DNA from: an uncultured Acidimicrobiia bacterium
GTDB taxonomy: Bacteria; Acidobacteriota; Terriglobia; Versatilivoradales; Versatilivoraceae
Direction: 5' to 3'
Length of the DNA: 64,000 bases
Assembly: GCA_963786955.1 (NCBI GenBank)
Contig: CAWBAT010000004.1
Location: 768,001 to 832,000 of the forward strand
The position numbers and the translations under genes are program-made. The notes below the pieces were generated by a model, which did not search any database, was not told the DNA's origin, and saw only the letters and a program-made list of their open reading frames with translations. Of the stretch, positions 1 through 64,000 are shown piece by piece (position 1 is the first letter of the stretch; the number at the start of each line of letters is the position of its first letter).

Positions 1-1051
1 TCCTCCCGTAGCTCAGAAAGGTTTGCGAATCAAATCCCAGGGAGTGGGCATACTGCCCCAGAACGTATTCCATGAGCTCAGGTGTAAAGCGGTCATGTCC
101 CGCAGGAACCGGTGTATGCGTTGTAAAAACACAGTGATCGCGCACCCAGTCTTCCGCTTCGCGCAAGGGTAATCCCTGTTCCAGCCGGTGGCGCAGTAAC
201 TCAAATGTGAGAAACGCTGAATGTCCTTCGTTCATATGATAAACGGCCGGATCAATACGAAGCGCCCGTAGGAGCCGGACCCCGCCGATTCCCATGATGA
301 CTTCCTGTCCAATACGAGTTGCCATTTCCCCGCCATAGACGCGTCCGGTCAGGGCCCGATAGTGATCTTCATTTTGGGGAAGTTGAGTATCCAGTAGGTA
401 GATCGTGGTACAACCCACATTCAGTTTCCAAGCCTGAAACTTCACCTGGCTGTGTTGCATGTCGATTGAGATCACCAGGGGCAAACCATCTTCTCCCAGC
501 ACTAAATCCAAGGGCAGGTCGTTCTTATCAATCAGTGGATAATGCTCTTCCTGCCAGCCATGCGGCGCGATATGTTGATGAAAATATCCCTGACGGTAAA
601 ATAGACTGATCCCCACAAGTGGGACACCCAGGTCGCTGGCCGATTTAGCGTGATCTCCCGCAAGCACCCCCAGTCCACCCGAATAGATAGGGAGACTCTC
701 GTGGATAGCAAATTCAGCGCTGAAATAAGCAATGGGCTTCTTTAGAAAAGGGGCTGCATGTGCGGAGCACCAGCTCCTGTCCCGATTGAGATATTCGCGG
801 AATTCCACCAATACTTCCGACACCCGGGCGGCGAATTCCTTTTCCATCAATCTGGCTTTGAGTTCCCCGAGAGACAGGGAGTTTAAGACGACAACGGCAC
901 TATGATTCGAATAACTCCAGGTGAGCGGGGATAATTCAGCGAAAATCTCCTGAGCTTCAGGATTCCATGTCCACCATAGGTTACGACTTAACTTGCGGAG
1001 TTCCTCCGTCATGATGTTCAAATCTTTGATCTTTTCGCGATAGACCGCCAT
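1..1051 (-). CDS. glgP: alpha-glucan (glycogen/starch) phosphorylase, 5' part; runs off the window; apparent frameshifts
   Basis: Manual minus-strand translation from ATG 1051 gives LSRNLWWTWNPEA, AYFSAEFAIHESLPIYSGGLG, HMNEGHSAFL and VFTTHTPVPAGHDRF, all GlgP motifs; not captured as one ORF in the track. Confidence 0.9.
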   Translation of the reverse strand, partial: MAVYREKIKDLNIMTEELRKLSRNLWWTWNPEAQEIFAELSPLTWSYSNHSAVVVLNSLSLGELKARLMEKEFAARVSEVLVEFREYLNRDRSWCSAHAAPFLKKPIAYFSAEFAIHESLPIYSGGLGVLAGDHAKSASDLGVPLVGISLFYRQGYFHQHIAPHGWQEEHYPLIDKNDLPLDLVLGEDGLPLVISIDMQHSQVKFQAWKLNVGCTTIYLLDTQLPQNEDHYRALTGRVYGGEMATRIGQEVIMGIGGVRLLRALRIDPAVYHMNEGHSAFLTFELLRHRLEQGLPLREAEDWVRDHCVFTTHTPVPAGHDRFTPELMEYVLGQYAHSLGFDSQTFLSYGR

Positions 1052-1423
1052 TTCCTCAGCGCGCAATATCCCCCCCTATCAATATTTCCCCACTAAACTG
1101 AATCCACCTGCTTGATCTACCCGGGCACCACGAATGAATATTCCCCACAAAGCTTGTTTAAGCGAAACGAAAGCAAGGGATCGATCGATGGGTAGGGGGC
1201 AGACTCGTTTAGAAGCTTCTTGCCAATCAAAAAATTGGTTCCAGAATTCAGAACCCAAGTTCATTTTGCCTTCGCCATCGGTGAGGGCTCGGATAGTATG
1301 CAAAAAAAACAGCAAAAACCCAAATACAATGAATCGAGAAACTCCCAATCTCAGCTAAAATAAAAGAGACGGAATCGTCATGTTGATACTGCTTTTGTCT
1401 TGTCGTTCATCCGAGGTGTAAAG

Positions 1424-2137
1424 ATGAGTTTAAAAAGGATTCGCATCACTTGGTTAGGTCATTCTACCTTCAAAGTCGTCTCTCCAGAAGGAACCGTGAT
1501 TCTTATTGATCCCTGGGTCCGGGGGAATCCTGCCTGCCCGGAAGCCGCCCGTAAGTTGGAGCGACTGGATATCATGTTATTGACTCATGGCCATTTCGAC
1601 CATATTGGCGATGCCGTTGAGTTAGGCAAACAATATTCTCCTGAGGTAGTCGGGATCTATGAACTTGGACATTGGTTAGAAGGAAAAGGGGTCGGAAATA
1701 TCCGCCCGATGAACAAAGGAGGATCCCAACGGGTTAAAGATTTGGTAATCACCATGGTTCACGCCGATCATAGTTGTGGAATCCTGGATGACGGGAAGAT
1801 CATCTATGGGGGTGAAGCGGTCGGTTACATCATTGAATTCACCACCGGCTTTAAGATATACCATGCCGGCGACACCAATCTTTTCGGAGATATGAAGCTC
1901 ATCGGTCAACTCTATTCCCCCGACCTGGCCATGCTTCCCATTGGCGATCTGTTCACGATGAGCCCACGGGAAGCAGCCCATGCTTGCGCCTTTGTAGGTG
2001 CCAGAACAGTCATTCCGATGCATTTTGGGACCTTCCCTCCATTAACGGGCACGCCCCAAAAACTAAGGGAATTGACGCGTCATTTGCCAGAACTGGAAGT
2101 CGTCCATCTCGAACCCGGTGATTATATGGACATCTGA
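1424..2137 (+). CDS. metal-dependent hydrolase, metallo-beta-lactamase fold (UPF0173-like)
   Basis: WLGHSTF, THGHFDH, YHAGDT and IPMHFGTFP motifs; start probably MSLKRI at 1424. Confidence 0.9.
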   Translation: MSLKRIRITWLGHSTFKVVSPEGTVILIDPWVRGNPACPEAARKLERLDIMLLTHGHFDHIGDAVELGKQYSPEVVGIYELGHWLEGKGVGNIRPMNKGGSQRVKDLVITMVHADHSCGILDDGKIIYGGEAVGYIIEFTTGFKIYHAGDTNLFGDMKLIGQLYSPDLAMLPIGDLFTMSPREAAHACAFVGARTVIPMHFGTFPPLTGTPQKLRELTRHLPELEVVHLEPGDYMDI

Positions 2138-2359
2138 GCCTTCGAGATGGAACCTTTTATGGAAGATCAAAGAAATCCTTTTCCCTTTTCCCTCTCTTAT
2201 TGGGCCCCATGGAAAAACAACAAAGATTGGACCATGTGCTTCTCTTCCGAACTATTCATTACAGCTCCTCTTTGAATCAGTAGTTTACAGTCCGATTGTC
2301 ACCGGTGGGCTCACCAGCCTCATGGATCCGCATTCCCTTCATGGAACATTCCAGGGCTC

Positions 2360-2374
2360 TGGAATTCAGTTTGC
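2360..2374 (+). promoter_or_regulatory. putative sigma54 -24/-12 promoter
   Basis: TGGAATTCAGTTTGC (GG-N10-GC), about 30 bp upstream of the ATG at 2406. Confidence 0.5.
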
Positions 2375-2405
2375 ACCCTATTCGTCAAGGCAGTAGAGAG
2401 GGAAT

Positions 2406-2720
2406 ATGCGCGGACGCCACTTCATCGGAGATTTCATCGTAGTCTGTTTCATTCTTGTTCAGTTACTAGACTGGCTGGCCACGCTTCATGGAGTCACCCT
2501 TTTTGGAACTTCCATCGAGGCAAATCCGATGCTCCGATTTCTGATGGAAAAGTATGACATCATCCTGGTATTGACTGCCGCAAAACTGGGTGCCACCCTG
2601 GCAGCCTCCTTTCTCCACTATTTCGAACGCCATCTCCTGGTGGCCGCCTTGACTCTCTTCTATGCATTGTTTGCACTGATCCCCTGGATTCAGGTTTTTG
2701 GAAACTACCCGGGATTTTAG
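2406..2720 (+). CDS. small membrane protein (DUF5658-like)
   Basis: QLLDWLATLHG...EANPML..K pattern, three hydrophobic segments, GAGGGA RBS. Confidence 0.7.
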   Translation: MRGRHFIGDFIVVCFILVQLLDWLATLHGVTLFGTSIEANPMLRFLMEKYDIILVLTAAKLGATLAASFLHYFERHLLVAALTLFYALFALIPWIQVFGNYPGF

Positions 2721-3027
2721 GGTCACTTTCAAAGTAATCCCCCTTCTCTTGACTCATATTTTCCACAGAAACAATCTTCCCCGCAGATTGATGCGTCAAC
2801 TCCGGCCATGAAATGGGCGGATGCCTTTGAAAACAGGACGGAGTATTAAACCCAAATTCCGAAGTTGGGTGGGCGGGATTTTTATCTATTTGTTGATTTG
2901 TCTGAGATTTGCAAGACGCTCAGGAAAGGGAAAAAGTATACCGATGATCTGCGGATTCAGGTGGAATGCGCACTCCGCCGCGCGTTCATTGAGCGTGCGC
3001 AGGAGCGCTCGCTCCACCTAGCGACGT

Positions 3028-3320
3028 TCACGCAACTTCGGAATTCGGGTTAAAGGGATATTCGTTGAAGGTCTCTAGAACGGGCCCCATTCCACTCTCA
3101 TTTTTCATGCGAAGAATACGGCTGGTAATTCGGTGGATCTGCCGCTCTTCCCAGGCCTTTTCCTCATCTATAGCCAAGAAACGGTGCGGCGAGTTTGGGA
3201 AACGGAACACATGAACCACTTCATGGGTCAAAATTCAAGGCAGCAAGGACTCAAAAGAGATCCGCCCTCCCTGTCGAAAGGGACCAACAAAATGTGATGA
3301 GCTTCAAGCCTGATTTCATC
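3028..3320 (-). pseudogene. degraded fragment of an HExxH (zincin-like) hypothetical protein
   Basis: ILTHEVVHVFRF...EEKAWEERQIHRIT; the upstream part is broken by stops/frameshifts; 5' boundary approximate. Confidence 0.35.
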
Positions 3321-3462
3321 TTAATTTAGTCGAATCCAATTCAGGTCACTCGAGCGGACACTAGCATGGATCCCTCAGCCTGAATCTTGATAAAAGCATC
3401 CATTTGCGGTATTCTACCGATGAATATCTCCAAAGGTTCAGTAAAGAGGAGGATCTTGCAGG

Positions 3463-3795
3463 ATGCCAATTTATGAATATGTATGCAGTAAGTGCGCCCG
3501 ACAATTCGAGGTCATTCAAAAATTTTCTGATAATCCTTTAAAAACCTGCTCCGAATGCAAAGGAAAACTAAACAAAATCATTTCGCAGTCTTCTTTTCAG
3601 CTCAAGGGAGCTGGTTGGTACGTGACTGACTACGCAGGTAAATCCAAGAGCACTAAAAAAGAGGATTCGAAGTCAGGAACCGATACAACTGTCAAGAGTG
3701 ATACAAGTTCAAAGAAAGAGGATTCGAAGTCAGGAACCGATTCAGCCGTCAAGAGCGAAACAAAACCAAAAGCAGAAGAAAAAAGCTCCAGCTAA
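3463..3795 (+). CDS. FmdB-family zinc-ribbon protein with a low-complexity tail
   Basis: MPIYEYVCSKC...CSECKG...FQLKGAGWYVTDY; GAGGAGG RBS. Confidence 0.9.
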   Translation: MPIYEYVCSKCARQFEVIQKFSDNPLKTCSECKGKLNKIISQSSFQLKGAGWYVTDYAGKSKSTKKEDSKSGTDTTVKSDTSSKKEDSKSGTDSAVKSETKPKAEEKSSS

Positions 3796-3826
3796 ATTGC
3801 ACTGGGGTACGCGGTCGTTAGCGAAG

Positions 3827-3854
3827 AGCCAGCCTACGGGCTGGCTTTTTTTTT
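3827..3854 (+). terminator. rho-independent terminator
   Basis: AGCCAGCC-TACG-GGCTGGCT followed by T8. Confidence 0.9.
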
Positions 3855-3920
3855 GAGCCTGAAACCGTGAATTAATCACGCTGGAAGTGCGGGCATCGTT
3901 CTTGCTTGCTATCCTGGGCC

Positions 3921-4027
3921 GTCCCCCCTTGAACAAGGGGGTGTTTGGTTCGGGGGGACATAGCTGACAGTGTTCGGAGACTCTCAAACCTCCCCCTGAC
4001 CCCCTCCTTGGTGCAAAGAGGGGGAAC
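3921..4027. repeat. REP-like palindrome pair (CCCCCTT..AAGGGGG / CCCCTCCTT..AGAGGGG type)
   Basis: Related palindromes at 41056-41140 and 62659-62681. Confidence 0.6.
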
Positions 4028-4371
4028 GTCATGTCTTTGACCAATTCCCCTGTCGGTTGGGCACGACGCCAAATCGGCGGTCTCGGCGATACCAACCTAC
4101 ATCTATTTGGCATCAATCCCTAAATCTGCTCTTTTCCTCGCCTGTCCACATGTTTGGAAATCACTCCCGTCCGATGTAGAAAGGAGCGGAAATCCTTTCT
4201 TGCCAAATTACAGACACCGTAACATGATAGTTACGTTTTTGTAAGTTGCCAACCCCTTCCGGCACGATCGCGGAAGTGCAACTTGTTTCGTTCTCGATAT
4301 CTGCCGGAATTCGCGAAATCCTTCTCCGAGTAAAGTGGGCAAGAGGAGGGCCAAAAGGGGAAAGCGGGTGT

Positions 4372-4880
4372 GAGTCTGAAGTTCAAGGTCCGGAGTTCAG
4401 AGTCCGGAGTCCGGAGTCCAAAAAGAAGTGCAAGGTCGAAGCCCGGTAAAAATAGTCCAAAGTCTAAGGTCGGTAAAAATAGTCCAGAGTCAAAGGTCGA
4501 ACGTCAAAGGTCAAAAGCTTAAAGACCGAGGTTAGCCGCAAAAAAGCGCAAAAACCGCAAAACAAAAATCCGAGTCCGAAAAAAGTCCGAGGGCCAAAGG
4601 CAAAGGCCGGTAAAAATAGTCCAGAGTCAAAGGTCGAACGTCAAAGGTCAAAAGCTTAAAGACCGAGGTTTGCCGCAAAAAAAGCGCAAAAACCGCAAAA
4701 CAAAAATCCGAGTCCGAAAAATAGTCAAAGGTCGACAAGAGAGTCCAAAGTCTAAGGTCCAAGGTCGAAGGCCGGAAAAAAAAGTCCAGAGTCAAAGGCC
4801 GGTAAAAATAGTCCAAAGTCAAAGGTCGAACGTCAAAGGTCAAAAGCTTAAAGACCGAGGTTAGCCGCAAAAAAGCGCAA
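4372..4880 (+). repeat. left arm of higher-order tandem repeat array (3 core units)
   Basis: Core GTCGAACGTCAAAGGTCAAAAGCTTAAAGACCGAGGTTWGCCGCAAAAAAAGCGCAAA, with AAGCTT at 4515, 4652 and 4844; preceded by heptamer repeats. Confidence 0.95.
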
Positions 4881-5006
4881 ACCAATTTCAAAGTCAGCCG
4901 CGAATGGACTCCAATCAATGAATTACTGATGGGCCCAGGGCGATTGACAACACACTGGTTCAAGCCAGAGGGGCTTGAGGAAAATAATTTGGCTGCCTGG
5001 CATTGA

Positions 5007-5396
5007 CTACCACATCACTGTTGTCAGGGCTTCAACCTCCTGGAAATGAGAGTCTTGGGTTGCCAGAGTCCAGCCGTAGCGCAAGGCAGTGGCGGCGATC
5101 CAGATATCATTCTCTGGGATCGGACGCCCCTTGGTTCTTAGCTTTTCCTTGATTTCCCCGTAATGCAGCGCTGTGTCGGCGTCGCAGTCCAGGACTGCGA
5201 TTTCTCGGGTCAGTTGTTTGATTTTTTCACAATTGGCTTGGACTTGTCCGGACCTGCAGGCACCATAGTACAGTTCTCCGATCACGATGGCCGGGATTCC
5301 CACACGCTCTGAAGCTTCCAGTTGGGCCTTGACCCCCGGATCGTTGCCTAGCAGAGAGATCACCACATTGGTATCCAGTACATAGCTACCAGCCAT
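5007..5396 (-). CDS. vapC: type II toxin, VapC/PIN-domain ribonuclease
   Basis: YVLDTNVV, GELYYGA, IPENDIWIAATA, TQDSHF. Confidence 0.93.
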   Translation of the reverse strand: MAGSYVLDTNVVISLLGNDPGVKAQLEASERVGIPAIVIGELYYGACRSGQVQANCEKIKQLTREIAVLDCDADTALHYGEIKEKLRTKGRPIPENDIWIAATALRYGWTLATQDSHFQEVEALTTVMW

Positions 5397-5610
5397 GGGG
5401 TTCCACCTGCTCGCAACCCTTTTCTATGGCTTGGCGCATTGTTTCCAACTCTGTCAGCGGAATCGTTCCGGCAAAGTGGAGCAGCCTAACCCCGGGGGTT
5501 CCTGTTTGGGCTTCGTCGACGATGGCTTGGACGTAGTCCAATACCTTTTGTTGGAGATTCCCTGGAAGGGGCGCTAGTCGTTGCACAACTTCTTCAATAA
5601 TCGGATTCAT
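5386..5610 (-). CDS. putative antitoxin partner of VapC
   Basis: 74 aa from MNPIIEE with a GGAGG RBS; overlaps the vapC start by 11 bp; C-terminal FAGTIP..ELE.M..AIE..CEQV. Confidence 0.8.
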   Translation of the reverse strand: MNPIIEEVVQRLAPLPGNLQQKVLDYVQAIVDEAQTGTPGVRLLHFAGTIPLTELETMRQAIEKGCEQVEPHGW

Positions 5611-5678
5611 TCTGGCCTCCTGCGTCTGCATCATATCATGACTTCGAATTTCGCGGTTGAAGGTCATAGATCAGGGGC

Positions 5679-6820
5679 GAGTGATAAGTGACGAGTATAA
5701 AGTCCAAAGTCTAAGGCCGAACGTCAAAGGTCAAAAGCTTAAAGACCGAGGTTTGCCGCAAAAAAAGCGCAAAAACCGCAAAACAAAAATCCGAGGCCGA
5801 AAAATAGTCAAAGGTCGACAAGAGAGTCCAAAGTCAAAGGCCGGTAAAAATAGTCCAGAGTAAAGGTCGAAAGTCAAAGGTCAAAAGCTTAAAGACCGAG
5901 GTTTGCCGCAAAAAAAGCGCAAAAACCGCAAAACAAAAATCCGAGGCCGAAAAATAGTCAAAGGTCGACAAGAGAGTCCAAAGTCAAAGGCCGGTAAAAA
6001 TAGTCCAGAGTCAAAGGTCGAACGTCAAAGGTCAAAAGCTTAAAGACCGAGGTTTGCCGCAAAAAAAGCGCAAAAACCGCAAAACAAAAATCCGAGGCCG
6101 AAAAATAGTCAAAGGTCGACAAGAGAGTCCAAAGTCAAAGGCCGGTAAAAATAGTCCAGAGTCAAAGGTCGAACGTCAAAGGTCAAAAGCTTAAAGACCG
6201 AGGTTTGCCGCAAAAAAGCGCAAAAACCGCAAAACAAAAATCCGAGGCCGAAAAAAAGGCCGGAAAAAAAAGTCCAGAGTCAAAGGTCGAACGTCAAAGG
6301 TCAAAAGCTTAAAGACCAAGGTTTGCCGCAAAAAAGCGCAAAAACCGCAAAACAAAAATCCGAGGCCGAAAAATAGTCAAAGGTTCAAGGTCAAAGGCCG
6401 GAAAAAAAAGTCCAAAGTCTAAGGTCGAACGTCAAAGGTCAAAAGCTTAAAGACCGAGGTTAGCCGCAAAAAAAGCGCAAAAACCGCAAAACAAAAATCC
6501 GAGGCCGAAAAATAGTCAAAGGTCGACAAGAGAGTCCAAAGTCTAAGGTCCAAGGTCGAAGGCCGGAAAAAAAAGTCCAGAGTCAAAGGTCCAAGGTGAA
6601 GCCCGGTAAAAATAGTCCAGAGTCAAAGGTCGAGCGTCAAAGGTCAAAAGCTTAAAGACCGAGGTTTGCCGCAAAAAAAGCGCAAAAACCGCAAAACAAA
6701 AATCCGAGTCCGAAAAAAGTCTGAGAGCCAAAGGCAGAAAGGCAGTGGTTAGTGATACGGGGTTGGGGGGGAAAGTCCGAAGTTCATTGTTCGAAGTCCG
6801 AGGTTCAATGACTGAAAGTG
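5679..6820 (+). repeat. right arm of higher-order tandem repeat array (7 core units)
   Basis: Core AAGCTT at 5735, 5885, 6036, 6187, 6305, 6443 and 6648; degenerate heptamers at both edges. Confidence 0.95.
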
Positions 6821-6970
6821 CTTGAAAAAATCGGGAGGATGCCAAAGAATCGCTGTTGCCTGGTTTGAGATCCGTCCCCTGGGCGCGACAACATGCCTCG
6901 CTCGGTGAATTCGCCTGATCGGAGGTTTCGCTCATCCCTCTCACTCCCCTGAACTCCTTTGGAGATTCTC

Positions 6971-8014
6971 ATGCAAAAAATGAAGGCCCTGGTTAAAAAG
7001 AAATCAGAGCCCGGACTCTGGCTTGAAGAAGTTCCGGTTCCCGGTATCGGGATGAATGATGTCCTGATCAAGATTCTGAAGACTTCTATTTGCGGAACAG
7101 ACGTCCATATTTACAACTGGGATAGCTGGGCCCAGAAAACGATTAAGGTCCCCATGGTGATTGGCCACGAGTTTGTCGGCAGAGTCGCCGAGGTTGGAGC
7201 CAATGTCACCGGCTTTAAACCCGGCGATCTGGTTTCCGGCGAAGGCCATCTCGTCTGCGGCTTATGCAGGAATTGCCTGGCGGGCCGGCGACATCTTTGC
7301 CCGCACACCAGTGGGATCGGCGTCAATCGGGATGGGGTGTTCGCCGAATACCTGCAGATTCCGATGACGAATGTGTGGTATGCCGACGCGAGACTCCCCA
7401 CCGATATTCTCAGTTGCTTCGATCCACTTGGAAACGCGGTCCATACGGCTCTTTCCTTTGATGTGCTCGGGGAAGATGTTTTGATCACCGGCGCCGGCCC
7501 TATCGGTTGTATGGCGACAGCCATTGTCAAGCACGCAGGGGCACGCTTTGTGGTCGTGTCTGACGTCAACCCCTACCGCCTGGAACTGGCTCGCCGAATG
7601 GGAGCCACCCTGGCCGTGGATGCCCGAGAGGAAACAATTGAAGATGCCCAGAAACGGCTCGGGATGAAAGAGGGGTTTGATGTTGGATTAGAAATGTCCG
7701 GGAATGGTTCAGCTTTTCGAAGTATGCTCGCCAACATGTGCCACGGCGGCAAGATTGCCATGCTGGGCATTCCCGATCCCAATATGCAGGTAGACTGGAA
7801 TCTGGTCGTCTTCAATGGATTGACCGTCAAAGGAATTTATGGCCGCGAAATGTATGAGACGTGGTACAAGATGACTGTGATGATTCAAAGCGGGTTGGAC
7901 ATCACTCCCATTATCACGCACCGATTTCATTATAGTGACTTTGAGGAGGCCTTTGCTGTGATGCGTTCCGGGCAATCCGGAAAAGTCATTATGACATGGA
8001 TGGAAGAAAACTGA
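6971..8014 (+). CDS. tdh: L-threonine 3-dehydrogenase
   Basis: [49 protein letters not shown]. Confidence 0.97.
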
Positions 8015-8083
8015 CCGTGTCCGCCATGTTCCCGAGATTGGGTCACGATGGAGAAGCATACTCGATTTCATGGAGAAATATCG

Positions 8084-8740
8084 ATGATGAAAAAGTCCAG
8101 TTTAATGATTCTTCTGCTTTCATTGGTTGCGTTTGCCCTGATGTTTGCGCAGACGTCCCCTTCACAAACGGGTGAATCCAAGGAGAGCAAGCCAGCCAGT
8201 CCGGCGCAAAAGCCTGCCACAAAGACCGGTCAAACTAGTGAGGATTCCGCCAAAACCACGGCGAAGTCTACGGGTAAGTCCGGGACGAGTGCCTCCAAAA
8301 AGACGGAAGAAAAGCCAACAGAGGACATCAAGGAAGGGGGCAAGACTATCGGAGCGGGCGCAGCCGAAGGTTCCAAAGACTTGGGAAAGGGATCTGCTGA
8401 ATTTGGGAAGAAAATATCCAAAGGCAATGTTGTCGGTGCTGGTCAATCCATGGGAGAGGGAGCCGGAGACTTCGGCAAAAAGGTTGGCAAAGGAACAGGG
8501 AGCGGCGCCAAGGACATAGGAAAGGGAACGGCTGAGGGCAGCAAAGAAATAGGGAAAGGAACAGTCGAAGGGACCAAGAAGGTTGGAGAAGGAATAGCCG
8601 ACGGCACCAAGAAGGTTGGAAAAGCAACAGCCGAGGGAACTAAGAAAGTTGGCGAGGGTATTGGCAGTGTTGGGAAGAAGACTGCGGACGTGGTAACAGG
8701 CAAGGACGAGGAAAAGAAGGAAACGAAAACCTCAAAGTAA
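8084..8740 (+). CDS. secreted low-complexity protein with 11-residue G/K/E/T repeats
   Basis: Signal peptide MMKKSSLMILLLSLVAFALMFA; repeats GKGTAEGSKEI, GKGTVEGTKKV, GEGIADGTKKV, GKATAEGTKKV. Confidence 0.8.
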   Translation: MMKKSSLMILLLSLVAFALMFAQTSPSQTGESKESKPASPAQKPATKTGQTSEDSAKTTAKSTGKSGTSASKKTEEKPTEDIKEGGKTIGAGAAEGSKDLGKGSAEFGKKISKGNVVGAGQSMGEGAGDFGKKVGKGTGSGAKDIGKGTAEGSKEIGKGTVEGTKKVGEGIADGTKKVGKATAEGTKKVGEGIGSVGKKTADVVTGKDEEKKETKTSK

Positions 8741-8748
8741 TCCCCGCC

Positions 8749-9994
8749 TTACTCATGATAGCGTTTCAAAAGAAGCGCGGCATTGGTTCCTCCGAATCCA
8801 AAAGAATTCGAGAGGACGTATTCGAGATGCGGCTTTCCGCGCGACGTTGGGAACATAGTCCAAATCACAATCCGGGTCAGGATTTTCGTAGTTGATCGTC
8901 GGTGGGATTTGCTGGTGATATAGGGCTAGCGCGGAAATTCCACCTTCCAGACCGCCCGGCCGCGCCAAGCAGATGACCCGGTCATCGATTTTGTCGAGCT
9001 GATCGCCATCTTGTATGCCTGGTCGCCGAATGCCCGCTTGATCGCCATCGTTTCAAACCGGTCGTTATAAGGTGTCGAGGTTCCATGGGCATTAATGTAA
9101 TCGACCTGCTCCGGGCGAATCCCGGCATCCGTAACAGCGTTGAGCATGACCCGGTAAGCGCCATCTCCGTCCTCAGAGGGCTGGGTAATATGAAAGGCGT
9201 CTCCTGACATTCCGTACCCGGCCATCTCAGCGTAAATGGTGGCTCCCCGCTTCTTTGCCATTTCCAATTCTTCCAGAATCAGAATTCCGGCTCCCTCCCC
9301 GATGACAAATCCGTTCCGATCCAAATCAAATGGCCTGAGAGGCCCGACTGGGGCTCGTCATTGCGTGCGGATAGCGCTCGCATGGAAGCGAATCCTCCGA
9401 CGCTCATGGGTGTGATCGCAGCTTCCGAGCCGCCACAGATCATGGCATCGGCTTCGCCGCGGGCGATAATTCGAAATGAATCGCCAATCGCGTGAGAACC
9501 TGAGGAGCAAGCCGTACAGGTTGAGGTGTTGGGCCCTTTTGCTCCGAAGCGAATCGAAACCTGGCCGGCAGCCAAATTCACAATCGATGATGGGATAAAG
9601 AATGGTGAAATTCGTCCGAGGTCCTCCATTCATCAGTTCAGTGTGTTCGCGTTCAATGGTCGAGAACCCCCGATTCCGGAACCGATATGGACGCCAACCC
9701 GGGTCGCGATCGCGGGCGTGATTTTAATCCTGAGAGGTCGATCGCATATTGCGAGGCCGCAATCGCATAGTGGATGAAAGGATCCATCTTCTTGACTTCT
9801 TTTTTCTCAATCCAGTTCAAGGGGTCAAACCCCTTGACTTCCGCCGCAATTCGGACCGAAAACTTTGAAACATCGAATCGAGTGATGGTGTCGACCCCGC
9901 TCTTGCCCGCGATGAGCCCTTGCCAGGTTTCTTCGGTGCCAATTCCGAGGGCGGAGACAATACCAATGCCCGTAACGACGACTCTCCTACTCAA
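8749..9994 (-). CDS. fabF: beta-ketoacyl-ACP synthase II (several apparent frameshifts)
   Basis: [28 protein letters not shown] and PPTIN spread over four ORF fragments. Confidence 0.93.
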
Positions 9995-10117
9995 AAGAAG
10001 AACCTCCTCTTGTCCATTAAGAGATTATGTTGATCAGCAGGTCTCGGAGTGGACCGGGCTTCTCAGTAAGTCTGAATTCTCCAAGGAACAGCCGCGGCCC
10101 AATTTACGGCATTGCAA

Positions 10118-10360
10118 TTATGCCTTGGAGTGACTTTGAATGTAGCTCATCGCATCGTGAACGGTTTGGATTTTTTCTGCATCTTCATCTGGAATTTCAA
10201 TCCCAAAGCCTTCCTCGAATGCCATTACCAATTCTACGGTATCGAGTGAGTCTGCTCCAAGATCGTCAACAAAAGATGCGGTCGGAGTAACTTCCGATTC
10301 ATCAACTCCCAACTGTTCTACAATAATCTGCTTGACCTTATCTTCAAGTGAAGAAGCCAT
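10118..10360 (-). CDS. acpP: acyl carrier protein
   Basis: [18 protein letters not shown]. Confidence 0.98.
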
Positions 10361-10547
10361 CCCCTAATCCTCCTGTAGTATATAGAATGTAAGCATCACT
10401 GGCGGGTGATCAAATTATAACAAAACCGGAATTTAGGCAAAAAAAACGCATTCCGTCGAGTAAACTGCATGGCAAATTTCCACGGTGATGAAAGAATTGC
10501 CGGCAATAGGTGCTCGCCATATTCGTTCTCGTTTGAGAACGTGGACA

Positions 10548-11288
10548 CTACATATACATCCCGCCATTAATATTTAAGACATGACCCGTGATGTAGGCCG
10601 CTTCATCTGAGGCCAGGAATTTCACCCCGTATGCGACCTCGCGGTCCAGTCCCATTCGCCCCAGCGGTATTTTTTCCAAAATCTTTGCCCTGACGGCATC
10701 GGAAAGAGCCTGCGTCATGGCCGTATCAATGAATCCCGGTGCAATTGAATTAACCGTGATATTGCGAGAAGCCACTTCCTGTGCAATCGATCGAGTAAAT
10801 CCGTCGATTCCAGCTTTGGAAGCCGCATAGTTGGCCTGGCCAGGATTTCCGGTCTGCCCAACCACAGAAGAGATATTAATGATCCGTCCATATCGCTGGC
10901 GCAGCATGATTTTGATAGCTTCCTGGGTGCACAAAAAAACCCCTTTCAGATTGCTTTCGATAACGAATCCCAGTCTTCAGCCTTCATCCTTAAGAGCAGT
11001 CCGTCTTTGGTTGACCCCAGCATTATTCACTAGAATATCGAGCCTAGCAAATTCACTGCTCACTCGCGAGAATGCATCCCGGACGTTATCGGCTTGGGTA
11101 ATATCCACCTGGATTGGCAGGATCTGGCGACCCGTGCTCCGAAGCTCTTCGGCAACAAGGTTCAGTTTTTCTAGATTTCTTCCCCCGATGGCCACTTCGG
11201 CACCGGCTTCGGCCAGCACCAAAGCAATGGCTTTGCCAATGCCCTGAGAGCCGCCAGTAATAAAGGCCTTCTTGTCCTTAAGAAGCAT
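10548..11288 (-). CDS. fabG: 3-oxoacyl-ACP reductase (apparent frameshift near 10.95-11.0 kb)
   Basis: [32 protein letters not shown]. Confidence 0.93.
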
Positions 11289-11463
11289 GATTCCGCAATG
11301 ACTCCAAAATCTGTTTCAATCTATTAACTTCTGCTCCCTGGGAAGGAACTCAATCTGGTCTCACAAGGAGTTTCAACCCAGCTCAGGAGCATCAACTCGC
11401 TTCTCATCCATGCCGTCAGGCCAGAGGGACTTCCTCAAAGAACATCCCTGAGATCCATAATTT

Positions 11464-12501
11464 TTAGTTGATGAGGATATTTTCTGATGATGGCCGTTGC
11501 AGAAACTGAAGGGGTTTCACTCCTTGTTCTATGCGTTCGTTCATACGACTGAAGCAACACTCACTGGCAACTCGAATGGCGTTCTTGATGGCTTTTGCAT
11601 TAGAGCTGCCGTGACAAATAATGACAACTCCCTGAACGCCCAGCAACGGAGCACCACCTGTTTCAGAATAATCAATCTTTGCCTTGAAGCTCTGAAATGC
11701 CTGTCTGGAAAGCAACGCCCCAATCTTTGAGGTGAGATGTTTCGACAAGTCCTTCTTCAAAAGAACGGTGAACATCTCCGTTAATCCCTCACCCAGTTTC
11801 AATGCCACATTTCCAACAAAACCATCGCAAACAATGACGTCCACATCGCCCCGAAAGACATCGCGTCCTTCAATATTTCCCACAAAGTTGACTGGAGCCG
11901 CCTTCAGTAGAGGGAAAACCTCTTTGGTGAGCTCGTTCCCTTTACATTCTTCTTCTCCGATCGACAAAAGCCCCACTTTGGGGTGGTTAATCCCCAAAAT
12001 CGAGCGCGAAAAAATTTCCCCCATGATAGCAAACTGCAGCAAGTGAGTCGGCTTACAATCGACATTCGCTCCAACATCCAGTAACAAAGCAGGGCGCCCC
12101 TTGGAAGTTGGGATCACGGCTGCCAGTGCCGGGCGATCGACCATAGGCAATGTTCCCACGACTCGCTTGGCCACCGCCATGGTGGCGCCAGTGTTGCCCG
12201 CGCTCACTACCCCGGCGGCTTTGCCGTCCCGCACAAGTTTAGCAGCAACCCGAATCGAGGAATCCTTCTTCTTGCGAAGGGCAGTCGCAACCGCTTCTTC
12301 CATGGTGATGACTTCGCTAGCTTGTACGATTTCAATCGGCAGGCCTTCCACGTCGTGTTTCTTGAGCTCTTCACGCAGGCGAAGTTCAGGCCCCACGAGA
12401 ATGACGCCGACCTGATATTCCCGAGCGGCCTGGATCGCGCCCAGCACCTCAACGTGTGGAGCACTATCTCCACCCATGGCATCGACGGCTATTTTGATCA
12501 T
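11464..12501 (-). CDS. plsX: phosphate acyltransferase PlsX
   Basis: IAVDAMGGD, SAGNTGA, LLDVGANVDC, VCDGFVGN. Confidence 0.97.
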   Translation of the reverse strand: MIKIAVDAMGGDSAPHVEVLGAIQAAREYQVGVILVGPELRLREELKKHDVEGLPIEIVQASEVITMEEAVATALRKKKDSSIRVAAKLVRDGKAAGVVSAGNTGATMAVAKRVVGTLPMVDRPALAAVIPTSKGRPALLLDVGANVDCKPTHLLQFAIMGEIFSRSILGINHPKVGLLSIGEEECKGNELTKEVFPLLKAAPVNFVGNIEGRDVFRGDVDVIVCDGFVGNVALKLGEGLTEMFTVLLKKDLSKHLTSKIGALLSRQAFQSFKAKIDYSETGGAPLLGVQGVVIICHGSSNAKAIKNAIRVASECCFSRMNERIEQGVKPLQFLQRPSSENILIN

Positions 12502-12528
12502 GTTGGGAGCAGATGAAATCGTGTACCG

Positions 12529-12714
12529 CTAATCTTCTTCGCGAACTTCGACGACCTCTCGCCCTGCATAGAAGCCGCAATGAGGACAAGCCCTGTGTGG
12601 CATCTTCAGTTCATGACAGTTCGGACACTCCGATGACGAGGGGGCCTGAAGAAAATCATGGGCACGCCGTTTGTTTCGGCGGGATTTTGAATGACGTCTT
12701 TTCGGATTCGGCAT
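12529..12714 (-). CDS. rpmF: 50S ribosomal protein L32
   Basis: MPNPKRRHSKSRRNKRRAH...CPNC...CPHCG. Confidence 0.97.
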   Translation of the reverse strand: MPNPKRRHSKSRRNKRRAHDFLQAPSSSECPNCHELKMPHRACPHCGFYAGREVVEVREED

Positions 12715-12784
12715 GATGAATTCTTACCTCAAACAATGACAATGCGATGCGTCCCTCAGGTCAAAGCGGCAAACTCCAACCCAT

Positions 12785-13312
12785 TCAGGAACGAATTCGG
12801 TTTCTAATTTTCGAAAGTTCTGCCAGGCGTGGATCAGAAAGCAGTGTTTCACAGCCACAGGCCTCGGCGTTCAGGTTCTTCCCACAATGAGGGCACAATC
12901 CTTTACAGTCTGCCCGGCAAATCGGCTTCATGGGCAGCGCCAGCAGAATCTGCTCTCGAATAATATCGTTAATCTCAATCGTATCTCCTGAGAAAAATCC
13001 GATATCCGTGTCCTTCTCCTGGAGAGCAATTTCGCCGGAGAGGGGATGAATGGCGTTGGACTCATAAAGCTGGTCAAAATCAGACGCAATAGGGAAGATT
13101 GCAGGTTCCAAACACCTGGAACAGGTCAGCTCTGCCTCCGCCCTCAGCGTTCCCCGCACACGGACATCAAACCCACTCCTCTCCACCAATAGGTTAATTC
13201 CGACTTTCCCTTTGATTTGAATATCGCGGGGGTCGAAATCAAGCTCTTCCTGGCTCAGCGCCGCGGCATAGCGAAGGGGTTTTAGCTCCAAATCTCGAAC
13301 ATCAATACGCAT
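12785..13312 (-). CDS. yceD: DUF177/YceD family protein
   Basis: CSRCL, EQILLALPMKPIC..CKGLCP.CG, DPRL; lies upstream of rpmF. Confidence 0.92.
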   Translation of the reverse strand: MRIDVRDLELKPLRYAAALSQEELDFDPRDIQIKGKVGINLLVERSGFDVRVRGTLRAEAELTCSRCLEPAIFPIASDFDQLYESNAIHPLSGEIALQEKDTDIGFFSGDTIEINDIIREQILLALPMKPICRADCKGLCPHCGKNLNAEACGCETLLSDPRLAELSKIRNRIRS

Positions 13313-13382
13313 AAAGGCGACCTAACTGCCTAAAATGCAAAACGTTTATTATATAGGCCACGACAACCTTGTCAACTCTAAA

Positions 13383-13940
13383 TCACCTCTCGTACATCCC
13401 CTCCAGTCTGGCCGAAGCCAACACCTTTCCTTCGATGGCCTTGCTAAAGGCCGCCGAACCGGCATCAGAAGGCAGATCCAGCTTTTCAACGTTGAGGCAA
13501 TAAAGAAGAAATTCGTATTGGTGAACTCCGGAACCCTTGGGCGGCTGTGGTCCTCCCCATCCCAACGAGCCAAAGGAATTTCTCAGCTCGATACTCCCGG
13601 CCGGCATCTTGTTTGTGCGAGAAGCTCCTTCAGATATGCTGTTTACAGGGTACGGGATATTCACGACAAGCCAGTGCAGCCAGTTGGCGGCGATGGGATG
13701 CCGGTCGATACAGACGAGTGCAAAGGATTTGGTTTCCGCAGGAGGATTGGCCCATTTTAAGGCCGGGGAAATATTCCGGGCCCCTGGAACCCCTGTGTAC
13801 GCATGAAAAGTCGGAATTGTTTTGCCTTCTCCAAAATTAGTCGACGTCAGCTGGAACTTGTCCACGGCGGTGGACAGCAGGAAGAATCCCCCACACGTCA
13901 CGGTTAGCAAGGTGGACGCGAGACAGTTATCGAGTATCAT
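13383..13940 (-). CDS. YbhB/YbcL family (PEBP / Raf kinase inhibitor-like) protein
   Basis: NISPALKW, WLHWLVVNIP, GWGGPQPP.GSGVHQYEF. Confidence 0.9.
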   Translation of the reverse strand: MILDNCLASTLLTVTCGGFFLLSTAVDKFQLTSTNFGEGKTIPTFHAYTGVPGARNISPALKWANPPAETKSFALVCIDRHPIAANWLHWLVVNIPYPVNSISEGASRTNKMPAGSIELRNSFGSLGWGGPQPPKGSGVHQYEFLLYCLNVEKLDLPSDAGSAAFSKAIEGKVLASARLEGMYER

Positions 13941-14165
13941 GTTGAGCCTCCTTGATCCGCCATTGTGGATCTCTTAGCATTCATTAGGCCGATGAAGCAC
14001 TCATTGCTTCATCATAATACGATTCCAAAATGCGAGCCATCGTAACAAAATGTTTGAAAACCGATTGCGACGCGAAGACAGGACTTCGGTTAGAATAAGG
14101 CTGCTGACAATGATTCAAATCATTGATCAGACTGCCGAAAGCCGCGGGCATTCGAGGAAAATCAC

Positions 14166-15147
14166 ATGGACGCAATAAGAGATTCCTACCTGAAGGAACA
14201 GTTACAGAAACGACGTGCAAAACTTCTCGTGAGTACATCTCAAAATAAGGAGAATTCCGGTGTCCTTCGTCTATTGAAAGAGGTCGATGACGCCCTGCAA
14301 AGAATGGAGGATGGGACCTATGGACTTTGTGAAACGCTGCCATGATTGTGTTGAAAAAGACCGGTTACTGGTCAATCCTCTCTTGAAGTATTGCCTCGAT
14401 CATTTATCGTCCGAGGAGCAGCGGGCTCTTGAGCAGGACCTGGAACTCGCCTCCAAAGTTCAGGGACAGCTCCTTCCAGAACAAAATGTCACGTATAATG
14501 GTTGGGAAATCTCTTATTATTACGAGCCTGCAGGCCCTGTGAGCGGGGACTATTGTGACTTGATCAAATCGGACGAGGGAAACTTATACTTTCTGTTGGG
14601 AGATGTAGCGGGCAAGGGGATTTCCGCTTCCATGCTGATGGCTCACTTACACGCCACCTTCCGGACCCTCATCGCCCTGAACTTGAGTTTGCCCGAGATG
14701 GTGAGCAAAGCGAATCGACTTTTTTCTCAGACTACGATGGCCGATTCCTATGCTACGCTGATCTGCGGCCGGGCCAGCCAAAGAGGGGAAGTTGAGTTGA
14801 GTAATGCTGGCCACTGTCCTCCCCTAGTCAGCCAGTCTGGTCGAGTTACGAGCATTGAAGCCACCGGGCTTCCGGTTGGCATATTTCCAGACGGACAATT
14901 CGGAACGAAGACTTTTCGGCTGCAGCCTGGAGAAAGCGTAGTTATTTATTCGGACGGATTCTCTGAAGCACGCGACCTTTCAAATCGCGAGTATGGAACC
15001 GAACGAATGTCTTCTTTGCTTATCAAAAACTTCGGATTGTCAGCAGAGGAATTGATAGGAGTATGCGCCGCAGACCTTCTGGAATTCCGGCAGGGGAACC
15101 AGCAGGCCGATGATCTTTCGATGATGGTCATGCGCCGGATGGAGTAA
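14166..15147 (+). CDS. SpoIIE/RsbU-type PP2C phosphatase with an N-terminal DksA/TraR-like Zn-finger region (frameshift near 14335)
   Basis: From ATG 14166: [19 protein letters not shown], then [10 protein letters not shown]..NP...CLDH; followed by SGDYCD, GDVAGKG, NAGH, YSDGFSEA, DDLS. Confidence 0.85.
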
Positions 15148-15190
15148 CCCCAATTCTTGTAGTGGTATTTGATATTCGACAGGAGAATCC

Positions 15191-16648
15191 ATGCAGAAAG
15201 AGAGTAGCGATATCGGCCTTATTGGGCTTGCGGTGATGGGGCAAAATCTTGTTCTGAACATGAATGACCACGGGTACAAAGTGGCTGTTTTTAATCGTAC
15301 CGTATCGAAGGTGGACGATTTCATCAAGAATGAGGCTGCAGGAACCAAAGTTGTGGGAACTTATTCCATTGAGGAGTTGGTCAGCACACTCAAGCGCCCC
15401 CGTCGGGTCATGTTAATGGTCAAGGCCGGTGACACAGTGGACCAATTTATCAACCAATTAACATTGTACCTTGAACCGGGTGACATCATCATCGACGGTG
15501 GAAACTCGCATTACCCCGACACTAACCGTCGGACCCAATCGCTTGCTGATAAAGGTATTCTTTTTATCGGGACGGGGGTTTCCGGGGGAGAGGAGGGAGC
15601 AAGACATGGACCGTCCATCATGCCAGGAGGGAATTCGGAAGCCTGGCCTCATGTCAAAGATATCTTCCAATCCATCGCAGCAAAGGTTGAGGATGGAACG
15701 CCTTGCTGTGATTGGGTGGGTGAGGCCGGCGCTGGCCACTACGTCAAAATGGTGCATAACGGAATCGAATATGGCGACATGCAGCTGATTTGCGAAGCGT
15801 ACCACCTTTTGAAAGCCACATTGGGATTGGACGCGGACTATCTCCATGACGTATTTGCGGACTGGAACGCCGGGGAATTGGACAGTTATCTGATCGAGAT
15901 TACCAGCCATATTTTTTCTATGAAGGATGAAGATGGAACCCCGCTTGTCGAGAAAATTCTGGATGCTGCTGGTCAAAAGGGGACCGGGAAATGGACCGTG
16001 GTCAATGCGCTGGAACTCGGAACCCCGGTAACCTTGATCGGGGAAGCTGTCTTTTCACGTTGCCTATCCGCTCTCAAGGGAGAGCGGGTGGCCTCTTCGA
16101 AGGTCCTTTCAGGCCCTATCATCTCATTCAAAGGGGATAAAGGGGCATTCATTGAAGATGTTCGTCGCGCCCTATACTGCTCCAAGCTCATCTCTTATGC
16201 GCAAGGGTTCATGCTCATGCGTGAAGCTGCCCGGGACCAGGGTTGGAAACTGAATTTCGGCGGCGTTGCACTGATGTGGCGCGGAGGCTGTATTATCCGT
16301 AGCCGCTTCCTCGGCAAAATCAAAGAGGCCTTCGATAAGAATCCGCATTTGGAGAATTTACTCTTAGACGATTTCTTCAGCCAAGTCCTGAGCCGTTACC
16401 AGCTTTCATGGCGAAATGCCATTATTCAAGCAGTTCTGTCGGGTGTTCCCACTCCCGCCTTTTCCACCGCACTCGCATTTTTTGACGGTTACCGAACAGA
16501 AAGACTACCAGCTAACTTATTGCAGGCACAGCGTGACTACTTTGGGGCACACACCTATGAGCGAGTGGATTCTCCTCGCGGGAAATTCTTCCATACAAAC
16601 TGGACGGGTAAGGGGGGAAGGGTCGCTTCGGGATCGTATACCGTTTAG
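15191..16648 (+). CDS. gnd: 6-phosphogluconate dehydrogenase (NADP, decarboxylating)
   Basis: IGLAVMGQNL, VKMVHNGIEYGDMQLI, QAQRDYFGAHTY. Confidence 0.98.
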   Translation: MQKESSDIGLIGLAVMGQNLVLNMNDHGYKVAVFNRTVSKVDDFIKNEAAGTKVVGTYSIEELVSTLKRPRRVMLMVKAGDTVDQFINQLTLYLEPGDIIIDGGNSHYPDTNRRTQSLADKGILFIGTGVSGGEEGARHGPSIMPGGNSEAWPHVKDIFQSIAAKVEDGTPCCDWVGEAGAGHYVKMVHNGIEYGDMQLICEAYHLLKATLGLDADYLHDVFADWNAGELDSYLIEITSHIFSMKDEDGTPLVEKILDAAGQKGTGKWTVVNALELGTPVTLIGEAVFSRCLSALKGERVASSKVLSGPIISFKGDKGAFIEDVRRALYCSKLISYAQGFMLMREAARDQGWKLNFGGVALMWRGGCIIRSRFLGKIKEAFDKNPHLENLLLDDFFSQVLSRYQLSWRNAIIQAVLSGVPTPAFSTALAFFDGYRTERLPANLLQAQRDYFGAHTYERVDSPRGKFFHTNWTGKGGRVASGSYTV

Positions 16649-17028
16649 GCATTCGGGTCCCAGAACACGGTGAAATATGTTGTTATAGGGGAACTTGGGA
16701 AACTTCGGGTCACATCTCGTTATTCAAGAAATTAGGGGCAAAATGGGCGGGTGGCGCACATGCGTCCTTTGCATGTCTTCGAAGAAGCTATCTCTTGAAA
16801 GACCGATGAGGAAGAAGAGATTGCTGTCGCACTTATTAAATGACTGAATCTTTGCGGTAAGTCTTTTGATCTACATATAGCTGTAGAATGGTCTCCCGTT
16901 AATTTCCTTTTGCCCTTCCTTTAGGCCCCCCTCTCGAATGGTTCCTCCAGAGCTTGGTAGAGAACCCAAGCGGGATCAGTAATTAACAGGTCGCTCCTGA
17001 CGGCAGCTTTCTTCTTTAACGAACAGCA

Positions 17029-17312
17029 GATTCTATACACAGATCGCTGCTCTGCGGCTTTGCGAGAATGTAGCGCGGACCCGATTTCCGGGTCCGCGGC
17101 CTTTCTCCTTAACGGTTTCAAAAAAACCGCAGAGTCAAAAATCGACTGCGCTACGGGCTAACATCAGGTTCTATACACAGATCGCTGCTTGCTCATGCGG
17201 CTATGAGAGAATGCAGCGCGGACCTCATCTCCGGGACGGCGGCCTTCTCCCTAACGGCTTCAAGCCTCACTCACACCTGCAAGAGGGAAAGATCGACTAC
17301 TTTCCGCGCTAC
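17029..17312. repeat. tandem duplicated REP-like element (GTAG type)
   Basis: TCTATACACAGATCGCTGC..GAGAATGYAGCGCGGACC..GCGGCCTT..TAACGG occurs twice about 138 bp apart; hairpin GCGGACCCG..CGGGTCCGC; units end in GCGCTAC. Confidence 0.7.
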
Positions 17313-17537
17313 TGGCTTATCCCCGTAAGAGGATTCGATAGACATCGCAAAACGATGTATTCGCCACCGCGTAAGTACCAAGGTTCATCAATAAGGCATT
17401 CAGTTCTAGGGTTAATTCACACACCCGTTTGGGTGAAATCAGCTAATCCGTCCTGGTTCCCTCCCTTTTCACCGCTCAATCTGACCCTCCTTGGTGTTAC
17501 TGGAATAGTTTGGGTTTTTCCTTCTCTTCGTCTCATT

Positions 17538-17552
17538 TGGCTTATGGTTTGC
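17538..17552 (+). promoter_or_regulatory. putative sigma54 promoter
   Basis: TGGCTTATGGTTTGC upstream of the USP gene. Confidence 0.55.
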
Positions 17553-17631
17553 AGTGCTGTATCTAGAGTGGGGCCTTGGTTTGCCCCTATCATTTGTGGA
17601 ACGTATATTCATGAAACAAGGAGAGAGGCAT

Positions 17632-18639
17632 ATGAAACTTAAAACAGTTCTTTGCCCTGTTGATTTCTCCAAAGTGTCCTCAAAGGAAATCGGATTGGCT
17701 TCACAAATCTGTGAGCGCTTTGCTGCCCGACTTGTACTCCAGCACAACATCGATTACATTCCCCCGATTTATTTGGCTAATGCGTGGATGTATTCTGAAA
17801 CTCATATGGCCCCAGAAGAGGAGAAAGAGTCTCAGGCAGAAAGGCTGTTGCAGGAATTGCTCGCAAAATTGCCATCCACTCTCCAATTTGAAGGGAAGAT
17901 CACCTTTGGTCGCCTGGATGAGTCGATCTTACATTTAGCCCGGAAATTACCTGCAGACCTTATTGTCATGGGAACACATGGCGCTAGCAGCCCTGAGCAT
18001 GCCTCGCACACCGACCGGGTATTGGCACAAGCTCCCTGCCCTATTCTCACAATTCGTGATGAAGTTCCCGAGTCACGACTTCCTTCTTTTAAGTCAGCAG
18101 GTGAGCCGACTCAGCTCGCTGTCATGCTGCCGATGGACTTTTCGACGCATTCCTTGCATGCGCTGGAGTTTGCCTTTGGATTGATGGAAGACCTGCCGGT
18201 ACGACTCCATCTCCTCCATATAGAAGGTCCAATCGCTTGGGATGATATAGGAGGGATCGCCCACTTGAATCTGCATGAGAAAAAACAGCAGCGGCTAGCT
18301 CATTCCCTGGAAAGGCTAAAAGCATTAATACCTGAAGATTTTTCCGCCCGAGTCAATTGTGTCGTAAGGATGGGATCGGTAGTCGAGGAGATTGTGACTT
18401 ATGCCAATAACATCGCGGCTTCCTTTGTAATTATGGGTGCCCATCCGAAAAACATTTTTGACAAACTGTTGTTTGGGGTAACGTCTAAAGGCGTGCTGCA
18501 TCAAAGCCCTTGTCCAGTGTGGCTTGTCCCGACGGGAAAGAGCAGCGGGAGCGTAGGGCATTGGACCTCGATCAATTCAGAAGCGAATCCCATTCAGCGC
18601 AAGGACCTGGACCTGAACACTTCATTGGTTGAAAAGTAG
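17632..18639 (+). CDS. tandem-domain universal stress protein
   Basis: VLCPVDFS..DLIVMGTHG..APCPILT, and a second domain MLPMDFS..VIMGAH..FGVTS..SPCPVWLV. Confidence 0.92.
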   Translation: MKLKTVLCPVDFSKVSSKEIGLASQICERFAARLVLQHNIDYIPPIYLANAWMYSETHMAPEEEKESQAERLLQELLAKLPSTLQFEGKITFGRLDESILHLARKLPADLIVMGTHGASSPEHASHTDRVLAQAPCPILTIRDEVPESRLPSFKSAGEPTQLAVMLPMDFSTHSLHALEFAFGLMEDLPVRLHLLHIEGPIAWDDIGGIAHLNLHEKKQQRLAHSLERLKALIPEDFSARVNCVVRMGSVVEEIVTYANNIAASFVIMGAHPKNIFDKLLFGVTSKGVLHQSPCPVWLVPTGKSSGSVGHWTSINSEANPIQRKDLDLNTSLVEK

Positions 18640-18640
18640 G

Positions 18641-19634
18641 CTAAACATAGCTTTTGAGGGCCTTCATGTAATTGGCACGTTCAAAGGCAGAGGGGTGTGG
18701 GCAGGATTTGTGGCTCATACTGCCTTTCATTTGTTCGACCGACTCATATTCGTGTTGTTCCATCCACTGGACCATTTCCAGTTCTACTTCTCTTATCCGC
18801 CGCAGTCCATTCTTTAGTAGCGCCGAGCACATCATCGTCACGTCCGCTCCTACCATGAGCATCTTGAGGACATCCGGGGCAGAGTGAATCCCCCCCGTGG
18901 CCGCAAGACTGGAATTGACCTTCCCGTAGAGGATTGCAATCCAACGCAAGGGCAATCGGAGCGCCTGCGGGTGTACTGAGAATGACATTCGGGACGACTT
19001 CAAGCAGCTCCAGGTCAATATCCGGCTGGTAGAATCGATTGAAGAGCACGAGACCATTGGCTCCTGCATAGGAAAGCCGTTTGGCCATCGAGGCCATGTT
19101 GCTGAAAAACGGGCTCATTTTGATCGCCACTGGAATCTTGATCGTCCGTCTCACATCTGCCAGCACGTTGACATACATTTGTTCCACTTCGACGCCGGGC
19201 AAATCGGGATCCGTGGGAATGTAATAGATATTCAATTCAAGAGCATCCACTCCGGTCTCTTCAATCAATTTCGCGTACTTGATCCATCCTCCCGTGGAAA
19301 CCCCATTCAAGGAGCCAATGACCGGAATTTGAACCACTTCTTTGGCCTTATGAAGGTGTTCCAAATATTCGTCCGGTCCCAATTCGTATTCGTTGGCTTC
19401 AGGGAAGTAATTCAAAGCCTCCGCATAACTGTAGGAACCATAGGTGAGGTAATGATCCAACTCGTGGGCCTCGTGGAGGATTTCCTCTTCGAACAACGAG
19501 TGAACCACGATCGCAGCCACCCCGGCGTCTTCCAGCGCACGAATCTTGCTGATGGTGTTGGTCAATGCACCGCAGGCTGAGGAAACCAGCGGAGTCCGGA
19601 GCTTCAAACCGATATAAGTGGTGCTTAGGTCCAT
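18641..19634 (-). CDS. dihydroorotate dehydrogenase-like protein (nifJ-associated), frameshift near 18970
   Basis: [49 protein letters not shown]. Confidence 0.9.
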
Positions 19635-19765
19635 GGGATTTATCCTTCCGTCTCGAATCGAACAAATTAATTGAAAAACAAGTTCTTCCGGCGGTCCTTG
19701 ACCGCCTGCATATTCATTCTTTTCCCAAACGGGACTTTCCGATGCAGTGGATTCAGTCCCGCCGT

Positions 19766-22700
19766 TTAGTGTTGTTCAAGGACCGGCGGGCTGAAATCCA
19801 GGGCAGCTAATTCTTCATAAATCCGCCAACGATTGTCCGCATCCTGCTGGGCTCGCCTCAGGAGTTCTTTCGCTTCTTCCGGTCGGGTCTTGGTTAACAT
19901 CTTGTAACGGTTTTCAAGATAAGAATACTCTTCAAACCGGATCTTAGGCTTTTTGTAATCTAACTGGAGCGGGTTCTTCCCCTCTTTGACGAGATCGGGA
20001 TTGTACCGGTACATCGGCCAATGTCCCGAAAGTACGGCTGCCTTTTGATTGTCCATAGCGGTTCGCATATTGATGCCATGGGCAATGCAATGACTATAAG
20101 CGATGATAAGGGAGGGACCATTGAAAGCCTCTGCTTCGGCAATGGCTTTGACCGTCTGGACATCACTCGCTCCCATGGCCACCTGTGCCACATAGATGGT
20201 TCCATATCCCATCATGATCTTTCCCAAATCCTTCTTGCCGACTGTCTTGCCTCCCGCCGCAAACTTGGCGACGGCACCCAGCGGAGTCGCTTTTGACATT
20301 TGCCCGCCGGTATTCGAATAAACTTCAGTATCGAGGACCATGACGTTGACGTTCCGGCCCGAAGCCAGCACATGATCAAGTCCACCAAACCCGATGTCGT
20401 AGGCCCAACCATCCCCGCCAATGATCCAAACCGATTTCTTCACCAGGTAATCTGCCAGAGAAAGGAGGTTGCGGGCGTCAGGGGTATTGATCTGAAGCAA
20501 AATTTTCTTCAGCTGGTCAACTTTGAGCCGCTGTTCATGAATTTCCGCTTCGTCGTTTTGCGGAGCTTGAATCAATTCACGGGCCAGTTCTTCACCAATC
20601 TGACTCGCCATTTTTTCGACAAGTCCTTTGGCCTGTTGTGTCTGCAAGTCAAGGGTTAGCCGGAATCCCAGCCCGAATTCCGCATTATCCTCAAACAATG
20701 AATTGGCCCAAGCAGGACCTCGCCCTTCTTTAGTCTGGGCCCAAGGGGTGGTGGGAAGATTCCCCCCATAAATCGAGGAACAGCCCGTTGCATTGGCGAC
20801 AATCAACCGGTCCCCATACATTTGCGTCAGCAACTTTAAGTAGGGGGTTTCTCCACACCCGGAACAAGCGCCGGAATACTCGAAAAGGGGTTGCAAGACT
20901 TGCGATCCTTTGATACTGGCAACCTTGACTCGTCGGCGATCGTACTCCGGCAGGTCGAGGAAGAAGGCGTAATTTTCCTTTTCCTGCTCGCGAATCGGAA
21001 GCTGCGGGGCCATGTTGAGCGCCTTGATCCTGACTTCCTTCTTGCTCTTGGCTGGGCAGACGTGAACACAAATCCCGCAACCCGTGCAGTCTTCAGGAGC
21101 TGTCTGGATTGACATCTTCATCCCTTCAAATTCCTGACCTTTGTAGTCCATGGATTTGAAAGTCGCGGGGGCATCCGCTCAGGAGCTGTGGATCATAAAC
21201 CTTAATTCGAATGGCTGCGTGCGGGCATACCAGCGCACACTTGGCGCATTGAATGCAGATCTCCTCTTCCCAGACTGGAATCTCCAAGGCTATGTTCCTC
21301 TTCTCCCATTGGGCTGTCGCCGTCGGGAATGTACCGTCCACAGGCAATGCGCTGACCGGGAGAGAATCTCCCAGCCCGGAGATGATGGTGGCCGTCACAG
21401 ATTGAACAAAATCCGGGGCTTCCTTCGCAACCATGGGGGGACGAGAGACCTTGCTTGTGACCTGCTCTGGAATCTTGACTTCAAACAAATTGGCCAGGGT
21501 CTTGTCAATCGCGTCAAAGTTCTTTTGGACGATCACTTCCCCTTTGCTCCCGTAAGTCTTACGGATGGAGCTCTTGATCTTTTCGATGGCTTCAGCTTGT
21601 GGCAGGATGCCGCAGATGGCAAAGAAACAGGTCTGCATGACCGTGTTAATTCGACCGCCCATCCCCGTTTCCGCCGCCACCTTAATGGCATCGATAACAA
21701 AAAAGCGCAACCGTTTCTCAAGGATGTCTCGCTGAACTTCGCGCGGCAGATAATCCCAAACTTCATTCGGCCCATAAGGGCTATTCAGTAAGAAAGTCGC
21801 TCCGGGAATGGCACTGGACGAGGACATCGTAGCGCTCCAGAAACTGAAACTGATGGCAAGCTACGAAATTGGCCGCTGTAATGAGATAGGTCGAATGGAT
21901 AGGGTTGGGGCCGAATCGTAAGTGGGAAACTGTGACGGAACCGGCTTTCTTGGAATCGTAGACAAAATATCCCTGTGCGTAATTGTCCGTATCTTCTCCG
22001 ATGATTTTGATGGAGTTCTTGTTGGCGCTGACGGTTCCATCAGATCCCAGACCGTAAAAAATTCCCCGAAAAACGTTGTCCGGCTCAATGGAAAAGGCAT
22101 GGTCGTAATCCAGATGCGTGTCCGAGATGTCATCGACGATCCCCACCGTGAAATGGTTCTTGGGGATCTCCTTCTTCAGTTCCCGGAAGATGCCCTCAAT
22201 CATGGCGGGTGTAAATTCTTTGGAGGAAAGTCCGTAACGTCCTCCCACGACTCGTGGCAACTGTCGCCAAGGCAATTTGCCATCCGCCTGTACTTCGCTA
22301 ATAGCCGTTACGAGGTCCTGGTAGAGCGGCTCCCCTATAGTACCGGGCTCCTTGGTGCGATCTAAAACTGCAATGGCTCGGACCGTAGCAGGCATCGTTT
22401 TCACAAACTGCTCAAGGGAGAACGGCCGGAACAACCGTACTTTGAGAACACCGACCTTTTCACCCTTGCCCGCAAGAAATTCCACGGTCTCATGGACTGC
22501 CTCGGCTCCCGAGCCCATCAGCACCAACACGCGCTCGGCATCGGGGGCTCCCACATAATCGAATAGATGGTATTGCCGTCCTGTCAGGGCCGCAAACCGA
22601 TCCATCGTCTTTTGCACGATTTCCGGACAAACCTGGTAGAAAGGATTGCACCCTTCACGGGCTTGGAAGAAGACATCGGGGTTTTGGGCAGAGCCCCGCA

Positions 22701-23343
22701 AAACGGGGTGATCCGGAGTGAGTGCCCGGGCACGATGGGCATGAACCCATTCATCATCAATCATCGCGCGAATATCCTCGAGGGCCAGCTCTTCAATCTT
22801 CATCACCTCATGAGAAGAACGGAACCCATCAAAAAAATGCAGAAACGGAACTCGCGCTTGCAGCGTGGCCGATTGGGCAATGAGCGCAAAGTCCATGACC
22901 TCTTGGACGGAGTTTGAGGCCAACATGGCAAATCCGGTGGCACGGGCTGCCATCACGTCACTATGATCTCCGAAAATGGAGAGCGCATGCGTGGCTACGG
23001 TTCGGGCTGCAATATGGAAAACGGCGGGAGTCAATTCTCCGGCAATCTTGTACATATTCGGGATCATGAGCAGGAGTCCCTGAGAAGCGGTAAACGTCGT
23101 CGCGAGAGCTCCGGTCTGCAATGCTCCGTGGATCGCTCCGGCGGCGCCCCCTTCACTCTGCATTTCTTGCACGATGGGAACTGTCCCCCACAAGTTCTTC
23201 CTGCCTTCGGCAGCCCAGGCATCCGACAATTCTCCCATCGGTGAGGAGGGGGTGATCGGGTAGATGGCGATCACTTCGTTTGTCAAGTAAGCCACATAGG
23301 CAGCGGCTTCGTTTCCATCTATGGTAACCAAACAGCGATTCAT
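19766..23343 (-). CDS. nifJ: pyruvate:ferredoxin (flavodoxin) oxidoreductase, two apparent frameshifts
   Basis: [59 protein letters not shown]. Confidence 0.96.
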
Positions 23344-23833
23344 GAAATCCCTCCACTCGGATTCTGGCTTCAGCGTATGGTTCTTGTATCAAGTACTCAT
23401 GGATCGCTTAAGCGACCCTCTTCCCTTGCGTTGGGTCCGTGGCTTTTTCACAACAATTCCGCGGAGTTTAGGATCTAGTACTCATTTCCCCTGTTCATTG
23501 GTGCACTCGGTTTTCCAAAAGACTCAATATAGCTCTAACACCATGTAGATCATGAAGTTCCCCAGTCGATAACCCAACAATGGACTAACTCAGCAAGCTA
23601 CTATTTGAGCAAAATTGGGGCATATCCCGCAGAGCTAAGCCCAAATCAGGTTTCAAATGTGGGTGAAACTGGACTGTCTCTAGAGCCTTGAGCTAATCAA
23701 CGGATCTCCCGGTTCTTTGGTCTTTTTGTTGCTCATATAATTTACACTTCGGTTCAACGGCATTTGTAAAATCGATCGAAGCAGAAATACCTCATTCCGA
23801 TTGGGCTAAAGGCAACTCAAAAGAGGAATCATT

Positions 23834-25141
23834 ATGGAAAAATCCATTAAGCGTCTTCGAAAGAAAGAAGAATATCGGATGCGCACCCATCTCATTCATG
23901 GAAATTACGAGAGCCGGCGCTGGGATTATGACCACCATGTCATCCCACCAATTTCTTCCTCAACCACATACCGCCTGAGCTCGTCCCAGCGCGGGGCTCA
24001 GGGCTTCCTGGATTTCGCGTCGTCTGAGCCAAATGAGAAGAAGGTTCCGATCTATATTTATGACCGCCTCGACGAACCGACCAGAGGGATGCTTGAGGAA
24101 AACCTGGCCTATGCGGAAGGGGGAGGCGTGGCAGTAACCTTCTCGACAGGAATGGCCGCCGTCTCTGCCGCCCTAGGGGTTATCGTTGGCGCAGGGGACG
24201 AAATTATTGCTCACCATGCGATGTATGGCTGCACTTACAGTCTTCTGTCCAATTGGTACCCCCGCTACAAAATACCAACCCATTTCTGTGATCTCTCTCA
24301 TCCAAAAAACTTCAAGAGCCTGATCAATCCCAAGACTCGAGTGGTTTATTTCGAGACTCCCGTTAACCCCAATCTCGATTTGATTGACATTCAAGCCATC
24401 CGAACTGTCATCGAGCGCGCCAATCACGATCGGCCCTCCGGGAAGAAGATTCTGATGGTCATCGACAACACTTTTTCAACATTCTATTGCCAACGTCCCC
24501 TGCAGATGGGCGCAGACATGGTTGTCTATAGTTTGACGAAAAACATTGGAGGCTTCGGAACCGACATGGGCGGCGCCGTCATCGCTGCTGAAGAGTATCG
24601 AAATCACCTGATGCTTTACCGGAAAGATTTTGGTGGGGTCTTGTCTTCAAAGAGCGCCTGGGCAATTCTCGTTTATGGCTTGCCAACTTTGGCCACTCGC
24701 ATGACAAACCAACAAAAGACGGCCTTGAAAGTTTCTGAGTTCCTCGAGGGTCATCCCAAAGTGGCGTATGTCCGGTATCCGGGCCTGGAAAGTTTTCCCC
24801 AGGCAGAATTAGCACGACGCCAAATGACCAGTTACGATGGCAAGTTTGCACCGGGGAGCCTTATTTACTTTGTGCTCAAAGAAAGCGGGAAGAATGAAAA
24901 CCAGGTCGGAGAGAAGTTTATCGATTATTTAGCGGACCACTCCTATACCATCACGCTGGCTGTGAGTCTAGGCCAGATTAAAACCTTGATCGAAAACCCT
25001 TATTCGATGACACATGCGGCCTTGCCACCGGAGATGAAGAAAGAGAAAGGGATCGAACCTGGCGGAATACGACTCTCCGTGGGTCTGGAAGACTGGCACG
25101 ACATCATTGAAGATTTGGCTAAGGCACTGGAGAAGATTTAG
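23834..25141 (+). CDS. PLP-dependent Cys/Met metabolism enzyme (methionine gamma-lyase/cystathionine lyase family)
   Basis: YDRLDEPT, STGMAA, FETPVNP, DNTF, SLTKNIGG, AVSLG, IRLSVGLE. Confidence 0.9.
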   Translation: MEKSIKRLRKKEEYRMRTHLIHGNYESRRWDYDHHVIPPISSSTTYRLSSSQRGAQGFLDFASSEPNEKKVPIYIYDRLDEPTRGMLEENLAYAEGGGVAVTFSTGMAAVSAALGVIVGAGDEIIAHHAMYGCTYSLLSNWYPRYKIPTHFCDLSHPKNFKSLINPKTRVVYFETPVNPNLDLIDIQAIRTVIERANHDRPSGKKILMVIDNTFSTFYCQRPLQMGADMVVYSLTKNIGGFGTDMGGAVIAAEEYRNHLMLYRKDFGGVLSSKSAWAILVYGLPTLATRMTNQQKTALKVSEFLEGHPKVAYVRYPGLESFPQAELARRQMTSYDGKFAPGSLIYFVLKESGKNENQVGEKFIDYLADHSYTITLAVSLGQIKTLIENPYSMTHAALPPEMKKEKGIEPGGIRLSVGLEDWHDIIEDLAKALEKI

Positions 25142-25279
25142 GAGTTGCGGAATTCTACCGGAACCGGCACTTATTCTCGTCGTTGTCCGCGGTTATTGCC
25201 AAGACCGAAGAATACTCCGAAAATGAGTACCAATACCTTCAACTTCTTTCCGAATCGACCGGTTGGTGAAAAGCTTACT

Positions 25280-27016
25280 TTAAGCCGGTAGATAAGAGAT
25301 ATATTCCGGGTACCACATCTCCTCATCCACCTTCGTTTCGATTAAGTCATCCCGATAGGCTCTCCCGATACCACAATCTCGCGCTTCACGAACAACGGCG
25401 ATTGCGACATGACGCGTCACCTGACGAAGATCTGAACCTCTGGGATAGAGTGAACCCTTCGCCAGCCTTTCGTCGGAAATAATTTCTCCCAAGGCACGCG
25501 CCGCAACCAGGAACATTTCTTCGGTGATTTCATGAGCTACGCTTACGATCGCCCCGAGTCCTACCCCTGGAAATACGAACACATTGTTGGCCTGGCCGAT
25601 AACATGGACCCTGCCCTGATACTCCACAGGCGGAAATGGGCTCCCGGTGGCGACCAATGCTTTCCCCTCGGTCCACCGCAAGATATCGGCTGGAGCCGCT
25701 TCGGTCTTCGAGGTGGGATTGGAAAGCGGGAAAATCATGGGTACCGGAACGTGCTTCGCCATCTCCCGGATGACCCCTTCGGTGAATGCCCCGGGGACAC
25801 CGCTGGTCCCAATCAGGATCGTGGGCTTGAAGTGACGCACAACAGTTTCAAGATCATAGCGGTCTGAAGGGGGAAATCCATACAAGCTCATTTCCGAGGA
25901 GTGGAGTGCGAATGGTTTCTTGTCTTCATCGATTGAGGCTCTTTCGTCGAAAATAAGTCCCTGGGTATCCACCATGGCAATGGCTTCTTGAATAGTCTTT
26001 TCACTGGTTCCTTCCTGGCGCATCGCGAAGCGGACGAGACGGGCAATGCCAATTCCTGCGGCTCCTGCCCCCAGAAAAACAAACCTTTGCTGACACAGTG
26101 GCTGACCCAGTTTCCTCAAACCTGCGAAGATGCCGCCCATGATAACAGCCCCGGTGCCTTGAATATCATCGTTGAAGCAGGTGATACGATGACGGTATCG
26201 ATCCAAAATGACGGATGGCATTGTGCTGCTTAAAGTCTTCCCATTGCAGCACAACATGGGGAAAGACCGTGGAAACCCCTTCCACAAAAGCTTCAATGAA
26301 CTCATCATAGGCACTCCCACGGATCCGCGGATGACGATATCCCAGATAAAATGGGTCATCCAGGAGCTCCTGGCGGTCTGTCCCCACATCGAGGGAAATC
26401 GGTAAGGTCTTGGAAGGATGAATACCGGCCCCTGCCGTGTAGAGGGCCAGCTTCCCTACGGGGATTCCCATTCCTCCGGCACCCTGGTCGCCGAGTCCAA
26501 GAATCCGTTCGTTATCCGTGACTACGATCAACTTAACTTCTTCCTGCCGGGCATTATGGAGCAGGGTTGGAATTCTGCCGATGTCATCGGGGGTGATCCA
26601 CAATCCACGGGCCCGCCGAAAATGTGACTGAACCGCTGGCAGGCTCTACCCACCGTCGGTGTATAGACAATCGGCATGAATTCATCCAGGTTCTCCACCA
26701 GGACGCGGTAGAAAAGGACCTCATTGCGATCATGAAGCGCCGCCAATCCAATGTATTTCTCCAGATCATCACTCTTGCAACGCACATGCTCGATCTCTAA
26801 AGCAACCTGCTCTTCGATCGTCGTCATTCTCGGAGGTAGCAACCCCCTTAGCCCAAACAGGTCACGCTCTTCTTCGGTGAAGGCCGTATCTTTGTTCAGG
26901 GATGGATATTCCAGCAAATCTACCCCACGGAATGGAACTTCCGGGACGACGGAGTGGCTTGCATGCTCAGTTTTGACTGTATTCATGAATTCTCTCTCCT
27001 TCCTGAAATCTGTCAT
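25280..27016 (-). CDS. maeA: NAD-dependent malic enzyme (two apparent frameshifts)
   Basis: [55 protein letters not shown]. Confidence 0.92.
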
Positions 27017-27112
27017 GAAGTGGCCCTCGCACTCGAGACTTCAGGCAATAACGGATTGTGAGTCCTCAACGGTTCACTATCAATGACATCTCGTTGAACT
27101 GCCAAAAATAGC

Positions 27113-27490
27113 CTACTTCTCCCGGTTTTCTCGTGATTCGAGTTGTCCAATGGTTTGATCCAACCACCGGAGGAGTTGTTCTTCCAGACGTTGCTTGTCC
27201 CCGGCTCGTAGCAATGAGTCAATGGTCTCTCCTTGAGGATTCAGAGGAATAAACTGACAAGGGATCAACTCATTGTAATGTGAAGGACTTACGAACTCGG
27301 TCAGGAAGCACTCGGTACAAGGATGGAGCTTTTCAACTTCCCCTAGGTTGAGACAGGTAATTGAGTCACGAAAATACTCCAACTCTCGCCGAGGTGCACG
27401 AACCGAACATCCGTAACCACCATCAGCCAGAATGCTTCTCTCCAACTTCAGTTTCGCAACAATCTCAGACGTAGGAGCTTTCATCTTCAT
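27113..27490 (-). CDS. Cys-rich hypothetical protein
   Basis: DGGYG, DSITCLN, PCTEC, PCQFIPL..GET; RBS and its own sigma54-like promoter. Confidence 0.75.
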   Translation of the reverse strand: MKMKAPTSEIVAKLKLERSILADGGYGCSVRAPRRELEYFRDSITCLNLGEVEKLHPCTECFLTEFVSPSHYNELIPCQFIPLNPQGETIDSLLRAGDKQRLEEQLLRWLDQTIGQLESRENREK

Positions 27491-27521
27491 CCCCCCTCGA
27501 TATAGTAATCATTTTCAAAGA

Positions 27522-27536
27522 GCATCTGCTTTGCCA
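27522..27536 (-). promoter_or_regulatory. putative sigma54 promoter
   Basis: Minus strand TGGCAAAGCAGATGC, about 30 bp upstream of the ATG at 27490. Confidence 0.55.
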
Positions 27537-27872
27537 AGACAGAAGTCGAAATCCAGAGGGAAGTTGGAGCTGTCAGGTTTCAGCCGAATATAGCTGAAAT
27601 GCCCCATCCGCGAGTCAAACCACGCGTATTTTCAAGGGCAAAGGAAGGCCAGTTAAAGTGGCAAATCCCGTTGCCGCAACCAGAACTCTGAGAAGTCTCC
27701 GCTGAATCAGATTCAGGAAGAGCTCGTGGTATCGGGGATGCTGCTAATCGGTTGGGCAACAAACCCTTTATCGTAGCTTCTTTCCTGGAACCGAAGGACC
27801 AAGGGTCCACAAATATGACCCACAGGAGAATTTGACCCGCAGGCTTGATTCAATCTCTAGAAAATTTGAATT

Positions 27873-27887
27873 TGGCCCCCGTATTGC
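27873..27887 (+). promoter_or_regulatory. putative sigma54 promoter
   Basis: TGGCCCCCGTATTGC upstream of the small ORF at 27998. Confidence 0.5.
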
Positions 27888-27997
27888 GAGTTGATCGGGA
27901 AGAGACGGTGTGCCTGCACACAAGTACGAGGGATCAAGCTGACCTCCATCTGCTCACCGGCAATGTCTCCCCTAATCTCTTAGGTAGGAGGACCGCC

Positions 27998-28132
27998 ATG
28001 TTTGAAGGAATGGAAGAACTCACAGGGCAAAAGAATAAGAATAAAAAAGAGCAAATTGTGGAATGCTCGCTCATTTGCGTAGGAATCGCCGTATTTCTTG
28101 GAATCATGGTCTTGGCTTTGCTCTTTCTCTGA
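27998..28132 (+). CDS. 44-aa single-pass membrane microprotein
   Basis: AGGAGG RBS 6 nt before the ATG; MFEGMEELTGQKNKNKKEQ followed by a hydrophobic helix. Confidence 0.65.
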   Translation: MFEGMEELTGQKNKNKKEQIVECSLICVGIAVFLGIMVLALLFL

Positions 28133-28387
28133 TCCAAAGAGAGTGGAGAGCTGCAGTTTCTGTCCTGTCGGCCGAACCCATGCATTTTGCGATTTTCGAT
28201 CCTTTTGACTCCATCTTCCCCAAACCATTTATCCCTTTCAAAATATTCTAGGTTTTTCTCTGCCTGGATGGGGAATTTGACCTTTGTCTGGAAATTTCAC
28301 CCAAGGATAACTTGAGCAGATTCAACCCGTTAAATATATTTCTTATTGAAAAAAAACACTTAGATTTTGCGAGCCACGAATTCAACA

Positions 28388-28402
28388 TGGCGACTCAAAT
28401 GC
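28388..28402 (+). promoter_or_regulatory. putative sigma54 promoter
   Basis: TGGCGACTCAAATGC just upstream of the receiver gene. Confidence 0.5.
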
Positions 28403-28423
28403 TTTTTGTGCGTTGAGGAATTC

Positions 28424-28786
28424 ATGAAAAGCGGAAAAGCACGAGTCCTGGTGGTTGAGGACGACAATTTGTTTTTGTGGACACTTATTCATTTTCTGGA
28501 AAAGGAAGGGTATGAAGTCGTTTCTGCAGCTTCAGGCGAGAAAGGCTATGAAATAGCCCAGAAAGGCGTATTTCGATATCGTGATATCCGATTTTCATCT
28601 TCCAGGCCTCAATGGGAAAGAGCTCATCAGGAGAATCAAGTCCATTCAACCCACCACTAAAACGGTTTTGATTACTGCCTACCAACCTGAGGAGATGACA
28701 AGGAAGAAGGTTTCCTGAATGCTTATTTAAACAAGCCCATCGAACTCAAAAATTTGCGAAAAGTTCTGCAAGAGCTGATGACTTGA
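28424..28786 (+). CDS. single-domain response regulator (frameshifted)
   Basis: VLVVEDD, then DIVISDFHLPGLNG..LITAY..KPI in shifted frames. Confidence 0.8.
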
Positions 28787-29190
28787 GTTGATATGCGACC
28801 GATCCAGGCGTCTCTAACACGAGTTGATTTCTCTCACATCTCACTCCATTCGAATCACAATTGGCTTAACAGGATAGCCGTTAACCAATGATCTATCAGG
28901 ACACCAGGCTCTTGCTCGCACCCGCCAGAATTGGGGGATTTAGCCAACCCTTCTCGCGAGAAGCAGGCTTTTCCACCCATGCGGATTTGATTACTCCCCC
29001 GTACAACTGTGCAATAACCATGAAAAAGAATGAGTTATTGCCTTGGTATAAAGATTGAATGTTTTGCATTTGAGTGCGCGGCTTCAAGTGATCGTTTGAA
29101 ATTCAAAGGATGTGGAAGGGTAAAAAGTCTTGGAATTCTTTCCCCGTCGACCCGACTCGAGTACCCAATTTTTCTGAAGTAGTTCGAGAT

Positions 29191-30367
29191 ATGAATTCTG
29201 CTCAAGGGCAGTTTATTCATCCTAATCCACAAGACATGTCGAAAAGCCACTCGCATGGACACCCGGCGGGAAGAAACGACTTGCGACTGGTGTTTTGGGA
29301 AACCACTTCAGCCTGCAATCTCGAATGCATCCATTGCCGCCGGACGGACGTTGCCTAGGAATTGGCCAAGACTGACCTGAATACCGAAATGGGCAAGAAG
29401 TTCATTGATTCGCTGAGCGATTTCTCCAAGCCGATCCTGGTGTTCAGCGGAGGAGAACCTCTCTTCCGGAAAGACATTTTCGAACTGGCAAGCTATGCAA
29501 AGGCAAAAGGTCTGACAACAGTCCTTGCGACGAACGGGACGCTTGATCAACGAGGAGATGGCGAATCGGATCGTAGCGGCTGGTTTCGAAAGGGTCGCCA
29601 TCAGTATTGATGGGAGCGAATCCCGCCACGCATGATCAATTTCGCGGTATCCCGGGCTCATTCTCGCGTGCGATCGAAGGCTTCAGGCGACTGCGCCGAG
29701 AGAGGCATGAGCATGCAAATCAATTGCGCTCTCGCCCGTCACAATGCGGAGGAAAAAGAAAGACTTTATGATCTGGCTCTTGCGCTGGGCGCTACTGCTC
29801 TGCACATCTTCATGCTGGTACCCGTCGGCTGTGGGATGGAGATTTCAGAACAAAATCAGCTTCCAGCCGAAGAGTACGGAGCCATCTTGAATTGGCTTTA
29901 CGAAAGATCGAGAGAAAAGAAACTTCAAATCAAGGCCACTTGTGCCCCGCATTATTATCGAATCATGCGGCAGCGGGCTAAACAAGAAGGAATCAAATTA
30001 TCCCATGCGACTCACGGACTCGATGCGGTCACTCGAGGATGCCTGGCGGGTTCGGCGGTCTGCTTTGTCTCGCACAAAGGAGAAGTCTACCCGCGTGGCG
30101 TACCTTCCCGTTACAGCCGGGAACGTCCTGACGCAAACTTTCTCGGAGATATGGGAGCGCTCTCCCATATTCTTGCAGCTTCGCGATACAGGCAATCTCG
30201 GGGGGAAATGCGGAATCTGCGAGTATCGAAACGTGTGTGAAGGCTGTCGCGCCCGAGCGTTTGGAGAAACCGGAGACTTTTTGGCCGAAGAACCCTATTG
30301 CAATTACTCTCCTCAGAGCTCGAAAGCAGTGACACCGCAGTCAAACTTTCTGACTCCAGCACGATAA
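29191..30367 (+). CDS. ahbD: radical SAM/SPASM heme b synthase (AhbD-like); one internal stop and frameshifts
   Basis: LRLVFWETT.ACNLEC.HCR, FSGGEPL, KATCAPHYYR, GCLAG, GKCGICEYRNVCEGCRARA. Confidence 0.8.
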
Positions 30368-30549
30368 CATTAGACACAGAACTTCATGCTCTGACCGGAT
30401 TCTTTGAGTCCGGCTTCAAACGCCGAGTAATGAATTTTCACCCGGTTAGAGCAAGTGGATGGTGATCGATACGCGCTCACTTTTTTCAGCACGTCCCGTT
30501 CGAGGGCCTGGGCAGCATTGAACCCTGGCTGCGGTCGGTTCGGGCTGCG

Positions 30550-31638
30550 TCACCATCGCTCAAGTCTCTTGAGAATGTCGGGTTGTATTTCTTCGGAGGC
30601 GGCGATACACAGGTATAGGCCATTGGGGTTCATGGCGTTGATAAAGGGTTCCAACTCGGACAATTGTAGGTCAACGAGGACCGATTTGCCGGCGGCCTGA
30701 ATGCGTTTGATCAGAGGCAACCATTGCAGGATGGGCAAGTCATCGCCGACACCCTGTGCCCATTGAATCGCATGAATTTCCGGGACCGCCAGAATACGGT
30801 CGAGGTGGCGGATCATTCCCTTGCCATCGACATGAAAGACAATGTGAGTCATCGCCCGAACTTCTGCCAGCAGGCATGGGAGATAGAATTCGTCGAAGCC
30901 TCTGGTCGATATGAGTGAAGTGAAATCACAACTGGGGATATGCATTTTGCCTCGAGAGGGTATGCCCATCCAGGTGGCGGACAGCTGGCCGTGAGCCTTA
31001 AGTACAGCGTCATAATGGTCAAAGAGTGGAAGGAAATTCTCGTTGGCTAGGCGGACAAGCTCGTGGACCTTTTCAGGACAATCAACCAGATCGAGGCATA
31101 ATCTTTCCGGGTCTCGCCAGTCGGCTGCACAGTCGAGGCTGCCATGGAGGTCGGTGTAACCCACCATGAATCGGCCCTCGCTTTTCTGGAGGGCAACGTC
31201 AGTCAGTTCCTCGATCTTCTTGAAATACAGATTCTCGCGGTTGAATTTCAGTTTCGCCAAGTCAGACCACTCATGGATGCAGTGACGAATCCACGAGGTG
31301 ACCTCGCCAAACTCCAGGTCGACATCATGAAAAGCGGCATAAACGTTAGGGCCGAGATTTGGCCAAAACACGGGAAAAGTCTCCCCCAGAAAAGTCCGTC
31401 CACGAATAGACTCAATAAAAGAATCAACTTGAAACTCGGCGTCGAACCAGCGGGATTTCAGATCCGGCCAGGTTTTCCCGGCCATTGTGCGTGATCCGGC
31501 GAAATCCACGTTGTGCTCCGAAAAACGAACGCAGGGACGATCGATCATTTCGTTAGCAAACCATGCCTCCACCCGTTTCATCGCCATATCGAAATCTGGC
31601 TTGCACTCAAGTTCCATCTTGACCCTCACTTGTTTCAA
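30550..31638 (-). CDS. URO-D/CIMS-superfamily protein of unknown function
   Basis: WPNLGP, YTDLHG, CDF...S, FHVDG, AIQW..G pattern. Confidence 0.7.
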   Translation of the reverse strand: MKQVRVKMELECKPDFDMAMKRVEAWFANEMIDRPCVRFSEHNVDFAGSRTMAGKTWPDLKSRWFDAEFQVDSFIESIRGRTFLGETFPVFWPNLGPNVYAAFHDVDLEFGEVTSWIRHCIHEWSDLAKLKFNRENLYFKKIEELTDVALQKSEGRFMVGYTDLHGSLDCAADWRDPERLCLDLVDCPEKVHELVRLANENFLPLFDHYDAVLKAHGQLSATWMGIPSRGKMHIPSCDFTSLISTRGFDEFYLPCLLAEVRAMTHIVFHVDGKGMIRHLDRILAVPEIHAIQWAQGVGDDLPILQWLPLIKRIQAAGKSVLVDLQLSELEPFINAMNPNGLYLCIAASEEIQPDILKRLERW

Positions 31639-31773
31639 CCTGTGATCTTCCTGAGCTTTTAAATAATCTCTGAGTATCCGTCCATTTCTTTTCTATGAAA
31701 TTTTTCCTCAATTCTGCTGCAATCGACTTGAGTTCTATCAAGTCCCTTTGCGTTTCTCTTCAATGGAGGATTG

Positions 31774-33000
31774 CTAGGAAATAGCCGCAAGCGGCAGAAA
31801 GACCAGGAAAGTCGATCCCTTTCCCAACTCCGATTTCACCTGGATCGACCCGCCCAGTTCCTCCATATATTTCTTACACAGGGCCAGCCCGAGTCCCGAA
31901 CCCTTCGAACGAGTCGTAAAGAAGGGATTGAAAATCTGGTCTAAATGTTCTGCCTGGATCCCGGGACCCCTGTCAGTAAAAGCAATCGAGGCGCGCTCGT
32001 CCTTCTGATCCAGGGTGATATCGAGTCTCCCACGATGCTCCATCGCTTGAACGGCATTCAAGAAGATGTTGATGATAATCCTTTCGACCAGCATAGGATC
32101 TGTGTTGACGACAACCTGGCTCCGGAAATGTTTGATCACCTCAATCTCGTGTAGTTGTGGATCGTGCCTAAACCCTTGAATGACCGACTCCAGTAAATCG
32201 TTGAGAGAGATCTGAGTCTTAGAGGGAGACATAGGCTTGGCATATTCGAGCAGATCCTGGACCGCATGATTGAGGCGGTCGACACGCTGCAAAATTTCAA
32301 CCATCAGTTGTTGGCGAACTCCAGCAGGAAGATTGTTCTCAATCAAGACTTCGATGGCCCCACGAATTCCAGCCAAGGGATTGCGGATCTCATGGGCAAC
32401 ACCTGCTGCCAGCTGTCCAATCTCTGCCAGCTTTTCCGTTCGAAACAGTTGCGCCTGAAACTGTTCGTTTTCGGCCGTTGCCTTGAGTAAAGCAGCTGTC
32501 CTTTCCTGGACTTTAATCTCTAATTCATCATGCGCCTTTCTGAGTGCTTCACGAGACTGAGAACGTTCTGTAACATCTCGAATGATGGCTGTAACGAGAA
32601 TTCCTTCTTCGGTTCTTAACGGGCTCAAACTGATTTCTACGGGAAACTCTGACCCGTCCCGGCGGCGGGCGATCAGCTCCATCCCGCTACCCATGGCTCG
32701 CGTTGCGGGAGACGAATAGTATTTTTCGCGAACGATAATATGGGGCGCGCGGAAACGCTCTGGAACAAGTATTTCGATAGGCTGACCGACCAAATCTTCC
32801 CGGCGATAACCAAACATTTCTTCAGTTTGTGAATTCACAAGAATAATGTTGCTGCGGCTATCGGCGATGATGATACCGTCTGGAGCCGATTCCAAAAGGC
32901 CTTGAAAGAGCTCCTGGGAAAACCGCTGAGTTGAGCCGTCACCACTATGATGCGGTCCGGGCCGAAGCGTCTTTTCCGAATGGAGCTTTCGTTTACGGAT
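31774..33000 (-). CDS. PAS-domain sensor histidine kinase (FixL-like PAS); orphan
   Basis: ESAPDGII..ILVPERFRAPH..RRDGSEFPVEISLS; AHEIRNPL, NAVQA, DRGPG, GSGLGL. Confidence 0.9.
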   Translation of the reverse strand: MRKRKLHSEKTLRPGPHHSGDGSTQRFSQELFQGLLESAPDGIIIADSRSNIILVNSQTEEMFGYRREDLVGQPIEILVPERFRAPHIIVREKYYSSPATRAMGSGMELIARRRDGSEFPVEISLSPLRTEEGILVTAIIRDVTERSQSREALRKAHDELEIKVQERTAALLKATAENEQFQAQLFRTEKLAEIGQLAAGVAHEIRNPLAGIRGAIEVLIENNLPAGVRQQLMVEILQRVDRLNHAVQDLLEYAKPMSPSKTQISLNDLLESVIQGFRHDPQLHEIEVIKHFRSQVVVNTDPMLVERIIINIFLNAVQAMEHRGRLDITLDQKDERASIAFTDRGPGIQAEHLDQIFNPFFTTRSKGSGLGLALCKKYMEELGGSIQVKSELGKGSTFLVFLPLAAIS

Positions 33001-33089
33001 AGTCCCTCCTTAAAAGGCTGCTAGCAAGAACTGTTGCGACATGGGCTATGACAAATCGTCTTGAAGTACAGGATCCATGTCAAAAGATG

Positions 33090-34560
33090 TCAATTGTCCG
33101 GCTCCCCCCATAATTTCGAAATCAGGCGGTCAGCGCATCTCTCTCCTCGATGAATGCAATCGGGGATACCAATGCCGGTAAACGCATTGCCGGCAAGCTG
33201 AAGAGTAGGAAATTTTTCCATTCGTGCTTCAATGTCTGCCACCAAGTCCAAGTGTCCAACTCGATACTGAGCCATGGACAAAGGCCATCGCTCGATCCTG
33301 AATAATATGGGGTTCGCCACTATTCCCAACAATTCTTTGAGATTCCGTTGGATCACCCGAAGAATTTCGGCATCTTCGTATTCGAACACTTTGGGGTGCA
33401 ACGCCCCTCCCATAAAAACTCGCAAGAGGGCAAATGCCTTCGGCGCTCGCCCTGCAAATTTTACATGGGAAAACGTACAGGCCAACATTTCCCGGCCTTC
33501 AATAGCAGGAACTACAAATCCAAATCCATTGATGGATTGGCGAATGTCCTCTATGCGATAAGCCAGATTCACTGTCGCTGTTGAGGCATACCGGATCATT
33601 TTCAGTTGCCGGGAAATCTCTGGATCGACTCCCTCCAACAGGTGGCCCGATCGATACGCTGGAAGGGCAAGACAAACAGCATCCGCTTCCATCTCCTTGC
33701 CATTTCCAAGTCGAACACCCCACAACTTCTGGAACGAGTCCCAGCGCAAAGAGACCACTTCCGCATTCAATTCAATCGCGCCGGCTGGAAGTTTCTTTTC
33801 AAGCGATTGAATCAATACGTTCATACCCTCCCGTAGCGAAGCAAACAAACCGTAGCGTGGACCGGAAACTTGAGCGTGGTTGTTGGAAGAGAGTTTCTTT
33901 CGCTGCTGGAGCATCCCGAAGATGAGGCTGCGATGTTGCTTTTCCATTTCCAGAAATCGAGGCATCGTTGCCCGAAGGCTTAGTTCCTCTGGATCGGATG
34001 TGTAAATTCCCCCCACTAAGGGTTGCGCCATTCTTTCGAGGGCTTCGCGTCCAAGCCTCCTGCGTACAAAGTTGGCAAGGCTTTCGTCTTCTCCTTCATG
34101 GGCCACCCTCCGTCGAGGCAGAACCAGGTCCGCTGCCATGCGAATCTTGCCAGCCCAGCTGAAAATGCGGTGTCGAGACGACCGGCCAGATCTTGGTTGG
34201 AGCCATTAAATAAAATCCATCCGGAACGGGAAGCAGTCTCCCTGCTCGAACGATGAAGGTCCTTCGGTGATTCTCGTTGGTGCCAATGAGCTGAGGTTCA
34301 ATTCCAATCCTCCGACATAGCTCCAGTCCCCAGGGTTTCTCGGTGATAAAAGAGTCGGGGCCTCCTTCCAGCAGGAATCCTTCCTGCTGGACGGTATGGA
34401 TCACGCCGCCTAAACGATCCGAAGATTCAAACAACCGCAGGTCAACAGCGACTTTCCGTCGCTGGCTTTCTTCCACGACTCGATGGGCGGCGGCAAGTCC
34501 CGAAATGCCCCCGCCAATAATAAGGATGCGGGGGCTTCGTTGATTGATTGGGAGATTCAT
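33090..34560 (-). CDS. hemY: HemY-type proto/coproporphyrinogen oxidase (frameshift near 34160)
   Basis: IIGGGISGLAAA, EGGPDSF, PLVGGIY, QYRVGH, GIGIPDC. Confidence 0.92.
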
Positions 34561-34676
34561 GAGGAAGATGAGTATGAACCAGAGCGGGCCTAAGGGCTCA
34601 AGGAGATATAAAAGGAAAGCAAATTTTCTAGAGAAAACATCCAGGGTGATCTCCTATAAGACCGTCTCATGCTCTC

Positions 34677-35537
34677 CTAGCGAAGCGGAATTGCAGACAG
34701 TCCCTGGCTCGCACGTAATCCTCCTATCAGAAACAAAGCAAAGAAAATCGAATAGCCCACCTCACTCCATCCTATGATAGCAAAATCGAGTCGGGACCGT
34801 GACTTCGAACTCACTCGAAGCCCGCGAATTATGATGGGCACAAAAGCTAGAACTCCGAGGGGAGGCAGTTGTCTGAGGATCCATAAGAGCAGGAGAATGA
34901 CAATCATTCCCAGATGGTAGAAACGACAAGCTATCGCCATCCCAGCCGAATTCGACGGCAATTTTGATCTGAGTCTTACGTAACTTTGGACAACCGCTTT
35001 GACGTAAAAGATACTACTCACAAAGTATAGAATACACAGAATCCACAGCCAAAAGCCCACCGCTTGAAATTCGCCGGTTGCCACGTAATAGGCCATGGGT
35101 CCAGTCATCGTCAAACCGACGATCCCGGCTATTTCGCCTGACACCGTACGAACCTCTTTGCGTCGGACGAAATAACCAAATGCCAGAATAATTGGGATTC
35201 CCAGAAGACCGAAAATCTTTAAGCCTTTCACCTGATAATGAAAATACAGAACTGCAAAGCTTCCTGCACTGATTCCAGCATAGATGCAAAACCAAGCAAG
35301 ATGGCGTCTGATCCACTTGGCGCCTGGTGAAGATTCTTTAGGGGACAATAACTGAGCAAAAGGTTTCTGCGATAGAAAGGCGAAGGTGGTAGCGATCAAA
35401 AGCCAGAGCGTTTCGAGAGTGAGGTTGCCGGCAATGCCAACTCCAATTACAAATGGAATATAGAGCATTCCCCAGGCGCCATGCTCTTTTGGTTTGGGAA
35501 GGGTGAATTGAGAGCTGCTGGAATTACGATTTGGCAT
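34677..35537 (-). CDS. YwiC-like membrane protein
   Basis: PKEHGAWGML motif, multiple TM segments, IGWSE. Confidence 0.85.
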   Translation of the reverse strand: MPNRNSSSSQFTLPKPKEHGAWGMLYIPFVIGVGIAGNLTLETLWLLIATTFAFLSQKPFAQLLSPKESSPGAKWIRRHLAWFCIYAGISAGSFAVLYFHYQVKGLKIFGLLGIPIILAFGYFVRRKEVRTVSGEIAGIVGLTMTGPMAYYVATGEFQAVGFWLWILCILYFVSSIFYVKAVVQSYVRLRSKLPSNSAGMAIACRFYHLGMIVILLLLWILRQLPPLGVLAFVPIIIRGLRVSSKSRSRLDFAIIGWSEVGYSIFFALFLIGGLRASQGLSAIPLR

Positions 35538-35579
35538 TCTGGCACTCTTAATTGGAAGTTTTCCCCCCGTCCCCTAAAA

Positions 35580-35685
35580 AGATGTGAAGGAATTGTAGCG
35601 GCGCTCTATGAGCGCAGACCAAGCCGTTGAAATGAAAAGAAGCCGGCGGTCACAGATAGCCGCTACAGCCGATTCTTTCACATCT
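35580..35685. mobile_element. MITE/REPIN-like element
   Basis: Terminal inverted repeats AGATGTGAAGGAAT / ATTCTTTCACATCT enclosing TGTAGCGGC...GCCGCTACA. Confidence 0.6.
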
Positions 35686-36030
35686 CCCCCATCATTCAGG
35701 GAATCAAGTTCACTTTATACCCTACTTCAATGAATCTTTGAAATGGATATAAGTGAGATGTGGGGAATCACCCAGAAATTTGTCAAATGCCCAAGTGGGT
35801 TCGCATCAATGGTTGCCTCTATCCATGGAAGTTCTTGAATTGATTGAACCGGGAAACGTTTTCCGTGTGGAGTAAGAATTGCCTTTTCACTATCGTCATT
35901 GAGTCAGAAAAGAAATGCCTTCTGACTCCGGTTTGCAGAGGGGGGGCCGCGTGACCATTTTCCCCTCCCCGGCACGCAGGTATAACCCCCTCTGCATTTC
36001 AATTCAGAATAAGGAGGAAAGATAACCTCC

Positions 36031-36267
36031 ATGAAGCCGCCCAACTGGATAATCAGGCTTATTTCCGTGGGAATCGGATTTATGGTCTTTTCTCTCGCCT
36101 TATTGTCGCCTTTGAAAGCGACTTCCCAGTTTACAAAGGAGACAGGGAAAAAGTGCGCAGATTGCCATTCAAAAGTTCCCAAGAAAGGTGACAAAGATCT
36201 TTACCTAACAGAACTAGGAAAGCAATTCAAGGAGAACGGTAACAAGCTTCCCGCAGAAAAAAAATAG
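36031..36267 (+). CDS. small secreted monoheme cytochrome c
   Basis: Signal peptide, then FTKETGKKCADCH..LTELGKQFKENG. Confidence 0.8.
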   Translation: MKPPNWIIRLISVGIGFMVFSLALLSPLKATSQFTKETGKKCADCHSKVPKKGDKDLYLTELGKQFKENGNKLPAEKK

Positions 36268-36569
36268 GTTGCGTCACTTTGTTTCTGTGGAAAAGGCTGG
36301 GCTCTCGAAATTTAAGAGCATAGATCGCCTAACGCATCGTAGTAGGTTTATATCTCAAGGGCGACACAAAGTTGCCCTTTTTTTTGTATTTGCGTCAAAT
36401 CACCCAAAGCTAAGCATGGATTCACCTGTTCAAGAACTCAACAGGATATCCGCTTCATCAATGGAGTTCTTACTCTATTTTTTTCAATAAGTTGGCTAAA
36501 TGATCAATCTTATCTCCCCAAGGATACGGGTGGACGCTGGATTGCATTTCTCAACAGTGTTGGCGTCGT

Positions 36570-37901
36570 TTGAATCTGGCACTATGCGGGAACCCGCGGG
36601 ATATCCTCATGATTATCGATTTCTTGGCTCTTCGCTCTTCTCGCCTTCGAATCCAATTCTTACGCCCATTCTATCTTGGCCTTATTTTCGCCGGGTTGCT
36701 TATGGCGCAGCCTGTTGCTGCCGGGGTAGCGGATGAAGATTGTTTGAATTGTCACGAGGACAAGGATTTGAAGGACAACTCGGACCGGTCTCTTTTTGTC
36801 GATAAGGTGCAGTTTGGAAATTCCATCCACGGTCGATCGGGCATCTCGTGTGTGAATTGTCACGCCGATCTAGAAAAAGTGAAGGATTTCCCGCATCCCG
36901 AAAAATTGGCAAAGGTGAACTGTTCTGGTTGTCATACTGAGGCGCAGCAGAAGTTTGAAAGGAGCATCCACGGTAAGGCCGTGACTGACAAGGGACTGGA
37001 GAGGGTTCACTGTCAATCCTGCCACGGATACCACGATGTGTTGGAGGGTCATAACGTCAACTCCCGGACGCACCCACTACAGCAACCCGCCACATGCGGG
37101 AGTTGTCACTTCGACGGCTCTTTCCAAGCCAAACACCGTGTGAACGCCAAAGATTTTCTAAACACAGTCCATGGAATTGCGCTCGTGAAGTATGGGCTCT
37201 CGAATAGCGCAACTTGTGTGACTTGTCACGGCTCCCATGAAGTAACAGACACCTCAGACCCAGAGTCGCTGGTTTCAAAGAAAAACGTTCCTGCGACCTG
37301 CGGGCATTGTCACGAAGGTATCTTGAAGGACTATCTGGAAGGAGTGCATGGACAGGATTTCCAGAAAGGCATCCGGGATGTCCCGGTGTGCACGGACTGT
37401 CACGGGGAACACCAGATTCTTTCGCCCCAGGACAAACAATCCAAGGTCTATGCAACGCACGTGGCTCTCACCTGCGCAAGATGCCATGATAATCAAGACC
37501 TCGCGCGCATCTATAACCTGCCAGCTCAGCGGCTTCGGTCTTTTCAAGGCAGCTTTCACGGAATCGCCTCTCATTTTGGCGAAACGCGTGTCGCCAGCTG
37601 TATCAGTTGTCATGGGTTTCATAATATCCGCCCGTCCAGTGATCCAAAATCCCCCATCAATTCCGCCAATTTACCCAAGACCTGTGGACAATGTCACGGA
37701 GGGGCCATCCAGCAACTGACACAGGTAAAAGTTCATGTGCTGGACCCAAAAGCCGCCAATTACGCTGGATTTATCATTCAAAATTTTTACTTTTATACGA
37801 TTTCCATTGTCATGGGCAGTTTTGTTCTCTACATCGCTGCCGACCTCAAGGCACGACTTTCCAAGAGATCCCAATCCCGACCCAAAGGAGGCGATGTTTG
37901 A
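36570..37901 (+). CDS. 11-heme cytochrome c with a C-terminal TM helix
   Basis: CxxCH x11 (CLNCH, CVNCH, CSGCH, CQSCH, CGSCH, CVTCH, CGHCH, CTDCH, CARCH, CISCH, CGQCH); start codon uncertain. Confidence 0.9.
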   Translation: MNLALCGNPRDILMIIDFLALRSSRLRIQFLRPFYLGLIFAGLLMAQPVAAGVADEDCLNCHEDKDLKDNSDRSLFVDKVQFGNSIHGRSGISCVNCHADLEKVKDFPHPEKLAKVNCSGCHTEAQQKFERSIHGKAVTDKGLERVHCQSCHGYHDVLEGHNVNSRTHPLQQPATCGSCHFDGSFQAKHRVNAKDFLNTVHGIALVKYGLSNSATCVTCHGSHEVTDTSDPESLVSKKNVPATCGHCHEGILKDYLEGVHGQDFQKGIRDVPVCTDCHGEHQILSPQDKQSKVYATHVALTCARCHDNQDLARIYNLPAQRLRSFQGSFHGIASHFGETRVASCISCHGFHNIRPSSDPKSPINSANLPKTCGQCHGGAIQQLTQVKVHVLDPKAANYAGFIIQNFYFYTISIVMGSFVLYIAADLKARLSKRSQSRPKGGDV

Positions 37902-38779
37902 CCTTGATCACGAAATTTCAGCCCCTTGGAGAAACCGAAGAGAGAGATTCGGCTAGATCGGCTGGTAAGCTGGAAATATCCCAAGTGCTCATCCGGGATG
38001 AGGAGGAATTTGTCCGGATGACCCTGGCCGAGCGACTCCAGCATGCCATTTTGATATCTTGTTTTGTGCTGCTGGTGGTGACCGGCCTGCCGCTTTTGAC
38101 CAAACCGGTTCCCGACACGAGCGGACTTTTCATTTTCGATTGGGGATTCAGATTGCGGGGAATTTTGCACCGAATTGCCGGAGTCGGACTGATTGCCGTC
38201 TCCCTCTTTCATCTCTACTACATCAGCTCTACCCAGAGGGGGAGAGAAATTTTTCTCGCATTGCTACCTCGATTGAAAGATGCGACCGACGCACTGCAAG
38301 CTTTCGGGCATAATTTGGGATTCTCCGAATGGTTACGCAGAAAGGGAATCCTGAAGAACTTCTTTGACCGGCACCCTTTCTGGCTTTTTGCCAAAGCGCC
38401 CCAGTACGGAAGATACAATTTCATTGAGAAATTTGAATATCTGGCCCTCATTTGGGGGAACTTTGTAATGATTTTTACGGGGTTTTTCTTGTGGACGACG
38501 AACCTCTCACTACAGCTTTTTCCCCTTTGGGTTTATGACATTTTCAAGATTGTCCATGGCTACGAAGCGATTTTGGCTTTTCTGGCCATTATCGTATGGC
38601 ATTTGTACAACGTGCATTTGAGTTCGGGGGTCTTTCCGATGAGCAAGGTATGGCTCAATGGAAAAATCACTGGAAGGGAATTACGTGAACAGCATTTCCT
38701 GGAATATCAATCTATTCTCGAAAATCGGCGGCGACAAGAAGAGCTTAAGAACCATTCGGACTTGGAATCGCTCTCATGA
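37898..38779 (+). CDS. cytochrome b subunit (FdnI/HydC-like)
   Basis: TTG start overlaps the upstream TGA, after AAAGGAGG; ERLQH, LHRIAG, YNFIEKFEY, HGYEA..WHLY. Confidence 0.88.
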   Translation: MTLITKFQPLGETEERDSARSAGKLEISQVLIRDEEEFVRMTLAERLQHAILISCFVLLVVTGLPLLTKPVPDTSGLFIFDWGFRLRGILHRIAGVGLIAVSLFHLYYISSTQRGREIFLALLPRLKDATDALQAFGHNLGFSEWLRRKGILKNFFDRHPFWLFAKAPQYGRYNFIEKFEYLALIWGNFVMIFTGFFLWTTNLSLQLFPLWVYDIFKIVHGYEAILAFLAIIVWHLYNVHLSSGVFPMSKVWLNGKITGRELREQHFLEYQSILENRRRQEELKNHSDLESLS

Positions 38780-38803
38780 AGCACCGAAATAAGGACATCC
38801 ATT

Positions 38804-39043
38804 ATGCTTTTACCTCAGATCCCGGAAGGAGCAGCTCTTCGGATCTTGGGATTCACCGGGACACGCCGTTTGCGCCGGGACTTGGCGCAATTAGGAATCC
38901 AGATCGGGGACATTGTTCGTGTTCACCGTCATGTCCCGTTTGGCGGGCCGATCCTCCTGGAGCACTGCGGCACAAAGGTTGCATTGGGGAGGAGCCTGGC
39001 AGAACGAATCCGGGTAGAACAGGTGAATGGGGAATCGCCTTAA
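38804..39043 (+). CDS. feoA: ferrous iron transport protein A
   Basis: LAQLGIQIGD..PFGGPI..VALGRSLA. Confidence 0.85.
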   Translation: MLLPQIPEGAALRILGFTGTRRLRRDLAQLGIQIGDIVRVHRHVPFGGPILLEHCGTKVALGRSLAERIRVEQVNGESP

Positions 39044-40938
39044 TAGGACAACCTAATTCCGGGAAAAGCACCCTTTTCAACAGTGTTGCAGGCTATCGTT
39101 CAGTCACCTCTAATTTCCCCGGCGTCACCGTTCATTACACGAGTGGCCGGATCCGCTTCAATGGTCTGCTTTCCCAGCTCATCGACTTACCAGGCATCTA
39201 CTCGCTGACGGCGTCAAATCCAGCCGAAAGCGCCACCTGTGATTTTCTGCTGCAACAATCTCCGAATGCCCTCATCAATGTCATCGACAGCTCTGTTCTC
39301 TCGCGCAGTCTGGAGCTTACGTTGCAACTACTCGAGTTTGGGTATCCGATGGTTGTCTGCTTAAATATGATGGATGAAGCTCATCGGAAAGGCATCCGTA
39401 TTGATCCGCACAAACTCTCCGAGAAACTCGGGGTGCCGGTGATTGAAACGATTGCCGCCGAGGGCATCGGTATCCACCGCCTCTTCCAGGAAACCTTTCA
39501 GGTGATCGGCCGGAAACCAGCAGCAGGGACGGGAGTTGGGTTTGATCGGGACACCGAGACGATTATTGATGAACTGGTGCACCAGATTGTAAAGTTTCCA
39601 GACGTACACAGACGGTTACCACCCCGTCTTTTGGCCATCCGTCTGTTAGAAGACAATCCTCAACTGGCGGAGCAAAGCCTGACACTGCCAAAAGAACAGA
39701 TCGAGGCCGCCCGCCTCCAATTGGAAGCCAATCGCGGCAAACCAGCGGAAGAAGTGATTGAATCAGAGCGCCATGCCCTTTCCATGAAGCTTTTCGAGGA
39801 GGTAGCCAGCGTAAGCACTCCTCCACGGGACGTGCGCGAAAGCCTCGATGCCATTCTTACCCACAAAGTTTGGGGATATCTGATTCTAATCGGGATGCTG
39901 GTTTCTTTTTTTGGGATGGTCTACGGAGTCGGAATGCTCCTGGAGCGTCCAGTCCTGGGGGTGTTTGAGTGGGTGATCGCAGCTGCCGGCCGATGGATGA
40001 ATCCATCCGGATTACCGTTTGCGTTATCCAAAGGTCTCGTCCAAGGCGTTGCAGGCGGGGTCGCCATTGTTCTTCCCTACTTGCTCCCTTTCCTGATTGG
40101 CATGGCTGTCCTGGAGGATATTGGGTATTTGCCGCGAGTTGCTTTTCTCATGGACTCCTTCATGCACCGCATCGGGCTCCATGGGGTTGCTGTCATCCCA
40201 GCCATTCTCGGCTATGGCTGCAACGTTCCTGCGGTGATGGCCACGCGAATCCTCTCTTCCCCTCGAGACCGCTTCATTGCGGCTTTTATCTCTACCTTGA
40301 CGCCCTGTTCTGCGAGAATGACCGTCATCTTCGGATTGGTTGCTTTCTACCTCGGTCCTTTATGGGCCTTATTGATTTACGTCATTAATTTTGTAGTGAT
40401 CGCGCTTTCAGGAAGAATTCTCACTGCAATAATGCCGGAAAGCTCTCCCGGATTGATCCTTGAAGTCCCCCCTTACCGTACCCCGAAATTCTCTACTTTG
40501 ATGGGAAAGACCTGGTTGCGCATGAAGGAATTCGTCGTCGTTGCCTGGCCGTTGTTGATCGCGGGGAGTTTTTTGCTCAGTCTTGCTGAGTACTATCACT
40601 GGGACAAGGTGCTCAATGCCGGGCTGTCTCCGTTAACATCACTGCTTGGCTTGCCTGCGGCGGTTGGAACAACCCTGATCTTCGGGATTCTTCGGAAAGA
40701 ACTTTCAATGATCATGCTCCTGCAGGCGTTGGGGACAACCGATGTTCAATCGGTCCTATCCGTAGGACAGATTTTTGTGTTTACGATTTTTATTACCTTC
40801 TATATTCCCTGCGTAGCCACCATCGCTGCCCTCATCAAAGAAATTGGCTGGAGGATGGCCTTGGCAGTTGCTGTCTATAGCCTGTCCTCGGCCGTGCTGA
40901 TTGGGCTGGGTGGACGGCTCCTTTTCGCCGCGCTTTGA
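39026..40938 (+). CDS. feoB: ferrous iron transport protein B (exact start unclear)
   Basis: GQPNSGKST, NFPGVT, DLPGIYSL, LNMMD, GYGCNVPA, PCSAR. Confidence 0.95.
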
Positions 40939-41016
40939 TATTGATCCAGGGATGGGTTATTCGATAACTTTTGCAATACTCTGCGGATAGCCTGGCGAAT
41001 CAATTTCCCCCTCCTG

Positions 41017-41167
41017 AAAGTGTAAAGCAATTGGCTTCGGTATCGATCTGCGAGTGTCCCCCTTGGTTAAGGGGGACTCCAGGGGGTTCGTCCACCAGGA
41101 CTTACGACCACCCCCTCGCCCCCTCCTTACCAAGGAGGGGAACCAATATTGAATTTCTTCAGACCTT
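41017..41167. repeat. REP palindrome pair inside imperfect terminal inverted repeats
   Basis: GTCCCCCTT..AAGGGGGAC and CCCCTCCTTACCAAGGAGGGG between AAAGTGTAAAGCAATT and AATTTCTTCAGACCTT (12/16 inverted match). Confidence 0.55.
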
Positions 41168-41281
41168 CTCTGTCGTGTCCTTTGTCTGAAAGAGGTTCCC
41201 CTCCGGCAAATATCCTTATACCAAAGCGGGTTTTTGGTTATGATTTCACGACTTAATTAAACCTAAGAGGGGGAAATCTTG

Positions 41282-42662
41282 ATGAAAATAAACCGACGAA
41301 ATTTTATTGCTTCTTCGGCGGCAGGAGTAGTTGGCGTTTCCACCACAGCAAAGAGTTTTGCCAACATTATGGGGGCCAATGATCGCATCTTGATGGGCTT
41401 TATCGGTCTGGGGGGAATGGGCCAGTACAATCTGAAGGATTTTCTCCAAATGAAGGACGTATCCGTGGCCGCAGTGTGTGATGTATGGGAACATAATCTG
41501 AGTGTGGCTTCGAAATTGACCGAAACCCAACCGTCCGGCAAAGCCAAGGGATATTCAGATTTTCGCAAGCTACTAGAAATGAAAGAGATCGATGCTGTCT
41601 TGATTGCGACTCCCGACCATTGGCATGCTTTTCCAACAATTCAGGCTTGCGAGGCAGGCAAAGATGTCTATATCGAAAAACCATTGGCCTACTGTATTCA
41701 GGAGGGCCGCAAGATGGTGGAGGCTGCTCGAAAGAATAACCGTGTGGTCCAGATGGGCACCCAGCAACGATCCGGTAAACATTACGCCGAAGCCTCTCAA
41801 CTGATCCGGGAGGGAAGATCGGCAATATTAGTCGGGTTGCCGCCTGGAATTACGGCAATGAGTCTCCTCTCGGCATCGGTAATCCTCCCGATGGAGACTC
41901 CTCCCGCCGGATTAAACTGGGACATGTATCTGGGAGCCGCACCCGTCGTCCCCTTTAATCCCAATCGCTTCATAGTGAATTTCCGTTGGTTTTGGGATTA
42001 TGCAGGCGGAATGATGACCGATTGGGGGGTCCACCATATTGACACCGTCCATATGGCCATGGGGGTAAAAGCTCCAAATTGCCGTGTGCACTTTCGGGCG
42101 GAAGTTCGTTCTGAGAGATAATCGCCAAACTCCCGACACTTTGGAAGTGACCTACGAATATCCCGAATTTATTCTGACTTATTCCAGCCGCTTTCTGAAC
42201 AATCGCAGCGCCCAAGGAAGGATCTACGGAATCGAATTCTTTGGAACGGACGGGACACTCTTCATTGACCGAGCCGGCTATGAGATCTACCCTGAGACAC
42301 GGAAAATTGACGAGGAGCCTGTCCCGCCTTATCTGAAAAAACTCAAGAACGACGAAAACCCCCCGAAGCCTTGGGAAAAGGAACGATCCGAACGTCTAGA
42401 ACGCACTCAGCTCGTTCAGGGCGAAGGGTCTGAACAACACATCTATCATGTGCGTAACTTTCTGGATTGCGTGAAGAGCCGGCAGCGTCCGGTCTCCGAC
42501 GTGGAAGAGGGGCACCGCTCGACGACGGCAGCCCATCTTGGGAATATCTCCTTACACGCCGGCAGAAAAATTCGTTGGGATGCCGAGAAGGAAGTAGTCA
42601 TCAACGATCCCGAGGCCAACAAGCTGCTCACTCGTGAATATCGAAAACCGTGGGAAGTCTAG
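41282..42662 (+). CDS. Tat-exported Gfo/Idh/MocA oxidoreductase (frameshifts)
   Basis: RRNFI signal, [38 protein letters not shown]. Confidence 0.9.
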
Positions 42663-42901
42663 CCAATTGTTGATGTTGAAGCCAAACACCAGGAGCGCGA
42701 GGAAATAATCTGTTTATGCTCGCCCCGAACAATGCAAATGAAGTTCCTAGGAAATCGAATGAGTCACAATCCCGACTAGGTGATGCCCTTCAACGACAGC
42801 TAATCCGAAGCCATTCAAATCCGCAGCGATTGGATGATATGATCTATCTCCTCACACAAGAGTCTCCGGCAATTTCGGCGAAGGCTTCCTATTCCTGTTT
42901 A

Positions 42902-43373
42902 TCAAAACCAAATCTCCATTTCTTGTTCCGGGCCGAAGAGATCTCGCATACGGAATCCCAGCTTCTTATAAACCCGGATGGCGCACAGATTTTCCACTTC
43001 AACGGAGAGCCAGACCCGGCGATATCCCTTTTCCCGGGCAAATTCCAACGTCACTTCGGTGAATTTCGTTCCAATCCCCTGATTCCGGTACTCTTGATCG
43101 ATAAAGATCGCAAATTCGGCCCGGGTAGGACTAACCGCGCAAAGAATCGTATGGCCGATCACTCGATCCTGATAGAGAGCCACCAAATTCTCCCCGCTTT
43201 TCTGGAGTTGTTCCAAGCCAACTGAGAATTCGATCGCGTCCTGTTGGCGGCAACCCTTGAGCGGCTCTCTTCGGTTCGAAGTGTTCATACATCTCGACGA
43301 GCTGTTCAAAGTTGCTTTTGGATAACTGGACTACTGCAATCTCCAGTCCCATTTTGGAGAAGAAAGATTTCAA
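42902..43373 (-). CDS. GNAT acetyltransferase (frameshift near 43215)
   Basis: MYEHFEP..AQGLPP, then YRNQGIGT..LSVEVEN..AIRVYKKLGF. Confidence 0.8.
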
Positions 43374-43728
43374 GGGATGCGAAGTAACCGCTTAGCCTGA
43401 GACGGGCCGATTTCTTCCGTTCCGGTTGAATAGATCGAGTGATTCCTTTGCTCCAAAACCTGCTCCAATGTCTGCTGAGTCGCCTTGGTTCATATTCAAA
43501 TTTTCGGATCAGGCAGCCGTCCTCAAGAAAACCAATCCCAGTCTCCATGAGTAGAATCGCAACTCAGTGTCCAAACCCGAGCGGATCGCTCCATTTTCTA
43601 AGTGCTTATTTGTCAGTGCAATTCTTAGATGAAGACAACAGCGTGGCGGGAATCAGTGTGTGGGCTCCCCCAATTTCTCAGACACGAAGGAGGGTTGAAT
43701 ATGAACAGCATCATTCAAAGGAGAGTAT

Positions 43729-45109
43729 TTATTCAAGATTGTGTTTCTTGACCTTGTAGCGCAACGTGTCGCGACTGATTTTCAGTAATTTCGCGGCTTT
43801 GGTCTTGTTGCTGTTGGCATACTGAAGAGCCTGTTGGATCAATTCTTTTTCGATAGCCTCCAATCCGGCACCTTCCGAAGGGAGCTTGATCAATGGTCTC
43901 CAGATACCCTGGATAAGGTCGTGGCTACGCTCGGATCCAGGATTCGGATGGGCAGTTCCGACACATCGATTGTTTCATGATCACCAGAATCATGGCCCGT
44001 TCGATGGCATTCTTGAGTTCGCGTACGTTACCTGGCCAGGAGTAGTTCATCAGCAATTTCATGCCCTCGGGTGTAATCCCTTGCACGTCTTTGCGGAACT
44101 GAATGTTATAACGCTGAATAAAATGTTCAATTAGGGCGGGAATATCCTCCTTGCGTTCTCGCAATGGGGGAATGACGATCGGGATGACGGATAGCCGGTA
44201 ATAAAGATCTTCCCGAAATTTGCCTTCGCTAACAACCGTTTCCAAATTGCAATTGGTTGAGGCCACAACCTGAACATTTACCGAGATATCCTTGACCCCT
44301 CCTACCCGTCGAAAGGTCTGATCTTCCAGAACCCGAAGAAACTTCGACTGCATGTTGATATGCATTTCGCTGATTTCGTCCAGGAAAACGGTCCCACCGT
44401 CAGCCATTTCAAAGACCCCCTTCTTCATGGTCTTGGCATCGGTAAAGGCTCCTTTCTCATAGCCAAAGAGTTCCGTCTCAATCAAGGTCTCTGGGATGGC
44501 GGCACAATTGAGCGCAAAAAATGGATTGTCCCGACGGGAACTCTCGTAGTGGAGCGCTCGGCTGACCAGGTCTTTTCCGGTTCCGCTTTCTCCCTGGACC
44601 AGCAACGTCGTTGTCCCAGACTGAGCGAGTCGCTTGATTAACACCAGCACATCGCGAATCGGCTTTGAGCGGCCAACAATATTCTCCAGACTAAAGCGAA
44701 TCTTGTTGGTCTTAAATGTCTGGGCTACCTGGGTTTTAAGGCGGAAAGTTTCTAGAGCGTTGCGAACAATGTTTTCAAGTTTTTCGAAATTGATGGGTTT
44801 CTCAATGAAATCATAGGCACCCAGCTTTAGGGCTTGAACCGCGACATCCACAACCCCAAAAGCCGTAATCATGATCACCGGCAGGACGGGATGGTTCTCT
44901 TTGATCTCTTTCAGCAACTCAATTCCGCTGCCATCCGGCAGCTTTATGTCGAGAGTCACGAGATCCGGTGTTTCCTGGCTAATCTTTCGCATGGCCTCCT
45001 GGATATCTTCGGCTTCCGAAACTTGGTAGCCCCAGGATCCTAGCTTTTGCTTCATCGACCATCGAATCAGCTTTTCGTCATCAACTATCAGTATGTTTTC
45101 GCGTGGCAT
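43729..45109 (-). CDS. NtrC-family sigma54-dependent response regulator (C-terminal frameshift)
   Basis: Receiver domain, GESGTGKD, GAFTDA, FLDEI, WPGNVREL; HTH in a shifted frame ending at TAA 43729. Confidence 0.93.
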
Positions 45110-45268
45110 AGTTCTCTTGCAGCCTTCTCCATCAACGAATTCGTCATCGATTCAATATTGGGTAACCTAGCCATTGCCGGGTTCTTCAGGAACTCAGCAA
45201 CCACCCCAGTTCACTCGAATATAGCCCAATGCAATTGTGGGAAGATAGCAATTTATTAAGCGAGGAGG

Positions 45269-46765
45269 TCAGCGGGACAGTGAGGGATGAAACACAGGGA
45301 TTAAAGGAAGCTCGATGATGAAACGGGCCCCCTTGTCGGGTTCGCTCTCTACCATGATTTGCCCGCCATGATTGAGAACAATTCGTTTGCAGGTTGCTAG
45401 TCCAAGACCCGTTCCGTGCTTCTTGGTGGTAAAAAAAGGGTGAAAGATTTTGCTTAGCTTGTCTTTGGGAATTCCGGGGCCATCATCTGCCACCTCTACT
45501 TGGATTTTGGAGTCGCCGAGACTCTTCACCTTTACGGTTACGATCCCGTTTGTTTCAATCGCTTCGATGCTATTTAAGATCAAATTCATGAAAAGCTGTT
45601 TTAGCTCGTTCTCATCGCCAATTAAAAATGGGATGCTTCCCAGGTGTTTCAGGCGCAGCGAGATCTTCTTTGAGTCTGCCAGCTTCTTCAGGAACGAGAG
45701 AATCTCTTTGAACAGCTCTACGAGATCGGTCCTCACGAAATCCGGGTTCCCGGGTTTCGAGAACGACAACAAGTTCATCACGCTGCGATCAATTCGCCTC
45801 ACTTCAGAGAGGACTTCGACCAGGATCGCACGGTGAGGATGATATTCCGGCAAGCTGTCGCAAATGATCTCGATCGCGCCCTTAATTCCCGCTAATGGAT
45901 TCTTAATTTCATGAGCCAATCCAGCCGTCAACTCCCCGATTGCAGAAAGCTTTTCCATCTGGGATAAATGCCGGTCCATCAGTTTCTGTTCAGTCACATC
46001 TTTAAGCACAGAGGAGAATCCGATCAGCTTCCCTTCGGGGTCTTTGATCGCCGTGCGAGTGAAGATGACATCAATGAGTTGTCGATCCTTGGTCAATCGT
46101 TGAGTTTGGTAACTGCGTAAGAAGCCTTCGTTGCGAGAGATCTTGGAGATTTGTTCGAGTTCTTTTCTTTCACTGAGATGTGGAGGCAGCAGGATATCCA
46201 AGGATTGTCCCAGCATTTCTTCCTCGGAATAGCCAAAGATCGCTTCTGCGCCTTTGTTCCAGGTGGTAATTCGCTCTCGTGCGATCGAGTGTGAAGATGG
46301 CATCTACCGAATTTCGCAGGATGCTCGCAAAAAACTGCTCTTTCTCCCGAATGACTGTCTCGAGTTCCCGGATCCGGCTCAAATCATGGCAAAGGATAAC
46401 CATCCCTTCCCGTGTCCATGGTCGGAAGGAACAACCGAAACCGAGAGTTTGACCGGAATTTCTCTACTCTCTTTTCCTCGAAGAAGCGTTTCGAAATGAT
46501 ATACCCCCTGGCGATCCTTCAAGGCAGTTGAGATCCTCTGCATCTCCTCTTCTCCTTCCGGTAGAAGCTCTCGAAAGGGTTTCCCAAGGATTTCCGCAAC
46601 CGAATAGCCCAGAAGTTCTTGTGCCCTTGGGATTGAGGGAATTTAGCAACCCTTCCGCGTCGAGGGAGAAGATGGCCTCGTCGACGACACACGACCCGGC
46701 AGTTCTCCTGGCAGATATCTTCTGAACTCGGGAAAGGAGAGTTCAATGGAGATGTCAACTTCCAT
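45269..46765 (-). CDS. PAS-domain sensor histidine kinase (multiple frameshifts in the N-terminal part)
   Basis: NSVDAIFTLD..WNKGAE, AHEIKNPL, NSIEA, GTGLGL; probable start MEVDIS at 46765. Confidence 0.85.
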
Positions 46766-46877
46766 TGAATTGATCAGTTGGTCTCTCAGGCACGAATTCG
46801 CACCTTCATAAAATTGGGTATACTTCAAATCATGGAAACTATTTCTACCAACTGCATCACGCAAATGAGACTTCCGA

Positions 46878-47006
46878 AGTACTGCTATTCATAATTGCGG
46901 TGACGTATCTTAAGATAGGCGCCGCGTGGGGTCACGCGGCCTACAAAGTTGTAGGCCGGGTCACCGACCCGGCGTTACCGTTACCTTATTTACGAAAAGC
47001 ATTACT
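46878..47006. mobile_element. MITE-like element with an internal GTAG-REP doublet, copy 1
   Basis: Ends AGTACTGCTATTCATAATTGCGGTGACG / CCGTTACCTTATTTACGAAAAGCATTACT; inverted homolog at 57143-57287. Confidence 0.7.
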
Positions 47007-47214
47007 AAGCGGACCACTACCTGCTGAATTCTTCAGCACTTAATCTTCCAAAGCTAACCCCAATATGAAGACTGCTTGAGGTAAGGCGTACCCAGACCGT
47101 CATGTTCCCGTGGGGGATTTAGCGAGCCATTGGGTGAATTCGTCCAGGTCGGAAAAGACGTTTTTCTTCCCCGGCTGGGGAGGAACGGATTCCGGCAGGA
47201 AGAGAATAAGCGGT

Positions 47215-47736
47215 CTATTTGAGGGCTTCACGGCAAGAAGGGCAAAAGAGATTGGATTTTAGGTCAATCTGTTCTACCGAATTCGACGGGTGCATGACGC
47301 AGTCATAGGTGGAACAGTGATGTAGACCAAAAGTATGGCCCAATTCATGGATGGCTTCTTTTTCGCATCGGGCGTATAACAGATCGCGGTCTTCCGGCAA
47401 GCCGTAAAACCGCTGTCTCAACCGGCAAATGGAGATGAGAGCAGAACGGTTGCTCAGTTGAGCTTCTCCAAACACGAAGGTGAGAATGGGAATAAACAGA
47501 TCGACATCGCAAACACCCAAAAGCTTTGCCGAATCGCCATTGGTACAGTTCCGGATTTCTCCTAACAGGAGGGTAGAATAATATTGCTGTCGACCTGTAT
47601 GATAAGCAATGGCTGGGGCAATGACCTTCTTTTCCAGGCTGCATGGCATTTTCAACGTATCCGCTAAAGCCACCTGAAGCCAGGAGAGTATCTCAGAATC
47701 GACATCCCCGATACGAACGAGACGGATTTCTTGCAT
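47215..47736 (-). CDS. archaemetzincin-family Zn metalloprotease
   Basis: RQQY, DVDLFIPILTFVFG, KEAIHELGHTFGLHHC..CVM..S..CPSC. Confidence 0.92.
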   Translation of the reverse strand: MQEIRLVRIGDVDSEILSWLQVALADTLKMPCSLEKKVIAPAIAYHTGRQQYYSTLLLGEIRNCTNGDSAKLLGVCDVDLFIPILTFVFGEAQLSNRSALISICRLRQRFYGLPEDRDLLYARCEKEAIHELGHTFGLHHCSTYDCVMHPSNSVEQIDLKSNLFCPSCREALK

Positions 47737-47774
47737 GGACTAATTCGCGGATCCTGCGCAACGATGAGCAGAAG

Positions 47775-49226
47775 TCAGTGCGGAAGACTGGCCCCCTCCT
47801 TTCGTTCTATATTCTCGGGTGATTGACCCTCCTCGCTCACTGGACCGGTTTCCCATCGATCGGCTCCTTTTGAGGCGGCCTCTCTTTTCAGTTCGTATCT
47901 CTTGATCTTGTTGTAGAGAGTCACCCGGTCAATCTCTAGCAGCCGGGCTGCTTGTGAAATATTCCAACCCGTTTCGGTCAATACACGTTGAATATGTTGG
48001 GCCTCGATCGCGGAAATTGAACGATTTCCAGGCAACTGAGGAGACCCATGAGTTTGCAGGGGAAGATCGGCTGGTTCGATCTCGCGCCCTCTGCAGACAA
48101 GGACAGCACGTTCTATGGCGTTCTGTAACTCTCTCACGTTTCCGGGCCAATCATACGCCATGAGCAATCCCATGGCATTGGGGGAAGCGCAAATTACCTG
48201 TTTGTTCATCGACACACTGTGTTTCCGAATAAAATGATCCGCTAAGAGCGGAATGTCTTCCCGACGCTCGCGAAGCGGCGGGATCGTGATTGAAAAGACA
48301 TTCAGCCGATAGTACAGATCCTCCCGAAATGTGCCTTTGGCCACCAGGTTCTCCAGATTCCGATTGGTCGCGGCAACCAGCCGGAAATCAACCGAGAGGG
48401 CCTCATTTCCGCCTACCCGGGTAATCTTCTTTTCCTCAATGACCCGCAAAAGATCAATCTGTGTCTTCAGACTGATATCCCCGATTTCATCGAGGAAAAG
48501 GGTCCCCCCATCAGCCATTTCAAACTTTCCTTTTCTCCGGTATTGGGCTCCCGTAAAGGACCCCTTTTCATGACCAAAAAGCTCGCTTTCGAGAATCCCC
48601 TCCGAAAGCGCGCCACAATTAACAACCAGGATGGGCATATATCGCCTGGGGCTATTCGCGTGGATCGCCCTGGCCACCAATTCCTTGCCTGTTCCACTTT
48701 CTCCCCGGATGAGGATCGTCGTGTCGGTGGCTGAAACCAGCATTACCTGCTCCAAGACACGTCGCATGGCGCCACTCCGTCCAACAATTTCGTGAAAACG
48801 GGACAATTCATCAATCTTTTCTCGCAATCGCAAGTTTTCAGAAAAGAGCACTCGTCGTTCTGCGGCATTCCTAACCAAGTGTTCCAGGTCATCCGGGTCG
48901 ATCGGTTTGACGACGTAGTCATAAGCACCTTGTTTCATGGCCTCCACCGCCGTTTCCACAGAGGCGTAAGCGGTCATCAGAATGATCGTGGAGTTCGGAT
49001 CAACCTTTCGTATCCTTTTTTGCAGCTCCAGCCCATCCATTCCCGGCATTTTAATATCCAGCAAATAGATATCCCATTGCTGTTGGGTGAGCTTTTCAAG
49101 AGCTTCCTTTCCTGATCCGGCCACATCAACTTGATAACCCTCTTCCTCAAACCAGCTCTTAAGAGAATCTCGCACACTCGCTTCGTCATCTGCGATTAAG
49201 ATCCGGATATTACTATTTTTTACCAT
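47775..49226 (-). CDS. NtrC-family sigma54-dependent response regulator
   Basis: Receiver (LLDIKMPG), GESGTGKE, GSFTGA, WPGNVREL, HTH. Confidence 0.95.
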   Translation of the reverse strand: MVKNSNIRILIADDEASVRDSLKSWFEEEGYQVDVAGSGKEALEKLTQQQWDIYLLDIKMPGMDGLELQKRIRKVDPNSTIILMTAYASVETAVEAMKQGAYDYVVKPIDPDDLEHLVRNAAERRVLFSENLRLREKIDELSRFHEIVGRSGAMRRVLEQVMLVSATDTTILIRGESGTGKELVARAIHANSPRRYMPILVVNCGALSEGILESELFGHEKGSFTGAQYRRKGKFEMADGGTLFLDEIGDISLKTQIDLLRVIEEKKITRVGGNEALSVDFRLVAATNRNLENLVAKGTFREDLYYRLNVFSITIPPLRERREDIPLLADHFIRKHSVSMNKQVICASPNAMGLLMAYDWPGNVRELQNAIERAVLVCRGREIEPADLPLQTHGSPQLPGNRSISAIEAQHIQRVLTETGWNISQAARLLEIDRVTLYNKIKRYELKREAASKGADRWETGPVSEEGQSPENIERKEGASLPH

Positions 49227-49237
49227 GATGCACCTCG

Positions 49238-50893
49238 TTAGGCTTCCACTCCATGGGGTAATAACTCAGTATTCTTCTCGTGCTCGGCGTCCTGCTCATC
49301 CTTTGTTCTTAAGGGCAATCGTATGAGGAAGGCGGTCCCTTTGCCCGGACTGGACTGGACTTCAATGGTCCCGCTGTGCTGTTGAACAATGCCGTAAACC
49401 ACAGCCAAACCTAAGCCAACACCTTTTCCTTGTTCCTTGGTGGTAAAGAACGGTTCAAAAATATGTTTCTGGGTCTCTTCGTTCATTCCGATCCCATTGT
49501 CTTGGATGGTTACTTCCACAACTGACTTTTCCACGCATTGTTGGGTGCGAATTTCGAGGATACCTTCTCCTGCCGGCATGGCTTCACAGGCATTAATGAT
49601 GAGTGCAACCAGAGCCTGCCGAATCAGCTGTGCATCACAGAAGACCTGAGGAAGAGCCTCATCCAAACGTAACAAGGTCTGGAGGTTCATCAGGTCAATC
49701 TTGTGCTGAACGAGTCGCAGAGATTGTCGAATCAATTCATTCAAAGGATTCGGCTGGAGATTGACCGTGGTCTGCCGAGCAAATTGGAGGAGGTTCTTGA
49801 CAATTTCACCGCAGCGAGCCGATTCGCTGGCAATGACTTCGAGGTATTGAGTGGCGGTTTCAGCTTTTGGGAGAGTTCCCTTCTCATTTCTTATCTGTTT
49901 AAGCAGAAGCTTGGCATAGGTCAGAATCCCACTCAAAGGATTGTTGATTTCATGCGCAACGATGGCCGCCAACTTGCCAATGGAAGACATTCGTTCCGCA
50001 TAAACAATTTGCTTTTGTGCACTCTGGAGTTCTTCCGTCTTCTCGCGAATCCGGTTCTCTAGCGTTTTGTTCCATTCATCGAGCTGGCCTTTGGCACGCC
50101 GCAATTCCAGAACCATCTGATTAAATGAAGCCGCCAGCTGGCCAATTTCGTCCCGCGACGAGACCGGGATCAGTTCATCCAGATTCCCTGAGGCGACACG
50201 TTTTGTTCCCAGCGTGAGTTGCTTGACGGGCCGATAAACCATCAGCCAGATCGGTGCCCCGATCAACAATGGGATCGCAATGATCGCGAAGATAAAACTG
50301 ACCACGACACTCTGGGTTCCATCGGCGATGGCCTCGTCAACCTTGGCCATCGACATGGTCACATCTAATACGCCGAGCACTTGTTTATCGGGGGGATGAG
50401 CATGACAGTCGGAGTTGGTGCAACTCGGCTCATTCTCTATCGGGTTAATCAGCCCTAGATTCCGTTTTCCGCCCGATGCATTGTATATCCGCATCCGGTC
50501 GGGCCTTTTCAGACGGCGGAGAGGCTCCCCTTGAAAATGACAGGCCGTACAGGCTTCCGCCTGCTTGTCCACGAAGGTGCCCACCTCATTAGGATCGGTG
50601 GAATAACTGATTCTTCCATTCTCGTTATAAATGCGGATCTTGCCGATGCCGGGCTCCCCCCCGATCGTGCTAATAATGTGATAGACTTCATCGCGATGGT
50701 TCTGGAGCATGGAGTAGCGAGTACTTCGCTTAATGGTGTCGCTGATACGGTCGGCACTGACAAATACAGACTCCTCAAGATGCTGCCGGTGCAAACGAAC
50801 AACCTGCCTCCCCAACAAGACAAAGATCAAAAGCAAAACAACTACCAAGCAAATCGTGAGTCTAAGGCTGAGATTGAATGAACGGGTTGACAT
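49238..50893 (-). CDS. HAMP sensor histidine kinase with periplasmic heme c-binding motifs
   Basis: Two TM helices flank CTACH and CTNSDCH; HAMP domain; AHEINNPL; GVGLGL. Confidence 0.93.
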
Positions 50894-50930
50894 CCCGGTC
50901 TCTATCCTTCAAGCCAATGGCTTCTTTTAT

Positions 50931-52535
50931 CTATTCGCTTTGATGACAAAGTTGGCAGTCCTCTTTGGTGCTGAAAGACTTTTTCCCATCATGGCAGCTC
51001 CCACATTGGTCTTCCCGATGCATATCGATCTTCTTATCCAGACGAGAAGACTTCAGGCTCGATTTCAGGATTGCAAAGCGTTGAGTGTGGCAGAAACTGC
51101 AATCCGGCCGTTTCATGTCGATGTGTGAAGCATGACGAAAAGTGACTATTCCCAGGCTCCCCTCACCCTGCGGAAAAACGATGTCGTCGGGCAGTCTGAG
51201 TTGCTTCAACCCTTCGTCGGGACTGGGTGCTGCTTCCTTCCCGGAAGCGGACACGATTGCCGGGTTAGTTCGCAATAATATTCCGCTGACAGCCAACGAC
51301 ATGCTACCGAACAGGAAAACCCCTCCAAGGGCTAGAACCAACGTTGTGCTGCTCAATAGGGGCTGCTGTAACACAACGGGCGCTAAAAACTCAGGGGACA
51401 CTTCCTCTGATCCTTTTGAACTCTCCTCTGGAAAAACGGGCAATGTTTTTATGGCGATTCTGAACAGAAGGAAACCAAGTGCCACGATACTTAAGGTCAC
51501 GGATAGTTCAGTCCAGCTGGGAAAGTACTGCCGACCCAAAGCGCCTTCCATTCCCGAGATACTGATGTTCAATCGATTCATGACAAATCCCAGGATCACC
51601 AGCACAGAAGAAACAAAAAGGCTAAAATGGTTGTGCCTTATCCGCGGGATGGCGAGCAGGACAATGGGAGCGAGTATTCCCAACACGATTTCCGCCAGGA
51701 ACATTCGAGCTTCATAGGTCGGCTCAAAAATCTCGCTCAATACACCCCTTCCTCCCAAGTCCTGAAGCTTAAGAACGAAATAGACACTCAAAGCCACGAC
51801 AATGACTTTGGCCAAGTCAGCAAGAAGATCTATCTCCAGGCGCTTCCGGAATGCGCGGTAGCTCAGGAAGGACTCGAGAATCGTCATGGCACAACCCAGC
51901 GCGATCGCTGAGATGAAGAAAAATACCGGAAGAAACGATGAATACCAGAATGGATGGAGCTTGTGAGGCACAATCAAGTAGAGCGATCCCAGCGACGACT
52001 GGTGGAGCGTGGACAAGATCACACCCAATATGACCAAGGGAATCATCACTGACTTCACGATCTTAAACGGGAGTTCCCATTTCAAGTGCTGCAATAGCAT
52101 GGGACTAAATTCGAGGGCCAGCACCGTCGTGTAGAGGGTAACGCACCACCCCACTTCGAACATCACGGAACGGGGATTCCACATCACCAGTGGGTGCCAG
52201 ATACGGTAAGGCCTACCTAGATCAAAAAGCAGCGCAATGATGACCAACAAATATCCAAGGAAGGCCGTCAAGATGGTGGGACGTACGATCGGTTTGAACC
52301 GTCGGATGTTGAAAATGTAAACACAGGCGCTGATCGTGAATCCGCCCGCCGCCAGTGCCACTCCACAGAGAATGTCGAATCCAATCCACAACCCCCACGG
52401 AAAGCTGTCACTGAGAGCCGTACTGGCTCCCAAGCCTTGAGTAAAGCGAATATAGGCGCTGTAAAGCCCGCAGGCAAAAATGAAAGAGACCAGTACCCGC
52501 CAAAATGTCAGCTTAGGAAATGACGTCCTCTCCAT
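50931..52535 (-). CDS. NrfD/HybB-family membrane subunit fused to a C-terminal triheme c7-like cytochrome
   Basis: Start MERTSF after GGAGGA; PWGLW, DLGRP.R, SVMFEV, STLHQSSLG; tail VTFRHASH..CSFCH..CGSCH..CQLCH. Confidence 0.9.
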   Translation of the reverse strand: MERTSFPKLTFWRVLVSFIFACGLYSAYIRFTQGLGASTALSDSFPWGLWIGFDILCGVALAAGGFTISACVYIFNIRRFKPIVRPTILTAFLGYLLVIIALLFDLGRPYRIWHPLVMWNPRSVMFEVGWCVTLYTTVLALEFSPMLLQHLKWELPFKIVKSVMIPLVILGVILSTLHQSSLGSLYLIVPHKLHPFWYSSFLPVFFFISAIALGCAMTILESFLSYRAFRKRLEIDLLADLAKVIVVALSVYFVLKLQDLGGRGVLSEIFEPTYEARMFLAEIVLGILAPIVLLAIPRIRHNHFSLFVSSVLVILGFVMNRLNISISGMEGALGRQYFPSWTELSVTLSIVALGFLLFRIAIKTLPVFPEESSKGSEEVSPEFLAPVVLQQPLLSSTTLVLALGGVFLFGSMSLAVSGILLRTNPAIVSASGKEAAPSPDEGLKQLRLPDDIVFPQGEGSLGIVTFRHASHIDMKRPDCSFCHTQRFAILKSSLKSSRLDKKIDMHREDQCGSCHDGKKSFSTKEDCQLCHQSE

Positions 52536-52627
52536 AATTCCTCCACAATGTAAGAGGGATAAGTCTTCGTGCTCATCAGAACCCGGCCAGTTCAAGCAAG
52601 AATTGCCGCCCCTGGCTGTAAGCGCGT

Positions 52628-53383
52628 TTACTCGGACCCGGAGCTTTTGGCAACCTTTTCGCGCCGGGCTGTTATCCACCAGATTCCGCCTAGAAGCACA
52701 TTCCCCAACAAGACGAAGTTGGGTATCTTCTGCAAAACGTGCCAAGTTAGCAGAGGCAACGGCTCCTTCTCAATTTGAGTGGGATAGCCTAACTCCCCCA
52801 AAGGGACATCCGAGATCAATAGAACCGAGGTTCCCCCCACTTCCTCAAGACCATAGATATGGTTTATGTACTTTCCTGACGGAGTGGATAATCGCCGGCG
52901 CGCTTCTTCAATCAATTCTTCCCGATTCCCAAATAGGGTGGCCTGCGTGGGGCAGGCTTCCGCGCAAGCCGTGGGAAGCCCTTGAGCCAGTCGGTCAGAG
53001 CAGAGGTCACATTTTCGCACTCTGGGAAGAACTTTATTCCATTCGTATTTCGGGATGTCAAAAGGACAAGCCACCATGCAATAGCGGCAGCCTATACATC
53101 GATCTTCATAGTAGACTACGGGTCCTGCCTCGGTCTTCCGCAGGGCGGCTACCGGGCAGACGGAGGCACAAGTCGGGGTCTCGCAATGCATGCACAGACG
53201 TCGGACGAATCGACCGTGGGTCTGTTTGACGACGGTATAAGTCTCCGCCGAAAGATTATCTTTCAGGAAATCGATGCTGGATGAAGGCAGGCTGTTTCTT
53301 TCTTTACAGGCTATGTAGCAAGCTCCGCAGCCGACACAGCGCGTGCTATCGAAGAGGATTCCTTTCTTCGTCGAATTGTCCAT
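52628..53383 (-). CDS. HybA/FdnH-like 4x[4Fe-4S] protein with a C-terminal TM anchor
   Basis: CVGCGAC..C, CMHC..PTC..CP, CIGCRYC..CP, KCDLC..C..CP, EVGGT; start MDNSTKK after AAGGA; no Tat signal. Confidence 0.9.
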   Translation of the reverse strand: MDNSTKKGILFDSTRCVGCGACYIACKERNSLPSSSIDFLKDNLSAETYTVVKQTHGRFVRRLCMHCETPTCASVCPVAALRKTEAGPVVYYEDRCIGCRYCMVACPFDIPKYEWNKVLPRVRKCDLCSDRLAQGLPTACAEACPTQATLFGNREELIEEARRRLSTPSGKYINHIYGLEEVGGTSVLLISDVPLGELGYPTQIEKEPLPLLTWHVLQKIPNFVLLGNVLLGGIWWITARREKVAKSSGSE

Positions 53384-53432
53384 AGGGGCGTCCTTTGACG
53401 ATCGACACACCCCCTCCCGTCTGTTGAATAAT

Positions 53433-53447
53433 GCAACTTCCCTTCCA
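53433..53447 (-). promoter_or_regulatory. putative sigma54 promoter for the hybA-like gene
   Basis: Minus strand TGGAAGGGAAGTTGC followed by A. Confidence 0.55.
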
Positions 53448-53634
53448 AAGCACGTTTTGTTGAAAATCAAATCAGTTCTTTTGGAAATGGCTGACGGGCC
53501 TTAGCTTGTCTTGCTTCTCGACCCTTGAAAGCAGTCCTTCGATGACAATTCCTAGAAGGAAAGTGGGGCAAAAAGCCAAACAGCTATTGGGGTTTCGAGA
53601 GATTTGGCCGAGTCAGCGTGAGGATACCGGGGCC

Positions 53635-54348
53635 TCACGCTGTTCTCATTTTGGATTGGTCATTGTGTAAGAATTCTCTGGTGAATTTATTCCAGGTGTC
53701 ATTGTCCATCAATTCCAATACTCCACTGGTGATTTCTCCTCCATCCTGGAGGACGATTCCCAGAGCGGTATTTTCAACCGGCCTCGACAGAATGAAGTCT
53801 TGAAGCCGTCTTGCTTCGGTCTTAAGCCAGGCTAACGCTTCCTCTGCAATCAACATTTGTCTAAGATTGCTCGCAAGATTGCGGGGACGCAAGGAACAGA
53901 GCCAGCCTTCACGATATGGATCCCTTGGGACCCTGCCGAGATCTTTGGAAAGCGCTTCATTGACCATTTCTACGACTCCATCGATGGGTGCTTTGAAAGT
54001 GGCTTCCCGTTCCCCTTGGCGGAGGGTGAAAAGATCATCACCGCGCCGGAATTCCTGCCCGACCCGAGGCAGTAGGAGCTTGTCTATTGTGCCCATGGCG
54101 TACTGAGCAAATGCATCGATCCCCACATTGGCAGTTCCGTCCAGATTAAGACTAAGCCAGGTATGACCGCGATCCGTATAGATGCCTCCTGGGAGAGACT
54201 TAACCGTATCAGGAAAGTTCCAAGGACTTCTTTGAGCTGGCTTGGGTCCAGAAGCCGCCTCTAGGCGTTTGAATTCTGATTTCTGTACGAGGGCGTCCAC
54301 CAGAATAAATGCTACGATCGTGAAAATAACAAATATGGCAACCATCAC
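53635..54348 (-). CDS. membrane-anchored GcvH-fold protein lacking the lipoyl-Lys
   Basis: N-terminal TM; GHTW..VGIDAFA..LPRVG..APIDG..VNE..DPY..GW; DGG in the C-terminal tail. Confidence 0.85.
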   Translation of the reverse strand: MMVAIFVIFTIVAFILVDALVQKSEFKRLEAASGPKPAQRSPWNFPDTVKSLPGGIYTDRGHTWLSLNLDGTANVGIDAFAQYAMGTIDKLLLPRVGQEFRRGDDLFTLRQGEREATFKAPIDGVVEMVNEALSKDLGRVPRDPYREGWLCSLRPRNLASNLRQMLIAEEALAWLKTEARRLQDFILSRPVENTALGIVLQDGGEITSGVLELMDNDTWNKFTREFLHNDQSKMRTA

Positions 54349-55142
54349 AATCCTCCTTTCAGAAACAACGCAATCATCTTCCGTTGTTGATCGGGACTTA
54401 AAAAAGCAATGAAATTTTCGAAGGGCCTTCCGCCGTCAGGCAGTGTTGTTCCTAGATCGGCACTGGACTGGTCTATCAATTTGGCTAGCTCATGATTTAA
54501 GCGGCAATATTCATTTGCAGACCAGGCTTTGGCCTGTTCACCATAATGAAATTCTTTGAGGCTACTCTCCAAATTGTCTGGTCGCATGTACAAAGCCCAT
54601 CCTTCCCCATAAGGGTCTTGATTCATGAGGGAGGGAGACACCATGAGCTTTTCATTTCTCTTCTCAATGGTCCCTTTTATCGGGATAGGAACTTCCGTTT
54701 CGCCGGCCCCGTGGGCGATTCTCCAACAGGCATTCCCATTGGAAACCTGGGTTTCTGCAACGGGTAGCCCCACACTGTAAATCCTTCCAACCAAGCGTTG
54801 GGCAAAGTCATCCAGACCGATCCTCACTTTCCCTTCTTCCTCAACTCGCGCCCATACATGCGCTGGGTGCAAAAAAACATCCCCGATGTATTCCTGGCTG
54901 CCAAGCGGTACGGTATGCCTCGTTCCGTCGTGTCCTGGGCGGTGTCGGTGAGAGTCGGTTTCCCCAGCCGTGCACTGATTTTCTTTTGTCTCAAGCCATG
55001 CCTGGTAAAATGCACAATGTTCACAGTCATAATCACGATCGCAGAGCTTGAAATTGACCGTGCCAGACATCATCCAGATACATTTGAGAAGTCGAATTTC
55101 AGCTTGTTGACCCTGTCCTTCCTTTTTCCAATAATCGATCAT
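54345..55142 (-). CDS. GcvH-fold protein with an N-terminal Cys4 motif, lacking the lipoyl-Lys
   Basis: CIWM..G..KLCDRDYDCEHC; HVW..IGLDDFAQ..P.KG..NE..DPYGEGW; start MIDYW after AAGGAGG. Confidence 0.85.
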   Translation of the reverse strand: MIDYWKKEGQGQQAEIRLLKCIWMMSGTVNFKLCDRDYDCEHCAFYQAWLETKENQCTAGETDSHRHRPGHDGTRHTVPLGSQEYIGDVFLHPAHVWARVEEEGKVRIGLDDFAQRLVGRIYSVGLPVAETQVSNGNACWRIAHGAGETEVPIPIKGTIEKRNEKLMVSPSLMNQDPYGEGWALYMRPDNLESSLKEFHYGEQAKAWSANEYCRLNHELAKLIDQSSADLGTTLPDGGRPFENFIAFLSPDQQRKMIALFLKGGL

Positions 55143-55182
55143 GGTCACCCTCCTTCTCCAACAGATCTCAACCTCTACTAGG

Positions 55183-55197
55183 GCAAATGAAGTGCCA
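55183..55197 (-). promoter_or_regulatory. sigma54 promoter (near consensus)
   Basis: Minus strand TGGCACTTCATTTGC. Confidence 0.8.
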
Positions 55198-55651
55198 TGT
55201 TTAAAGGCCCAGAAAAGTTCTTTCAAGAAGGTGTATCTAGTTGAATAAAAATGAGTTAGTAAATAGCTAATCCGAAGGTCTAAACGGGCTGCTGTTTATT
55301 TATTCAACGCCTCAAGTGGAGAGACTCCTCACAACTTGCCTTATCCAATGAAGAACTCAACACTTAGATCGGTGTATAATCTCTCAACACCGGGTGTTGA
55401 ATGAGACAACAGCGGATTCTATTTTCTGAAGCTGGAAGAGTTTAATCTGAAGCAGGGGATACTTTGTCAAATCACCCGCATGGTGGCAGCCTGTTCCCAA
55501 AGAAGATCTAAAGCCGAGGACGTTCCCCGGAGTAATTTCTTTATTTTGTGTAGGTTTGTTAATTAATTGAATTGACCGAAAGCGGTCATTAAATTGCCTT
55601 CGCCTATTCGTGAGCTAGAATTTGATTTGCCGGAGGAGTCACTCAACAGCT

Positions 55652-57144
55652 ATGAGCTCTGTTACGAATTGGATCCCGATGAAGTGGCCCTGTGGTCCCT
55701 TAGAGGTTGCACTCCGCCAGAGACAAGGAGCACTTAGCGAGGAATTGCGGCAGTCTCTTCAATTGTGGCTACAGCCGTCTTCACTAGCAATTGTTGAGAA
55801 GACTCCGGTCAATTGCCTTGTCATTCGTTGGGCTGCAGGGCTGCCTCAAGATGAGGAACAACAAAAAAGCCTCAAGCCACTGCTGGAAAAAGGGAAGGAG
55901 TTAGGGCTTTCTTTCGCTGGCGTGATCGAAGGAGCCGCCGATAAGCAAGCTGCTCTCAAAACTGCTGCCGATGCTGGTCTTTCAGCCATCATCTCGTCGG
56001 ATCCAAGTAAGCTTTCAGGCAAGCTCCCGATTATTGAATCGTATCAGCGTTCAACCTTGTCCAGCAAAATGACGAGCCCGTTGCTTGCCTGTGGCGACGC
56101 GCTTTGGCCGCGTCTGCGTTCTAGCGTCGCTGCCGACACAGACGCCGTCGTTGCCGGACCAACGGGAGTTCCTTGGGTGGATTCGAATGGATGGTACGTG
56201 CAGCTGGCCAGAACGCTAAGCCACGAAAAGCCTATCTGGTTGATGTTTGATCCTCCAAAAGCAACTTCCGTCCTTCATGGGGAATCCTATTTACTGGCGT
56301 TGGCCGACACGGAAGCTTACGGAGCTCGCTGGGCTGTTTCCCTGGATGACCAATTCAGGAGCGAGCTGGCGAGTCATAGTCCTTCAGCTCTCAAGAAATG
56401 GAAAGGCATCGCAGATGCTTTGTCTTTCTTCCAGAAACGACAAGAATGGAACTCCTTTCGCCCGAAAAGTGTTCTGGCTGTTGTTTCCGATTTTTCAGGT
56501 GCCAATGAATTCCTCAGTGGCGAAGTGTTAAATCTTCTGCGTCGAAGGCAGGTGGCCTTCAGCATTGTCGAGAAATCATCATGGACCGAAACTTCGCAGG
56601 GAGATGTTAAAGCTGTTTTATGGGTAGATCGGGAACCCGTGGGTAAAGACCACATGGCGGAGTTGCTGGGCTTTGCGGAAAAAGGGGGTTTGTTGATCGT
56701 TCCCAAGACGTGGGGGAAAATTCCGGGGACAGCCCAGGGGACCGAGCTAGATGATCGCTTTGAGATCTACAGCAAGGGAAGGGACGTGTGGCTGTGGCCA
56801 GGACAGAGACTGAAGACCCCTATGCGATGGCGGAGGAGGCTCACTTACTATTGAGCCGGCGGAACGATTTGTTTAGACTTTGGAATGCAGGATCTTTCAA
56901 CGGTTACTTAACCGCTTCCGCGGACAGGAAGAAAACTTTATTGCAATTGATTAATTATGCAGGACGAGATGCAGTAGATCTTTTGTCGGTATGGGTGAGG
57001 GGCAACTATTCGCAGACTAAGGTTTGGAGACATTGCAGTGATAATCCGGCGGCCCTGAACTCTGTGCCCATGCAGAATGGCCAGGAATATCATCTGCCTC
57101 CCATTGGTTATTATGTCGCGATTGAAATGGAGAACATGCTCTAG
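55652..57144 (+). CDS. hypothetical protein (frameshift near 56780)
   Basis: Long ORF pair with GPTGVPWVDSNGW and a GATase-like C-terminal stretch; function not recognised. Confidence 0.7.
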
Positions 57145-57287
57145 TACTGCATTTCATTAATGCGGTGACGTTAACGCCGGGTCGGTGACCCGGCCTACAA
57201 CTTTGTGGGCTTGGGGCTTTCTCAAAGCCCCAACCTCACGCGGCACCTGTCCTAAGATGAGTCACCGTAAGTACGAATCGCAATACT
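57143..57287. mobile_element. MITE-like element, copy 2 (inverted relative to copy 1)
   Basis: Reverse complement shares CAAAGTTGTAGGCCGGGTCACCGACCCGGCGTTA and both terminal motifs with 46878-47006. Confidence 0.7.
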
Positions 57288-57339
57288 TTAGAAGCAGTTC
57301 CAGGCTTCGCTCTTGTTGAGCTCTTAAGGAGAAATTCCC

Positions 57340-58536
57340 ATGCGAACGGAACTCAATCGAAGGGAATGGCTGACGACAGCCGGAAAATCCCTTGCCGGTA
57401 TCTATCTCGGCCGTACCCTGACGAGCTATGCATCAACGGCACCGACCGCTCCAGTGTCTGTCGCCAAATGTCCCAATTACGGGGATATCCTGGTTCCCAC
57501 TCTGGAAAAGATGTTCGATCAATTAGGGGGACTCGATAGACTCGTCAAGGGTAAAACGGTTGCCATCAAGCTGAACCTCACAGGGAATCCCAACCATCGG
57601 CTCGCTCACCTCCCTTTAGGACAGGCGCAATGGGTGCATCCCAAGATAGTCGGCGCAACGGTCTATCTTCTGGGTCAGGCAGGGGCTCGGCGGATCCGGT
57701 TGTTGGAGAGCCCCATGTCCACCAGTGAGCCTCTCGAAGAATTCATGCTCGCGGCCAATTGGGAGCCGCGCGAGTTCCTGAGTGCCGCTCCTCGGGTAGA
57801 ATTTGAAAACACGAATTATCTGGGGACAGCCAAGAAGTACACACGATTTCAGGTGCCGCGTGGAGGACTGCTCTTTTCAGCCTACGATTTGAATCATTCC
57901 TACGAAGATTGTGATGTTTTCGTGTCTATCGCGAAGCTAAAGGAACATCTGACGGCAGGCATCACGCTTTCCATGAAGAATTGCTTTGGCATCACCCCTT
58001 GCACGATTTATGGGGAAGCCGCCGGAGAGGACGAACCCAGTCTCACTCCCAAGGGCGGGCGAAGGCTATTCCATGACGGATTCCGGCAACCTTCAAAGTG
58101 CTCGCCTCCGGAAAAAGATCCTTCTGGTTCCCGTGAGGGAGGGTATCGCGTCCCCCGGGCAGTCGTCGATTTGGTGGCAGCACGGCCAATCCACCTGGCC
58201 ATTATTGACGGAATTGACACCATGACATCCGGAGAAGGTCCCTGGGCGCCGAATACCCGCCCCGTTAAACCCGGAGTGCTGATTGCCGGAACAAACTGCG
58301 TCACCACGGACGCCGTCGGTACGGCCATCATGGGATATGATCCCATGGCGGATCGGGGAATCTCTCCATTTGAAACTTGTGACAGCACTCTTCGCCTGGC
58401 AGAAGACATGGGCCTGGGAATTCGGGATCTCAACCGCATTGAGGTTCGGGGTGTCCCCATCCCACAGGCCAGATTCGACTTCAAGCCTTATCACAACTCT
58501 CCTTGGAATGTCGAAGATCTCGACTTCCGATGCTGA
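57340..58536 (+). CDS. Tat-exported DUF362 protein
   Basis: RREWL signal; VAIKLNL, AKLKEH..AGITLSMKN.FG, IIDG. Confidence 0.85.
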   Translation: MRTELNRREWLTTAGKSLAGIYLGRTLTSYASTAPTAPVSVAKCPNYGDILVPTLEKMFDQLGGLDRLVKGKTVAIKLNLTGNPNHRLAHLPLGQAQWVHPKIVGATVYLLGQAGARRIRLLESPMSTSEPLEEFMLAANWEPREFLSAAPRVEFENTNYLGTAKKYTRFQVPRGGLLFSAYDLNHSYEDCDVFVSIAKLKEHLTAGITLSMKNCFGITPCTIYGEAAGEDEPSLTPKGGRRLFHDGFRQPSKCSPPEKDPSGSREGGYRVPRAVVDLVAARPIHLAIIDGIDTMTSGEGPWAPNTRPVKPGVLIAGTNCVTTDAVGTAIMGYDPMADRGISPFETCDSTLRLAEDMGLGIRDLNRIEVRGVPIPQARFDFKPYHNSPWNVEDLDFRC

Positions 58537-58591
58537 TCCTTCTCCTGACAATTTGAGCGGTTCCAGAATCCGGAATTCAAAGAGGTGCGTC

Positions 58592-59711
58592 ATGTCTTAC
58601 TTTGAAAAGATGGATGGGTTGGGACATGAAGAATTGATTCTTTGCCGCATGCGAGAGGCCGGTTTACGCGCCATTATCGCCATCCACGATACGACACTCG
58701 GACCCTTCGCTCGGCGGAACAAGGATGTGGCCCTATTCTTCGGAAGGAGAGGCCATTACCGACGCTCTTCGGCTTGCCCGAGGCATGACTTACAAAGCAG
58801 CCGCGGCCGGGATTAAATATGGGCGGGGGAAAAGCCGTCATCATCGGAGATCCGAAGAAAGATAAATCGGAAGCTCTTTTTCGCGCCTTCGGCCGCTTCA
58901 TCGAAACACTCAAAGGGAGATTCATTACCGGAGAGGATGTGGGTGTCGACGTGAACGATGTCGAGTACATGTTCATGGAAACTCGATACGTCACGGGGCT
59001 ATCCAGAGCCCATGGAGGGGGAGGTGATCCGGCGCCCGTCACCGCTTTTGGAGTGCTTCAAGGGTATCCGGGCCTGCACTGAGGTGCGACTCGATACTAC
59101 CGAGTTGAAAAACATGTCTGTGGCGGTACAAGGTTTGGGAAATGTCGGTTTACATCTGGTCAAGCTGCTGAAAAACGAGGGCGCCCGCATCGTAGCCGCA
59201 GACATCGACATGGAAAAAGACACGGTATGCCAAAGCCACTTTAGACATTGAGATCGTCGAACCTGAGGAAATTTATAAGGTCGAAGCAGACATTTTTGCG
59301 CCTTGTGCCCTCGGCGCCGTCGTCAACGATAAGACCTTGGAACGGATGAAATTCAAGATCATCGCTGGGGCTGCCAACAATCAGTTGGAAGAAGACCGGC
59401 ACGGATTAGAACTCTATCATCGCAATATCCTGTACGCCCCCGATTACGTCATCAATGCCGGCGGGATGGTCAATGTCTTTGTAGAACTCGAAGGGTATGA
59501 TCGTGAAAGGGCCATGCGGATGAGCCGTGGCATCTATTACAATCTTCGCAAGGTCTTTCAGATTGCCAAGCGAGAAAATATCTCCACGAATCTGGCGGCA
59601 GACAAATTAGTGGAAGAACGCATTGCGATGATGCACCATCTGAAAGGGATTCATACTGGACAATCATTCAGTCGGTTTCATTGGGAACATCGGAGTGGCA
59701 GCTCCCGCTGA
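58592..59711 (+). CDS. Glu/Leu/Phe/Val dehydrogenase, leucine dehydrogenase-like (several frameshifts)
   Basis: [47 protein letters not shown]. Confidence 0.88.
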
Positions 59712-59912
59712 ACAGTGGTCCCGCTGGCGTTCGAACCACGGGTGAAATATTGCGCGTCAATAATGCGTCTGATTTGATTTTGCAGTAAGGAGATGATGCT
59801 TCGAATAATAAAAGCCAATCTCATGGCAATTTGAAAAGCCGTAGACTTCATAAAGCGCATCAACATGACTAGCCCACTTTCTTCGACCCGGGCGCACTAT
59901 TTCCAGTAACAC

Positions 59913-60734
59913 TCAAATCAGGCTAAAGAGTTCCGCAGTTTCGAGCGCCAATACCCCTTCCCAAGTCAAATCCTCCCAATTTCTCCATCGACGGCCTGGT
60001 TCCAACAATTGATAATCATAAGACCTCGTTTGCCCGCCGAACCGAATGGTATTTTGGCGATGAAAGTTTAAAGTCTTTTTGCCAAACGAGGCGCCGGACA
60101 AACCGATGACGCAATCAATCAGGCAACCCGACCCTTCTGGTAATGTCACGCTGAATCCAAAAATTTCCGCATAGTCTAGAAAAACCGACCGGAGGTGTTC
60201 GATGATTCTGGCGGCCAGGGCAAGTCCGCCGCACCGTTCTCCATGGAAGCGCTCCGCTTGACCTAAGATTGAAATCAACATGGCTTGCCGGCTGTCGGGC
60301 TGGCCGATCGATGCGCTTCTCGCAGAATGAATGGCATCGCGGCTGCGAAAATAGGGTTTTAGATCGATAATGGGTGTCCCTTCGATAAAGTCGAGCTGAT
60401 CGACCCAGACGATATTCCCTTCGACCCTTTCAATTCTTGCAGCGGTGAGTGCCAGTGGGTTAGGCCGGGTAGGAGAGCGAACGGCAAAAACTCCATGCAG
60501 CGTGGTCTCATCCTGAATGCGCACGCCTCGCGGTGTGACCTGCAATCGTTCCCGTCCCGCCTCATGCAACCAGGCGACTACCCACAAGTGACTGTGTTTT
60601 TCCAAGTGGCGGAGTCCAGGCTCATACTTTGGGAAAAGCTCTATCCGGGCGGGTACCCCAAAAGGTGGCATCAACTTCCCGTCTTTCACTTCGGAACAGA
60701 CTACACCAATCGGCGTGATTGTTTCAGGCTCCAT
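59913..60734 (-). CDS. tsaA: TsaA/TrmO tRNA m6t6A methyltransferase domain fused to an FmdE-like domain
   Basis: PIG, GVFAVRSPTRPNPL, GTPIIDLKPY; then FHG.RC.GL..C..D..G.S.GK. Confidence 0.8.
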   Translation of the reverse strand: MEPETITPIGVVCSEVKDGKLMPPFGVPARIELFPKYEPGLRHLEKHSHLWVVAWLHEAGRERLQVTPRGVRIQDETTLHGVFAVRSPTRPNPLALTAARIERVEGNIVWVDQLDFIEGTPIIDLKPYFRSRDAIHSARSASIGQPDSRQAMLISILGQAERFHGERCGGLALAARIIEHLRSVFLDYAEIFGFSVTLPEGSGCLIDCVIGLSGASFGKKTLNFHRQNTIRFGGQTRSYDYQLLEPGRRWRNWEDLTWEGVLALETAELFSLI

Positions 60735-60875
60735 TAAACCTCCGATAATCCTTTCCCCCCACTGCTATGGCACTCTCGATGCGCAGTTGGCCCTGGGGGA
60801 CCAGCCGGGGTCAACGTCATCGGCTACAGCAAGGCATCTGAATCGATCCCATTAAACACCCGGTGGCGATTTCAG

Positions 60876-61538
60876 CTAATCGCGAATAGCTATGAGCTTC
60901 CGCAGGTCATCCGGCGACAACTCATCCAGACCTTCCACCACGAGATGCGCGGCATTCAGGGCCTCTCGAGAATGGCTGGTCAGTACTGCCAGGCATTTCA
61001 TTCCGGCTCGGCGGGCCGCCGCGACACCAGCCACAGAGTCTTCGATCACAAGGTTTTTTTCTGCCGGGATTTCCATGAGGCGCGCCGCTTCCAGAAAAAC
61101 AGCCGGGTCCGGCTTACCCGGCATGTTGGCGCCCGAAACAATGGCCTTGAAATAACTGCGGATCCCCATTTCGTTGACCAAAGCATCAATGTTAGCTTGT
61201 GGGGCCGAGGAGCCAATGGCTTGTAGAAACGACTCCCCGGCAAAACGATCGAGCCAAATCCTGACACCACTCATCGGCTGGACTCGCCCCTGAATGAGTT
61301 CCCGAAAGAGCCGCTCTTTTTCATCACTGATTGCAGACAGAAGTTGCGGATCGTGAGAATGACCCAGCAAAGTGGTCAACACTCCGGTGTTATTCATGCC
61401 GAAGGTTTTGCGAAAAAAATCATGGTCAAATGGAATTTGATAGGGTGCCAGCGTCTTCAACCAGGATTGAAAGTGAAATTCACCTGTATCGACTAGCACG
61501 CCATCCAGATCCCAGATCACTCCGTAGTGATTGTTCAT
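60876..61538 (-). CDS. HAD phosphatase (beta-phosphoglucomutase-like)
   Basis: WDLDGVLVDT, GSSAP, GKPDPAVF, VIEDS. Confidence 0.9.
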   Translation of the reverse strand: MNNHYGVIWDLDGVLVDTGEFHFQSWLKTLAPYQIPFDHDFFRKTFGMNNTGVLTTLLGHSHDPQLLSAISDEKERLFRELIQGRVQPMSGVRIWLDRFAGESFLQAIGSSAPQANIDALVNEMGIRSYFKAIVSGANMPGKPDPAVFLEAARLMEIPAEKNLVIEDSVAGVAAARRAGMKCLAVLTSHSREALNAAHLVVEGLDELSPDDLRKLIAIRD

Positions 61539-61717
61539 TTCCCCTTCTTATAGTCATAGAGCCAGCGAGCCGTCGAGGTCCCGATATTCCGAGCAGAATG
61601 CCGTGCCTGCACTGGAATCAAAAGTTCTTCTCCGGGCTGTGGTTGTGGTGTTTTGCCTTCAATTTCAAATTCCATGTCTCCCTCCAAGACCACGACTTAT
61701 TCATCCGTACGCACCAT
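61535..61717 (-). pseudogene. 5'-truncated cupin-domain remnant
   Basis: TDE*VVVLEGDMEFEIEG..PGEELLIP..ARHSARN..ARWLY; ends in an ATGA overlap with the HAD gene. Confidence 0.65.
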
Positions 61718-61740
61718 TAATAGTCAGGTTTGCCGGATTG

Positions 61741-62520
61741 TTAGTCCGTGCTCAACATGTATACCTCACGAAATTGATTTACAATGGTCCGTAGTTTGTC
61801 GTCCAACATCGACATGGCTCGCTCGGCAATGTTCTTGGGAATGCCCCCGTAAAAGGCTTCGGAGATCCCGCCAGCAATGCAGGCCAAGGTATCGGCATCC
61901 CCGCCGAGGGAAACGGCCAACCGGATTGCCTCTTCATAATTAGAAGAGTCGAGGAAGGCGGTAATCGCTTCCGGCACTGTCCGTTGACATGACTCGTTAA
62001 ATGAATAGGTCGGTCGAATATCCTCGATCGTGCGGCTGAGGTTGTAATTAAACCTGTCTTGGATAGCCTTGCGGATCCCATCCTTCGTTTCCCCTTGGCG
62101 CGCGAGAAAAATTGCCGTGGCCGTGGCCTGCGCCCCCCGAATGCCTTCTAGATGGTTGTGGGTCACTTCTGCACTTCGCTTTGCTTCGTATAGTACCTCC
62201 TCAAGGGAGCCAAAAGCGAACCCTACAGGGCTAACCCGCATTGCGGCACCGTTGCCCCAACTGTGGTAAGGCGCGCGCGAGCCGGATTGTACCCACTGCG
62301 AGAAACCACCACCGTAGCCACGATCGGGGTAAGTGAGCGTATACTCGTGAAACTTCTCGACGTAAGGAGATCCCGTAAGCAGACAATCCGCTACCGCGAT
62401 GGTAAGCACACTGTCATCGGTGAATGTGCTCTCCTCGACAAACAACGGGAAGTCTAGGATCTTTTCTCCCTGGAACTCATGGACAGATCCGATGATGTCA
62501 CCAGCAATGGCACCTAGCAT
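61741..62520 (-). CDS. ADP-ribosylglycohydrolase family protein
   Basis: MLGAIAGDIIGS, FTDDS, SWGNGAAMR, VTH, GGDADT. Confidence 0.93.
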   Translation of the reverse strand: MLGAIAGDIIGSVHEFQGEKILDFPLFVEESTFTDDSVLTIAVADCLLTGSPYVEKFHEYTLTYPDRGYGGGFSQWVQSGSRAPYHSWGNGAAMRVSPVGFAFGSLEEVLYEAKRSAEVTHNHLEGIRGAQATATAIFLARQGETKDGIRKAIQDRFNYNLSRTIEDIRPTYSFNESCQRTVPEAITAFLDSSNYEEAIRLAVSLGGDADTLACIAGGISEAFYGGIPKNIAERAMSMLDDKLRTIVNQFREVYMLSTD

Positions 62521-62642
62521 TTCGTCTCACTCTCGGCCTCAGGGCAAGGTGGATAAGTTACAGCTTTGCCTACCGATGGGTACGCAGACTTAAAGCTGGG
62601 GTCGCCCCGCGATGCCAGGCCGAGCCCGAGAGACATTCCCCT

Positions 62643-62681
62643 GTCGCCCTCGGCGACTGTCCCCCCTCGATTGAGGGGGAC
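62643..62681. repeat. REP-like palindromes
   Basis: GTCGCC-CTC-GGCGAC and GTCCCCCCTC..GAGGGGGAC. Confidence 0.5.
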
Positions 62682-62786
62682 TTTTGTGTAGCTTGCTGTT
62701 GTTAAGCTTCGCCGCTTCGAGAAGTTCCACCGGCGAGCTTCAACCGGCGCTCTCTCCGCGCTTCGATGTGAAAACAGGATGACAGC

Positions 62787-63404
62787 TTAAAGCAACGACA
62801 GGTCTGCCTTCGGTTCAAAGCCGGCGCCGGAACCTTGCCCATAGACACTCTCTAAATACGACCGAGCAATGACTGCAGCAGGTAAGCTGTTGCTGAGATC
62901 CATCCCCCGTGCCTTGAGTGTCTCGGTAACCCAAGGCGGGCTGACGACGTTGACCCTGATGCCTCGTGGCGCTTCCAAGGCAGCCGCTCTCACAAAGCCC
63001 TCCAGGCCAGCTGTCACGAGGCTGATCGCCGCCCCGCCAGGCATCGGCGAGCGAGAAAGTGTCCCGGCGGTTAATGTGAAAGATCCTCTGTCAGCAACAC
63101 TTGAAAGGCCGCAGCGGACAAGATTAACCTGCCCCATGAGCATATTTTTGAGGGAATAGTCGAAGTCCCTGTCGGAGAGCTTCGACAGCGGCGCAAAGGC
63201 CACATCGCCCGCGGAGGAAATCACCGCGTCGATCTTGCCCACGGCCCGGTACATGGCAGCAATTGACTTTGGATCTTGAATGTCCACTGCGATCGGCATG
63301 GTCCGGCGGGAGACTAGAACCAGCTCGTGACTGGGCCCTAGCGCTGCCACGATTGCGCGGCCAATCGTACCGGAAGCTCCAATAATCAGAATCCGCATTG
63401 ACAT
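62787..63404 (-). CDS. short-chain dehydrogenase/reductase
   Basis: IIGASGTIG, GQVNLVR, GIRVNVVSPPWV. Confidence 0.9.
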   Translation of the reverse strand: MSMRILIIGASGTIGRAIVAALGPSHELVLVSRRTMPIAVDIQDPKSIAAMYRAVGKIDAVISSAGDVAFAPLSKLSDRDFDYSLKNMLMGQVNLVRCGLSSVADRGSFTLTAGTLSRSPMPGGAAISLVTAGLEGFVRAAALEAPRGIRVNVVSPPWVTETLKARGMDLSNSLPAAVIARSYLESVYGQGSGAGFEPKADLSLL

Positions 63405-63544
63405 CTCTTCGCTCGTTTAGCTTACCATTCAAACCGGCAACCGTGGAAATCGAAATCCCACCTAGCGCCAGTGTCTCCTGCAGCCTATTTCAACCGTCGG
63501 GTGAAACAAGCTTATTCGCTTTGACGCAGCGTTCGAAAACGACC

Positions 63545-63961
63545 TCACGATCGAGGCGCCAACAACCTTAGTGTAATGAGGAGCAACCCCAGGACAACCG
63601 CTCCAGCTGATTGGATGGCCGGGATGAGAAGAAAAGCAAGCCGCGTCCATTCTCCTGATCCCCGCCAGAACATCGGCGCGTAGAGGGCAATACCTGCGCA
63701 CAGACACAGGGACCCGCCGAAAAAAACAAGCTTTGTTCCACGAGTGGATGGCAAGTGGCCTACTGCTTCGAGAAGCACATAGGGCAGAAGCGGCAAGACG
63801 AGCGTTTCCCACATATTGCCAAGATGGTGGTGGTACAAAGCATTCAGACTGATAACGATGGAAAGGAGCCCGGCCAAGCGATGGGGCCACAAGCTCATCC
63901 GGGCAACGTTTTGAGCAAAACCGGCGTTGATTCCCTCATCGGATGACATCTTTAGAAGCAC
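63545..63961 (-). CDS. hypothetical membrane protein
   Basis: Four hydrophobic segments; start uncertain; no family recognised. Confidence 0.5.
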   Translation of the reverse strand: MLLKMSSDEGINAGFAQNVARMSLWPHRLAGLLSIVISLNALYHHHLGNMWETLVLPLLPYVLLEAVGHLPSTRGTKLVFFGGSLCLCAGIALYAPMFWRGSGEWTRLAFLLIPAIQSAGAVVLGLLLITLRLLAPRS

Positions 63962-64000
63962 CTCTACAAACTGTATCTACCCGTAAAACAGCAACCATGA

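Follow-up and report, generated by a model that had tools for sequence, protein, structure and literature searches.

What kind of system is formed when a quinone-linked Fe–S/NrfD pair is encoded together with two relatives of the glycine cleavage H protein, a haem-motif kinase, an NtrC-family activator and a protease? This question is raised by one locus in the window, the whole 64,000-nucleotide stretch of DNA analysed here. An initial annotation had described seven co-oriented minus-strand genes with named domains, and the description is borne out, as all seven are intact (G1 to G7, Table 1). In the reading that we favour, to which we give about an even chance as a whole, the seven genes represent the c7-bearing form of a cassette that is widespread and depends on sigma-54, and in it a kinase that senses through haem regulates the quinone-linked module encoded beside it. 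The cassette is widespread yet apparently unstudied; our literature search found no description of it.

Table 1. Genes and candidate regulatory elements of the cassette, in order of transcription (positions in the window)
Feature	Position	Strand	Basis
Candidate enhancer (UAS), palindrome TCAACAC-CCG-GTGTTGA	55384..55400	-	perfect 7-3-7
Sigma-54 type -24/-12 promoter TGGCAC-N5-TTGC before G1	55182..55197	-	1 mismatch to 16-mer
G1, soluble H-protein fold, no lipoyl lysine	54345..55142	-	Pfam GCV_H E 2.7e-22
G2, H-protein fold with N-terminal TM helix, no lipoyl lysine	53635..54348	-	GCV_H E 6.6e-19
Weaker sigma-54-like site before G3	53432..53447	-	2 mismatches
G3, HybA/HmcB-like 4x[4Fe-4S] protein, C-terminal TM anchor, basic tail	52628..53383	-	Pfam/NCBIfam, alignment
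G4, HybB/HmcC-like NrfD + periplasmic triheme c7	50931..52535	-	NrfD E 1e-28, Cytochrome_C7
G5, sensor histidine kinase, periplasmic PDC-type domain	49238..50893	-	HAMP-HisKA-HATPase
G6, NtrC-family sigma-54 activator	47775..49226	-	REC, Sigma54_activat, HTH_8
G7, archaemetzincin (peptidase M54)	47215..47736	-	NCBIfam 168 bits, cut-off 145

A conserved gene set without a linked catalytic partner

The conserved set consists of a 4x[4Fe-4S] protein anchored by its tail, a HybB-like NrfD subunit whose quinone-site triad is intact, H-fold proteins without lipoate (one or two, of which one is tethered to the membrane), a sensor kinase of the PDC type in which c-haem motifs are conserved, an NtrC-family activator and an archaemetzincin. 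Synteny was sampled in the loci of the 80 closest NrfD relatives; because of this choice the counts apply to a single orthologous group, within which genomes that are related are not independent. The Fe–S gene adjoins the NrfD gene in 79/79 loci, an H-fold gene lies upstream in 66/75, and kinase, NtrC and archaemetzincin genes are all present in 58/67, so that the wide co-occurrence proposed as a check in the initial annotation has been found. Pairwise distance matrices of G2, G3, G4 and G5 also correlate with one another (r 0.79–0.90, 49 loci). A profile of the tethered H-fold protein matches 1,482 cluster representatives at E 1e-30, and a full-length copy is present, by hand count, in about 41 genomes out of 301 sampled from the phylum of the window. 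The record titles of the 80 related loci name Acidobacteriota and at least 10 further phylum-level groups. RNA-library contigs of a near relative overlap parts of six of the genes, a weak sign given that DNA carry-over is possible.

Among the window's 52 ORFs of at least 150 aa, the 43 scanned (all but nine that are cut or overlap in antisense) gave no match to a hydrogenase, molybdopterin, gcvT or gcvP family. Around the cassette in six related loci, hydrogenase and molybdopterin families are absent from 55 ORFs, as they are from 3 ORFs of a seventh locus (L014); the NiFeSe_Hases family is missing from both the window ORFs and the six loci scanned. The claim that no catalytic subunit lies nearby holds for these ORFs and loci, and the claim that gcvT and gcvP are absent holds for the window ORFs scanned. 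The initial annotation would have been weakened by homologous clusters that usually include a catalytic subunit; since the seven genes co-occur widely without one, this test favours its reading. In the Nhc, Qrc and ACIII complexes, as in the Cbc complexes of Geobacter, the partners are cytochromes. The partner-less state is not in itself unusual: Table 1 of PMC8076601 covers NrfD complexes that have neither a hydrogenase nor a molybdoenzyme subunit. Among the NrfD-subunit complexes in that table are Nhc, Qrc and ACIII, and SoeABC is among the NrfD complexes in the same paper.

The Fe–S/NrfD membrane module

G4 is 34% identical to HybB of E. coli hydrogenase 2 and has the same 10-TM NrfD core. 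Its residues D105, S123 and R321, invariant in 46 sequences, align with D109, S129 and R329 of HybB, which are the quinone-site acid, a conserved serine and a mid-membrane arginine (PMC8076601). By fold and quinone-site residues G4 is an NrfD subunit, and its strongest conservation is in the P-side loops; its score against the HybB equivalog is nevertheless below the cut-off (310 bits against 450). It differs from HybB in an extra TM and a c7 domain, the predicted topology being an N-in/C-in core, an eleventh TM and then the periplasmic c7. Three CxxCH motifs lie in residues 479–531 of the 534 aa, the domain scores 56.3 bits against TIGR04257 (cut-off 40), and the motifs suggest that it carries haem. 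The NrfD–triheme fusion of the initial annotation is present here but is not a trait of the cassette at large, as it is confined to a single clade and occurs in 11/77 loci. The genome also has multihaem-cytochrome/cytochrome-b genes, which we read as CbcL-like.

G3 contains 16 invariant Cys, enough for four [4Fe-4S] clusters. With E. coli HybA it has 33% identity, the four-cluster cysteine pattern and the C-terminal TM anchor in common, and its HybA equivalog score is below the cut-off (217.3 bits against 263). Unlike HybA of hydrogenase 2, it has neither a Tat signal nor hybO or hybC beside it. E. coli HybA starts with the Tat signal NRRNFIK, and the match begins after that signal, at HybA residue 39 and G3 residue 8; a Tat signal is absent from G3 and from all 79 homologues, none of which has an upstream in-frame signal either. 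The basic tail after the TM, anchor homology to HybA/HmcB, the topology of G4 and its conserved P-side loops nonetheless argue for a periplasmic cluster domain. As G3 has no Tat signal, it may depend on an unlinked partner for export.

The pair also resembles HmcB/HmcC (and NhcB/NhcC) of the transmembrane complexes of Desulfovibrio. HmcB and HmcC are the best-scoring NCBIfam models for G3 (253.6 bits, cut-off 420) and G4 (350.9 bits, cut-off 550), with scores far below the cut-offs. In Hmc and Nhc, the place of a catalytic enzyme is taken by a c-type cytochrome in the periplasm, with which the Fe–S and NrfD subunits work (PMC8076601). The cassette in the window lacks a 16- or 9-haem cytochrome (its score against HmcA is 16 bits) as well as HmcE and HmcF, and has neither a cytochrome b nor a CCG protein. 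Conversely, Hmc and Nhc are not known to include H-fold proteins, a kinase, NtrC or a protease.

Two H-fold proteins that lack the lipoyl lysine

The description of G1 and G2 as a lipoyl-less GcvH pair withstands alignment with 17 H-fold relatives, in which no conserved Lys occupies the column of the lysine in the genome's own GcvH, and the lipoyl lysine is absent from both proteins. Both fall below the NCBIfam GcvH cut-off of 117 bits, with 78 and 69 bits. The G1 model has a core pLDDT >90 and superimposes on the Thermus H protein (1onl_A) with a Foldseek TM of 0.90 and an rmsd of 1.5 Å; the fold is thus the one found in the glycine cleavage H protein and in LbpA, the lipoate-binding protein of sHdr systems. 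Unlike these proteins, G1 and G2 have no lipoyl lysine, carry additions, and are not beside gcvT/gcvP or hdr genes. In G2 the addition is the TM anchor, with the H domain predicted to be cytoplasmic. In G1 it is an N-terminal Cys4 motif (C-x13-C-x6-C-x2-C) and a C-terminal extension with a DGG motif, neither part matching a Pfam family. The likely start of G1 is the ATG at 55142 behind GGAGG, not the mechanical TTG at 55226, and that of G2 is likely the ATG at 54345, overlapping the G1 stop. The canonical gcvH of the genome is on another contig, and the ORF directly after it was read as gcvP by eye only.

Relatives with additional domains are informative about function. In 12 full-length relatives the tethered H-fold protein is fused to a receiver domain (TM-REC-H, from Pfam REC and GCV_H matches) and shares the N-terminal anchor of G2; both domains are present in 120/120 relatives among the matches listed. 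The 12 loci encode the Fe–S/NrfD pair in every case and a homologous kinase in 11, and none encodes the protease. Because these fusions adjoin homologous kinases and Fe–S/NrfD pairs, the H fold looks like a two-component signalling part, and the adaptor or signalling role suggested for it in the initial annotation gains support. Other architectures include P0233, whose long N-terminal part with a hydrophobic start, read as exported, precedes the same TM, and the fusions P0078 and P0079, in which the Cys4 motif follows a 2Fe-2S/4Fe-4S ferredoxin-like module.

The kinase, the activator and their likely targets

Between two predicted TM segments, G5 carries a CxxCH and a Cx4CH motif. This combination occurs in 45 of 65 homologous kinases, with Cx4CH only in 13, two CxxCH in 5 and other arrangements in 2; the second site is near-invariant, and the motifs suggest that the kinase binds haem. 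The model (pLDDT 88) has a PDC-like fold, with Foldseek matches to WalK, KinD, CitA, and GSU0935 (3b42) and GSU0582 (3b47) of Geobacter. The sensor domains of the two Geobacter proteins bind haem c. They have the periplasmic PDC/PAS-like fold in common with G5 (E 8e-5 and 8e-3), although TM-scores are low (0.27–0.47); by PDB title they are chemotaxis proteins whereas G5 is a histidine kinase, and kinases of the G5 type differ from them in usually having two motifs, one of them Cx4CH. G6 has the receiver (REC, E 1e-34), AAA+ domain (Sigma54_activat, E 1e-69) and HTH_8 (E 1.6e-14) of the NtrC family, and its translation includes a GAFTGA-type loop, GSFTGA.

Of two sigma-54-type promoters proposed earlier, the first is near-consensus and sits 40 nt before the G1 ATG, and a sigma-54 site is found in 23/63 upstream regions of relatives against about 4 expected. 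The second, 49 nt before the G3 ATG, is weak, with comparable sites in 12/63 G2–G3 gaps of relatives. Within the window itself the motif is no commoner than chance would give (29.4 hits expected, 31 found at ≤2 mismatches). The candidate UAS palindrome, to which the NtrC protein may bind, is located about 190 bp upstream of the first promoter. The exact palindrome occurs as a single copy in the 5.65 Mb genome, a near-identical one lies upstream in a related locus (L054), and GTTGA-N5-TCAAC is present in 6/63 upstream regions (and in 1 further region with wider spacing), where about 0.4 would be expected. Its uniqueness in the genome hints at a one-operon regulon.

The archaemetzincin

The archaemetzincin consensus comprises HExxHxxGxxH and a Cys4 zinc site (PMC3427221), and G7 contains both intact, which together with a subfamily score above the cut-off places it in M54 with AmzA and AMZ-tk. 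The full HExxHxxGxxH motif is matched in 52/61 homologues, and in 8 of the other 9 (all but L028) every His and Glu of the motif is retained and only the Gly differs. A 2012 structure paper states that the biological role of archaemetzincins is scarcely known. The literature consulted on AmzA and AMZ-tk does not mention a fixed genomic association of the kind seen for G7, with both a kinase/NtrC pair and a quinone module.

A working model and its alternatives

In the favoured reading, the kinase would use its haem(s) to detect a ligand or the redox state of the periplasm and would phosphorylate NtrC, which would activate transcription from the cassette's own sigma-54 promoter(s). The Fe–S/NrfD module would move electrons between the menaquinone pool and periplasmic haems; these would be the c7 haems of G4 here, and in most relatives the kinase haem, the sole one encoded nearby. 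On the cytoplasmic face, the H-fold proteins would be signalling or regulatory subunits rather than lipoyl carriers. As the tethered protein carries a receiver domain in relatives, phosphorylation there would act directly on the module. The protease would belong to the NtrC-type version of the cassette. A bolder version, which we entertain only tentatively, takes the lipoate-free H fold as a hitherto unrecognised two-component output or adaptor domain that, anchored in the membrane and in some lineages governed by a receiver domain of its own, couples the haem kinase to the Fe–S/NrfD module; the seven genes would then form one membrane machine that both senses redox state and responds to it, with a dedicated archaemetzincin as its turnover or processing factor.

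Information might also flow the other way, with NrfD and the Fe–S protein as a co-sensor of the quinone pool that sets the redox state of the kinase haem, and with sigma-54 transcription of this and other operons as the output. The kinase is the only haem-motif protein found near the module in 66/80 loci (other proteins with at least two CxxCH occur in only 14/80), its gene directly follows the NrfD gene in 54/67, and the quinone-site residues are conserved. We nevertheless regard this as rather unlikely: 4/67 loci with room have the membrane trio but none of kinase, NtrC and protease, the c7 clade and some other loci add cytochromes and hence another electron exit, and the unique palindrome hints at a regulon of one operon. 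The REC fusions suggest a signal running from kinase to module, and point to control in this direction at least as much as in the reverse.

It is also unlikely that the cassette encodes an ordinary quinol:cytochrome c (or quinone reductase) complex for respiration, of the Nhc/Hmc/Cbc type, whose expression is switched on by the neighbouring two-component system and in which the H-fold proteins are passive structural parts. The best NCBIfam matches, HmcB, HmcC, HybA and HybB, speak for it, but every score is under its family cut-off. A c7 outlet is present here, and the genome has the CbcL-like genes, but in most relatives the neighbourhood encodes no cytochrome partner. Other NrfD complexes, too, do without a hydrogenase or molybdoenzyme subunit (PMC8076601). 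On the other hand, genes for kinase, NtrC and protease accompany the module in many phyla, and the receiver domain that the H-fold protein gains in relatives does not suit a passive subunit.

Very improbable is a membrane anchor for a Tat-exported enzyme encoded elsewhere, for instance a periplasmic hydrogenase, that also carries the signal-less Fe–S protein across. G3 looks periplasmic without a Tat signal, and its nearest solved chain is FdnH (1kqf_B), which is exported by hitch-hiking on FdnG. A hand count puts strong matches to the [NiFe] large subunit in about 23 of 41 genomes with the cassette, and here one lies about 24 kb away, outside the window. That hydrogenase, however, has its own cytochrome b, 11 of the roughly 41 genomes (three of them rated 100% complete) have no large-subunit match at E 1e-10, and no linked partner was found in any of 6 loci scanned. 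Barely tenable is a redox module that is anchored in the membrane but works in the cytoplasm, in which a cytoplasm-facing Fe–S protein passes electrons to the Cys4 H-fold protein: G3 has no signal peptide, the Cys4 motif follows a ferredoxin-like module in P0078 and P0079, and cytoplasm-facing NrfD complexes such as SoeABC exist, but the tail and anchor homology of G3, the topology of G4 with its c7 outside and the P-side loops all put G3 outside, and most loci lack a gene for the Cys4 H-fold protein (55/80 have a single H-fold gene).

Significance

If the favoured reading is true, a regulated, partner-less member joins the NrfD family of energy-converting modules, the glycine-cleavage H fold gains a second life as a signalling domain, and archaemetzincins are given their first fixed genomic context. 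Geothrix spp. and Mesoterricola silvestris are among the source names of relatives with the receiver fusion; in their records the fusion gene alone was seen. These bacteria are cultured, and the cassette, if present in them, would be open to genetics.

Conservation of the cassette

The cassette described here is real and conserved and, apparently, undescribed: a full-text search of the literature, supplements aside, returned no description of it. Its Fe-S/NrfD membrane pair is of a known kind; what is new is the fixed partnership of that pair with lipoate-free H-fold (GcvH-like) signalling proteins, a haem-motif kinase and an archaemetzincin. In the accessible text of a review of NrfD proteins, histidine kinases go unmentioned and a search for GcvH gives no match (PMC8076601).

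All seven genes are intact and share one orientation, and Pfam and NCBIfam confirm every domain that the initial annotation had named. The start of G1 is most likely the ATG at 55142, with GGAGG in front, which would place the TGGCAC-N5-TTGC site before the gene, 40 nt upstream; an ATG of G2 overlaps the G1 stop.

Features of the cassette and its upstream region (window coordinates)
Feature	Coordinates	Strand	Description
G1	54345-55142	-	H-protein-fold protein
G2	53635-54348	-	H-protein-fold protein
G3	52628-53383	-	four-cluster ferredoxin-like protein; top models HmcB, HybA
G4	50931-52535	-	NrfD/HybB-type membrane protein; C-terminal end is a triheme c7 domain
G5	49238-50893	-	kinase, HAMP-HisKA-HATPase
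G6	47775-49226	-	sigma-54 activator, NtrC-type
G7	47215-47736	-	archaemetzincin; score above NCBIfam cut-off
Candidate sigma-54 promoter	55197-55182	-	TGGCAC-N5-TTGC
Palindrome	55384-55400		perfect 7-3-7

In a scan of one genome per species, relatives of the NrfD part numbered at least 591, and the best 80 loci were kept, with genes counted by tblastn using the window proteins as queries; these are the nearest NrfD relatives, and related genomes among them are not independent. The Fe-S gene lies directly upstream in 79/79 loci, and an H-fold gene is found within 2.5 kb upstream on the same strand in 66/75 (one such gene per locus in 55, two in 14, three in 4 and none in 7). The kinase and the NtrC protein are each present in 63/67 and the protease in 58/67; the kinase set is missing from four loci that have room for it. 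Correlations between the distance matrices for G2, G3, G4 and the kinase lie at r 0.79-0.90; these would fit co-inheritance, and shared descent gives the same.

In relatives too the genes occur together, and no catalytic subunit was found: kinase, NtrC and protease stand together in 58 of 67 loci, and Pfam found no hydrogenase or molybdoenzyme in 55 ORFs around the cassette at six loci (Ignavibacteriae, Bacteroidetes, Calditrichales, Blastocatellia, an uncultured Acidobacteriota and an unclassified uncultured bacterium) or in three further ORFs of a Myxococcales locus. Genes flanking the core are unrelated between loci. Within the window, the reported absence of a catalytic partner and of gcvT and gcvP likewise stands, with no hydrogenase, molybdoenzyme, gcvT or gcvP in a family scan of 43 of the 52 ORFs of at least 150 aa, the other nine being cut or antisense-overlapping. 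The c7 domain was found in only 11/77 loci, and in a quick maximum-likelihood tree the c7-fused forms make up one supported clade of 13, window included, so that the fusion appears to be derived and not the rule. Another protein with at least two CxxCH motifs lies near the module in only 14/80 loci.

Several genes outside the cassette are split into adjacent ORFs: those for pyruvate:ferredoxin oxidoreductase (three pieces), malic enzyme, an amine oxidase and a GFO/IDH/MocA oxidoreductase (window 19766-23343, 25280-27016, 33090-34560 and 41279-42662) and, outside the window, HypF (fetched locus L087, 10687-12818). This suggests an assembly in which frameshift errors arise easily; none of the seven cassette genes is broken. 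A divergent 410-aa ORF at 55622-56854 has no Pfam family even at E 10. Immediately downstream of the cassette is a second two-component pair (43925-46403), composed of a PAS kinase, its N-terminal part seemingly continued in another frame (46170-46403), and a sigma-54 activator of 394 aa without an HTH_8 match.

The H-fold proteins as proposed signalling elements

The H-fold pair had been described as lipoyl-less, and alignment with the genome's own canonical GcvH, encoded on another contig, agrees: neither type has a conserved lysine in the lipoylation column. In the G1 model the H-protein core is predicted with confidence (TM 0.90, rmsd 1.5 A against 1onl), and a profile search of solved structures from G1 relatives returned H-proteins only. 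G1 also carries a motif, C-x13-C-x6-C-x2-C, in which three cysteines are invariant and the fourth near-invariant across 54 sequences; a search tolerating slight spacing variation finds it in 49 of the 54. A C-terminal extension in which a DGG is near-invariant is common to both H-fold types. Pfam at E 10 gave no family for the Cys4 region or either C-terminal extension, and an ESM Atlas search with the Cys4 region as query gave no usable match. By analogy with ubiquitin-like carriers, the DGG could be imagined as a cleavage site for the protease; no evidence for this was found, and the segment is absent from the receiver-fusion relatives.

At its N-terminus G2 has a TM helix and then basic residues, a pattern seen in nearly all N-termini of 67 upstream H-fold ORFs, which places the H domain in the cytoplasm. 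In one relative, P0233, the same helix is preceded by a long N-terminal stretch that opens with hydrophobic residues; we read this stretch as exported, which would fit the G2 topology.

The strongest clue to a signalling role for the H fold, linked to this kinase and module, is a receiver fusion. At locus L078, the gene at the G2 position encodes the same N-terminal anchor, a receiver domain and the H fold, in that order, and is flanked by a homologous haem-motif kinase on one side and the Fe-S/NrfD pair on the other; NtrC and protease are absent there. Both domains are present in all 120 relatives of this protein among the matches listed, with named sources including Geothrix spp. and Mesoterricola silvestris. 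We fetched twelve loci in which the fusion is full-length, eleven of them new and one (L094) the L078 contig again; they include Holophagaceae, Mesoterricola, Eisenbacteria, two Bacteroidota, Ignavibacteriales, Thermoanaerobaculia, Caldithrix and a Xanthomonadales MAG. The Fe-S/NrfD pair is found in 12/12, the kinase in 11/12 and the protease in 0/12.

Lysine-less H folds also occur fused to a 2Fe-2S/4Fe-4S module or to an FAD oxidase that carries CCG domains. A further redox setting of the lipoate-free H fold is seen in P0093 (1391 aa), which has three lysine-less H-fold domains in tandem, fused to an FAD-linked oxidase, a 4Fe-4S dicluster and two CCG domains. In the phylum sample, genome family f33 has H-fold domains in ORFs of about 376-489 aa, matched only by the profile core, which are probably a further, different H-fold fusion.

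The kinase sensor domain

Among 65 kinase homologues, the sensor region contains CxxCH and Cx4CH in 45, Cx4CH only in 13, two CxxCH motifs in 5 and other arrangements in 2. The second site, C-x4-C-H-x-H, is near-invariant and is replaced by CxxCH in a few sequences; such swaps are as would be expected of a haem-attachment site. The sensor is modelled as a PDC-type domain between two TM helices (pLDDT 88), with Foldseek matches to WalK, KinD, CitA and DctB and to the periplasmic sensor domains of GSU0935 and GSU0582, both of which bind haem c. The protease-motif glycine is replaced (HExxHxxXxxH) in L009, L027-L029, L033, L034, L039, L070 and L075 (eight of these nine loci read directly), and the first kinase CxxCH is also lacking in L027-L029, L033, L034, L039 and L075; these changes go together.

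The membrane pair and export of the Fe-S protein

Hydrophobicity and the positive-inside rule predict ten TM helices in G4 with both ends inside, in agreement with the topology given for 10-helix NrfD subunits (PMC8076601), and an eleventh helix that puts the c7 domain outside. G4 and E. coli HybB share 34% identity. HybB D109, S129 and R329, the quinone-site acid, a conserved serine and a mid-membrane arginine (PMC8076601), correspond to G4 D105, S123 and R321, none of which varies across 46 relatives.

In G3, 16 cysteines are invariant, and a TM helix at the C-terminus is followed by a basic tail. Whereas E. coli HybA starts with a twin-arginine signal, the alignment of G3 begins only at HybA residue 39, and 0/79 G3 homologues have a signal when read upstream in frame to the preceding stop. 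The anchor, the basic tail and the conservation of G4, strongest in the outer loops, nevertheless argue for a periplasmic G3. Its nearest solved relative is FdnH, which lacks a signal and crosses the membrane together with FdnG; the cassette contains no conserved partner that carries a Tat signal. A DUF362 protein (57340-58536) has an N-terminus that reads like a twin-arginine signal and lies divergently 2 kb upstream, outside the cassette; it was rejected as the export partner, with weak homologues in only 2/80 related loci.

Regulation and expression

A stringent -24/-12 pattern precedes the first H-fold gene in 23/63 loci (about 4 expected), usually 45-85 nt from the start, and recurs in 12/63 G2-G3 gaps. 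The palindrome, which precedes the window's promoter by about 190 bp, is found nowhere else in the genome as an exact copy, and a near-identical one lies upstream in one Ignavibacteriae locus. GTTGA-N5-TCAAC occurs in 6/63 upstream regions, and in one more with wider spacing, against about 0.4 expected. We read these findings together as autoregulation by the cassette NtrC through putative binding. A sigma-70 and terminator scan of the cassette stayed at chance level. Two sediment RNA libraries contain contigs, mostly 90-99% identical to the window and possibly including DNA carry-over, that cover parts of G7, G6, G5, the G4 3' end, G2 and G1. Their coverage is too patchy to demonstrate an operon transcript; one contig bridges the G4/G5 junction, which is no proof of a single transcript.

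Genomic and phyletic context

A [NiFe] hydrogenase lies about 24 kb from the cassette, with a cytochrome b of its own; the genome has only two NrfD genes, the cassette's and an ACIII gene. A hydrogenase as obligatory partner was considered, and a phyletic cross-check weakens this proposal. By hand count, a full-length gene for the tethered H-fold protein is present in about 41 of 301 genomes sampled from the phylum; the [NiFe] large subunit gives a strong match in about 23 of them, only a weak partial match in 7 and none in 11, three of which are rated 100% complete (the phylum and hydrogenase tallies each include one genome flagged as unpublished, G152 and G024, neither of which carries a claim by itself).

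Genes for a multihaem cytochrome c (c7/c3/paired CxxCH) with a cytochrome b561 domain lie at window 36570-38779, as two overlapping ORFs beside feoB (38776-40938), and outside it at L087 6059-8866, as one 935-aa ORF. We read them as CbcL-like, a hint that the organism may live by metal reduction or extracellular electron transfer. Locus L088 (G000:C4:852001-872000), 30-40 kb from the cassette, contains a nitrous-oxide reductase cluster (nos propeller, NosD, NosL and ABC parts) and, at the same distance, a second, short NiFe-hydrogenase-like gene.
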